Part shown: piece after piece, positions 1 through 64,000 of the stretch
Layout: each line of letters starts with the position of its first letter
Numbering within the stretch: the first letter of the stretch is position 1
Origin: Harriotta raleighana
Lineage: Eukaryota
DNA: 64,000 nt
NCBI GenBank assembly: GCA_050575255.1
Contig: JBNZDD010013633.1
Coordinates: forward strand, 626,792-690,791
Reading direction: 5' to 3'
Notes under the pieces: model-generated
What the model was told of the DNA's origin: nothing
What the model saw: the letters and a program-made list of their open reading frames with translations, nothing else
Databases searched by the model: none
Translations under genes and position numbers: made by a program

Positions 1-369
1 TAGTTGTTGTTGTTTCACACATTACGCATGGGTAAAATAGTTGCCTGTCCCTGATCTAGACTGAAGTCATTTTACCTGCTTGAATTCTAATTCAGGATAA
101 ATTGTTCAAACCCTAAAACAACAACAACTTTGATGTATATAGCACCCTCCACGCCAGATGGCATCTCAGAGAGCTTTTCAATAACGGATCCCAGGCCCGA
201 GACAGGAGAAGGGGGAGAAAGGTGACCAAAGCCGTGGTCAAAGAGAAAGGTCTTCGGCTGAGACCTGAAGCTGGGAAGAGAGGGGAAGAGACGAAGGGAG
301 TGAGATCCAGAGTCTCAGGGCGTAGTGGATGAAAGCACAGCAGCCGATGGTGGAACGGAGGATTCGGGG

Positions 370-2070
370 GACAACAACAACAATAAAATGACACTTGTAT
401 AGTGCATTTCATGTCGGGAGGACGTCCCAAAGCGCTGAACAGTCAGGTCGGGACCCGAGCGGGTGGGAGAGGGGAGGGGTGGAGGGAAGGGGAAGGAGAG
501 TGGGAGTGGGGGAAGAGTTGGGGGGGCGGGGGGGGGTGGGGGAGCCAAAGGTGCGATTGAAGAGGAAGGTCTTGAGACCTGCCTTGAAGGAGGAAAGGGA
601 GGAAGCGAGGTGGAGGGACTGCGGGATGGAGTTCCATAATGTGGGGGCAGAGAGGCTGAAAGCTCAGCCACCGATGGTTGGGCAGTTAGGGCGGTGGACG
701 CAGAGCAGACCTGAGTGCGGGGGAGGCTGATAGGGAGACAGCATGTCAGAGAGATAGGCGGGGGCAAGGCCGTGAGAGGCCTTGAAAGTGAGGATGAGGA
801 TCTTGAATTTGATCCTCTGGGGGATGGGGAACTAGTGGAGACGGGCGAGGGTGGGAGTGATGTGATCACAAAGCCTGGTGTGGGAAAGTATGAGCTGCAC
901 AATTCTGAATGATCTGCAGCCTGTGAAGGGAGGAGTTGGGAAGGCCGATGAGAAGAGAGTTCCCGTAGTGAAGACTGAAGGTGATAAAGGCGTGAATGAG
1001 GGTTTCGACAGCATAGGGGGGGTGAGGTAGGGGCGGAGCCTGGCAATATTGTGAAGTTAGTGGAAGGCGATACCGGGCAGGGAGCGGATATGAGGGAGGA
1101 AGGACAGTTCGGGGTCAAACAAGACGCCCAGATTCCTGACTGGCTTAGAGAGGTGGAGAGAGCAGCCTTGAATGCTGATATTGTCGGCGCCTGAGGTGCG
1201 GAGGTACTGACACGAGCCAATCAGGGGGGCCTCCATCTTGTTGACGATGAGTTGGAGGTAATTGGCCCTCGTCTAGGACTCAATGTCGGTCAGGCACGCA
1301 GTTAGAACGTAGTAGTCCTGGAGTCGATGGAGGAGGCGGAGAGGTGGAGCTGGGTGTCATCCGCATTCATGAGGAAATTTATCCCATGGCTGCGAATGAT
1401 GTCGCCCAGGGGGAGCATATAGAGGGTGAAGAACAGAGGGCCAAGGACAGAGCTCTGGGCAACGGCGCATGTGACTGTGTGGGGGCTGGAGGAAAAGCCA
1501 TTTGAAGATACAAAGTGAAGCCGCTAGGAGAGATAAGACTGGAACCAGTCAAGTACACAGCTTTGAAGGTTGAGGAGGGAGGAGAGGCGGTGGAGGAGGA
1601 TTGTGTGGTCGTCGGTGTCGAAGGCGGTGGATAGGTCGAGGAGGATGAGGAGGCAGAGGGAGACCTGGTCACAGACGGTCAGGATGTCGTTGGTGACCTT
1701 GACCAGAGCAGTTTCCGTGCTGTAGGAAGCTCGGAAACCCGATTGGAGGGGTTCAAGAAGTGAGTGTCTTGAGGAAAGAGCGGAGCTGGGAGGCAACCAC
1801 TCTTTCTGGGACCTTGGAGAGGAAGGAGAGGAGGTTATAGATGGGCCGGTAGCTTGACAGCTGCAATATATCGAGGGAAGGTTTTTTTGGGGGGATGGGG
1901 GTGACAAGGAGGAGGCCAGACCCAGTGGAGCATAGGTAACGGGTGCTGGTTTGAGGAGAGAGGTCGGAGCGGTGGGGCGCAGAGGAGTGGAGGGATTTGA
2001 AAACAAGGATGAGGATCTTGAAATCAATTCTCTCCGGGACAGGAGGTTAGTGAAGTCTGGCAAGGACTGG
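370..2070 (-). mobile_element. L2 (CR1-clade) LINE, 3' part with degraded RT and (TTG)n tail
   Basis: Minus-strand translation has RT motifs [23 protein letters not shown] and [10 protein letters not shown]. The 3' end near 370-440 reads CAGCGCTTTGGGACGTCCTCCCGACATGAAATGCACTATAC...(TTG)n. Frameshifts present. Confidence 0.85.
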
Positions 2071-2449
2071 GGTATTAGGGGAACGAGGTTTTGTTCAGGT
2101 GAGAATGCGGCCGGCAGAGTTTTTAATTAGTTAGACGAGAGAATTGCAATAGTCCACCCGAGAGGTGATAACGGCATGGACCAGTGTCAGCAGCTTTTGG
2201 GGCGAGATTTTGGCGAAGACAGGTGATCCGTCGGAGGTGGAAAAAAGCGGTGCTGGTGAGGGAGCAGATGTGAGGGAGGAAAGACAGTTGGGGGGGTCAA
2301 AACTGACGCCTAGGTTGCGAACAGGTTCGGAGAGTTTTTAGGGGCAGGCCAGGGTAGAGGAGAACCGTGAGAACCGTGCGATTGAAGACATTGACATGAG
2401 TCAAAGAGTATGGCTTCTGACTTGTCAACATTCAGCTGCAGGAAGTCCG

Positions 2450-2675
2450 CGTGTATTTGTGGGCGGAATGTGGCAGCCAATTGCGCACAGCCGTGTCCCA
2501 TAAACAGTCGTGGATTGAAATGACCAATTTTATTATTGTGGTATTTTTGGAGGGATTATTATTAGGCATGTGGAGTAAGGAAACTTACCCATGGTTTCAC
2601 CCTGATCTACCGGGATTCGAACACAGGTCTCAGGCTTGTAAGGCGAGTGCTCTAACCACTAAGCCACAGAAGCTC
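2450..2675 (-). mobile_element. tRNA-derived SINE (partial)
   Basis: Minus strand has A-box GTGGCTTAGTGGTTAGAGC and B-box GTTCGAATCCC, then the body shared with other copies in the window. Confidence 0.8.
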
Positions 2676-2914
2676 GTAGAAGTTTGCTTTGTGACTATGT
2701 GCTGTGTTTATAGACTGTAATCAATATTTATTGCTTTATTGGTAAGTATCATACAATATTCTGTTATTATTTAGTCTAATATTAATATGGTATGTTTAAA
2801 AAAAGTTAATTTTTTTGTGTTGGATTTTCGGCAGCCTGCCACCCACATATCTGGGACATTCAGTTACCCGGCACATGCCAGTTCCCGAGGGTGCCAGAAA
2901 CGCGGGCTTTTATT
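2676..2914. mobile_element. Right end of Tigger-like non-autonomous DNA transposon
   Basis: Closely similar to 29310-29537; ends in ...GGGCTTTTATTG followed by TA. Confidence 0.65.
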
Positions 2915-3739
2915 GTACTTCATGCAGTCCTGGGGGAGCACTGTATTGTCACATGGAGTTAAACCCAGGTCACATATGCTTGTTCATGTGAAGGTTAAAG
3001 ATCCTACAGCGCTATTCGAAAGGAGGGGATTTCTCTTAGCCTATAGACTCCAGATTGTTTTTTTTAAATGTTAATTTCATAGCTGTTTGTGAAACATTTG
3101 CTGTGCACAAACTGGCTACTACATTTGACTATAAATACAATCATTACAATTTGCAGAACTCCAGTGCTTTAACATGATTAAGAATATCAAACACAACGAT
3201 TCAGTTTTTTTTAAAGCATGCATACTGAGCAAGCAAACATCGTCAATACAATGAGGGGTGACCTCCAAATTCATCCGTTCACCAAGTTAAAATTTAAAAA
3301 ATCCATTAGTTTGTTAACAATCTCAAGATAACTTGAAAGTATCAATTCAACATTATATGGATGATCAATTGAGCTAATTTGGGGCATTCAAAATGCAGTA
3401 GATTAGATAGGTCCCACAAGAGCAATAAGAGAACAGCATTTTTCAGGATTTTACATACTGTACTAGTTATGAGGAAACCTGCAAAATGAACAATTCATAA
3501 AACATTAATTAGAAAAGAAATTTAGTACTTATAAATTTTATTCCAAGTTTTCATTTGTAAAACACTTTAAATTGAGGATTTCTTAAAATACAGCACTTAA
3601 AAATGCTGGTTGGGCACCTGATCTGGGGTGGAAGTCAAAGTGGGCAAGTGATGGGAAGGATTCCAAATATGTGTTCAAAGAGATCAGAAGCAGAATTGAT
3701 AAAAGCCGGCTCTTCAATGAGGGTGGGCAGATTTACGGA

Positions 3740-4365
3740 TATAAGAACATAAGTAGGAGCAGGAGTAGGCCATTTGGCCCTTCAAGCCTGCTCCACCATT
3801 CAATCATGGCTTATATTCCATTCTAACCCTAGCTACCTGCCTTGTCCCATATTCCTTAATCCCTCTATGAATGAGAAATCTATCTATCTCAGTCTTGAAT
3901 ATGTTCAAGGACTGAGCATCAAAAGCCCTTTGGGGTAGAGAATTCCATACATTCACTACCCTCTGAGTGAAGAAGTTTTTTTCTTAACTCAGTGCGAAAG
4001 GTGCTGACCCCTAACTTTCAGACTGTGACCCCTGGTTTTAGTTTCTCCAACCAGGGGAAACAATCTTCCACTATCTACTTTCTCGTGCCCCTTAATAATC
4101 TTCTAGGTTTCTATAAAATCCCTTCTAATTCTTCTATATTCCAGAGGATATAGGCTCAAATTAATCAACCTATCATCATACCTCATCCCACTCATTCCAG
4201 CTACTCACCTAGTAAACCTATGCTGACCTCCCTCCAAGGCAAGTACATCCTTCCTTAAATAAGGAGACCAAAACTGCACACAGTATTCCAGTTGCAGTCT
4301 CACCAGGGCGCTATACGGCAGCAAGACTTCCCTACTCTTATTCTCTAAACCTTTCATAATGAAGC
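3740..4365 (-). mobile_element. CR1 LINE 3' fragment
   Basis: Minus-strand peptide YSALVRLQLEYCVQFWSPYLRKDVLALE is typical of the CR1 ORF2 C-terminus; CR1-type 3' tail near 3740-3800. Confidence 0.85.
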
Positions 4366-4469
4366 AAAGAAGAAGGAGCAGTTGAGTTGGTAGAGTTGAA
4401 GGTGGTCGCAAACATAATAATAAATAAGAGGGGAAAGAGGTACTTGAAGCCAAGAATCAAGATTTTTTA

Positions 4470-4651
4470 ACAAAAACACGATATACTACAACTGCTGGAA
4501 ATCTGAAACAAAACAGAAATCGCCAGGAACACTCATCAGGTCAGGCAGCATTTATGGAGAAAGGAAAGTGAGTCAACGTTTCAGGTCCATGATCTTTCGC
4601 CAGAACTCCTTCTGATGGAGGGTCCTGGACCCGAAACGTTGACTCACTTTC
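4470..4651. repeat. Penelope-type repeat ending in a ~42-bp-arm palindrome with degenerate hammerhead-like motifs
   Basis: Arms 4564-4605 and 4610-4651 are inverted. The right arm contains CTGATGG-A-GGGTC-CTG-GACCC-GAAACGTT. Confidence 0.6.
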
Positions 4652-5330
4652 GTTTAATCAACATCTTTAATTTGATCTGCAGATGTGTAAGTAGTCAAAG
4701 AAGCCAAGGGTTTAGAGAACTTTGCAAATATCTTTATAAGGCAAGTTGAAGTAGAAGCTGGGAGAGAACCAGTGGTGGTTGTGGGGAATGAAGCATTCGA
4801 GAGTTGGCAGACTCGCACAAAACTAAAATTTAAGATGTGTGTCTCTCTCGCTCTTCTACTCCATTGCACCCCCACCATAAAAAAGTAGATATGTCCAGTA
4901 TACCCACAGATAAACCACCAATTCTCCATTGATGTTTTAAACAAAAACTAGAAAGGCATCTGATTACAAATGGGAATTCATATGTACCAGGATAAGTACA
5001 CATCAACTTTTATCATATTCTGCATGGAACGTGATATTTTATGAACAGCTGGGATGTAGAAATGTCAATCAGAGAAAGACAGCTATTTTTAAAGCAAAGC
5101 TATGCCTTGCCTATCTACAGTTTCTGCAGCATGCATTTTAGAAAATTGGAAGCTTTAAGTCTACGTTTTATCCATTTGGGTTAAAAGTAAGTCTTCCATT
5201 AAATTTTGGCTAGTAACTCTCACTCTGCCCTGCCTTTCACTTCATGGTGGTTTGCGTAACATTGCTGTATTCAAATTGGCTGCCACGTTCTCCCACAAAA
5301 CACAATCACCCAATATTACAATACTATATA

Positions 5331-6389
5331 CTGTTAACCCTCATCGATCGCGGGCATTATGTTCCTGAAAAACTGCGCACTCAACGAAATCGCGTTGGAG
5401 AAGCTTAAGAAGTAATGGGAAAAGAGGGGTTAGGGGAATCCCTAAGGGGTCAGGGGTACTTGCAGGCTAACCACCTCAAGCCTCCAAGCACATCCGATGC
5501 AAGGTACCCACTGAGGCGGGCTATACCTGGCTGGTCCGCTCCTCGCTCCCCCCGCCTCTCCCTACTCTTGTTGCTCCGCCCCCCACTCTTCCTGCTCTCG
5601 TCTCTCCTACCACCCGGGAAGTGAGCAAATCAGGGCAGCCCGGGAGGGAGGCAGAGAGAAATCGGGGAGAGCAGCAGGTGGGAGGGAGCAGAGAGCTGCT
5701 CGGAGGCAGGGGGGACTCGGGGAGGGTGGGAGGGGGGCATAAAGCCGCTCAGGGGCGGGCGGGACTCGGGGTCGGGCAGGGGGCAGAGAGCCACTCGGGG
5801 GAGGGAGGGTGGATTCGGGTAGGTGGGGGGCAGTGAGCCAATCGGGGGCGGGGGGACTCGCGGAAGTGGGGGGGCAGAGAACCTGGGGCGCACACGGGGC
5901 AGAGGGCTGCAGTGTTCGGGAGACGCAAAAAGGTTACAGTGGCTTTGTTATCGCTTTATTGCTATAATAAAGTGATAACAAAGCAGCAAAGCAATAAAAA
6001 AAGCAATAAAACAGGGTAGATTAGGCTACATTACTGCAGGATCCTGTCTCTCTGTCTCTTATGTTTACCATGCAACGCAATAGGATTCTCTGAGGCCGAA
6101 GCATTATTGTATTTACCCAGGAATGCATTGTGCACGGGGCCAGCCAGCCTCGGAATAATCGGCTTTAGGCGGGAACTGCCGGCCTCGTCAAAAGTGCGCA
6201 CGCGTGCAGGACCAGCCAGCCTCGGAATTATCGGGAGCTAGCGGCGTCTTTACCCGCGCACATGTGCACGGGGGCCAGGTGGAGGCATACACAAGTTTTA
6301 CTCGTGCTGCATAAAAAAGTGATGCTTTTGTTTTGTCACGCATACTTGAATTCGTAATCGATAAAGTCGCCTTCGACGAGGGTTAACTG
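5331..6389. mobile_element. Tc1/mariner (Tigger-like) non-autonomous DNA transposon
   Basis: Terminal inverted repeats CTGTTAACCCTCATCGA / TCGACGAGGGTTAACTG, TA on both flanks, no transposase ORF. Confidence 0.75.
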
Positions 6390-8802
6390 TATAATGTGAG
6401 GTGCTTTGAGATGTGACATGAAAGATGCCAAACCAAATGTAAGGATTCCCATACCCTCCCGCCCCGCAAACAACAATTCTCTGATCCATCACATCTTATT
6501 TACCAACTTTAGCATGTCAATCCACCCAATGATAAATTTATTGCCAATTAATATTAAACATCATACAAAAGCAGAAGTTTCAGTAGCCTTGAGCCTTGTA
6601 TTACTACAATGGAATGCTGACAGCACAACAAACCAATACGACACACAGGTTGTACAGTTGACTACGTCCCCAAAGACTGAGAATCAACTTGATTCCTCCC
6701 AACTACAAAAGCAGGACCTGGAAATGAAGTTCCTAAACAACTGGACAAAATCCCACTGTAAATGCAAATCAGAAAAACATTCAATTGTCAAGAAAAAGAA
6801 ATAACCAGAGTAATCCAACCAGTCAACGAGTTCACAAATGCAGAGTTGGCCAATTCTTTTCCATTGAGGCTCTGAAGAGGGACGTCCTCCTGACGTAAAT
6901 GGCGCTATACAAGTGTAATTTAGTTGTTGTTGAAGAGGGCTGAAAGCACTCTAATACTCAACCATTCTAACTGTACCCTTGTGTACAGCACCTCGGGACA
7001 TCCTACCCACGTGAAATATAATGTTACAAATGTAATGTTGTTGTTCTAGTATTCAAGCCCCCCACACTCGTATCCTGATACTGACTCTTCCTTGGGATGT
7101 CCTCCCAACATGTCCTCCTTTACAATATTGTTGTATATGTCTAACACAAATGGATATTCTGCACAGCACTGGAAAATAGTGCAATACAAAACATATTGTG
7201 CCCACACAAATATATTGAATAGTATTAATTCCATTACTTTTTCCACAGATTTCACACACTGGACAGACATGTGCACCATCTGATGTCAAATCTCTAAAAT
7301 GTCAATTATATATTTGCTTATGTTTACTTATTTGGCAATCTTTAATTTAAAGAAAAACTGTTCATGAAGCCAAATACTGGAAACTACACAATTATTTATT
7401 CAAGGGTTATGAAACTTTAAAAACATAATTAAAAAAACAAATAAACTATTTCAAACCCCCAAAGTCTTATTTTGCTTTGAATTTCAAAAATGTAAACCCT
7501 ATACATTAAATTGGCTAATTTAAACTTTAATAAAACACATAATTAAACAAACTACAAAGACAATTGTCAGGTACTCCTCTTATTTAATCATAAGGCAAAT
7601 ATTTTGACTTTCAAAGAACAAATCATATTTTAATTTAAGGAAGACCACTTGGGAATAAAAAACAATATGCCATCGTTCTTTTTATATAACAAGCTTCGGG
7701 AAAATGTAAGAGCATTCATCTAATCACTACACATGAGGATTTTTGACACAAACCACCTTACTTCATCAAAAAAAATCAAACGGGGATTTTGTTCATTACA
7801 GAAGGTACATTACAGAACTTTTGAATATGTAACTCGGTGTTTTTCTCGATAATGATTTTTTCTCCCTGCCATTCCAACAAAATACTGTATTTAACTTAAT
7901 TAAATTGTGCCACTGCATTGTATCACTGAATCTTAAAAAATATTCACAAAAACTTCAGAGAACTTTCCACCTTACACATACTGCAACATAATCTTCTCAC
8001 CACCACCTTTCCTCCTTCACTGATCGTCCTGCCTGTTTAACACCAAAAACTCTTCCCTGGATATCTTTATATATATATATATATATATATAGTGTATACG
8101 TGTGCAATTACACCTCGACTAAGAAACAAAACTTCGATAACAATTGTGATAGTGTAAAAAAAACGCACGAAACAAGCTTCCATGAGGGAAACTCTCAATG
8201 CACCAAAGGGAAACTCTCAAATCACGCAGCAACCCGCTCCACCATGTGCAGATTGACCCCCTCCCACCCCACACACATCACCTTAATAAAACCTTCACCC
8301 AATTTGTCTAAAAACAGGCATCATTATTGTTATTCGTAGTGAAATACCTTTCGATTGAGATCCACACCTCAGCTACACACGGAACCAAATACATAAACAT
8401 GAAAAAAACAAGGAAGGGAAAGAGTTTGCTGGAATTAAACAGGCCGGACAATCAGTGAGGAAGGAAGGTTGGGGGGAGAAGAAGAAAAAAAACAGAATGC
8501 TTTTACTTTGAAATCTTCAAGTTGAATAATAATAACCTTCAGCCTCCTTTCCCCATATAACGCGGTATCAATACCCTGGGGGATGGGGAGACGAGACAAA
8601 CGTGGAAAACTCCAGACATTTTAAACAAAACGTGTGAAGAAATATGGGGGGGGGGGGGGAGAGGAGGAGGAAGGAATCTATGTGACTGTAAAGTGTAAGA
8701 AGGCCCGAAACTGCAGCCACAACTTACAAAGTATAAGTCGGGGAATGAGGGGCCGGGGGATAGATTTACTGCAAGGCGACGGCGGTCATGGGCTACACTT
8801 AC

Positions 8803-8810
8803 CCTTTCAT
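8803..8810 (-). CDS. NAA50: N-alpha-acetyltransferase 50, first coding exon (ATG AAA GG); rest of gene lies left of the window
   Basis: Minus strand GGCAGCGCC-ATGAAAGG|GTAAGT: good Kozak context, 8 coding nt (MKG), perfect donor, within a CpG island head-to-head with ATP6V1A as in other vertebrates. Identity rests largely on synteny. Confidence 0.75.
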
Positions 8811-9437
8811 GGCGCTGCCTGTGGTGTCTGTTCGTCTGTCTCTCTGTCGCCCGGCTCGTTATATCTGCTTTAGAGCAGTGGCGGTGGTGGATCAGGAGCG
8901 CTACCAGCCTCCCTCGCTCGTTCCCTCACTCACTACCACATGCCACTCGCCGCTGCCGCTCCTCTTCCTGCCGCCGCCGCTGCCGCGCACCTTTCACCTC
9001 CGACCTAACAACACCGCCCGCCCCCCAAGACAATCAATAACACTTAACGTGGCGGACACACGGTACCGTAAAAGACTGCCGACCCACCAACCGTCGACCC
9101 CACCAATCATACCCGGGTGGGGCCGCCCTGGTAATTGCAATAATAAAATCGATCCTCCCTCCCAACACCCTCCCTCCCAAAGGGGGGGGATAAGCTTTTT
9201 TAAAAAAAATTAAAAGGAAAACGACCCTTTGACCTTTGTGTGTTAATGAGAAAGTAGACTGACTCTTTCTCGAGGGCGGAGTGTGTTTTCTCCGTTGAGT
9301 TTCTATGTGTTGCGTCTTATTTTCTGAAGACAAATAACAATATAATAAAATTGTGGTTATAATAATTGAGGAGTTTTTGTTAAAAACCCGCTGAGCCTCT
9401 CTGGATGTTCCTCGTTTACAGACCGACCGACCGCACG

Positions 9438-9447
9438 GTCACGTGAC
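9438..9447. promoter_or_regulatory. CLEAR element (TFEB/TFE3/MITF-type E-box) GTCACGTGAC
   Basis: Exact 10-bp palindromic CLEAR consensus upstream of a V-ATPase subunit gene. Confidence 0.7.
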
Positions 9448-9699
9448 AGCGTTTTTTTTAAAAAAACGGTCAAAGTTAACAAAATGTATTAATTGAAGAG
9501 AAAAAAAAGGGGTTTCCCACCCCTCCTCACATTATACTACATCAATCTCCTCCCTCCATTAAAAAAAACCAATGCATGTGTTTTAATTACCGTTAAACGT
9601 GGATGCGTGTTTTGATAGATTAAATTGAATTAAATTGAACGGGATCAGGTGACCGACGTCACCAACGCAAGGGGGCGCAGCCTCCGCCTTGCAGGGCGC

Positions 9700-9707
9700 T
9701 GACGTCA
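9700..9707. promoter_or_regulatory. Full CRE (CREB/ATF) site TGACGTCA
   Basis: Exact palindrome; a second GACGTCA core lies at 9655-9661. Confidence 0.55.
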
Positions 9708-9899
9708 CGGGGGCAGTTCACGCGCGCGAACAAAAACTACGTTTTTTAAAATAAAATTACTATTATGATGAATAATTTCCATTTCTCTTTGGATTTGAGC
9801 TCCGGCAACGCCCGCAAATTATAAAACTGTTTCTCTGACTGAAAATTCCCCGTCTCCCCACTACGGACTCCTAAACTCCTCCTCCTCCGCTCCTGGAAG

Positions 9900-10009
9900 G
9901 TGCGCTTCCCAGGGTGCTTTGCGCAGCAGTGGTCAGCTGATCGGAGTCGAGAAACCGGGGACGCGGTGGTGGCGACGACTGTTCCAGAAGGTCTCGGTGT
10001 TTTCTCTCG
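9900..10009 (+). other. ATP6V1A: ATP6V1A non-coding exon 1 (start approximate)
   Basis: GC-rich segment ending in TCG|GTGAGT donor at 10010. The next exon begins only 10 nt before the ATG, which implies an upstream UTR exon. Confidence 0.6.
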
Positions 10010-12809
10010 GTGAGTGGCCGCTTCCCACACCCATCGCTGATACCTGTAGACAGAGGGGAGGGGAAGATGGAGAGATTGAGGTAGACGGGTACGGGCTATG
10101 GTGGCACCCGTGATGCTTCTCCTCCTCCCTCCCCACGGCGCTCGCTGTCAGTCCGGCCTGGGAGGTGATGAGGAGAGTGTCTGTAACTAATAGGTATGGG
10201 GTGGCAGATGACGGCGGCTCCTCCAGTTGCCAGGCGAGTGGTGGGGGGGAGGAGGGAGGAGGAGAGAGTGGAGCAAAAAAATAAGGAAAACGCGCACCCA
10301 CCGTTGCCACGGAGACGTTCCTGACCCTGCAGTCGTTTGCTTGCAACGATCTCGTTTCTGTCGGATGATCAGCACATCAGGGGCAGATGAATTGACAAAA
10401 TACACGTCTCCAATTGAACTTACCCGACCGTTAGCATGCTACATTGATCGCTAAAGGAGGGTGCGATGCAAGAGTCTAACGATGACTTGCACCAACCCTG
10501 CCTGGGAAGTGAAACCAGGTTTTGCAATCGCCGCAGAAAGTGTTTGTGTGGAAAAATAGCCAAACGATTCCCGTATTAGTTACGTTTTTTATATATATAT
10601 ATATATATATATCTGACATCGCAGATATTTTTCAAGCGGAAATCGATCCTGAAGTGGTATTCTATATAACACATATTCGATCTACACGAAATATCAAGGT
10701 GAGTGTTTTTGCCTTATTCACAGGCTGGTTGAAAATCATTGTATTCTCTTGACCACCTCTAGTATTCGAACATCTCTACGATTCATTTGCACATTAATCT
10801 CCAAGATGCAAGTGAATTATGGAAATGTAGCTTTTTGCACATTTCAAGGTGCTTTCTCTAGTCAAGACAGCTACGTTTGGACTATTGTATACAGTATTGT
10901 CTACATATAAATGACGAACATTTTGAGCAAGAATGCAAATAGATTTTTTTCAACCTTGGCGTCACCAACCATATGTACGATTGCAGTGCACATTTCAAGT
11001 GATCTTACTCGGTGCTTTTGGACGAACCTTAAATAGTTTATTTGTGACATGGTTGGCAGAGTTATTACAGAAAGCCAGTTAAGATACCTCCAAGGTGACC
11101 TGCTGGGCACCAGAATGTCTGAATCATCATTCCGCAGGCAGTAGATAGGAGTTTGAGGCAGGGTGGGTCCATATACTCCAGGGCTAGCTAGTCTTATCAG
11201 ATGGATTTAAGAGCCAAAAGTCTCCCCCACTTGACTCCTTTTAAACCTGCAAGCGAAGTCAGAACAGGTAGGGCAATCCTAGCTGGGAATAATGGGAAGA
11301 TTATTGGATGATGCTCTCAATGGCAAACTAAATGATTTCAGCTGGTTGAGCTCCAGCAAGTACTGAAAAAATTATACTTGTATCCTAAATCCAAGGCTCT
11401 TGTCAACCTGCAGCTATTTTTCCAGAATTTGATAAGCCGTGTCTCCAGGGAAAGAACATTTCTGTATGCAGATAGTCTGCATATATGGAACTCAGTATGG
11501 TTTGGATATTCATAAGCATGGTAATGGCCTTCTCCATGTTGGAAAGATGCCGAATAACTGTTTTACATAATTTGTAACACCTAATTGTTTAGCCTGAAGA
11601 AGGGATAAAACAACAACAGGTGATTTGATAGCCGTTTTTTGTTTCAACCATTGCTTCACAAAGGCAAGATATTAAGAATTTAAATTTGTGTCAATAACTC
11701 AAAGCTTCTCATTCAGAATCCCTTCTTGGGACTGAAGCAGAATAGCCAGCCAACTGATTCAATTTCAGGATTTTATATTGGGCTGTAGATAGACTACAAG
11801 GGAGTGCTAAAAGGCAGTTTAGGAGCTAGAAGCATCTTATGCACATTTAATTGTTTGGAAAAAAAAGGCTTTATAAGAATCTTCTTGCATACATTTGTTC
11901 AATGTTGTAAGGCAGCTTTGGTATTTTAGCATTTCAGTTCCCCATGCCCATTAATCTGGAACTAATCTATTTGTCTTGGTGTAGCAATCATGTGTCAGTT
12001 TTAAACACTTCTCCTTTGGCACCATCTATCAACATTTTGCTCTCACTGAATTAACAAAATGTGCACCTTAATGCCGATTTTTTTAGATTTAAAATGAAGT
12101 ATTTAGTGCCCTCTTATTTCAAACTCTGTTTCTACTAATATAAAGACTCCGAATGACTGAATGTGTATGTTTTTGTAATCATATTAAACAAAATAATTCA
12201 CTGAATTTGAAGAGTTGTGACAATTTTGTAGGTAGCATTAAGCGCCTGGAGGAATTTCTTCATCTAAACTAATTTTGTGATCGTGTGATTAGTGCTGCTG
12301 TGAATGCCTATATTTGGTGCACATTATTTTCTCTCCAAAATTATTGCATTGATCAAATTTAGATGGTTAATGCAATACCAAAAAATCTTGTTTTGTGAAA
12401 TATTCAGTTGAGACTAATGAGCTCCGTATTTCAATGGACCAGTCAGTTCAATGTTATCAAAACAAAGTTGTATTATGTGTCAAAATAGTTTGTGTCTAAA
12501 CAATTCTGCAGGACAAAGTTGTCTATACTAAATATTTTAGCCACACTGGCTTGAATAATAAATATCTTAGATTGAAAACTCTCTTGGCCCCCTCACCTCC
12601 TGAACTGCCTCTTACTCCCGTAAATCCCCAGGTACACCAGTCTTCTCCGAACCCTCAAGACATAAGTGCAAACTGCCGAGCGCACCTAGACCAAATCCAA
12701 ACTAACTGTCCATCGACAGATTTAGCTGGATCACAACAACAACAAAATTGCATTTATAGAGTGCGTTTCACGTCAGGAGGACGTCCCAAGGCACTGAGCT
12801 CACACTGAG

Positions 12810-13765
12810 CTACCGCTCCGCCCTTGCCTCCGCGTAGTGCTCCTTCTACTCCCAAGTTAATCAAGGATAACCCCAGGCTTCTCTTCATCAAAAATCATCT
12901 CCTCCATCGACCTTCCCAAGCCTCACCCATCCTCTCCTCCAACTTCAACTGCAAGGAGATGCTGTATTTACTCGAATCTAAAATTGAGGGGATCCATTCA
13001 ACAACCTCTACCTTGTCTACCACTAACCACCCCCATTACTTGACCCCCAGCATCTACCCATCCTCCATCCCACATCTTTGATCCTTTATTTCCCTGTGCC
13101 CTCTGCTTTCATCCAGAAAATTAAACCCATTACCTGCTCCCTCGACCCCATTCCCACCTCTCATCTCCCACCTCACTCCTCGCCTTCCCTTCTGACCAAC
13201 AAAATCAACCTCTTCCTACCCACTGGTACTTTTCCCACCTCTCTTAAAACAGCTGTCATCACTCCCATTGTGAATAAACATTCCCAAGTCCCATCCCTAC
13301 TCTCTTACTGCCCCATTTCCAACCTCCCATTACTCTCTGAGGCCCTGGAATGAGTTGTTGCATCCCAGCTTCACTCTTTTCTCTTGCCATTCCTTCTTCG
13401 AACCCCTACAATCCTGTTTCTGTGGTGCCCTTAGCACAGAGACAACACTGATCAAAGTCACTTATGACACTTCAAACATCACTCTGTCTCCTTGTCTTCC
13501 TCGATCTCTGCATTCAACACTGTTGACCACTCCATCCTCCTACACCGTCTTTCCTCCCAGCTCAATCTTCATGGACCTGTCCTCATCTGGTTCGACTTCT
13601 ACCTTTCACATCATCTTCACTTTGTTTCTACCAATGGCTTGTCCTCCAGCCTCCACACTATCACCTGCAGCAACCCCAAGGCTCTGTCCTTGCCCCTCTA
13701 CTTTTCCGTATTTACATGCTCCCTCTTGGTGACATAATCTGCAGACATGCAGGTCAACTTTCACA
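12810..13765 (+). mobile_element. Degraded L2 LINE fragment
   Basis: Peptides CSLDPIPT, LKTAVITP, PISNLP, STETTLIKV and AFNTVDHSILLHRL spread across shifted frames. Confidence 0.75.
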
Positions 13766-13767
13766 TA

Positions 13768-14200
13768 CAGTAAAAGTCCATTTATCCATGACTCAATGAA
13801 CCGGAAAACCCGTTGAACCGGTACCTCAAAAAAAAAAAATCCCAATTCGATAGACTGCAAGTTATCCGGCAGAATAGTGATGACGCATTTAATGAAGCGA
13901 TTGTCGCACGCGATTACTATGTAGATATTTCAACTGGCCGCTAGTCGAGCCTAAAGTCGCACTACAGCCTTTTTTTAAAAAGTCGCGCTGCCGTTTTGTT
14001 TTCCTCCTTGGAGGCCGCCATTGCAGAAGTTAAGTATAAATAATAAAGTACTAATACAATATTCTATTGGAGTATCTGTTATTAGTGTATTTAGTCTATT
14101 ATGTATATAGTATTGTTCAACATTTACAATAATCTAGCCATGCAATATTCTGTTAATACAGTATCTGTTATTACTGTATTTACTCTATTATTTATATGGT
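13768..14200. mobile_element. Left part of Tigger-like MITE, truncated at a foldback hairpin
   Basis: Begins TA-CAGTAAAAGTCCATTTATCCATGACTCAATGAACCGG, homologous to 28760 and 63881. Confidence 0.65.
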
Positions 14201-16620
14201 GTACACTGTACCATATAAATAATAGAGTAAATACAGTCATAACAGATACCAAATTGCCCCCCGGGGTATTGTAATATTGTATTGTATTGTAATATTCCGC
14301 AATTCTATACTCATTGTGTGAAGTACTTTGAGCTGCTTACATTTTGAAGATGCTGTATTAAGTACTATTTATTATATTTGTAACAAAAGTGCAGATAAAC
14401 GGCTTTTCTGGTAATGGGTAAGTATACAATGTTTAGTGTCAAATTAGGCTACAATTAGATTGTTAATTTGAAGAAAAAACTTGCTGATAATCTGGTGAGT
14501 GGTACCACCAGTGCAGGACACTACCATCAGGAATGTTCCATATTCACGTCAGCTAATCTTAGTTGAGGTGCTACTATTCACCCTAGCACCTAAACTACAC
14601 ATCAATTGGGAATAGTCTTCAGAGGCAGATGTTTCTACTCCGCAGAAGATCCATTAAAAATATATTCATTGATGTATGTTGGAGACTTTCAAAGCATTGA
14701 TTGTACTGGAGGAATAAAACTATGAACCTTTTGTTGATACTGTGCTAACATGCTTTGACTTCTAGTTGCTGTCTGGTTTCTGCTTGCAGACCGCATTGCC
14801 AGAAGAATAGTTTGAATTTCTTCCCGTACAACCTTGTTCAACCAAGGAACTGTGTAAACAGAATTTATGAATTCTCCTGAATTGTACAGTCTTACTTGTC
14901 TGGGGATATTGTTGATCAGTTGGAAAATTGAGAGGGAAATACTTAAAAAGTGCTTTTTAAAAAAAAAAATATTGAGTCCTTTTGAGACCGATAGCCACGA
15001 ATGAAGCTCAAGAATGAAGGTCGTGGTTGGTGCATTAAATCATTGAACATTTGTTGATTTTACAGTACTCAGAAATTGAAGAAAGTAGCACCACCTTAAA
15101 AATGTTTAAACTACTAGTTTGTCGAGTTTTAGTCAGTTGTCATCCATGAAAATGTTGCAGATACTTCTTGCTTTGAAAGTCAAATGTGATCTTACACACT
15201 TAAATAAATCAAAATGTATGTGCACAATACATTGTGGGGGCTAGAGGAAAAGCCATTTGTGCTGCTTAGATTTTGGAGGTGAAATGGAGACCGTGTGAGA
15301 AGTAGGATCTGAACTGCTCGAGAACAGAACACTTAAGGCTAAGGTGAAAGGAGAGGCAATGGAGGAGGATAGAGTGGTCAAGGATATCAAAGGCCACAGA
15401 GAGGTCAAAGAAGACGATGATTGCAGAAGCACTGGTCACAATGTTCTCAGTGATTACAATTCAGGTTTACAGAAAAACATCAGTTGAACAGAGATATTGC
15501 CAATTTAATATTTGGCAGAATTGTTGCTATTGGGTCATTACATCTTTAATTTAGAATTAAAGCACCATTCCTATTGTGGTATCCTCCATAATAGTTACTG
15601 TTTTTTTATGCAAGTTTGTATGTAATAAACTACATCAGTGATCTTGCCATCTGGAGTCATAATAGTGTGATGGGCAATCTATGTGCATAAATTTAAATTT
15701 ATGGACCTGTCACTTCAGGAACTTAGTACATTAAACATTTAATAAAGCTTTCCTGACATGGAAATATTACATCCTCAAACTATTTTATTTTTATATGCAC
15801 CTTTATTAAAAATACATTCCTGGTGCTAAAACTATCAGTAAGGCGGATCAGGGAACAACAATCATTGTGATGATGTTTACGAACTTGAAAGTAGTGTCGT
15901 GTTTTAAACCAGCCATTTTCATTCCAAAGCTAATAGGATTTGAAATAAATTTAGAGTGCTGAACTGTGAAACTTTGGTATGACCATGTGTATTGCTGCAT
16001 CTAATGATGGCTGATGTTCTGCACGTACTTGTCACCTACTTCTTTAACCAAGGATTGGTAACCAAATGGTATATTTGTGTTGGCATTTCCCAATGGGAAT
16101 GTTTTTTTTAAAATCCAGTGAAACGCAGAAAAATACTCTTTACTGAAACTATGAAAATAAAGCTGTGCATTGGATGGCACTCACATTGCATATTCAAAAT
16201 TGATGTGTATTTGTTATTACAGATCCATTCCTGCCACAATAAATTACGATTGGTTCAGTCATTTTCTATAGAACATTTTTTCGAAAGTTGCTTGGGCATG
16301 TCTTTTGAGTGCAAGATCCATTTTTGCATTGTTGGTTTAGTGTTAAAGTGTGAGACTTTTGTTTTTCTCTTTCATTATATCGATAATGAACCTTGCATTT
16401 GATATAGCTGAATCTTTGTGATGTTCACAACTAAGTGTTTTGATTTCCACAATCGAAAGTTGTGTTTGTATACCAGTAATTCTATTTTGAGCAGTTAGTA
16501 AGACTGATTCCATGAATGGTTTGACTGTGTTAGATTCTTGAGCATTGGTCAGCCTAGGTATTGGGTTACTACAGCTTTTGCACTTGTACTTTTATTGCAA
16601 TTTTTTTCAGATTTATCAAG

Positions 16621-16702
16621 ATGGATTTTGGAAAACTTCCCAAATTACAAGATGAAGAAAATGAAAACATGGTTGGATATGTTCATGGTGTTTCTGGTCC
16701 TG
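16621..16702 (+). CDS. ATP6V1A: V-ATPase catalytic subunit A, coding exon 1 (exon starts 16611)
   Basis: [27 protein letters not shown]; acceptor TTTTTTTCAG, donor GTGAGT. Confidence 0.97.
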
Positions 16703-17054
16703 GTGAGTAATTCGTATGAGAACCTAATGAAATGGCAATATTATATTGAAATTGATTGATTTCAAACAAATGGAAAATATTTGCCCCCCTTTTGTTTATC
16801 ACAGGCTTTCACATTCCCAACTGAATTCTGCTGAAGTGTAATGCCCTCCCTCCCAGAGATTGGGAGAAACCTAAATTGGAGGTTGAGCATTCTGAAACTG
16901 TACCACCATCGGCTGTTATTCCCTCATCCTACTCCTCGGCCTCCCCCTCTCTTTTTAAAACCTGCCTTATAACCTATCTCTTTGAATGGTCTTACAGTCA
17001 CCTCCCCACCTAGTCTTCAAAACCATCTCTCTAAAGTGATGTTACTTTCCATGA

Positions 17055-17582
<528 letters not shown>

Positions 17583-18555
17583 TAGGTGTTTGCTCTGAGA
17601 TGGGAAAACTGGTTAGTTTCCTTCATCTTTAAAATCTAATGTTGCTGATTCTATTTCTGATCAGTGGATTCTACAATACAGATTATTTTGCACTGAACTA
17701 TTGTCTAAACAAACTTGTGTTTAATTGCTCACAGGGTGATAGTTTCTTTAGTGTTCATTATGTGAGCGAAGATTAAAATAATCTGCCTGTATTTAAATGA
17801 TAAGACTATTTACTTCAAATATGTTCCTTCTACAGACTTATACAATCTACTCTTATCTTGGACTTTGCCCAACCCAATGACTCTGATGAAATTTTGTTTT
17901 TTCCCTATTCTTACACTTTCTTCCTCTTACTACCTCCCCTCACATAATATTGAGGAACTCCAGGCTCCCACCATACATTCTTGTTGGCCTTATTAAAGAC
18001 AGAATGTATATCTGTTTTATTGAGATAATATTGTTTAGTGATTAGTTTTGATTTTCCTCTCCTGCCTTTCCTGTGGTTGGATGGACAACAATGTGCCTCT
18101 GCTACTTGTCCAAGTTACCGTGGTTCAAGCAGTTTGGCTATGGTGGCCTTCAGCAGCTTAATATGATACTGTTCACTTAAAATCCACATACCCACCTCAA
18201 CAGTGGTCTACACTTGATAGTTATCAGGCAGGAGCTCAGGCTGATTAAGCTATTTTTCTACATACTTTTTAAAAAAATAGTGATTAGACCAATAATTTGG
18301 ATTGTGGTAGTCATCCTCTTGTACTTCACCCAAGAGGTTATTCATGTCTGAACCTTCATTGGATGTAACAGTGGCTCGTTTGACAGTTTATTTTCTTGAA
18401 CTTATAGTTGAGAATGGGAACTTTGGCTTCCTGATCTTGCATTCCCTTTCTCGTCCAATCCCTCTGTATGTGACAGATGCTGATGCCACCCCTAGCAAGC
18501 AACATCTTTGTTTTATGACATTAAAATCTAATATTTTCCTGAGCTGTTCTGATAG

Positions 18556-18770
18556 CTGGAGTATCCGTTGGAGATCCTGTGCTTCGCACAGGGAAACCTC
18601 TTTCTGTGGAATTGGGGCCTGGCATCATGGGAGCAATCTTTGATGGCATCCAGCGACCTCTGAAGGACATTAATGACCTGACTCGCAGTATTTATATCCC
18701 TCGTGGTGTGAATGTAAATGCTCTGAGTAAAGATATCAAGTGGGATTTTACTCCATCCAAGAATATGCGG
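18556..18770 (+). CDS. ATP6V1A: ATP6V1A coding exon 3
   Basis: [36 protein letters not shown]...SKNMR; frame consistent. Confidence 0.97.
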
Positions 18771-19879
18771 GTAAGAGCTTTCAGTAAAAATTTAATTTAA
18801 GATTTTCCTTGGAGGAATACCTATTTAATTAAAGTTAAATTGACTTTTGGAGATTACAATCATAGGTGTATCAAGTGACTATTCTCGTGCCCTAATCAGC
18901 TGTTGTTCTTTGATATATTTCCAAGAACTGTAATGCAAAGCTGCTCCATTGCCCCTCCTATGTTTTAAAGCCTTCAACACATGCTAGGATATAGTTCCAC
19001 ACTCTTAAGAAAAATGTAATAGTGTAACAATCTTGTAACTAGTTTGAAAAGAGTACCATCAGGCCAAGCCATATCCGTAAGGAAAAATGTCTGTACCTGG
19101 AATGTTGAGTGAACTCTCCCTTGATAGATGCACCCTAATTGCCTGCTTCTTTCTGGAATTCAATATTAGTTTGCAAGAACAGGGCTTAGGGACCCTAGTT
19201 TTGGAATTAAAACTACATAACTTGACATTGTGTACACTAGCTGACAGAACATCACTCTTGTTTAGCTAGGACTACCCTTACGCATCAGGGCTATACCTGG
19301 CTGGGGTTAACAGGAACTGAGTAGGAAGAATCTCTGCCACCAATGATCTACTCAAGACTTGCTAATGAGGAAGGCTGGCTAGACTAACACAGATGGCTTC
19401 ATTCCAATGTTTTGTTGCAAAGCATGTCTCTTTATCTCTCTCATATCTCTCCATGGAGATCCCTCTTACTTGAAGAAAGATTCCTTTCTTCATCCCCCGT
19501 CTCCCACGGATGATAGCAAAGTTCCAGCAACTGGTGTTGAGGTTAAATGGGTTTATAAGATCACAACATAGTTTGGATGAAGAAGTTTCTTCAGCCCAAT
19601 TAATCTCATCTTTCAAAAATGTCCACCCGACCAATCTCCCATCATCTCATTAGGCTTTTCTTAAAAAGAATCCAGTTTTATGGTCTCACTCACCTATCCT
19701 GGCAACCTAATTCCAGTTGTAAATTACCCTCTGGGTGAAGAACAATTAAAATCATTATAACTTTGAAACAGTTCAATAATCTAAAACAAATTAAGTTTCT
19801 GTTGATGAGACAGATGTATGCAACTAGTTCAGAGAGGTTTGATAGATTGTACTAACCTCTAATTTGGTATTTTATTAAG

Positions 19880-20017
19880 GTTGGCAGCCATGTCACTGGT
19901 GGAGATATATATGGTGGTGTGATTGAGAATTCTCTTATTAAGCATAAGATTATGCTTCCTCCAAAAAACCGAGGAACGGTTACATACATTGCCCCACCAG
20001 GAAACTACGATGTCTCC
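19880..20017 (+). CDS. ATP6V1A: ATP6V1A coding exon 4
   Basis: [28 protein letters not shown]...GNYDVS; AG/GTAAGT boundaries. Confidence 0.97.
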
Positions 20018-20575
20018 GTAAGTATTTAAGATTCCATTTTGTAGACTTGAATAAATGTATTCCTTGTTTAACATTACTGTATAACTGTGAACTCAACCAA
20101 GTAAGTTCCTCACCTAGAACCTACAGATTGCACAGGTGCACTAAGCACATAAAGTGACTTCAGCTACAACATGTTGGTAGTTTTTTTTCCACAGGAAGAA
20201 ATTCCATTATTCCATCCGGCAAAAGATCAAACTCCTGGGATTTTGGTTTTCGGGGTTGCTGCTGTCTAGTTGGCATTCATTTCCTCTCTTGGAATATCCT
20301 GTTTACAGGAGAGCCTGATTGATCCGACTATGAGAATGAATGGGAGAGTATCATTGTTGTCGTTGATCTCTATTTTCCCAGGATATTCCCAGAATTCTCT
20401 CTCCCATCAAATATTATTGTCAGCGGGCTGCACCTCATCCCCAGGATGCTGCTTAAAATACTGAAAAATCTGACTTAAATGTCTGCCTGGACCCAGAGCT
20501 GTTCCATCTAATGGGCCTGCGCACACCCTGATCCATAAAGTTCAAATCAATTGGTCAACAGTAATCACTCTAGAC

Positions 20576-20824
20576 CATTGATTTTCAAACTGTGGGGCAC
20601 ACCTCCCCTGGGGGCCGCGAATCATTGGCTGGGGGGGTGTGGAGCTTTGGAGTCTCAAGGACCTCGAGTACGTGTGGAGCTGAGGACCTGAGTGGAGCCG
20701 AGGCGGAGCTGAGGACCCGAGTATGTGGAGCCGAGGACCCGACTGTGAAGGGGGCGGGGTGGGGCCGCAATGAAAACGTTGCTGAGTTAGGGGGACGTCA
20801 CTATTCCAAGATTGGAAGCCACTG
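20576..20824. mobile_element. hAT (Charlie-like) MITE
   Basis: Imperfect TIRs CATTGATTTTCAAAC / GATTGGAAGCCACTG; 8-bp TSD CTCTAGAC / CTCCAGAC. Confidence 0.75.
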
Positions 20825-21747
20825 CTCCAGACTATGTAAATGTTGTATTTAGAAACAGCATATCAATGGATGCACAAAGATTAATTTCAAGAAAAGTCAT
20901 CGCAGAATTGCAATCTGTTTCACTTAAATTGAGGACCGCAGCATTTTCATAGAACTACCAAGTGAAGATTTGTAAAATGTAACATGCAACATTTAAAATA
21001 TAAATGTTACATTTAATAGATTAAACAGACAACACTTGCAAACATAAGAGTTACAAAGTATTTTCCATAAACAAGTTCGCATGACTACTTTCCATGTTTA
21101 CAATCAAAATAAGAAAGCATTGGCCATTACATTGCCTGTGAAATTTCATGCAGGAGTTGAGTCAAAAAATGTTTTGAGTCAAGTTGAGTCCCAAAAAAGT
21201 CCAATGTGTCAATATTGTACAATAGACATCCAGGAATTTTTTTTTACCAAAAAAATAATTTGAGAAACTGCATTTGTACAGCCTAAAGTGAATTTTCAAG
21301 AGTGAGCTTTGTCTTGGTATGAAATGCCAAAGCCAATGGCACTTTTACTTTGAACTTCCTTCACCCACAAATATACAATCAATTCATTTTACAGTACATT
21401 CTGTGAAGCGCTTTAAGATGTCGATAGCTCTATATCAAATGCAAGGATTATTATTATTGTAGAGTCCTTTAGTTTATTGGTTAGAGGAATTGTCTCGCAA
21501 ACAAGACCTGGATTCGCTTCCCAGGCAGAGCAAAACATTTGACAAGTTTTCTTACTCCCCAAGATTAACATCTCTGCTAGTGTCGCTTCACCTGCAGCTC
21601 AGCCTCTCGGGCGATATTGTCAAGCCTTTGAAACATCCTTCCCAATAGGCACTATGCAATTGTAAATACATTGATGCAATTATTGGGGTGTGTTTAAATC
21701 GTAACCCTTTCACAAGAATAATAAATACACATTAGTTTGCTAATTAG

Positions 21748-21933
<186 letters not shown>

Positions 21934-22417
21934 TAAGTTTTAACCTAGTACATCTTGAATTTAATATGTGGGATGGAAATGTGGTTGGCATTTTTAATGT
22001 GCTACAGAACGATTGACAGGAAGGTGCAAAATGTAGCAACAGCTGTATTCTTTTAAATTAGCCAAGTGTGGGTGATCCTGCACTATTCTATCAGGAGCGC
22101 TTTCTCCTCAATGGCATTGACATTGAGAAGATTCTGGACCACAGATGCAATGATCTCACAAGAGGTCGACCAAATTAATATTTTATAAATTCCTTCGATA
22201 AATACCTTATTTTTGGAATACTACAGAAGCAGTAGAGGAATGACTGGGAAAGCACTTCCATTGACGCTTTACGATGGCTCCCTGTCAGAGGAGCTGCACA
22301 GTTAGAAGTATATAGCAGAGAGCTTGCGGGGTCTGGTGGACTGCAAGAGGTAGAAAAGCAAGTCTTGCAGTACTTAACCTCTGCTGAACTCAGTTCAATG
22401 TATTAGAACTGTAAAAA

Positions 22418-23010
22418 CAATAATAATAATTGTTGCGTTTGATATAACGCTTTTCACTTCTAGGCATCTTAAAGCGCTTCACAGAATATACTCTAAAGTG
22501 AATTGACATACTATATATATATGTGGGTGAAACATGGCGGCCAGTTGTGCACAGCAGTGTCCTGCACACAGTTGTGCATTGAAACGATCAATTTACTGTT
22601 TTTTTTTAGGGTTTATTATTAGGTGTGTGAGTAAGGAAACTTGCCCAAGGTTTCGCTCTGCCTGGAATTGAACCCAGGTCTCTTGCTTGCAAGGCGAGTG
22701 CTCTAACCACAGGGCTACACTGTTCAGTGAAATCTAGGTCCATTTCCCGGCAGGTTGAAACCTTGAGCAAGTTTTCTTACTCCACACGTCAAATAACAAT
22801 CCCGCAAAAAAAGAAAATAATAATAATAAATTGGTCATTTAAATCCACGCCTGATTGTGTGACACTGCTGTGCGCAATTGGTTGCTGTGTTTCACCCGCA
22901 TATATACAGTCAATTCACTTTACAGTATATTCTGTGAATACTTTGAGACGTCTAGAATATGTGAAAAATGCTACATCAAATACAAGGATTACTATTTTTA
23001 TTTATTATTT
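22418..23010. mobile_element. Two SINE copies head-to-head (22418-22720 minus; ~22730-23010 plus)
   Basis: Same SINE body in opposite orientations, (ATT)n tails pointing outward. Confidence 0.8.
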
Positions 23011-23373
23011 TTTCCAACAGAGGTACGTAACAGCTACTACACTTGTTTGTAGGATATTGCAGGTGTGAGTTAGGTGCTGCATTTATCTATATGACATCCA
23101 CTTTCTAAATAGTCTTACTTTGGAAAGTTCTTTGGATATGCTAATTATTCATGAAAGGCACTATATAAGTGTAAGTTGTTCTTGTTAATGATTATTTGTA
23201 CCAGAAATCACTTGGACACAATGTGACATTAGAATGAAAGCACTTAACAGGATTTATTGTGAAGTCTTGTAACTATTTGTTGACAATGGGGAAAAGAATG
23301 CACTCATTTTTCTACTTTGTGGTTTGGGCAGTCGTATCGTAGTGGATTCATTGTTTTGTTCCTGTGTCTTAAG

Positions 23374-23536
23374 GTGTGTGCAAGGTGGAACCACAGCTAT
23401 TCCAGGGGCATTCGGCTGTGGAAAAACAGTTATTTCACAGTCTCTCTCAAAGTATTCCAACAGTGACGTTATTATCTATGTTGGATGTGGAGAGCGTGGG
23501 AATGAGATGTCTGAAGTACTGAGAGACTTTCCAGAG
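23374..23536 (+). CDS. ATP6V1A: ATP6V1A coding exon 6 (Walker A / P-loop)
   Basis: [54 protein letters not shown]. Confidence 0.98.
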
Positions 23537-24082
23537 GTTAGTTTAATTGTATTATCAGAGAATATCAATATAACTTGTTAAAGTGGGATTTGTGTTTTGT
23601 CAATTCATTATTTGTATTTTTCTGACCGATACAAATTGGATGTAAACAGATTCAAAAGGTTATTGCCAATAGGCCATGCTGAAGTATCTTTTTGAAGAGA
23701 ATTTGCTAAAATGTTTTAGCTTAATTCTTATGTGAAAACTCATCTGGGTTCACTTACTTTTCTGGTGGATAAAGCATCATGTTTTCAAGAATTATGATAT
23801 TCCAATTTGTCTTCCCTCGCGGTGCTCATCTAAATTAATTGACTGCTCATCTCATTGTCATGAGATGTTGGTGATGCAGATTAGCTAGTGTTTGTTAATG
23901 TAACGTTCACTTCATTTCTAATCAGTTTAATATTCAATTGAAATTTATTGGATATCAATTGGGGTATATGGACAGAATCCTCATATCATTGGAAAGGAGT
24001 CTTGCCATTGGCTTGCATTTTTGCTTTGCATCATGCTATATTGAGAATAATGTTATCCCTCCTTTCTCCTGCTTTCTTATAG

Positions 24083-24253
<171 letters not shown>

Positions 24254-24799
24254 TAGGATATTGATGGCTATGAAAAATTACTGAGGTTATTTTGAAAAAA
24301 CAGAAAAGATTCTTGTCAGCTCCTTGTAGCTTTTAATGCAGATTTTGTTCAGTGGAAATTCTACACTATTTTGGATAAGTTGCCTGAGTCCCTTTGCTCT
24401 TCAATAAATGTTCTTAATCATTTAAGTGTTGTTACAAAGTAATGTATTTACATTCAGAGCCTTGTCTGGATCTATCAGTGTCCAGGGAGAGGTAACAATC
24501 TAGAATTCCTTATATTTGAGTGGTTAACTGGGACATATTGAGGTAAAATGATTTGCTCACCTTTGTTTTTGAAATGTAATTTTCTCAAATTACTTTATAG
24601 TTTTTAAAATAAAGTGTATGTAAAAAGTGTGAAAGTGTATTGAATGAGATTTAGTTTGAAGCCGTGTTGTGGCCTATTGCTTAGTCTACAAGCAATTTAA
24701 TCCTAATTTTTGTGGGTAGTCAATTATTTCTGTAATCTTCAATTCATTTTACATCTTACTGCTTGGTATTTAATTGCACAATTTTCATGTTGAAAATGA

Positions 24800-24964
<165 letters not shown>

Positions 24965-25549
24965 TAAGAAACTTTGTACAGATACAGTATACTTTTCACA
25001 TATCTTATCTATCTCTAAGATCTTTATCTAAATGCACAAATAATAGTCCTAATTGTGCATTTTAATGTGTTAATTGTAGCACCTTTTGTATGCTTGGGTT
25101 CATTTTCCATTTGTTCCAGAATTTGGCATTCCTGAAGGCAATTTTAAGAATTTGTAGAAAATGGGCTTCAAATTTAAGGATTACAGCAAAACCAATTTCA
25201 AACAACAAACAAAATTACGGTAATGGCTGAAGACTCACCCGCCAAAGATGGGTTCTTATTACTCGGCTCTTGTTAACACTCCAAACTCAAATAGGTAATG
25301 TCGAGCTATGGAATTTTAGCTAGTTAAATTCCAGCATTTTATGCCTTAGCATATAGTTATGTCTTAGCATTGTCAAATCCTGCCAATCAAATACTTTGTT
25401 TAAGGTATGTATCTAGTTTACAACTAAACAACATTTTAATACAGGTGCAGAATATATTCCTGGAGATGTTCTTAAATATTAACATAAAACCAGCTTACTT
25501 TTGAGTATCTTTGGTTTCGCAGAGATGGTCATTACCGAAATACGTTTGA

Positions 25550-25714
<165 letters not shown>

Positions 25715-25957
25715 TAAGTAATATTCACATGATACATTTAGCAGAAGATATCCCTTCATCTTCATTCAAATGTGAATTAGGTATGAAAGACATTCTGTGG
25801 AGTCTGTTTATAAAGTGTCCTCTGACTCAGAAGATGCCCAATAATATGGACAACCTGCCAAAGGCTTTATAGGGACTAATGTATATTTGGATTCTTTTTA
25901 TCCTAGTGCAAGATTGATATTGTCAAAGCTGTGAAGAGTCATAAGTATCTGATATTG

Positions 25958-26240
25958 TGGAGTCCTGTAGCTCAGTGATTAGAGGCCTCACAAGTGAGAA
26001 ACCTGAGTTTGATTCCCAGCAGGGTGAAACCTTGGGCAAGTTTCCTTACTCCACATGCCTAATAGTAATCCCTCAAGGGAAAAAATAAACAATAATAAAT
26101 TTATCACTTCAATCCACAAATCTTTGTGGTTCACTGCAGTCTGCAACTGACTGCACGTTTCAAATTCTATTCTGTGAAGTTTTTTGAGGTCTAGAAGACG
26201 TGAAAAGCAGTATATCAAATACCCAGGATATTATTATATT
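25958..26240 (+). mobile_element. tRNA-derived SINE
   Basis: GGAGTCCTGTAGCTCAGTG head, shared body, (ATT)n tail. Confidence 0.8.
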
Positions 26241-26718
26241 GTATGGTTGGGAAGGAAGCTTGGTGAAAATGTGAAAGTGCCTTCCGTTAACCATACCCAA
26301 TCCATTCAATTACCTAAGGAAAGGTTCTATGTTTCTGTTTCCAGCTCCCCCGACCTTCAAAGTTCCAGAATATTTATTTCGTTTTTATTTACTTCATTCA
26401 TCCTTGATGGTTAACTCACCTTGTTTGTCCAACCTATGTTTAAGCACTGGGATAGAAATACCTTGTAGATTTACCTTATTAATGTGGTATTTCAGATTCT
26501 GTTGAATTCAATTTTAACTTTCAGGCTTGTTTTCTGTAGTTCTTAAAATACCTCATTGAAAACCAGCTTGAAAACTAAAGATTGAACTTTACAAGTTTTG
26601 ATTTCTTTGAAATGCTATTTTAATAGAGTCAATACAACCCAGGTAGAATTTTACCCCACATGTCAGTTAGTCCAGTTAGCCAATTGCAATCTGAAACAAT
26701 TTTTGAGTTTCTCTTTAA

Positions 26719-26847
<129 letters not shown>

Positions 26848-27319
26848 TGATCTGAAGTCCTTCTGAATAGGTGCTACTTCAAAACTATTGACAATGTGAA
26901 GCATAATTGCCATTTCTAACTTTTGAATGTGAAGTACAGTAAAACCTTGATAACCTTGACATTCTGAAAGCCGGCAACTCCCTAACACCGGCATTTTGGA
27001 GCTTAGCATTTTTGGGCTTTAGTGCTGTGTTTACATCTTATGTGGTACTGTACTTCTAAAATGTCTGGATGATTTGCTAAAGTTGTAATTTGCCAAAATA
27101 ATTTCAGAAAGCAGTTTAAAGAAGAGACCTCTTGTCTAGCAAGAATTGACTGTTTTGTTCACTGTCCATTTCCTTCAATTCAGGTTATTAAAAAAAGCAA
27201 TCTCTGCTTTGGATAACACTTAGCAAAATTCCTCAAACATTTTGCACAATTCATTACTTTGAAGTGTCCAGAAATGTTTGTAGGCATGGCTGATTCAAGA
27301 ACATCCAATAAAATTGTAG

Positions 27320-27577
<258 letters not shown>

Positions 27578-28302
27578 TGATCATTCTTGAGATGTGGGTT
27601 ACACTGGCAGAACTAGCATTTATTAACGACTGTCCAGCACTTTGAGATGTCCTCCTGTCATGAAAAGTGCTATACAAGTGTAATTTTGTAGTTGTTATTA
27701 CTTAGCCCTGGTTCCATGAGAAGTTAGTGCTCTCTAAGATCATTCCTAATTGTTCTTGAAGAGTATTTAAGGTGGAAGAAAAATGAAAGAAAAATGGAGG
27801 AAAAAAAAAGACCTATCTGGTCGATTGAAGTGCTAAATAGCTACAATGGCATAATCTAAGAATACCACTGCCTCATTTTACGCATGGTAACTGAAACAGT
27901 GACATGATTAAAATTGTGAGCTCATTGAATGGGGACCCAGATTCCTGTTCCATCACTCAGTGTTGTAGAATTTGAGTCACCTTCAGGAAATAAATATTTG
28001 TTGGGATTTCATGGAATGTATATCTATGCAACTTTTGCGGTTTCTTTTACCTTAATGTTTCACATTTATTTTGAACTCAATGTAATGACAATCTTCCGCA
28101 GAAAACAGTAAATTATTTTGTGTAACAGGTTTTGTGTACTTGTATGTATTTTAAGAATGGTTTCTTTTGACGGTTACCATAAACATTAAAACAGTATATG
28201 GTATCAGAAATTTAAAAACACAAGTATTCTAAATACAGTGCTAACAAAAGAATGTTTGCTTTCCTTTGAATTTCAATTAGTTAGTTATTAATGCCTTTTT
28301 AA

Positions 28303-28410
<108 letters not shown>

Positions 28411-28759
28411 TAACTTCTTTCCTTGCTTCATTTAAGTTCCAGCAATTTACCAAACACTTCTCTGAACAGATAATAGTGAGTACTGCACAATGGTTTGATA
28501 CAGTATAATTAATTTCCAAGCATCACCTCTGATCTTAGTTAATAATCGAGCAGAAAAATATTGATAGGATAGAAAATTAGTTCTGCATTCCACAATTTGT
28601 CTAACTAGGAGATATTTGTATGGAAAATATCACTCTAGGTTTTTAATTTGCTTCAAAGTTTGAATGGATTTAGCACATTATATTGCACATGTAAATTCAA
28701 CTAATGGATACTAGAAACTGCTTCTATTTGTGGAACTGAGTAACTAATATTACAAATTA

Positions 28760-29537
28760 CAATAAAACCTGTTTACCCGTGACTCAATCAACCGTAACTT
28801 TCATATAACCGGCATCTCAAAAAAAGTCCCCATTCAAATAACCGGATCTTACCCGGCACAATCGCAATGGCGCATTTAATGAGTTAATTGTCGCATGAGA
28901 GTACAGTACGATTAGTTCTGAATGCTGCCAGTGGTGGCATTTCCGTTTTTTCCTCTTAAAGCAGCACTGTCGTTTTTTTCTCTCTCTCCTTTTTCTCTCC
29001 CTCGTTTTCTTTTTCTTTCTCTCTCTCCCTCTCCTTCCTTCCTCTCTACCTCTCCCTCTCTCTTTCTATCTCTTCCCTTCTTTCTTTCTTACCCTCTCTC
29101 TCTGATGGATATAACATATTGCCTGTGTAGCCTGATTGTATCATGAGTTGATTAATTTAGATGGAAAATGAGAGGAGCGGAGAGGGGTTGGGTTTGGAGC
29201 CATTGAGATGCCAGACTGACTGAGTGTGTGTGTGAGAGAGGGGGAAGGAGGGAAAGAAAAAATAGAGGAAAAACCGACAATACCGCTTTAAGCCACGACC
29301 GTCTACCATTGTAGAAGTTTGCTATGTGATTGTGTGCTGTGTTTATAGACCGTAATCAATATTTATTGCTTTATTGGTAAATATCCATACAATATTCTGT
29401 TATTATTCAGGCTAGTATTAATATGGTATGTTTAAAATAAAAAGTGTGTTGTGTTGGGTTTTCGGCCGAATATCCGGCTTGCCATTTAACCGGCATTGGC
29501 CATGTCCTGGGGGTGCCGGATAAACGGGCTTTTACTG
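28760..29537. mobile_element. Tigger-like MITE, both ends present
   Basis: TA-CAATAAAACCTGTTTACCCG ... CGGATAAACGGGCTTTTACTG-TA; internal CT-rich and GA-rich tracts. Confidence 0.75.
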
Positions 29538-29706
29538 TATCCAAATATTGCATAATGTTGCACAAATTATTTTAGAACAATCCAAACAAGGGCATATTGG
29601 TTGTAATGAACTAGAATTTTTCATGAATTAATTTTTTAAAAATTCAAATGAATTCTGCTGTAAATACAAGTTCCATTATGTTTTAATGCTCTGTATTTTC
29701 TTAAAG

Positions 29707-29878
29707 GTTTTGTCCATTCTACAAAACTGTCGGTATGCTGTCAAATATGATTGCTTTCTATGACATGGCACGCCACGCAGTTGAATCTACAGCTCAAAGT
29801 GATAACAAGATTACGTGGTCGATCATACGTGAACATATGGCTGAGATCCTATACAGGCTGAGTGCCATGAAATTCAAG
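29707..29878 (+). CDS. ATP6V1A: ATP6V1A coding exon 13
   Basis: [44 protein letters not shown]...MKFK. Confidence 0.97.
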
Positions 29879-30235
29879 GTAATCGATGTTTGTTTTTAAA
29901 ACAGCTATGTTTACAAGAATGTTGAACAGTAGTCTATATATATATTCACAAATGAGAATAATTGATGCCATTCTCGAATGTGAGGGTGGGAATAAACCAA
30001 AGCATTGACCTCATCGCTTTGCACCCGAGACAAGTTACACTGCTATCCTGTCTAAAATAGTCAACATCTGGCTGAAATGCTTCAACTCCCAGCTGGGGGA
30101 TGCCACCAAAGTTATCTTTTTAAATATTATATTTTTCTTTACAAAATGAGTTAGTTAAACACATTTAAACAACTCAATGCTGATACTTTACTGAAACTCG
30201 GCAAAGCGGAATTACTAAACCAGTTTTCCTAAAAT

Positions 30236-30605
30236 GTCACACTGGTTTGGTTGGTAACACACTTGCCTCAGAGTCAGGTTGTGGGTTCAAGCCACATGTC
30301 TGGGTTTTGTATTGACTGCCACTCCAGTACAGTGGAGCTTTGTGTTGTAAAATGTGATAACCTTCAGATGTGATGTTAAACTGAGTGTGTCTGTTCTGGT
30401 GGTCATTAAAAGATCCCATCATACTATTGGAAAAGAGAATGGAGTTTCTCCTGGTATCCTTGCCAACAATCCTCCCAGATAAAATTGATTATTCGCTTTT
30501 ATAGAGGTTTATGGTAAATTTGCCAATTGGCTGATGAGTTCTTGTTGTTTGCCAATTGGCTGCCACGTTTGCCTGCAAAATTCACCAAACTTCACAGTAT
30601 TTGGG
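30236..30605 (+). mobile_element. Old Deu-domain SINE (SacSINE1/AmnSINE-like)
   Basis: tRNA-like head GGTTGTGGGTTCAAGCC, then Deu-like CTTCAGATGTGATGTTAAAC...AAAAGATCCCAT...CTCCTGGTATCCTTGCCAAC. Related copies at ~2915-3170, ~38095-38300 (-) and ~50750-51095. Confidence 0.6.
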
Positions 30606-30784
30606 AGCCTTGTTTAAAAGTACAATGTTGCAATTTAAATAGAGTTCACAGGATTTCATTTAATGCAGTGTGTCAAGTTGAATCATTTCTGTTACGAAAT
30701 GTTTTACTAAATAGAGATATCTAGAAATGTTTCAATTTGACAGGCTAAACAATATTGGGGCTAATATTTTTATTTATTTCCCAG

Positions 30785-30877
30785 GATCCAGTGAAAGATG
30801 GAGAAGCAAAAATCAAGGCAGATTATGTTCAGCTTTATGAAGACATGCAGAATGCATTCCGAGGTCTAGAAGATTAA
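30785..30877 (+). CDS. ATP6V1A: ATP6V1A last coding exon
   Basis: [30 protein letters not shown]. The spliced CDS totals 1854 nt (617 aa) with all phases consistent. Confidence 0.97.
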
Positions 30878-31848
30878 AATTTCTCTGATTTCTGAAGAAT
30901 AATTGCAGTGAAATCCAGTTTTTGCCCAGTATTTATATCTGTTTTGTTTTCTTACATTCCTTTTCGACATTGAACATGCTTAAATGTTTTAATGTATTGG
31001 ATGTACAGTAATTGGTTCACTATTCAAACTGAGCATGATAGGCCTAGCTTACTATAGATATATTGGGAGATTGTATAAATATGGAACCGCAAACAAGTGT
31101 CAGTATTGCATTAATGCCATAACTGGTATTGCACACCTCGATTCCTGTAGAGGTGCTTCTTTAACTTACAGATGCAAGCCAACATTTAGACCATTGCAGA
31201 ACCAAATATGTCTGTCCCTCTTTTTTATTGGAAGTACAGATAAGTAATGAGTTGTACAAGAGGTATATGGGCACATTAGTCTCAGCATTATTCAGAAGTG
31301 TGATTAAGAGGAAGCTTTAGGTTTCAGATTGGCTGGATTTTAAACATTGAGATAACCTTGCTTTCAGCAGAAGTACAATACAAACTTGAAATTGATTATT
31401 AAAATGTAGAAATATTTCAAAACTCTGTATATTTTTCATCAGGAGAAAGAAACCATGGGAGTTATTAATGACAAAATATTACAATGAAGCAGCAAGCAGC
31501 AAAAAATTTAATCGGACATTAATTGCATGCTAATTCCAAGTTTTCACCATTCCTTTATTTCTTGTTTCTCTTGTTACAAGCTCTTCACAATAAACTTTCC
31601 TCTCATCCTTTACTCCTCACTTCATCCAGGCAAATAGTCGGTTCGTTCATCTAAAAGTACGTCAGATTCACGGTTAAGGATTTAACTTAAAATTCAGATT
31701 GTTTGAAGTCAAAACTTGAAAATTCTAACTTCTGTCTTTGGCAGCTAACACTCATATCCAAGTCTGTCTTAGTAATCAGTGAAACTAAAGGCATTACCCA
31801 AACTGATGGTGTACATTAGTTTGTCATAGCTGCTTTTGATTATGGGTA

Positions 31849-32628
31849 GAGGTATCCCCCGATTTACAACAGGGTTGAGTTCCTGAAAAAAGTCACACAT
31901 CGAAATGTTGTAAATTGGAATGCGTTTTCCCATGTGATCCCATTAAATAACCCGAGATGCGTTATTTTTGACAACATTTTCATACCTTAAACCCACTTAA
32001 ATAACACACAAAATAACACACAAAACGCACAAGATAACACACTAAATAACACTCATAGGCAAGATTTATTTTCTAAGTAATGACTGCTGAATTTTTTTTA
32101 CCACAAGGGTACTCCTGCTGCTCATTTCACTTAATGGGCTCTTTTCTGACATTGTAGAAATGCGATAGAGACTAAATCGCTCGAAATTACATGGTGTCGC
32201 TTCAAAAGAAGCTGGCTTTTAAAATGCTAGAAAAAAGCTTTTACCGCTTAAAAAAAAAAGATTTTTGCCGCTTAAAAAAAAACTTTTGCGGCAAAAAAAA
32301 GCTATTAAACCTAAAGAGAAAAAATGCGACACCGCCAACCAATTTGTATAAAGAGTGTACTTACAAAAGAGCTGAATCCACAAAAGAGATAATGTTTTGG
32401 CTGAGCTGAGCATCAATCATGATAACGCGCTCTAGTGGTGGGAGATTAATTTGGGTCACAGCAAAAAAAGATTGGGAACCATTGACATAACGACATGCTA
32501 TTGGCGCAAAAAATTTTGTCGTTAAATCTAAACAACATGTCGTATATCGATTAAAAAGGTGTTAAATAATTATGTTCCTTAAATTAAAACAATGTGAATA
32601 GAACCGTCGTAAATGGGGGGGATACCTG
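31849..32628. mobile_element. Tigger-like MITE inside the putative ATP6V1A 3' UTR
   Basis: TA-GAGGTATCCCCCGATTTAC ... GTAAATGGGGGGGATACCTG-TA terminal inverted repeats with TA flanks. Confidence 0.75.
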
Positions 32629-34023
32629 TATTTGGATTGCTTCTCCTCCAGGTTATATTGGAGTGTGGAGACTTCAGCATTTAATTTAGAGTGAAAATAC
32701 TTTGAGTTTATTGCATGCTGCTTTCTTGTGTGAAGCCTTTTACCTGTATCCTGCTACTGCTCTCAGAATAGTCACTCCACTTTACAATATATCCTGTGGT
32801 TTAGGACGTCCTAACGTGAAAGACACTTCCAAATGCATGGATTATTATCCAGGTTTCATTTTTGGATAGCTGTTTTATGTCCTGCCTACGATCTTATGGT
32901 TTAATTGGCATTTCTCTACATATACAGAAGGTATATGCTTTAGAGATGTGAAGATAATGAAATGATGTATGTAGTTTGGGATAAATTCACTATTTAATAT
33001 TAAAAGCACATAATATGATGGTAATGTTTGATGTAGGGACCGAAAGCAACTTGATCTGCCAGTTCTGTTTTCCAGTATAATTCACAAGTCTTTTTGGTCA
33101 TATAAATGTAATTAAACTGGCATGATTTATTGATCCTTAGCAGAGCAACTTTTAGGAGTTTACGTATGGCCTGCTCTGAACCAGTCAGACCAAAGATCTT
33201 CAGTTAATCTGCCTTTGTCAAAAGTGTAATTTCTAGATGAAAGGTAGGTAGAAATGGGGGGGGGAAATCTGAGAATGTCTAAATGATTGTGCAATAGATA
33301 TAGTATATAATTTCTAACAAAGGAGACTGAAATTATGTGCATTTCTTTCTAAACTAACCTGATGATCGTTCACTTCGAACTTTTTAATTTCCACAAACCA
33401 TTTCATGTGAATTTCCATTTCATGTTAAATCTATTTTATAGAGCAACTGGGACATTTGTAGCATTTCAGACCACTCTGAAAATAATTCAAAGGAATTAAT
33501 TCAGTTTATTAAAATATCCTTGTTGGCAAAGCTATGGAAATTTATATGTTGTCAAACCGGATGGACTACTTTGAGAATGCTGGTCTATGGAACATCAGAT
33601 TTACATGTTTAATTGGTCATTTGTAAAAACAACTTGTGTAGGTAAAGGGGTGCTGTTTCATTGAAGTATCACGATTTTCTTAACCGTTTAATACTCTTAA
33701 ATTGTTTCCTGTTTGAGCAAGTGAGCAGTCACTATACATCGGTCTTCATTGTATTACATTCATGTTCAAAAGCCTTGTAGTTCAAAATATAGCAGTGAAA
33801 TCTAGATGTAATTAATTTAATGTTATAAACAGATATCAAAAGAGCATCTTGAAAATTAAAGCATTCATGCAGCTGTATTGTGATTAATGCAATAATTAAG
33901 TTTGTAACTCTTTCAGTGGTTCTGATGCTACTGTTGTCCAGTAAATGTATTTTTTTGTGTGTGTGCACAGGCAAAGTTGTTTTCATGTTTGGTCATTGTG
34001 CAAAATTGTAAAAATCCTGGAAA

Positions 34024-34029
34024 AATAAA
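34024..34029 (+). terminator. Candidate distal polyadenylation signal of ATP6V1A (proximal AATAAA at 31589-31594)
   Basis: AATAAA followed by GT/T-rich sequence, just before repeat-derived DNA resumes. Confidence 0.5.
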
Positions 34030-34089
34030 AGTTTACAAAATTGTGATGGTATTCCAATGTTTTCAATATTTATGTTATTTTGATGACAT

Positions 34090-35485
34090 TTACAACATAT
34101 TACAACTCCACCCCCTCGCCCAGTTCCCCCATTCTCCGACACCAGCAATGTCTCCCTATCATCTGGCACTGTTCATATCCCTCTCAACAGCCACAATCAC
34201 CCCTTTCCTGAAGAAGCCTTCTCTGGACGTATCCTGCTTTACAGTTACTGGCCGATCTCCAACCTCCTTTTCCTAGGTCCTTGACCAGAGTTGTTGCTTC
34301 ACTCTTTCCTCCCACTCCCTCCATGAGCCCCTTCAATCCTGTTTCCATACTGTGAGGAAACTGCTCTGGTCAAAATTACAAATGACATCCTCTCCATCTG
34401 TGACCAGGGCTACCTCTTGCCTCCTCGACCTCAGCTGCCTTTGACACTGGACCACTCAATCCTCCTCCACCTCACTTCAACCTTCAAAGTTCTATCCTTG
34501 ACTGTTTCAAGTCTTATTTCTCACACTGTTTCCAATTTGTCTCTGCCAACGGTTTTCAGCAACAACAACAAAATTACATTTATAGACCTTTCACATCGGG
34601 AGGACGTCCCAAGGACAACTGCCATCCTGATAGACTGCCTGTCAGACATCAAGTCCTAGATGAGAGACAATTTTTTATAGCTGAATATCAGCAAGAACAA
34701 GGCCCTCCTGATTGGCTCATGCCAGCGCTTCTGTACATCAGGCTTTGGCAGCATCAGCATTCACAGATGCACACTCCATGTAACCAGGCCAGTCAGGAAC
34801 CTGGGTGTCTTGTTTGACCCTGAACTGTCCTTGCTCCCTTATATCCATGGCATAGCCCAATCTGCTTTCTATCACCTTTCCAACATTGCCTGTCATAGCT
34901 ATTGCCTCACCCCTCAGGCCACAGAAACCCTCACACACCCGTTTGTCACCTCAAGGCTCAACTACTGCAACTCCCTCCTTGTTGACTCCCCCCTCCACAA
35001 GCTGCAGATCATCCAAAACTTTACAGCCTGTGTCCTCTCCCAGATCCCACACCCCCCACCCTCTCCCAGCTCCACTGGCTCCCCTTCCCTCTGAAGATAG
35101 GATTCAAGATACTTTCAATGCCATTCACGGCCTTGCCCCCTTCTACTTCTCTGCCTTGCTGACCCCCTATCAAGCTATCTGCTTCCTCTGCTCAGCAGGC
35201 TCTGACCTGCTCCATCACTCTTCACCTGTCCCGCCCTATCATTGATGGCCGGGTTTTCAGCCTCTCTGCCAGCACCCTTTGGAACTCCATCCCACAATCC
35301 TGTTACCTTGTTCCTTCCCTTGCCTACTTCAAAGCTATCTTGTTGACTTTGCTTTCAGCCACCCACCTACCTCTCTGCCCTCCCTCACATCAACCCTCCC
35401 TTTCTCCATGCTTGGGTCCTGACCCCTGACTGTTCAGCGTTTTGAGACATCCTCTTGTCGTGAAATATAATTTTGTTGTTGTTCT
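34090..35485 (+). mobile_element. Degraded L2 LINE 3' part
   Basis: ETALVKITNDIL and FVTSRLNYCNSLL peptides; (TTG)n tail at ~35470. Confidence 0.8.
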
Positions 35486-35810
35486 ATTGGGATTTGAAGA
35501 GATTATTCTGATGTACGCACATCAAGCATAGACAGGGGACAACAAGTTTGCAGGGCTATGTGGAGATAGGAGGGAAGTGGGATTGATTTGGACACAATCT
35601 TTAAAATAGCCAGCACAGACATGATGGGCTGAATGGCCTCTTTCTGTGCTGTACACTATGATTCTATTAACATCGGAAGAATTTAATTTAAGAAAAAAAA
35701 CATTCAATACAGCCTCCAGGAACTGATATTACAATCTCAATTATGCTCCTAATATAGCTTATTTTTCAAAATTGCTGCTGCTATGCTAATCATTTTGTTT
35801 GAGTTTTTAA

Positions 35811-36126
35811 GAGCTCCTGTGGCTTAGTGGTTAGAGCACTTGCCTTGCAAGCATGAGACCTGTGTTCAAATCCAGGCAGATCAGGGTGAAACCTTGGGCA
35901 AGTTTCCTTACTCCACATGCCTACTAATAATCTCCAAAAAAACACAATAATAAAATTGGTCATTTCAATCTATGACTGTTTGTGGGACACTGCTGTGCGC
36001 AATTGGCTGCCACATTCTGCCCACAAATATACAGTCAAATCACTTTACAGTATATTCTGTGAAGCGCTTTGGGATGTTGATAAGATGTGAAAAGCGCTAT
36101 ATCAAATGCAAGGATTATTATTATTA
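35811..36126 (+). mobile_element. Full-length tRNA(Ala)-derived SINE
   Basis: A and B boxes, anticodon-like loop CTTGCAA (TGC), body, L2-like tail AAGCGCTTTGGGATG...GTGAAAAGCGCTATATCAAATGCAAGG(ATT)n. Confidence 0.85.
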
Positions 36127-36399
36127 AGAGTGAAAAATCGGCTTTAAAATGATGATGAACTGAGGCTGAATTGTAACAAAAATATTTCGATTCTGTGAAA
36201 GTACAAGAACGAAAGAGTTTACAAATCAGGTGAGTCAGAATGCGAGTCAATCACTCGTATTCAGACCAATTAATCCAATATTCAAACAAGGACTAGGGCT
36301 GATCTGTTTCTTCACTCAAATACTACATCCTATCTTGGAAGCAGTACATTCTTCGCCTCAGCCACCTGCCTTAGTAACATAAACCACAGCAATTTAAAC

Positions 36400-36586
36400 A
36401 CCCATTTTAAAATTTATTGATGATTAAACAATCTCACAAAAAGCAGCACTAGTGTGTTGACAGCCATATCAATGACGAAAACAAAATTTGAAAGTGAATG
36501 TGACCACTTTTGAAAAATCAAATAATGGCTGGAAACTTATTTTATAACAGATAATATTGATTGCTGAATTGTGCATGACCTTCATG
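36400..36586 (-). other. Candidate terminal exon of the Ig-superfamily gene (stop after one codon in phase 1; 3' UTR with AATAAA at 36413-36418)
   Basis: Strong minus-strand acceptor CTAACTTTTTTCTTTATTTTTACAG|CATGA and a downstream AATAAA. Confidence 0.4.
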
Positions 36587-37447
36587 CTGTAAAAATAAAG
36601 AAAAAAGTTAGTGTAATAAGCAGAACTGTACATTATAAACCATGTATACAATTACTTAATATTAAGTCAGGGTTTGGAATGGATTTTTCAGATGTTTGAG
36701 TACTGTTGCATTTGAAGATAATACTGGGGTTATTATCTTCAAATGCTAGAGTTAATCCTGCAATGTTGAACAATATTAAATGCCCATAGAAACAACTGCA
36801 ATAAATATTACTGGACTATTTCACCATCTGCCCTACAGTTATCTTGGCAGTGAGTGGCTCAGCACCAGAACAAACAATGATGTTGTTCCAAATATCCAAG
36901 TTAAATTGTTTTCATGTGCTTTTTGCATAAAAAAACTGAAACTCTTGGGTTTTCGAATGTAAAAATGGTAACTGGACTATAGAGCAAAATTCAAGGATCA
37001 GTACCTCAAGCTTTTATTGCAATTCTGCTGTAATGCATAATCAGCATCTGAAGCATCAGGGTAATTAGCCTTATATATATCCTTTCATAGAGAAAGATGA
37101 GAGAATCTTGTAGGATGGGGAAAATAAATAGAAGTGAAGTTAGTTAGCAAACATTCTTCACACAAAAAGTTGCGAGAATGTGAATGCACTGTCACTGCCG
37201 TTCTGCATGAAGAATAATAAGATTCCTTACATTTGATACAGTGCTTTGAGACATCTTGAAGATGTCTCAAAGCGCTTTGCAAAACATATTGTAAGGAGAA
37301 TTGATTATATTTTGTGGGGGAAATATAGATGTTTAAGAGGGAAATTGATTTTAAAACCTACTGTCCATTATCCTTTAGGCATTGTTTGAGTTGTAGATGA
37401 TGGGTATGAATTAATTGAATTTTTAATTAATTTGGCAAGTATCTCAC

Positions 37448-37588
37448 CTGATGGCGCATCTGATATTTGACATGACATCTTCTCCCTGAAGTGTGGTACA
37501 ATTACTGTCAAAACGCCAAGACAAATCCCAACAGCAGCTGCAACAATCCCAACAGTCATCCCTACAGTTTCTTTAAAACCCCAAATCT
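37448..37588 (-). CDS. Transmembrane exon of the Ig-superfamily gene
   Basis: Acceptor TTTTCTTATTCTTCTCCAG, 141 nt, phase 1-1, donor CAG|GTGAGA. Encodes IWGFKETVGMTVGIVAAAVGICLGVLTVIVPHFREKMSCQISDAPS: hydrophobic helix followed by basic residues. Confidence 0.75.
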
Positions 37589-37627
37589 CTGGAGAAGAAT
37601 AAGAAAACATACACTGATATATATCTA

Positions 37628-38010
37628 TGCAGTCCCTTAGCATAGTGGTTAGCATGCTCGCCTCGCAAGCAAGAGGACCCAGGTTTGATTCCCGGGTGGG
37701 ACAAAACCTTAGGCAAGTTTCCTCTTCCACAAGGCTCTGTTTATCTAGCAGTATGTAAGAACCAGGTTGTTAGTGAATTGGCAGATCACTTTCTGGGTGT
37801 AATAATCCCTTCCCCACCAAATCCACAACTGCACACTGCTGAGCGCAATTTGGCTGCCGCGTTTTCGCCCATAAATATAGTCAATTTTTCCTACTTTCCT
37901 TCCCCCGACCCCTCCATCCTCTATTCTGATCCCTCCTTGACTGTACAGTGCCTTGGGACGTTCTCCCGACGTGAAAGGCACTATATAAATGTAATTTTGA
38001 TTGATTGATT
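37628..38010 (+). mobile_element. tRNA/CORE-type SINE variant with (GATT)n tail
   Basis: tRNA head, CCTTAGGCAAGTTTCC...CTCTGTTTATCTAGCAGTA core-like block, tail GGGACGTTCTCCCGACGTGAAAGGCACTATATAAATGTAATTTT(GATT)n. Confidence 0.75.
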
Positions 38011-38526
38011 GAACTGTTTGTAGGACACCACTTTGTGCAATTGGCTGCTGGGTTTCGATGACAAAATTAACAATCAATTCAGTTTACAATATATTCTGTT
38101 GGCAAACAGAAGACCATTTGCACACAGCAATATCCGACAAACAACCATGAAGTGATTCACTCATTATCCAGTTGGGGGAAGGCTGGCCAGTACGAGGAAT
38201 AAAAACGTCTTGTTTCAAATAGTGACATGGGATTTTTAACATCTAGCTGAACAGGCAGTGCTCAAATATGATTCAGAAGTGAAAGTGTTGCCAATAGGCT
38301 AGGCTAATACCTAAAAGTTGGGTTAATTTACCAGTGTAGTAATTCTTATTTTCTGAATGAAAATCATTGCAAAGAAGATGAAAGCCTTAATGAACCCACT
38401 TCAAATATAAGAAATGAGTATGTATCAGTTTAACACTTAGGTGATGCTGATAAGCACATGGATACATTTTGATGATGAATGTCATCACGCATTTATAGTA
38501 TTGCGGATGTCAGTGTTTTCGATCTT

Positions 38527-39186
38527 TCAATAACGTAACCAAAAATTATCTGCTTTCTGCTTTACCACAAGATGTGCTCCATTACCACTTAAGTCTCTCC
38601 CATCAGGGAGTAACAATGTACAGAAATATCTGCCACAGTCATTCTTGGTTACATTCAGAATTGTCATAGAAGCATCTCCTTTTGACAGATCACCACTCAG
38701 AAAGATTCGCTTTGAATAGATGGTGGAATCAGACGAGCTATATGTTAGGATAGGTATCCTCTCAGTGATGATTTCCCTATACCATGTAACAGAGAGTTCA
38801 CCTGGAAATGCACCATCAACATTATTATGGTATTGACATGGCAAAATCACAGATTTCCCTTCCCGAACTTTCAGCTTGCCAAGGCCCTGATCTACAAACG
38901 TTCGCTCTGATTGAGTCAGTCCCTCTTCAGCAGTCATTTTAGCAACATCGGTTACATTTGATAACGCTTTGATTTCAATAAATAACGATTCATTCCCAAC
39001 TGGCAGATGGAAGGCTGTTGTTACTCCGCCCGAGCTGGTGGATTCTAACTCATCTGTTATCCCTTCAGCCACAGTTTTGTTATAAAGGATTTCAGGATGG
39101 GAGAAGAACAAGGTGGCATTCTCACTTCCAATCACATTGTCAGCTTTGATGAACGCAGCTAGTGTTAAAAACAAGAAACATTTCAT
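38527..39186 (-). CDS. Ig-superfamily V-set (VJ-type) receptor ectodomain: signal peptide, N-glycosylated stalk, V domain
   Basis: Uninterrupted 219-codon ORF in unique sequence. Motifs: VREGKSVILPC (C117), VTWYRE (W135), R160, DASMTILNV, DCGRYFC (C189), J-like GNGAHLVV; five N-x-S/T sites. Confidence 0.85.
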   Translation of the reverse strand: MKCFLFLTLAAFIKADNVIGSENATLFFSHPEILYNKTVAEGITDELESTSSGGVTTAFHLPVGNESLFIEIKALSNVTDVAKMTAEEGLTQSERTFVDQGLGKLKVREGKSVILPCQYHNNVDGAFPGELSVTWYREIITERIPILTYSSSDSTIYSKRIFLSGDLSKGDASMTILNVTKNDCGRYFCTLLLPDGRDLSGNGAHLVVKQKADNFWLRY

Positions 39187-42100
39187 CAGAATTTAATACA
39201 TTCTCACATTTGGTGTTATCCAGATGCAAACTCCAGGCCTTCTTCTCCTATAAGTATTTTACCTTTTTTGATGCAGCTACTGAATGGGAAACACAAAACA
39301 TTTAATTTTATCAGCTGAAAATTATATGTAACTTTCTTTGTATTTGTCTGATTTCAGCTGTCCTATTTTAGCGTTGCTCTCTGCTTATGCCATTTCCAAG
39401 TTTCTCCCTCTGCCTGTATCTCTGATCAACCTTCCACAACTCCAACATAAAATTCAGTAAACAGCTGAAGTTCAATGTGAGAATCTTTTACCCTTTTGAG
39501 CTCACAAGTCAGGCAGTACCATTTCATTATGCAGTGTCCAGAATAATAACTGATTGGAAAATACTGATTGTAATTACTCTGTTGTAAGTACTAACAGATC
39601 AGATTGAGTAGTTCAGGGGATGATTAATTAATATGCATGTGCATCTATACTCAGTCTATTTAATTACTGAGAGACCTATTGGTACCTAATTCCAGTACTC
39701 TAATATTAGAATCAAAGCATGTGGTTTCAGATCATAGGACCTCATTGCATAAATGGCAGTGTGATATTCGTGGCTCAGAAGAGAGAGTAAGATAGACTGT
39801 CACAGACAAAAATATGGCTTAGAACATTTTACTGGAAAACAACTAAGGGGTGAAATAAAAGAGACACAGAAAGAAAAAGAAAATTACATTCAAAATCCAT
39901 TTACCAGTTATCATAAACAAAAAACCTCTGCAGTATTTATCTAATTCACTCTTTAAAAACTTAGTAATGGTAATTTTATAACTGTTCATACATTGATAAC
40001 TCATCTCTTTTGAGAAGTGAAAATGAACCATTGCTGCACATCTACATTCATACAATTATTTATTTACTTATTTTAATAGATGTGCTAAAATATGTCATCT
40101 CTACTCTGTTTAGTTATAAACCACAATGTAACTCAAAATATTCTTGTGCGGAAGTTAGACAATGTCTCAATTTATCAATTGGCCAGTCAACAAAATGAAG
40201 ACATCATCAAGGCCCCTATTTTCAAATAAATAAATAAAAATAACACTTGCATTTGATATAATCTCATTGAGATGTCTCAAAGTGCTTCACAAAATTTTTA
40301 CTGTCGAGTGACTGTAATATTTGTAGGTGAACTAACACATCGATTGATATATCTCAAATCATCATTTTCATCTCCTGTCCCAGAGTAATGTAGCAAAGTT
40401 GAAGGAACATAAATGTCAAATATGTGATATAAATTTAGAATTCTGAAAATATTGAATCAGATCTGTGAAAGTTGAATCCACAATACTTTCTCAGCTTTGA
40501 AGTGATATGTATAAATATTTCCTGATAATGGAAGGATCCTCTATTTATGCAACTCGGATTGTACACCAAGGAATCCTGTTGAAAATATGTTTAATAACTC
40601 CATTATCCAAGCATGNTTGAATCCACAATACTTTCTCAGCTTTGAAGTGATATGTATAAATATTTCCTGATAATGGAAGGATCCTCTATTTATGCAACTC
40701 GGATTGTACGCCAAGGAATCCTGTTGAAAATATGTTTAATAACTCCATTATCCAAGCATGTTAGTTATCCAGAATAGTTTAACATCGCATAATCACTCTA
40801 TCAAATAATGAATAGAAATTAAAGCTATGTTTTAAGTATCATCTTATGCAGTTTGATATTTACTGCAAAAAAATCAATTATATGGTTAACACAATTGTCA
40901 CCAAGTTTAGATTTTAGCTTTTACTCACCAAATAATAATATGGCTGCAAATTGCAAAACTGGAGGAATGAAGAATGTAACACAAGAGGGTTTCATGGTGT
41001 CTGAGACTTTCATTAGGAAAGAAATGTGGGATGGGCTAGAGAGGCTTAGTCACATTATTTTGTGACGCTTAGAATTTATTCGAGGTTATAGATATTGCGA
41101 AACATTTTAGAAAATCTGAAAAATACTTTGTTCATTTTGTGTGACACAGAATAACTAAAAATATTTAAATCTCAATAGATAATTGCATTGTATAATTTGA
41201 ATAAATTATTGATAATGTGAAGTTCTAATGAATATGCATACTATTTTGAAGAAAATAATTTCACGCACAATATCTTCTGCAGCGTGATTTACAATGCATT
41301 ATACAATACTTATTGTCCATTGGATTATGAGAACAATGTCACTTATACACAATAGCCCTGATAAAATCTTTGCAAAATGAAAGCAAAATTATTAAAATGT
41401 GAATCTAACTTACTACACCAAAGACAAATATATTTTCAATTCATGTACTGTTCCTGGACTGAGTAGGCATTATGAGCCTTTCAAATGCAAGTTAATTATG
41501 AGCCTATTGCACAAATTGTCCATTTGTTCCCGATAACACCCTTCCATAATCAGGAAATACATATACATATCACTGTAGTATTTTAATTATTGCTTTCAAC
41601 TGATTTTACATTATAATTTGGATCGATTACTATCAATGAGAAAGAACAGCAGAACAAAATTAGGGATGATCATGGCAACATGTTGAATTTAAATGTGTTA
41701 CTAAGATATTCCAATTATAATGAATATAAGATAGAAATATTGACTTTTTACAGTTGAACAAATATTTGATCTGGTCACTGCTAGTCTTAAATTGGGCTCT
41801 ATTAAATATCTAGTAAATATCACATGAATTACATATGTAATCAATTTTTCATAAAACTTAATGCAGCATTTACTTTTCTCAGTCCTCCCTCTTTCACTTC
41901 ATAACATTAGCGGTGGCATAAGGAAGAGTTAATCCAATCAACTGTTGCAGATCCAAATGCCTAGTCAGGGTTAATTTCTCTCCTGCTATTCAGCCTAAGG
42001 TCAGTCCCTAAATACCTACTGACTGGAATAGATGCCAACCTAAGTGGGGGGGAAATACTTCAAGGGGGGTTTACAAAGTACAACATGTCCACAACTGTTT

Positions 42101-42599
42101 GTGGGACATTGCTGTGCGCAATTGGCTGCTGCATTTCGCCCAGTCAATTCACTTTACACTATACTCCATTAGCGCTTTGGGACATCTAGAAGGTGTGAAA
42201 AGCACTGTATCAAATCCAGGGATTATTATTATCATTTATGATGTCAATGCAAATATACATTCATACTGTATATAAATGATGGGGGCCACAAGGGAGGGAC
42301 AGAGTTGGAAACGTGTCTACAATATCAAAATGACTCACTTGGAAATGTTAAGTATCCTTCACTTGGATCCAGATCCTCAGATTGACAGATCTAAATTTTA
42401 CATTGGAAACATAAATTATCTTTTAAACACTGCAGGAATTATAGCCATACATCATTGCCGTATACAGTTATACCACTTTATTTGATAGCGAACAAGCCCG
42501 AAGCATATCACGACACTCAATCAGGTCAGTTATTTAGACCTACATTTCCCCCCTCCACAAAAAACAATTGGGAAGTTTATACCGTACAGTACATTGATC

Positions 42600-42770
42600 A
42601 AGTAACTAACAAATAGGACACAGGGCAGTCCTGGGCGGGTCACGGTTGGCAGGTTGGGCGGGTTGACGCCCAATTGGGCGGGTTGGGATCGAGCTGCGCG
42701 TGAACTAACGAACTCCTATTTTTTTCAAATTTAAACCTGCTCAACGTATTCCTTCCCCCCTCCCCCTCCC

Positions 42771-42814
<44 letters not shown>

Positions 42815-43017
42815 CCCCACCCCCNCGCCTTTGATGATCCTTTTCCCGCACGGTTTCAAAAGCAATGACTTAAACCGCCCACTCTGCCAGGCAATGCAGA
42901 AGACTGGGCTACTGTTGGGCTGGGTTTTCATGGGCTTTGGGCTACAAACGTGTCAGTGTCAGCCACAAACCTGATAAGGGGACCAGCCTGGGGGGGGGGG
43001 GGGTGGGGGAGGGACAC
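42600..43017 (+). promoter_or_regulatory. GC-rich promoter / 5' UTR region of GRAMD1C
   Basis: Clustered GGGCGG boxes and CCAAT at ~42630-42690, poly-C and poly-G tracts, directly upstream of the first coding exon. Confidence 0.55.
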
Positions 43018-43083
43018 ATGGAGGAAGAGGAGGAGTGGATGGAGGTGGAGAATTGCACTGCTGACCCCTCAGCCCTCAATCAG
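43018..43083 (+). CDS. GRAMD1C: GRAMD1C (Aster-C) coding exon 1
   Basis: MEEEEEWMEVENCTADPSALNQ|GTCTGT; phase 0 matches the next exon. The start could instead be the second ATG. Confidence 0.6.
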
Positions 43084-43745
43084 GTCTGTGTGTGTGTGTG
43101 TGTGTGTCAGAGTGAGAGAGAGTAATGTAAACTATAATAATAATCATCCTCACATTTGACCTCGCGCTTTATCACACCTTCCAGGTGTCTCACAGCGCTT
43201 CACGGAATTCACTGTGAAGTGATCTCCCCCTGGATATCCATGGGCCAAGTGATACTGTACATTCAGAGCAGGGGGATACATCAACAACAACAACAACAAC
43301 AAAATTACACTTATAGAGCGCGTTTCACGTCAGGAGGACGTCCCAAGGCGCTGACATCAAGTGTTTGGTCCGTGCAAAACAGCTGCCGTCTCCCCTTTCA
43401 CACCCTTTCCAACACCAGCAACAAATTTCATATAGTCGTACAGCGGTTTCACTTAGCGAGGCTGTCCCAAGGCACTGGTCAGTTAAGCGCTTGTACCCGA
43501 GCTGGGGTTTGAAGTCACTTGGGGATGGAGGGTAAGGCGCTGGGCAGGCGAGTGGCTGAACGCATCGGGAACATAGGAACAGGAGTACGTCATTCAGCCC
43601 TTCAAGTCTGTTCCACCATTTGATTAGATTATGGCTAATCTGTACCTCTACTAATCCTTTCAATTCCAATTTTCGATTTCCACTGTATACGAAAGCTGCC
43701 GAAACTTTTATCCTTGCCTTTGTTATCTGTTGGCTTGACTACTAG

Positions 43746-44420
43746 GGGAATCCTGTTGCTCAATGGTTAGAGCACTGGTGTTATAAACGAGAAGCCAGGG
43801 TTCGTTTCCAGCCAGGGCAAAACCTTGGGCACATGCCTGATAATAATCACTCAAAAATAAATTGGTCATTTCATTCCGCAAGTGTTTGTGGGACACTACT
43901 GTGCACAATTAGCTGCTGCGTTTCGCTCACAAATATACAGTCAATATACTTTACAGTATATTCTGTGAAGCACATTCAGACATCTAGAAGAGGCTGCAAG
44001 GATTATTATTATTAATGTTAATTTCCTGCTTTCTCCTCGTATTCCTTAATACCCCAACCTTACCAAAAATTCTTGAAGGTGTGAATAGATTCAGCATCCA
44101 TAACAATAATCTTTGCATTTGATATAGTGCTTTTCATATCTTATCAACGTCTCAAAGCGCTTCACAGAATATACTGTAAAGTGAATTGACTGTACATTTG
44201 TGGGTGAAATGTGGCAGCCAATTGTGCATAGCAGTGTCCCACCAACATTAGTGGATTGAAAATGAACAATTTTTTTTATTATCGTGTTTTTTTGCATGGA
44301 TTATTATTAGGCATGTGGAGTAAGGAAACTTGCCCAAGGTTTCGCCCTGATCTGCTTGGATTCAAACACAGGTCTCATGCTTGCAAGGCGAGTGCTCTAA
44401 CCACTGAGCTACAGGAGATC
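43746..44420. mobile_element. Two SINE copies tail-to-tail (43746-44014 plus; 44100-44420 minus)
   Basis: Same family in inverted orientation, about 85 bp apart. Confidence 0.8.
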
Positions 44421-44482
44421 CACTTATTAGTTATTTGGAGAGGACAGGTTTGCAGGGCTATGGATTTCTACCATCCTTTGAT

Positions 44483-44867
44483 GCGTTTCGCCCACAAATA
44501 TACAGTCAATTCCCTCCAATTTTCCCCCTTGCCATTTTTTCCCCCCTTTTTTCCCCCATTTCTGTGTGTGTTTGTGGGACACTGTTGTGCGCAAATTAGC
44601 TGCCGCGTTTCGCCCACAAATATACAGTCAATTCCCTCCATTTCTCCCCCTTGCCATTTTTTCCCCCCTTTTTTCCCCCATTTCTGTGTGTGTTTGTGGG
44701 ACACTGTTGTGCGCAAATTAGCTGCCGCGTTTCGCCCACAAATATACAGTCAATTTTTCCTACTCCTTTCCCTGAGCCCCCCCCCCCCCCCCCACTTGGC
44801 TGTACAGCGCTTTGGGACGTCCTCCCGACGTGAAAGGCGCTATATAAATAAAATTTTGATTGATTGA
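44483..44867 (+). repeat. SINE-tail element with a 122-bp internal tandem unit (two full copies plus the start of a third) and (GATT)n tail
   Basis: GCGTTTCGCCCACAAATATACAGTCAATT starts at 44483, 44605 and 44727. Confidence 0.85.
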
Positions 44868-45614
44868 TACCTGATTTCACTCTTAAATTGCTTGATTCTA
44901 ATTTTAAGACTATGTCCCCTTGTTTTGGATTCCCCCACCATGGGAAATAGCTTCTCTCTATCTACCTCATCAAATCCCTTTGTTGTCTTAATAGCTCAAT
45001 CAAATTGTGGTCGAAGAGAAAGATCTTGAGACTGGTGTTAAGGGAAGCAAAGGGAGGGGTGGGTGGTTTGCAGAGGTGGGATTGCAGGATGGAGATCCAA
45101 AGGATGGGAACAGAAAAGATGAAGGCCTGACCTCCAATGGTGTTATGATGGGGGACAAGAGCAGGTCAATGCCCATTGAATGGAGGGAGAGTACAATGTG
45201 AAGAGGTTGCAGAGGCAGATAGGAGCGTGACTGTGGAGCTTTAAATGTGAACCCCCAAGGTTTTCTAACACAGGGGTGGCGTTTGCCCCACTGGGGAGTC
45301 TTGCAAAACTAAATTGTGGGGCCTCTGCCAGTGTTGCCGGCCATTGGACTGGGTGAGCACATTTGCTAAACCAAATCCCGAGACACATACAGTTTTTTTT
45401 AAAATGAAACTCACTACAATTCCTGTTGTTGGCAGTACTGGAGAAGCTTGTGGGATTGATGGCTGTATTTATCTGATGAGTGTATGTATCTGTATGCATG
45501 ATCATTTATTGTACATCAAATACCATTTGCATGTTGATTGAAGAGCAGCCTTTGAGGTTCAAATATATTGCTACATTATTGAAACACATTTGTTCTCCCT
45601 TCATTTGTACATAG

Positions 45615-45740
45615 GTAACAAACACTGAACAACCCTTGAGCAACTTTAATTCTTTCTTAGATTTGTCAAGTCACGACCAAGACTCAGAGAAAACATGTTC
45701 AGCTAATGCCCATGACTGGAGTACAGACTGGAATTTTTGG
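45615..45740 (+). CDS. GRAMD1C: GRAMD1C coding exon 2
   Basis: VTNTEQP...NAHDWSTDWNFW; the W-rich end matches my recollection of the GRAMD1C N-terminal motif HNWSGDWSFW. Donor GTGAGG. Confidence 0.8.
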
Positions 45741-46209
45741 GTGAGGATGCTCTACTTGAAAATCATCATTACAAAAATATTGAAAATTATCATTAGAATT
45801 TTTTAACTTAAATTATATATAATAATAATCCCTCGAATGGCTGCCATATTTCACCCATAAATATACAGTCAATTCACTTTACGGTTTATTCTGTGAAGTG
45901 CTTTGAGATGTCTAGAAGACGTGAAAAGCGCCTTATCAAATGCAAGGATTATTATCATAGCAGAAAGGGTAGATGGGGATCAAGATATTATTACAATTCA
46001 AGTGTTACAGGAAACGTTTTTAATAAATCAACAAAATAATATTTACATAATGTCTTTCACATAAAGAAATATCTGAAAGCACTTTGCACAATAGAATTAA
46101 TGATAAATGAAGTGAATGTTATGTGAGTAAATATTTTTGTTAATTTGCACAATCATATCCTGAATGAAATGAACACTTTTCTTTGAAATAACAAGGGCTG
46201 GGATGTTAA

Positions 46210-46510
46210 TAATAATTATAATCCTTGCTATTATTGATAATAGCACTTTCCACATCTTCTACACGTCTCAAAGCACTTCACAGAATATACTGTAAAATGA
46301 ATTGATTATATATTTGTGGGCAAAATGCGGCAGCCAGTGTCCCACAAACATTGAGTGACCAAATTATAATTGGGTTTTTTTTCTCTTGAGGGATTATTAT
46401 CAGGCCTGAGGAAGAAGGAAACTTGCCTAAAGTTTCGTCTTGCTGGAAATCAAACCCAGATCTTTTGCTTGCAAGGCAAGTGCTCTGACCATTGTTCTAC
46501 AGGACTCCAC
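46210..46510 (-). mobile_element. tRNA-derived SINE
   Basis: Same family, head at ~46510. Confidence 0.75.
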
Positions 46511-46642
46511 ATGGGAATTCTTTAAGCAAGGCATGCTTTGGTCACATTCCACAGTGTTGAATGTCTGCTTGATACACCTGTGTGGATATAGAGTTTAATA
46601 ATTTTTCACATACAGTAGATTTTCACATTCACGTCAGGCGGA

Positions 46643-47078
46643 CAACAACAACAACAACAACAAAATTACACTTATAGTGCGCGTTTCACGTCAGGAGGAC
46701 GTCCCAAGGCGCTGGACAGATTGGTTCAGGACCCGAGCAAGGGAAAATGTTCAGGGCGAGGGGGGGGAAGGGTGGGAGCAAGGAGGGGGTAGAGACTCGA
46801 GAGGGGAGTTGAAGGCACGGTCGAAGAGAAAGGTCTTGAGACCGGCCTTGAAAGAGGAAAGGGAGGAAGCGAGGCGAAGGCACAGGGGGATGGAGTTCCA
46901 GAGCCTGGGGGCTGAGCGGCTGAAAGCCCGGCCGGCGATGGTAGGACGGTTAGGGCAGGGGATGTGGAGCAGACCAGTGCCAGAGGAACGGAGGGTACGG
47001 GCAGGTAGATAGGGGGATAGTAGGTCGGAGAGGTAGGAGGGAGCAAGGCCGTGAATGGCCTTGTAGGTAAGGATGAGG
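46643..47078 (-). mobile_element. Young 5'-truncated L2 LINE
   Basis: CpG-rich, similar to 370-800, long (TTG)n tail. Confidence 0.8.
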
Positions 47079-47343
47079 ACATCTCAAAGCGCTTCACAAA
47101 AGCACTTTTGCCAAAAGTTCCAAATCAAGTAATTTATAATAATAAACCATAAGTTTGATACAGTGCTTTTCTTGTTGGGAGGACTTCTCAAAGTGCTTCT
47201 TGGGATTTAATGTAAAATGTAGTACAGTATTTCCTTTCTAAGTTTCTGTTTTGAAGCAAACTTGCCAATTTGTGTCCCATAAAGAGAAGAATGATCAAAC
47301 TTATCTTGTTTTATTGTAATAAGTTTATTGTATCATATTACAG

Positions 47344-47428
47344 CTTGTCTATCCCACATACAAGCAAAGGAATGATGAATTCAAAAAACAATTCAAAGAT
47401 CTTCCAGAGTCTGAACCCCTTATAGTAG
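47344..47428 (+). CDS. GRAMD1C: GRAMD1C coding exon 3 (GC donor)
   Basis: LVYPTYKQRNDEFKKQFKDLPESEPLIV(D); the frame requires AG|GCAAGT. Confidence 0.9.
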
Positions 47429-50169
47429 GCAAGTAAGAAACTTTTCAATCAAATTAGATGTTATATAAATATCTAAACTAAAATAGTTTACATGTATTAA
47501 TAGCTTCTTCCCAAAGAGGGAAAGGGAAAGATTGAGCTAATCAGTCTATCTTTTCCAAGACGTTATATGATTAGAGCTATTGGAATTTCAGATTTTCCTA
47601 ACATAATGTTTAATTGTTACTTGCTTAATAACGAGTGGTCAGTTGAAAATGTGCATTTGTCTTCTACATTATTCTACATTATAGTACTGTAAGGCAGAAA
47701 TATTGAATTCTGGAAGAATAAAACCAATCTTGATCTGGGTGACAAAGGTAGTGCGTGTTGGAGGACCAATACAAAGCACTGAAATGAAAAGTGACATACA
47801 CTTTAAGTGGTTTCTTAGCTGCATTCCTGATCGCAATTCACCAGCAGGATATGAGCTGAAATTATTTGAGATTTCCATTATGTTCCTCCTATCTTACTAT
47901 CTAGTGGTATTAGTAGTGATCACTCCTGGACAGAAAATGTGTGTAACCCATGGGAGGGTCTTTCAGGGGATGGACAAACATTAGATTGAGGCCATTTCAA
48001 TCGCAAGGAAATGACATTGCTGGCGGAATATCCATAGAAATACCATTAGAGGACAAGGACATTCAAAATGACAACAAAGTGCAGGATGAAAGAAAATTGT
48101 TGATTCACGATATTCAATCAGATTGGCCAGAGAGAGAATTTGTTCCCCACCTGAGATTATTCCAGATGCAAGAATATTTTACAGGATGACTAAGTGAATA
48201 GCATATCTGAATGTTGCCAGACTTTGATGTTATATGACTTTGTGGAGCTCTATAGCTCAATGGTTAGAGCACTCACCTCACAAGCTAGAGGACCTGGGTT
48301 TGATTATCAGGCGAGGCAAAACATTAGGCAAGTTTCCTTACTTCACATGCCTCTGTTTACCTAGCAGTAAGTAGGAACCCAGTTGTTAGTCGATTGGTGG
48401 ATCACTTTTCTGGGGGTAATATTCAGCGCCTTGGTACCCATCCTGACATGAAAGGCACTATGCAAATGTAACTTTGTATTGTATTTTGTATTCTCTTCCA
48501 GAAAAAACGTAAAGAAAAAAATAATTTGATCACTCAATCCACAACTGTTTGCAGGTCACTGCTGTGCGCAATTCTCTGCTGCATTTTACCCTCAAAGTAT
48601 ACAGTTAATTCACATTGCAGTATTTAAGATGTTTCAAAGATAACAACAACAAAATTACATTTTTATAGCACCTTTCACATTGGGAGGACATCCCAAGATG
48701 CTGGACAGTCAGTGTTTTGGACCCAAGATGGAGGTCGGAATCGGGGAGAATGGAGGACCGTGGGGGGTGGAAGGAGGGTGACCAATGCAGGGTAGAAGAG
48801 GAAGGTCTTGAAGTGGATCTTGAAGGAGCCAAGGGATGGGGCAAGGTGGAGTGAGTGTAGGATGGAGTTCCAAAGTGTGGGGGAAGAATGTCTGAAGGCT
48901 CACTAGCCAATGGTGGGGCAGGCAATGGTGGGGCAGGCAATACTATATCAAATGCAAATGCAAGGATTATTATTAAGAGAGAAACAACAACAATTTGTTT
49001 ATTGAATTTATATAGTGTCTTTCATGTCAGGAGGGCATCCCACGTGCCCTTATGAAGAAGATGCAAAACTTTCTTCTGCAAACTCTGGGCTAACACTCTG
49101 GGAATATTTTCACGAGATCTATGAATGGCCTGATCAAGCAGAAACATACTCTCCTACAGAATGCGCTGGATGGGCAATGGGAACATCCCGAGTCTCATGT
49201 GATATCAGTTTCTCTGGGCTGCTGTTGCAGAGCCTCCAGCTTGAATGAGTATCCTGCAAAAGGTTTAATGAAATATCACAAATAACTCAAGGGGTTTCCT
49301 CCAGATTGGCATTGTAGTGCAAACTGTGGATTCTAGGTGGCAATTCTTTGGGAGACTAATACTGTATTATTTCCTCATGGTTGATATCTTCAGAACTCAA
49401 TGAAGACAAATATTGAAGCATGGATCATTTTCTATTATTGACACTGGATCACACATGCACTTGAAATTCAAATAGACTGTTGCAGGCAACTTGAGAAGCA
49501 GAACAGAGATGCGGTTCAAATCCAGCAAAATATTTTTGGGACGCAATGCGTAATCAATATCAATCAATATCAATCAATATCAATCAATCAATCAAAATTA
49601 CATCTATATAGTGCCTTTCATATCCCAAGGTGCTGAACAGTCAGGTAGGGATCAGAACAGGGGGTGAGGGGTAGGGGGAAGGAGAGTAGCAAAATTGACT
49701 ATATTTGTGGGCGAAACGCGGCAGCCAAATTGCGCACAAATGTCCTACAAACAGTCACAGAAGTGGGGCCAGGGGAGAAAGGGGCAAAAGAGGGTAAGGG
49801 AAAGGTGGGGTAGAGTAAAGTCAGAGAGTAAAACATGGATGAATTATTTTTATTTTATTTTTATTATTGTTATTTTTCCCTTAATCAGTAGAAGTATATA
49901 CATCACCAAACCCTTCAATGAAAGTACTGTGAGAGAAAATTGTGCAGGTAATTTGTAAAACATTTCACAAAAACATAACAAGTGAGATTTTAAACTTCTG
50001 TTGATGATAGTCTCACCAAGAGAAAGAAGTTGTTATTTGAAAGGCAACTCTGCAACAGACAACATATTTAAATGCCTTAAAAGTGCCAAGAGTTTCCAAA
50101 ATGTTTTGCTACAAGTATTGCAACATTTGATTGTCTGATTTCTATTTTCTCTGCTTTCTGTTGATACAG

Positions 50170-50273
50170 ATTATGCATGTGCATTACAGAAGGATATATT
50201 GTGTCAGGGACGCCTCTACCTCTCTGAAAACTGGCTTTCTTTTCATAGTAATATCTTTCGGTGGGAAACATCT
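50170..50273 (+). CDS. GRAMD1C: GRAMD1C coding exon 4 (GRAM domain)
   Basis: DYACALQKDILCQGRLYLSENWLSFHSNIFRWETS. Confidence 0.95.
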
Positions 50274-51221
50274 GTAAGTAACTTTATGTGGGAGAAAAAT
50301 TGCTAAAATTGTCTGACACAAATAAGCAATAGATTGCGGAGTTGGCTTGAAGCTTTTCCACCACATGATATCTGAATCATTATGCTGGTGTTTTTCATAA
50401 TGCATCATCATAGTGAGATATTTCTGTTGCTTGGTGCATCAGCAACAAGGGAGTCTAAACTCTAGATGATGATCAGAAGCTTAAAGGGTGAAGTTGCAAT
50501 TTTTTACAGGTAGGATTGTGCGTTATTACTGAAACTGAGCCAAGAGTTTTAAATACATAAGTGAAGAGTAAAAAATCTAAAACGTATGGAGAGCTTGCAT
50601 GACAGATGTATTTTGTATAATTTATATATTTTTAAAAAGTACTTTTACTGAGATTGTAAAGTGTACAGGGACATTGCCTGAATCCATAGGACATCAACAG
50701 TGTTATTTATTTGTTAATCTCACAAGTTGGAATTTTTTTAACAAGCTTGTCAGCTTGTTTCAGTAGGTAGCCTCATTGCCTTAGTAGGAGGCGCTCAAGC
50801 TTCTGGTTTAAGATCTAACAATTTAACAATTTAATCTGAACCTCCAGTCAGTGCATGTTAACATAGAACTGTTTTGTTGGAGGTGTAGCCCTTCGGATGA
50901 AATTTTAAATCAAGGTCGCATTAACCTGATCTGATGGATGTTAAAGATCTCATGGTTGAAAGAGAAGGGAGTTTTTCCTGGTGGCTTGGCCAACAATCCT
51001 CCAAATGAATTTGTCATTCACTTCTTGATTGATTGTTTAAGGAACATGCTGTACACACGTTGGCTGCTATATTTTACTTACACTTGACAATTATTCACAT
51101 TACATGCCCTTTGTCAAATGTAAGAATTACTATAAATAATTAATTGTTTATCAGAAGTTTGTACTTTAAGTACCACTGATCATATTTGTACTTTTATCGA
51201 TAAAGCATTTTTGTTTAACAG

Positions 51222-51317
51222 ATTACACTTTCTTTGAAGGACATTATCTCTATGACAAAAGAGAAAATGGCAAGACTAATACCCAATGCTATTCAGATTT
51301 GTACAACCACTGAAAAG
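51222..51317 (+). CDS. GRAMD1C: GRAMD1C coding exon 5
   Basis: ITLSLKDIISMTKEKMARLIPNAIQICTTTEK. Confidence 0.95.
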
Positions 51318-52231
51318 GTAAAGCTTTTTTTCTGAGATTAAGTAATTCAGTTGCTTGAATGTTTTATTTATGAAGTAAACCATTTACTTTATGAGGTGTA
51401 CAAACACACAACTTGATTAAAAAAAACTATCAGCCATTCAAAAACTTGCAGTGTTTAGTGTTTGGAAAAATTCTACAACACTGCTCACATTCTTCAAAAA
51501 GAGATAAATTGTAGTTCCTCGTATCTGTACATACAATATTTAGGTTAAGCTCTTAGGTGCAAGAGTACAGAACATTAAGTACAGTACTGTACATCCATTA
51601 CTTTAACTCAAGGCATTGTTCAAAGCTTCACTCTTTATACAATAACAGGCATTTAAGGTATTTTGTTACTGCATTAAGTATTACAATAAACTCAATTGTA
51701 GTTTTCTATATGTGGACTAATTGCATACAATTCAAATATAAAAAGGGACCTGACTCGACATAAGATTTTGATCTCTACTCGAAAGATTATCCTTATCCCA
51801 CCATACAAGTTGTAGAGGGATGGATACACAATGCCTGCAACCTTAACACTAGGTTATAAAAGCACACTTGGCGATAAACAGTTTATCAAGTCTATACACA
51901 ATACAATACTATTTTACATTTCTATTGCACCTTTCACATTGGGAGAACGTCCCAAGTTGCTTGACAGTCCTGGATTGGCACTTGAACTGACAGTGGGAGC
52001 CAAGAGGAGTAGAGAGGGCAAAGATTCCAGATCATAGAAAAAAAGTAAAACTGGGTCAAACAATTTAAGAGCAAACTGTAAAATATTGAAACATTGCACT
52101 GATCTATCTATGATCATTGCAAAATCCCAACTAGGATTGAAAATTGTATTCATGTGCAACATTCAGTAGAAACCAAATAAAAGGAACCCAAATATTTATT
52201 TGTTAGCTAAATATTTTGTTTTTTTTAATAG

Positions 52232-52312
52232 CTTTATTTCACTTCTTTTACTGCAAGAGAGCGAACTTATCTCAATATCTTCCGAATGTGGCAAAATGCA
52301 CTGCTTGACAAG
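52232..52312 (+). CDS. GRAMD1C: GRAMD1C coding exon 6
   Basis: LYFTSFTARERTYLNIFRMWQNALLDK. Confidence 0.95.
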
Positions 52313-53392
52313 GTAGGAATTGGGGTGTCAAACAAAATTCTCAAAATTCATGGTGGCAATGATCCATAATATTATTTAAAAGCCACATATGGCAAGGACA
52401 TAGCCCATTACATGTTTCGATAGCAGAACTACAGTACCTTATAGCTATTTATAATTTTAATATGGTAGTTTTAAAAATAAACTGACCCAGCAGTTATTTC
52501 TGATTGCTCCAGGATCCATTTATATCATGTTTTAATATGATACCCTGTATGTTGTGTATGTGTTTCAAGTGTATAAGAAGTGAAATAACATGGAGCAGAA
52601 TTACTAAATTGTTATCCCCATGGAAAACTAAAATGTTGTGTGTCATTCCTCTAATTTCCAATTGTGTTCAATTCATTTTCTCCCGTTTTGAACACCAGTC
52701 CTTGGATTCATTTCTCAAACTTTTTGTTCTGATTTGTTCAGTCAGTGAAGCCCTCTTTTGCATTCCCTGGCTGTGTGGAGAAGTATTTAATGGATATCAA
52801 GGCAATTTGTGGAAATAAATGTCATGTTATGAAGCATTACATTCACTTGTAGATTTGAGTTTCATTTGTTTCAATACTATCAGAAACACAAAGGAATATT
52901 TTTGTTATGATTTTTCTTATTTGCTTTTTAACATTTTGGTTGCAAGCCACCATAGGTATAACATAACAAAACAATTGATAAGAACTTATATTATTATTTT
53001 ACTTTAATTGCATTTAAATGTCAGGCTCTTAACAAGAGAACATTTTTAGCAACAGTGTAGAGAAATTCAATAGGTCTGTGAGACCATAAGTTTGCTGCCA
53101 ACAGGATACACCTACCAAAAGAACAACTTGCGTTTATATAGCATGTTTCACGCAAGTTGAGGTCTCGAAGTTCTAACAGCTACCCGTCGAGCTGGGGAGG
53201 GGACCGTAGGCACGGTCAAAGAGGAAAGACTTAGGTACATTCGGAAGAGGGGCAAGGAAGAGCAAGGTAGATGGATTGAGGCAGAAAGTTTCAGAGATTA
53301 GGGCTGTAATGCCTGAAAGCATAGCTACTGATAGTGGAGCAAATGAGACAAGGGACATGTATAAGAAAATGGCATAACAAGCAATGGTATAA

Positions 53393-53805
53393 ACAACAAC
53401 AAAATTACATTTGTATAGTGCCTTTCACGTCAGGTGGACGTTCCAAGGCGCTGGACAGTTACTGCTTCAGATCCGAGCTGAGAAAGGGGGGAGGGAAGTG
53501 GGGGATAAGGAGTTGCCAATAGGTCCATTGAAGAGGAGATGCTTGAGACGAGATTTGAAGGAAACTAGGGAGGGAGTGAGGCGGAGGGCCTGCGGAATGT
53601 CATTACAGAGGTTGGGAGCAGAGTTGCTGAAGGCTCGCCCGCCAATGGTTGGGTGGGTTGGTCGGGGGAAGTGGAGCAGGGCAAAGCCTGCTGAACGGAG
53701 GGGGCAGGCAGGTAGGTAAGTGGATAGATGGTCACTGATGTAGGGTGGGGTGAGATTGTGGAGAGCTTTCAATGTGAGGACCAGGATCTTGAATTGGATC
53801 TTCTT
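53393..53805 (-). mobile_element. L2 LINE 3' fragment
   Basis: KALHNLTPPYISD...GGRAFSNSAP...FKSRLK peptide; shared tail. Confidence 0.8.
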
Positions 53806-56800
53806 TTCAAAGAGCCGGCACAGACTAGATGGGCCGAATGGCCTCCTTTTGTGCCGTAAACTTCTATGAATCTATGATAGGGAGCCAATGGAGTCGGGCA
53901 AGGATGGCCAAGATGGGGGGTCACAGAGTTTGGAATGGTAAAGGACACATGCTGGCAACCACTGAATACATTGGCAAATATGTTGGTAGTGTAGTTATAA
54001 GTTCGTCATTCTTTTCAGTTTACTGATTCTGTTGTAAGCTAAACCCAGCATCAAGAGGTATTTCTCCTTTCTTTTTCTGGTGTGGCCTTGGTTTATTTTA
54101 TTGCTTTATTTTTGTATGCAGCCAATTTAGTATCAGAGATACCTTCTCCTTCCCCCAGAGTAATTTTAGACCCGACACTCATTTTGTTCACCTTGAAAGG
54201 GTGAATAGCTGAGTGAATCCACCAGTGCTCAACTAGTTGAGCTTCTCCAAAATTAAAGAAATCGCCTCTCGCTTTTCGTTTTCTCCCTTCCAAGCAATTC
54301 AAACTGAAGATCTTATAATTCAAAGGAAATATTGTATGCTGATATTGTATGTGGTGATGATATCTGTGTTGGAAGAAAAACTAGGGAAAATGGACTCAAC
54401 TCAGAAGAAAGAAAAGGTGAATAGACCGTTCAAGCTAAATTACTTTACATTGAATGTGGTAAATATAGTACTCTATGTGGAATAGATTTCCAAAGGGATG
54501 GTGAATGCTGACTTTTAGAAAAACTTGAGAGGGAATTAGACAGTTATTGGGCAAATTATTGAATTGAGGTATGTGAGAGATAGAAAACAGTGAAGGATTT
54601 TGGTTAAACTTTGAGACCAGCCAGTTGGTCTTCTGATCATCTACATGCTATCCAGTCTGTAGTTCAGTGTTCTTTGATGTCACTTGGAGTTTCAATACTG
54701 CCACCTTGAGGCAAAGCACCAAGGGAGCAGTACAGAATGACATTTTCTATACAACTGACAGTAGAGCATAAAATCACCTGATTGCTCAGGTCATGAAGTT
54801 CTTAAAGGGGCGTGGAGCCATACCATTTTATTTTCACAAATGTAATATCCTGCTTGTATGTGGAGACTGAATTTCATTGAACATATGAAAATGACCACAA
54901 CTGGTAGGCCACCATATGGTAAGGAATCCAACCAAAGAAAACAGTTTTGTTTGTTGATCAATAAATTAAGCACGGTCTCCTTGAAGCTGACCTAGCTCCA
55001 TGCTGACATGATTGGCAATGGAGTGTGAGAATCAAGCTACTCCTCTGTGGTGGACTCAGTAATTGAGTGCCTGAGCCGGGTGGGTCCACTGTATTTGAGG
55101 GCATTGCTAAGTACAGCCCTACCAGCCTGGCTCATCGGCAGGACTTGAAAAAGGAATCGTAGCTGTACAAGCTTACAGGATAGTACTTTCAATAGCAAAC
55201 TGTGGTTTTAGTTGATTTGACTCTCGCAAACCTGTGTCTAATACACTTTAGAACTAGGTCAGCAAAATGCATCCCTCCAGTCAAGATTCAAATGTCATTT
55301 CGACAAATCATCTGAAATTTCATGAGTAATTGGGATGCGTGGAAATCTGTTTGGTTTGGATACTCTTTGGTATATTGTTGGGGATTCCACATGTGCCGGA
55401 CACCTAGCTGACCAAGTAAAAATATTTATTGTAGATTGTAAATAAAATAGTACCTTATAAAATACTACTGATTAGATTTTTGAATAGAGAAGATCGTATT
55501 CATAAGCACAAAGCCCTGGTTGAGGGCCTGAGTTTACAGATTTCATGAAAGAATACTGTATTTGCACATTTCTAAAAGCGAGCAATGTTGATAGAAATTG
55601 TCTGAAACTTCTCATTTCAAAATGTTTATTTCTCCAAGCAATAACTTTATGTATATTTTGATGGTGTTTGCGTCATTTATAGCTTCTCTTAGTGCAATCT
55701 AAGCAAAAATTAACCTTACAGCTCTTCCTGATAATTGCACAATTTATCTGCACAGAATACATTTCCACATCTAAACAGTTGTTGAAAACAATTTGCTTGA
55801 GAAACTTGAAGGTTGTGAAGAAATGTTCCTTAATAAATTAAATTAGCTATTCTTTCGACTTTGGGTAGTGAGAGTGAGAGGATGAAAGTAAATGGTCTTT
55901 TGGAATTAGCAAAAAATTTGTACAGTTGAGTTGCATAATCTTAAATCCCTTACTGTAATATTCCACCTAAATTTATACTGTTGCCTGGCCCTGGATGTAC
56001 TTGGTATGTTTTATGTACATTTGAGTTTCCGCATTGTTACAGCCCTATAATATTTTCCTATAATGTTATGCAAATTTGGAGTCTGAATTATTTGACAAAG
56101 ATCAAATAATGTCACAGTCAGGCATGCAGTCCTGCCAGAGAAGTACAGAGCATTGATGCAGCATTGAAATGCAGAACTAAGAGTCAGGTGGATAGTCCAA
56201 TAATAGCATGGGATAGGTTGATGGATAGGCAAATGGTTGAATGGGACTTCAGGCTGGTTTGATGGAAGGCAGATGGTCCAACGTTAAGAGATTTTACCTC
56301 CTATAGATTCTGTTAAATTGGGGATTAAATTTTTAAGATAAAATAGTCGAAGAACTGATTTTATTTAAAAAAAATTATTACAGTGAAATTAAAGAAAAAT
56401 ATTGATTTTTTAAAACTTCTTTTCTTATCCTTGAAATTGAAATGTCTTCAGAACAGTCTAGAAGCCTTTGCAAGTGTTTATAAGTGTTTAGAGTACATAT
56501 AATGTTATGGCTTTGTCTGGTCCAATAAAGTATAGCATTGAGCAGATTTGATTGTAATTTATCTAGGTTAAATGCTTATGCTCTTTTAATTCTTTTAATT
56601 CCACCAAAATTCTTTTACTCCTCCACAGTTCTTAGTTTCTCACTATTTATAAAATATTCTGTTTTGCTATTTTGGATATATAGTGGATCTCACACTTCCC
56701 CATATTCAATTCCAACTGCCACAGTTTTTCCCAATCACTTAATCTGTCTATGCCCATTTGTAACTTCCTGCTCCCATCTATGCAATTCACAATGTCTCCT

Positions 56801-56929
56801 AACTTTGTGTCATCTGCTAATTTTTATATAAAACTCTATTCTTTCATCCAAGTTATATATATTTATATACAGTATATGGTGAAAAGCTTGTCACATCTAT
56901 AGACACTCCCTTATCCACCGCCGGCCGCC

Positions 56930-57260
56930 AACACTCTCATACATGCATTCATAACAATCAGGCTTGACTATTTAAATTCCTTGTTTGTTGGCCTCCCCAA
57001 CTCCTCCTTCCACAGGCTACAGGTCATCCAGACCTCTGCAGCCTATGTTTTCTCCCGCATTAGGCTCTGTGACCCTTTCACCCCCATCTTCGCCTGACTC
57101 CACTGGCTTCCCAGCACATAGAGGATACAGTTCAAGATCCTGGTCATTCACCTTCAAAACCATCCATGGCCTTGCTATCCCCTATCTCTGCGACCTCCTA
57201 ACCCCCCAACCTTGCTCCAGCCTGCTTTACGTCCCCACCTCACCCACCCCACCATTGGCA
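56930..57260 (+). mobile_element. L2 LINE fragment
   Basis: LIHAFITIRLDY and FKTIHGLAIPYLCDLL peptides. Confidence 0.7.
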
Positions 57261-57464
57261 TATGAAAAGGACGTGGGTGGGCCTGATTGGCAATAAATTG
57301 GAGCTCTCCCAAAAATGCTCTGTGGCAGTTATTAAAGCAAGCCAGATGTTATTATGTTATTATCTCACCTCTAAGAGCTGAGATAATAATAAAGATCAAC
57401 AACTAGCTGAAATAATGCCATTGTATAAATCCTGCCATTGTATAGATCATTTCTTACTGTATAC

Positions 57465-57965
57465 AGTTCTAGTTGCCGCAGTACAAAGGGGAATTGGAGT
57501 CATCGAGAAGATTTAGAGGAGGATAGCCCAAATGACTGAAGGAATAGAGGGAATGGACTATAAGGAGTGACTAATTAAATTGGACGTATTCATGCTAGAG
57601 AAGAATGAAAGGCGACACGATTGCTGTCTTTAAGATCCTAAAGGGGGCTAGACAATATAGATCATGACAGGCTGTTTCAACTTGTCCAGAATGATAAAAA
57701 CAGAGCATACCGCCTGCAACTGAATTCATAACAAATCTACGCAAACACTATTTCAGGGAGCGAATAGTGAACCTGTGGAACAGGTTCCCTAGGTTGAAGC
57801 AGGAAGTGTTGAGTGTTTCAAACAGAGATATTCTTTTAAGAAATAATATTAGGGGACATAGTACATAGATGGTTCGGGACATGTGTGCTTGCGACCACCA
57901 GGAAGGTGGAAGGCAAACTAGATAGACCGTGGTCTTTTGTAGATAGTATTTTTAATGTTCTTATG
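57465..57965 (+). mobile_element. Degraded CR1 LINE 3' fragment
   Basis: CR1-like C-terminal remnants (...IVNLWNRFP...) ending in GTTCTTATG. Confidence 0.6.
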
Positions 57966-58022
57966 CTTTTATGTCTAGGGCCGGAATGTTGAAGCTTTTT
58001 GTACCACCTCTAAGAGCTGAGA

Positions 58023-58390
58023 TAATAATAAGAAGAATCTTTGCATTTGATATAGCATTTTATCACATCTTCCAGACGTCTCAAAGAGTTTTATAGAATA
58101 TACTGTAAATTGAATTGACTGTATATTTGTGGGAGAAACGTGGCAGCCAATTGCGCACTGCATTGTCCCACAAAATTTGTGGATTGAGTGACTAAATAAT
58201 ATATATTTTTAAGAGATTATTACTTCCAAAAAGCTATCTGTGAATTGACTAACAACCGGGTTCCTACTTACTGCTAGGTAAACAGAGACGTGTGGAGTAA
58301 CAAAATTTACCCAATATTTCGACTTGATGGAAACTGAACTCGTGAGGCGAGTGCTCTAACCACAAAAATTACAAAATTGCAGAACTCCAC
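58023..58390 (-). mobile_element. tRNA/CORE-type SINE
   Basis: Shared tail, core-like block and tRNA head. Further copies at ~48243-48490 (+) and ~59600-59900 (+). Confidence 0.7.
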
Positions 58391-61082
58391 AGATTATCTG
58401 AGTCAACACATAACCAAGGATCAAATGACATTGGACCTGTATTGCTAAATTTACACTTGGCTTTTACAAACTGTGCTAACTATGTATGTGTGTGTATATA
58501 TACTGTATATATTACAGCTGCTTTCTGCTGGACAATGAATCTTTAGTACATTTAATGCCAAACGTACATTGACTACAGAATAAATATTTGTGCTAATTTG
58601 TGATTGTTGCTTCTACAATAAACAGAATTTTTAGTTTAGCATTTAAAAAGATGAATTAAAAAGAATAGCTTTTCTTAGCAAATTTTCACAGCAGCAGTAT
58701 ATAAGATAGCACCATGCCAGAAATATACAGCAGACATAACATATAATGATATGATGCTGTAGTCACAGAATACAATGTGTTAACAATGCTGTTCAGTACA
58801 TACTGTACGCCACGTTCGGACAACAACAGTAGGCCCTATTGGAAACTAAAAACAACAGCCTCATGCTAACCTCATCCACCCCCATGTCTTTGACACACCT
58901 GTAATTAACAATCTTAACAGGAAGCTATAGCACAGTAACCTTTGAACTAGAAAACCTCCCACTCCAACCTTTAGCACTTGGAATAGCTTCCAAGTTAAAC
59001 AGACTCCTGCCAGCTGTAAATTTGTCACAATATGTTTTTTTGGGGAGGACCTTGGATAGACACAGGTAATATTTATCAAATTAAACTGAAGAGAGTTGAA
59101 AACGTTTAAAAATGAAATGAACTTTAACATAATATGATTGTTTTGATTTTTATTCACAGTATTTAAGATTGTTTACATTGAAAACTGTTATCCCAGATAA
59201 TCATAGAAAACATGAAAGAATCTGATCTGTTCAAACATTACTTTATTTTTATTTTTTATTATAGTGTAGGTGGTGATCTGATGTTAGTATTTAAAGTACG
59301 TAAATGTGAAGAGATGAAATTTTGAGATAATCTACGTAAAGTTACCATTGTGTCAGTGTTTAAATAGAAATCTGGATCATTTGTTCAATGGAGGATATTC
59401 AGCTGGATATGGATGGAGGATATTGTGTCAATACGTTTTCAAAGAAAGGTTGAATGGAACACAGAGCTTTTAAAGTTTAGAATATTTAAATGAAAATATA
59501 CTTAGAAGATCCTGTTTTTATAATTCCCCTCCCTGTTGAATGTGCTTCTTTCACTGAGCTATAATTTCATTGATACTGTACTATCTAGTATACCTTGTGT
59601 GCTAACCATTATCCTGCAGAGTCCCCTGCAAGAGAGAGGACTTGATTCCCGGTGAGGTGAAATCTTAGGCAAGTTTCACATGCCTCTGGTTACCTAGCAG
59701 TAAGTAGGAGCCTGGTTATTAATCAATTTCCATCTTGCATTCCTGGGGTAATAATCCCTCAAAAATAATTTGGGCGCTTAATGTATGCATTTGCCCACAA
59801 AATACACAGACAATCCACTTTAGAGTATATTCTGTGAAGCGCTTTGAGATGTCTCAATGATGTGATAAGGTACTATATCACATTCAAGGATTATTATTAT
59901 AGTAATGTGCCCAAATTCACATGAGTCAGATGGAAAGTATCAATAAGTAATTTGATTAAGAAGGTCAACACAACCGAGCCCATTCCTGTCTGGAGTCGCA
60001 TATAGGTTTTAGTGAAATTATGACCAACAATGTAGATTCAGGCTTTTTTTTATATTTTCTTAAGGGACTGAATCAGTTGAATGAAATGGTAGGGAGTTTT
60101 CTGAAGTGTGCTAACTGTCTTGCTGCTTCTATATACAGTTATAGCAGGTTTTAAAGATGATTGTATTATGAATTATTTTAGTATACAAATTTGTTGTGGT
60201 GTGTCTGGTGCAATATTCACCATTTAATCATCAATATTTTACTTCCAAACAATTTAGTTTCGGTTTTGAGTATTGCAGTTGATTCAATTCATGGATTTCA
60301 GTGTCTTAAAGTGGTGCTTCAGATAGTCACTATACCTTCCTGATCAAACAGCAAGTGTATCACATCCATTGGAGACTTGCTGTTTGATTAATAAGGAGCA
60401 GGCTAGCTTTCATTCTCTTGAGGAATATGTGGTACAGGTTGTAGCTCTATTGACTTGCAGAATGTTATAACGCTAAGGTGCACTTACGTTACATTCATTG
60501 ACTTTCGCAAGACTTTTGATGTGTGATACTAGCTTTGCAGGGCAGGCTCAAGGGGCCGAATGGCCTGCTCCTTTTCCTTTTCTTATGTTCTATTGCCTCA
60601 TGAGGCCCTCATAATGAAACACAAGAGTGGATTCTATCTGCAAAGTGTATTCCAGCTGCAAGATCCACGTTGGAGGTTGACATTGAACTCACTGGACCCA
60701 CATTTACAGATTATGGTTAATATCATAGTAATAAAATTGACCTGATCCTATTTGTTAGCTGGAAATGTACAGCATGGGTTGGTACACAAGAGAGTTCAGT
60801 CCCATTAATACCCTTGCAAGATACTCCAAATCTGCACCTAGTTAGTATCCAAGCTCACTATTGATCAATATTATAGGTTCCTGGACACTACACTGCAGGA
60901 ATCCCTTGATAGTTTCAGGGTTTAATTCCAGAATATGTATCTATGCGGGCATTTGCTCAGTATCACACAATTACATCTTCCACATCAAAAAAAAAGTCAT
61001 AACTTCTTCTATATGTTTTGTAATACTGAGAAGTTAGTTGAATTGAATTTGGTAACTAAATGTTTTTTTTCTCCGTTTCCAG

Positions 61083-61201
61083 CATTTGAGTAAAAAGGAG
61101 CTTCTGGGAATGGTACAGCAGAACTACGGCACAGATTTGGGATTAAACAAAAATGAAATGGACAGCCTACAATTGTCTAGTGATGACGTCCAGCTCATAG
61201 G
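61083..61201 (+). CDS. GRAMD1C: GRAMD1C coding exon 7
   Basis: HLSKKELLGMVQQNYGTDLGLNKNEMDSLQLSSDDVQLI. Confidence 0.92.
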
Positions 61202-62105
61202 GTAAGGAACTTCAGGATTGTAAACAGCTTGCTTAAATAATGGAATTGAAAGTATGACTTTCCTATCCTGACATTGAGGCCATTGATTTGGTCAGACCTT
61301 TAGTCAGATTTTTTTCTTGATCATGAAGATATCTCTGGCCCAAATTTGTTTGTGATGAATGCAAACTGTTTTGTTATGGGCACATTTCAGGCTCTGTCAA
61401 AGGGATGAAAAGCAATACCTTGGTTACAAGGTCCTTTATCTTCCTTCAGGGTTGCGTTTTTATTAAGTGAATTTAGTAGAAAATTAGATGATTTCAGATG
61501 CAATTTAGACATTGCAATTTGTAGTGTGACTTCAGCATCCTGGGACATCTTTCTGATGTGAAGGGCACTATGCATGTGTAAGTTGTTGTTGCTGCTGTAG
61601 TGCAATTGCCACATTTTAATTTGTAGTTTCATTATATCTCTCCCATTCTTAAAATAAATAGCAGTTAAATTCCTGTCTATCCTGTTTTTAATAAATCCCT
61701 GTCTCATTTGCAAAATTTTAATGATGGAGTAGACATTTTTTAATAAAACATGATTAAATTGATCTTTGTGAAGATAAGAATTTTATAGTGCTTATAACAT
61801 TTGTTTTGTTGGGCTCTCTGCTATAGAGTGGACTTTATAGAGTTTTACAAAAATTTAAATTGGATTTCAGATACCATAAACTCAGAACAATTCTTTCAGG
61901 GGCACCAAGAGAGCAGCAACAAAAACATACATTTATATATAGTGCCTTTCTCTTTGGGAGTCATCACAAAGTGTTGGACAGTGAAGGATTTGTCCTCAAG
62001 CTATGGTATGAAATTAATGGAGGTGGAGGGCAAAGAAAATGGAGGTGGAAGATCACTGAAGGTATGGTCAAAGAAGAAGGACTTGAACACATGTCCAGGA
62101 TTCTA

Positions 62106-62660
62106 AATCAATCAATCAAAATTTTATTTATATAGCGCCTTTCACGTCGGGAGGACGTCCCAAGGCTCTGTACAATCAAGTAGGCGGGGAGGGCTCAGGG
62201 AAAGGAATAGGAAAAATTGACTGTATATTTGTGGGAGAAACGCGGCAGCCAAATTGCGCACAGTAGTGTCCCACAAACACACACAGAAATGGGGGAAAAA
62301 GGAGGGGAAAAAATGGCAATGGGGGAGAGATGGAGGGAAAAGCGGGGTGGGGTAAAATCAGGGAAGAAAAAGGAGAGAGAAAGGGAGACAAGGGGGAAAT
62401 CAGGGAGGGCAAAGAGGGAGAAACGTTGGCAAGGGGGAAGAGGGAAGGAAGGGTGGATAGGAGGCAAAACCAGGGAGAAAGGAGGGTAAGGGGGAAGAGG
62501 GAGGAAAGGGAGAGAGGGAAGGAGAAGAATAAGGAGGGGGAAAAGTCAGGGGGCAGGGGGGTTTAAACAACAACAAACAACCAACAATAATAAACAAAAA
62601 AGTAAACAACAATCAACAATAATAAACAAAAACAACAATAGAAAAAACAACAACAATTAA
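62106..62660 (-). repeat. (GATT)n-tailed SINE-related element with long purine/pyrimidine tract
   Basis: Reverse complement is closely similar to 44640-44867, followed by GA-rich and (CAA)-rich low-complexity sequence. Confidence 0.75.
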
Positions 62661-63059
62661 TAACTGTCCAGCCACCGCTCCCTGTCTTTGCCGCCCGCCC
62701 GGACCATCTCCAAAAAGGATATATAAATAGCAAGTCAGGACAGATCCAGGAAGTATTGAATGTCTTTAGAGGGTAATTCATGACTGGAGTTGTCATTCAC
62801 TGGAATGGTGGTTGAAGTTACTCCACTTGATGCCGTGAATGATGGATGGTAGGGTAAATTTTCTGGAATCTAATCTAGCGTTAATAATTTGTTTCATTGT
62901 CTGTTTAGTCTCTGATAATTGCACTTTCTTTCAAGCATAACCCTGACATTCTTCTCACATATAAAACTGAAGTGGAAAATCTTGGCTTCTGTTTGGATTG
63001 GGGATGCCAACCAACGTTACACCTATTACTGGGTTAAAAAAAACTATTGTTTTGTTTAG

Positions 63060-63231
63060 GAGCTCAGAAAAAAACACCAATGATGAATATAATGATAAAG
63101 GAGATCACTCAAACAAATCCAGAATGTTTTGCACTGAAGCAGCAACTTGTGATTCAAGTACAGCACTGCCAACAGGAGATACTTCATTTGTCATCCCTTC
63201 AATTGTGATCCACGATGATGAATCAGGAATG
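63060..63231 (+). CDS. GRAMD1C: GRAMD1C coding exon 8 (gene continues beyond the window)
   Basis: Acceptor TTGTTTTGTTTAG, phase 2 matches exon 7, open frame SSEKNTNDEY...DDESGM, donor GTAAGA. Poorly conserved linker. Confidence 0.75.
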
Positions 63232-63880
63232 GTAAGAATATCCCATTCAGATTTCTAATTTTAGAAACACCATTATGTAGCATCAGAATTGATACCAACA
63301 TGTAGTGACACTCAGTAGTTACCCAGATTAGTATTCATTTGTAGGTAAAGGATTGTGTGACAAGCACAATATCAATCAGATGACCAGTTCCTAGATTAAT
63401 GGGAACGAGTTAAACATGAACAACAACAACAACAACAAAATTGCACTTGTATAGCGCCTTTCATATTAGAAGGATGTCCCAAGGCGTTGGCCAGTCATTG
63501 TTTCAGATCCGAGCTGGGGCCGGGGAGGGGGAGGGTGGAGGCAAAGGTGGGGATTTGGATTTTGGAAGATTGATGGGACCGTCGAAAAGGAGGGTCTAAT
63601 TTGATCAGATCAAGTCACACTAACATAGCATGTTTCATTCATAAATGCCTCCTATGCGCACTACAGCAAGAATGATTAGTTTTAATGTCAGTGATCACTT
63701 GTGATACAGAAGTATAGTCTCTTGTAGGACCACTGAATTGATGGCAATATGTGTACATATGAGACAAAATTTTGTTTCAAAGCATTGGGACAATTTTACT
63801 TCATCAAATGATCTGCCAGCATTGATTTCCGCTAATTGTCAGTTGGACTGTGCAGCATGAATTTCTTAAATGTAGATGTG

Positions 63881-64000
63881 CAGTGAAACCTTGTTTATCC
63901 GTGACTCAATGAACCGGAAAATGCGTTCAACCGCTATCTCCAAAAAAAAATCCCCATTCGATGAAGTTATCCAGCAGAATAGTAAAGACACATATAATGA
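63881..64000. mobile_element. Left end of Tigger-like MITE
   Basis: CAGTGAAACCTTGTTTATCCGTGACTCAATGAACCGG, same family as 13768 and 28760. Confidence 0.65.

Follow-up and report, generated by a model that had tools for sequence, protein, structure and literature searches.

A real gene with a V-set immunoglobulin (Ig) exon and a transmembrane (TM) exon lies on the minus strand of the window, that is, of the whole 64-kb stretch of Harriotta raleighana DNA analyzed in the present study. Judged by sequence comparison, it is the orthologue of Callorhinchus milii LOC103177565 and of chicken LOC418355, and it belongs to what appears from these data to be an ancient jawed-vertebrate family that is unnamed in the records seen. 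According to the interpretation preferred here, to which roughly even credence is given, the family product would be a membrane subunit with an accessory or adhesion role and no signalling of its own, and the Harriotta copy would be decaying or would yield mainly a TM-less protein.

The gene model (Table 1) was obtained by mapping the Callorhinchus proteins (nine records, one of which, V9KZF1, is presumably cDNA-derived) onto the window by tblastn. The minus-strand Ig gene with a canonical V domain had been predicted, and its open reading frame of 219 codons (39186-38527) was found in the window. At the same time, the predicted signal peptide, MKCFLFLTLA, proved to be intronic, made up of the polypyrimidine tract and the AG acceptor with which intron 1 ends. 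The true leader is located in an exon 1.8 kb upstream of exon 2; the coding part of this leader exon begins with an ATG at 41013 (a second in-frame ATG stands at 40995), has 21 of 22 residues in common with Callorhinchus and ends at a canonical phase-1 GT donor at 40928. Exon 2 is in phase 1 at both ends, contains neither a stop nor a frameshift and is identical to Callorhinchus at 160 of 202 residues, and the phase-1 exon 3, with both its acceptor and donor intact, is identical at 41 of 46 residues, with the G/A face and the Cys retained. The short tail that had been expected was confirmed in exon 4, which carries an AATAAA polyadenylation motif at 36418 and agrees with how Callorhinchus isoforms X4 and X6 end. 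In the alternative terminal exon, the residues homologous to those of isoform X2 are out of frame with the acceptor.

Table 1 Features of the Harriotta gene and its neighbours (window positions)
Feature	Position	Strand	Basis
ATP6V1A coding exons; left neighbour, tail to tail	16621..30877	+	PF00006 matches; start and end exons
Alternative last exon, with its homologue in Callorhinchus isoform X2	33984..34016	-	tblastn; sequence
Exon 4: one residue, stop (36584-36582), 3' UTR	36413..36586	-	sequence
Exon 3: juxtamembrane acidic motif, TM helix, basic stretch, conserved Cys	37448..37588	-	tblastn; sequence
Stop codon met on intron 2 retention (TM-less product)	38527..38529	-	sequence
Weak in-frame phase-1 GT, candidate rescue donor, 15 nt downstream of the exon 2 donor	38529..38534	-	consensus 5/9
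Exon 2 orthologous splice donor, AT in place of GT	38544..38549	-	comparison with Callorhinchus proteins
Exon 2: leader end, S/T/E-rich glycosylated stalk, complete VJ-type V domain	38550..39158	-	sequence; Pfam; tblastn
V-set domain with GxG G strand	38563..38877	-	Pfam; sequence
Stalk of about 80 residues before the V domain, with four sequons and predicted disorder	38899..39141	-	sequence; Callorhinchus model
Intron 1 end (polypyrimidine tract and AG acceptor)	39159..39186	-	sequence; Callorhinchus proteins
Exon 1 coding part, true leader	40929..41013	-	tblastn of Callorhinchus proteins, 86-95% identity
GRAMD1 gene exons; right neighbour, divergent	45615..61201	+	GRAM domain; exons

The position between ATP6V1A and GRAMD1C, as originally assigned, was borne out for ATP6V1A on the left (PF00006 matches at 23366 and 24821) and for a GRAMD1 gene on the right (GRAM domain at 50163; exons 45615-45740 and 61083-61201), which, from the gene order, is probably GRAMD1C; the VASt profile gave no match on the contig. 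NAA50, also expected in this neighbourhood, was not confirmed inside the 64-kb window, and a weak acetyltransferase match (E 0.32) lies on the minus strand 13 kb to the left of the window.

The V domain was recognized by Pfam as V-set (PF07686) at aa 104-208 with an E value of 1.5e-13 and 51.3 bits (cut-off 26), and the B-strand Cys, the C-strand Trp, the D-x-G-x-Y-x-C motif and the V-type fold are all present, as is the predicted J-like motif SGNGAHLVV. Strands A to G, including GxG, all lie within exon 2, as is characteristic of a non-rearranging single-exon VJ gene. GxG was found in 123 of the 124 family records, a bird-heavy set whose raw counts overstate independence; in 122 of the records it follows the Cys at a spacing of 11 residues, and the G strand has the form G-x-G-T-K-L in nearly all. 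Antigen-receptor V-J domains are defined by F or W before GxG and by Gln after the C-strand W-Y, which are the residues of V-V pairing. When these residues were looked for in the family records, the position before GxG was mostly T, Q, K or E, and W-Y was followed by K/R/N-E. Two Asn sites of the V domain are invariant in the 21 representative rows.

The segment that precedes the V domain in the same exon comprises 84 residues, 32% of them S, T or E, with four N-glycan sequons, just as had been predicted, and this stalk-before-V architecture turned out to be a trait of the family as a whole (54-107 residues before the V domain, leader included). The sequence of the stalk is unconserved, with 4-28% identity between Callorhinchus and nine orthologues. 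In the AlphaFold model of the Callorhinchus protein, the stalk has a pLDDT under 50, the V domain is mostly over 90, and a helix spans residues 230-262.

The separate TM exon in phase 1 was also found as foreseen, with GxxxG and no charged residue in its core, and its helix presents a G-x3-G-x3-A-x2-G face. All 21 representative rows share G235, G239, A243 and C265, and the alignment further contains an acidic residue at 232 and, in 18 of 21 rows, P257. This exon evolves at less than half the rate of the V domain (maximum-likelihood (ML) tree lengths of 4.04 and 8.67, respectively), and a profile that was built from the family's own TM exon gave 61-83 bits on nine members and at most 5 on all others among the representative matches. 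In the 118 records with a TM segment, the core is uncharged in 117, and the tails, with a median length of 17 aa, all contain a Cys; a Tyr occurs in three of them, never at a shared position. Because the tail carries no motif, the TM core is uncharged and the TM exon is glycine-faced and slowly evolving, a non-signalling product acting through helix packing is preferred. The GxxxG motif is described as the feature most tied to homotypic TM interfaces (PMC7649602), and dimers are reported not always to be driven by such motifs (PMC8307134). Homodimer prediction for two copies of the V and TM parts gave a score of 0.02 against a mark of 0.32, which speaks neither for nor against binding.

The course of events proposed for an intact family member would begin with cleavage of the leader, leaving the disordered glycosylated stalk outside the membrane-proximal V domain, where it would shield that domain or add glycans. 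The V domain would engage a putative extracellular counter-receptor, while the TM helix would pack via its invariant G-x3-G-x3-A face against itself or against a partner membrane protein; the tail Cys would be palmitoylated, and any signal would come from the partner.

The single-protein search with 119 candidates gave Callorhinchus LOC103177565, at 77% identity, as its sole match, and the family was collected from 50%-identity representatives (best 150 of 493) and by a profile search (120 of 124). Orthologues were identified in cartilaginous and ray-finned fishes (Mustelus, Scyliorhinus, Polypterus, Erpetoichthys, Amia, Lepisosteus, Scleropages, Arapaima and cypriniforms) and in lobe-finned fishes and sauropsids (Latimeria, Protopterus, squamates, turtles, crocodilians and many birds, with LOC418355 in chicken), which contradicts the suggestion that the gene is lineage-restricted or was lost in tetrapods. 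No mammal, amphibian or euteleost was found among the named matches listed, which is not the same as a proven loss; eighteen checked rows, mostly unnamed, had birds, reptiles or the fish groups of the family as their nearest neighbours. The signature of the V and TM exons is shared with LOC103177565 and LOC418355, and the quick gene tree (76 V domains, 122 columns) broadly follows the species tree, with two long-branch outgroup rows inside the family. This tree placed the 38 family rows on one side, apart from the NKp30-like group (SH-aLRT 96), and resolved neither the deep forks nor a sister group. The gene appears to be single-copy in the family. In the Harriotta genome itself, at least one close match was found for each of the V and TM exons; the only other match of the V exon, at 30% identity, was read as a HAPLN-like link-protein gene and not as a paralogue.

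Public annotations already predict this gene under inconsistent automatic names and without a function. The labels TIM-3/HAVR2, SYG-1, kappa V, IGSF6, SCN-beta and NCR3, the last of them given to two orthologues, were rejected as identifications; the Danio and Polypterus orthologues are annotated as "immunoglobulin superfamily member". No literature on the family was found under LOC103177565, LOC418355 or the GRAMD1C neighbourhood, and a prior mention in papers on VJ genes is possible.

The Harriotta copy is distinguished by its exon 2 donor, which had not figured in the original account. All of the Callorhinchus forms leave exon 2 after K-Q-K-A and one base, at which point the window has AT (38549), a reading that depends on one base of the assembly; the site otherwise matches seven of nine consensus positions, missing +1 (G) and +5. 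Models that run into the intron were compared for hand-picked records, among them the one of the window itself. Among the nine orthologue models, five (bird-like, crocodile, turtle-like and coelacanth, the last with G-N-F) read G-N-I, G-N-A or G-N-F, two read G-E and two are of other kinds. Since five of the nine orthologue models show G-N-x where the window shows D-N-F, the data fit an ancestral GT donor that would have been changed by one transition. A U12-type AT-AC intron was rejected, given the AG acceptor and a donor without the U12 signature.

The mutated donor would likely keep the product of the window copy out of the membrane. Retention of intron 2 would lead to a stop seven codons past exon 2, and the phase-0 and phase-2 GTs near the exon end would lead to stops in exon 3; downstream of the V domain, the GT at 38534 is the only one in phase 1 before the read-through stop. 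The Callorhinchus, chicken, Danio and Polypterus records have the same domain order and TM motif as the window, whereas the AT donor and two further peculiarities of exon 2 set the window copy apart from them. Firstly, the near-invariant sequon in the C'-C'' region of the V domain, kept in Callorhinchus and in 114 of 124 records, is missing. Secondly, the extra Cys in DCGRYFC, which was correctly noticed from the sequence, is not a family feature but a private unpaired residue (Cys in 0 of 124 orthologous records, with His at this position in Callorhinchus and in 110 of 124 others). Because the donor is AT and a near-invariant glycan site is lost, the window copy is probably decaying or giving mainly a TM-less or secreted product, unless the base is an error.

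An excess of changes in this copy is not significant: 14 of the 24 differences from Callorhinchus in the V and TM parts lead away from the family, five lead toward it and five are ties (p=0.064), and the three-way test with Mustelus gave 14 against 6 (p=0.115). Nearly all of the ML change falls on the window branch (0.20 for V and 0.075 for TM) as against that of Callorhinchus (0.00). Callorhinchus is reported to have the slowest-evolving vertebrate genome (PMC3964593), and therefore some asymmetry of the branches is expected.

An alternative is that this copy is intact, because the A at 38549 reflects an error of assembly or a minor allele or because the GT 15 nt further on is spliced efficiently. 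No coding exon is interrupted and the remaining splice sites are sound, a state that would not have been kept by a long-dead gene and that counts against decay; the TM exon is as well preserved as described above, a phase-1 GT is available, and the window assembly is imperfect, with two single-N joins, one of which has a short duplicated overlap. However, that GT matches only five of nine consensus positions, the lost sequon and the private Cys are independent oddities in the same exon, and no second copy or haplotig of the gene stretch was found in the assembly. An intact gene is possible but rather unlikely; early decay or a mostly TM-less product would be the more likely state. In this preferred reading, intron 2 would be retained up to the stop seven codons on, or the weak downstream donor would rescue a minor membrane form.

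As to known receptors, searches based on the structure (Foldseek and VIA) confirmed a confident V fold and returned generic V-set ties only (P0, SCN2B, TCR delta V, light chains and SIRP), the nearest solved folds being P0 (Z 16.3, rmsd 1.9, 113 aligned), SCN2B (16.1) and TCR delta V (16.0). Neither NKp30 nor CD28 appeared among the matches listed, an absence that does not rule either out. In the profile search against solved structures, multi-domain sums dominated; in the language-model search the first match, probably the family's own cluster, was followed by P0/MPZL1, SCN4B, CD83 and CD226. By sequence, TIM-3 was the nearest single domain to the window protein among the best 60 of 104 matches. 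The V domain thus appears, on these comparisons, to be VJ-type without a clear closest family.

P0 has a glycine-rich TM segment, and the V exons of the P0 group are split. The P0, MPZL and sodium-channel beta proteins resemble the family in their best-tied structures, single V domain, TM segment, juxtamembrane Cys and adhesion or accessory role, whereas the family V domain is a single exon with a J-like G strand, an N-terminal stalk precedes it and almost no tail follows it; identity to the P0/SCN-beta group is 22-25%.

Membership in the CD28 family was not supported. Both families have one V domain with GxG and a TM segment, and both reach from cartilaginous fish onward with patchy loss, as described for CD28H, CD28HL1-3 and CD28X (Quiniou et al. 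2024, PMC11599192). However, the CDR3 motif PPP, PxP or EIP given there occurs in 0 of 124 records, the family tails lack a Tyr motif, and the neighbours of CD28H, HL1-3 and X in the main text of that paper differ from ATP6V1A and GRAMD1, with GRAMD1C, ATP6V1A and NAA50 unmentioned in it. Measured against the criteria set out in that paper, the family does not belong to the CD28 family. UrIg, UrIg2 and PRARP are likewise described with an intact single-exon VJ and a split leader (PMC12227049), whereas the family has no F/W before GxG and the window shows no linkage to MHC or an antigen-receptor complex. C-type Ig domains, looked for after the VJ unit, are absent in the window and the orthologues, where the TM exon comes directly after V, and because of this the family is not UrIg-, UrIg2- or PRARP-like as these are described (PMC12227049, PMC10751288).

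With NKp30 (NCR3), the family has in common a single-exon non-rearranging VJ domain, the Cys-to-GxG spacing, a single TM segment and a short tail. NKp30 carries a charged TM residue for adaptor binding, and such a residue was absent from the TM core in the 117 records mentioned above. Together with the N-terminal stalk and the separate tree branch of the family, this distinguishes the two, and identity with NKp30 was not supported; NKp30 is described as MHC-linked (PMC10751288), and no such linkage is seen in this window. Alignment of the V domain over its full length to NKp30 and to Ig light chains keeps an immune role possible.

A related reading, in which the family would have its kin in NKp30 and the pre-RAG VJ genes, serve as a receptor of lymphocytes or NK cells and signal through an adaptor bound to the TM or juxtamembrane acidic motif, is regarded as unlikely. 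The one-exon V domain with GxG and its spacing of 11 residues are as in NKp30; the Danio orthologue aligns to NKp30 over the whole domain with 38 bits and a turtle orthologue to Ig light chains; two orthologues bear the automatic label NCR3; and the patchy retention resembles that of CD28X and CD28HL (PMC11599192). Against this, SCN3B matches the Danio protein as well as NKp30 does (40 bits), NKp30 does not appear in the best 60 of the 104 matches to the window protein, the NKp30-like proteins form a separate branch with no sister group resolved, and the TM core is uncharged. Moreover, immune receptor families are fast-evolving, unlike this apparently single-copy and conservative gene.

A more comprehensive scenario can be drawn, in which a non-rearranging VJ receptor as old as the jawed vertebrates, related to NKp30 and the pre-RAG genes, would be single-copy on a block matching human 3q13, would have been lost separately in mammals, amphibians and euteleosts, would be assembled with a partner through its TM segment and would have become secreted in the chimaera lineage via the donor change; taken as a whole, it is judged quite improbable. 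Least of all is expected of an adaptive switch by donor loss to a secreted stalk-V decoy or soluble ligand, possibly disulfide-linked via the new unpaired Cys, for, even with a stop only seven codons past exon 2 and TM-less isoforms (X5 and X6) annotated in Callorhinchus, the stretch from the read-through stop to exon 3 holds no AATAAA or ATTAAA (37427 is the first such site), a transcript whose stop precedes further junctions, as here, is expected to be a target of nonsense-mediated decay, and the TM exon is still well conserved.

The state of the Harriotta copy, decaying or mainly TM-less in the preferred interpretation, is of local interest only, unless a secreted form is real. Among single-exon VJ genes, relatives are being sought of the gene that was split by the RAG transposon (PMC12227049), and this family provides one such gene, whose description was not found in the literature searched. 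With its apparent loss in mammals, the family joins the IgSF genes that are absent from a human-centred inventory, and the presence of orthologues in chicken and Danio makes expression studies, knock-out and partner identification directly possible.

The only other match of the V exon in the Harriotta raleighana genome was a locus (L002) at which a V domain is followed by a module read as link, and which we read as a HAPLN-type gene. Three unnamed tandem-V proteins (P0021, P0133, and P0154) formed one group, and NKp30 was the best solved match of P0154. The CDR3 of P0021 resembled that of the family comprising Callorhinchus LOC103177565 and chicken LOC418355.

In the annotated isoform X4 of Scyliorhinus torazame (P0085), the V domain is skipped and the stalk is spliced straight to the TM exon, implying an internal donor inside exon 2 in the catshark. 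The Coturnix japonica LOC107320165 models (P0040 and P0170) change frame where the V domain ends and lose the TM, which reflects either a fault in the assembly or a further break that arose independently.

Both single-N sites in the window look like assembly joins (see table). SINE-like repeats were numerous, and degenerate LINE-like fragments were also present, both recognized by eye in translations.

Coordinates of the features discussed
Feature	Position	Remark
LINE-like reverse-transcriptase fragments and SINE-like repeats	315-2340; 34180-35430; others	LINE-like fragments degenerate
Duplicated segment	40435-40735	~100 bases present twice, flanking single N at 40616
Ig/GRAMD1 interval	41013-45615	
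GC-rich stretch	near 42600-43100	
Second single N	42825	within G run
Tandem duplication	44470-44750	~120 bases, within a repeat
L002	G000:C13630:1237086-1240391	outside the window

The Ig and GRAMD1 genes have a divergent orientation and, given the GC-rich stretch located between them, could possibly share a promoter region.
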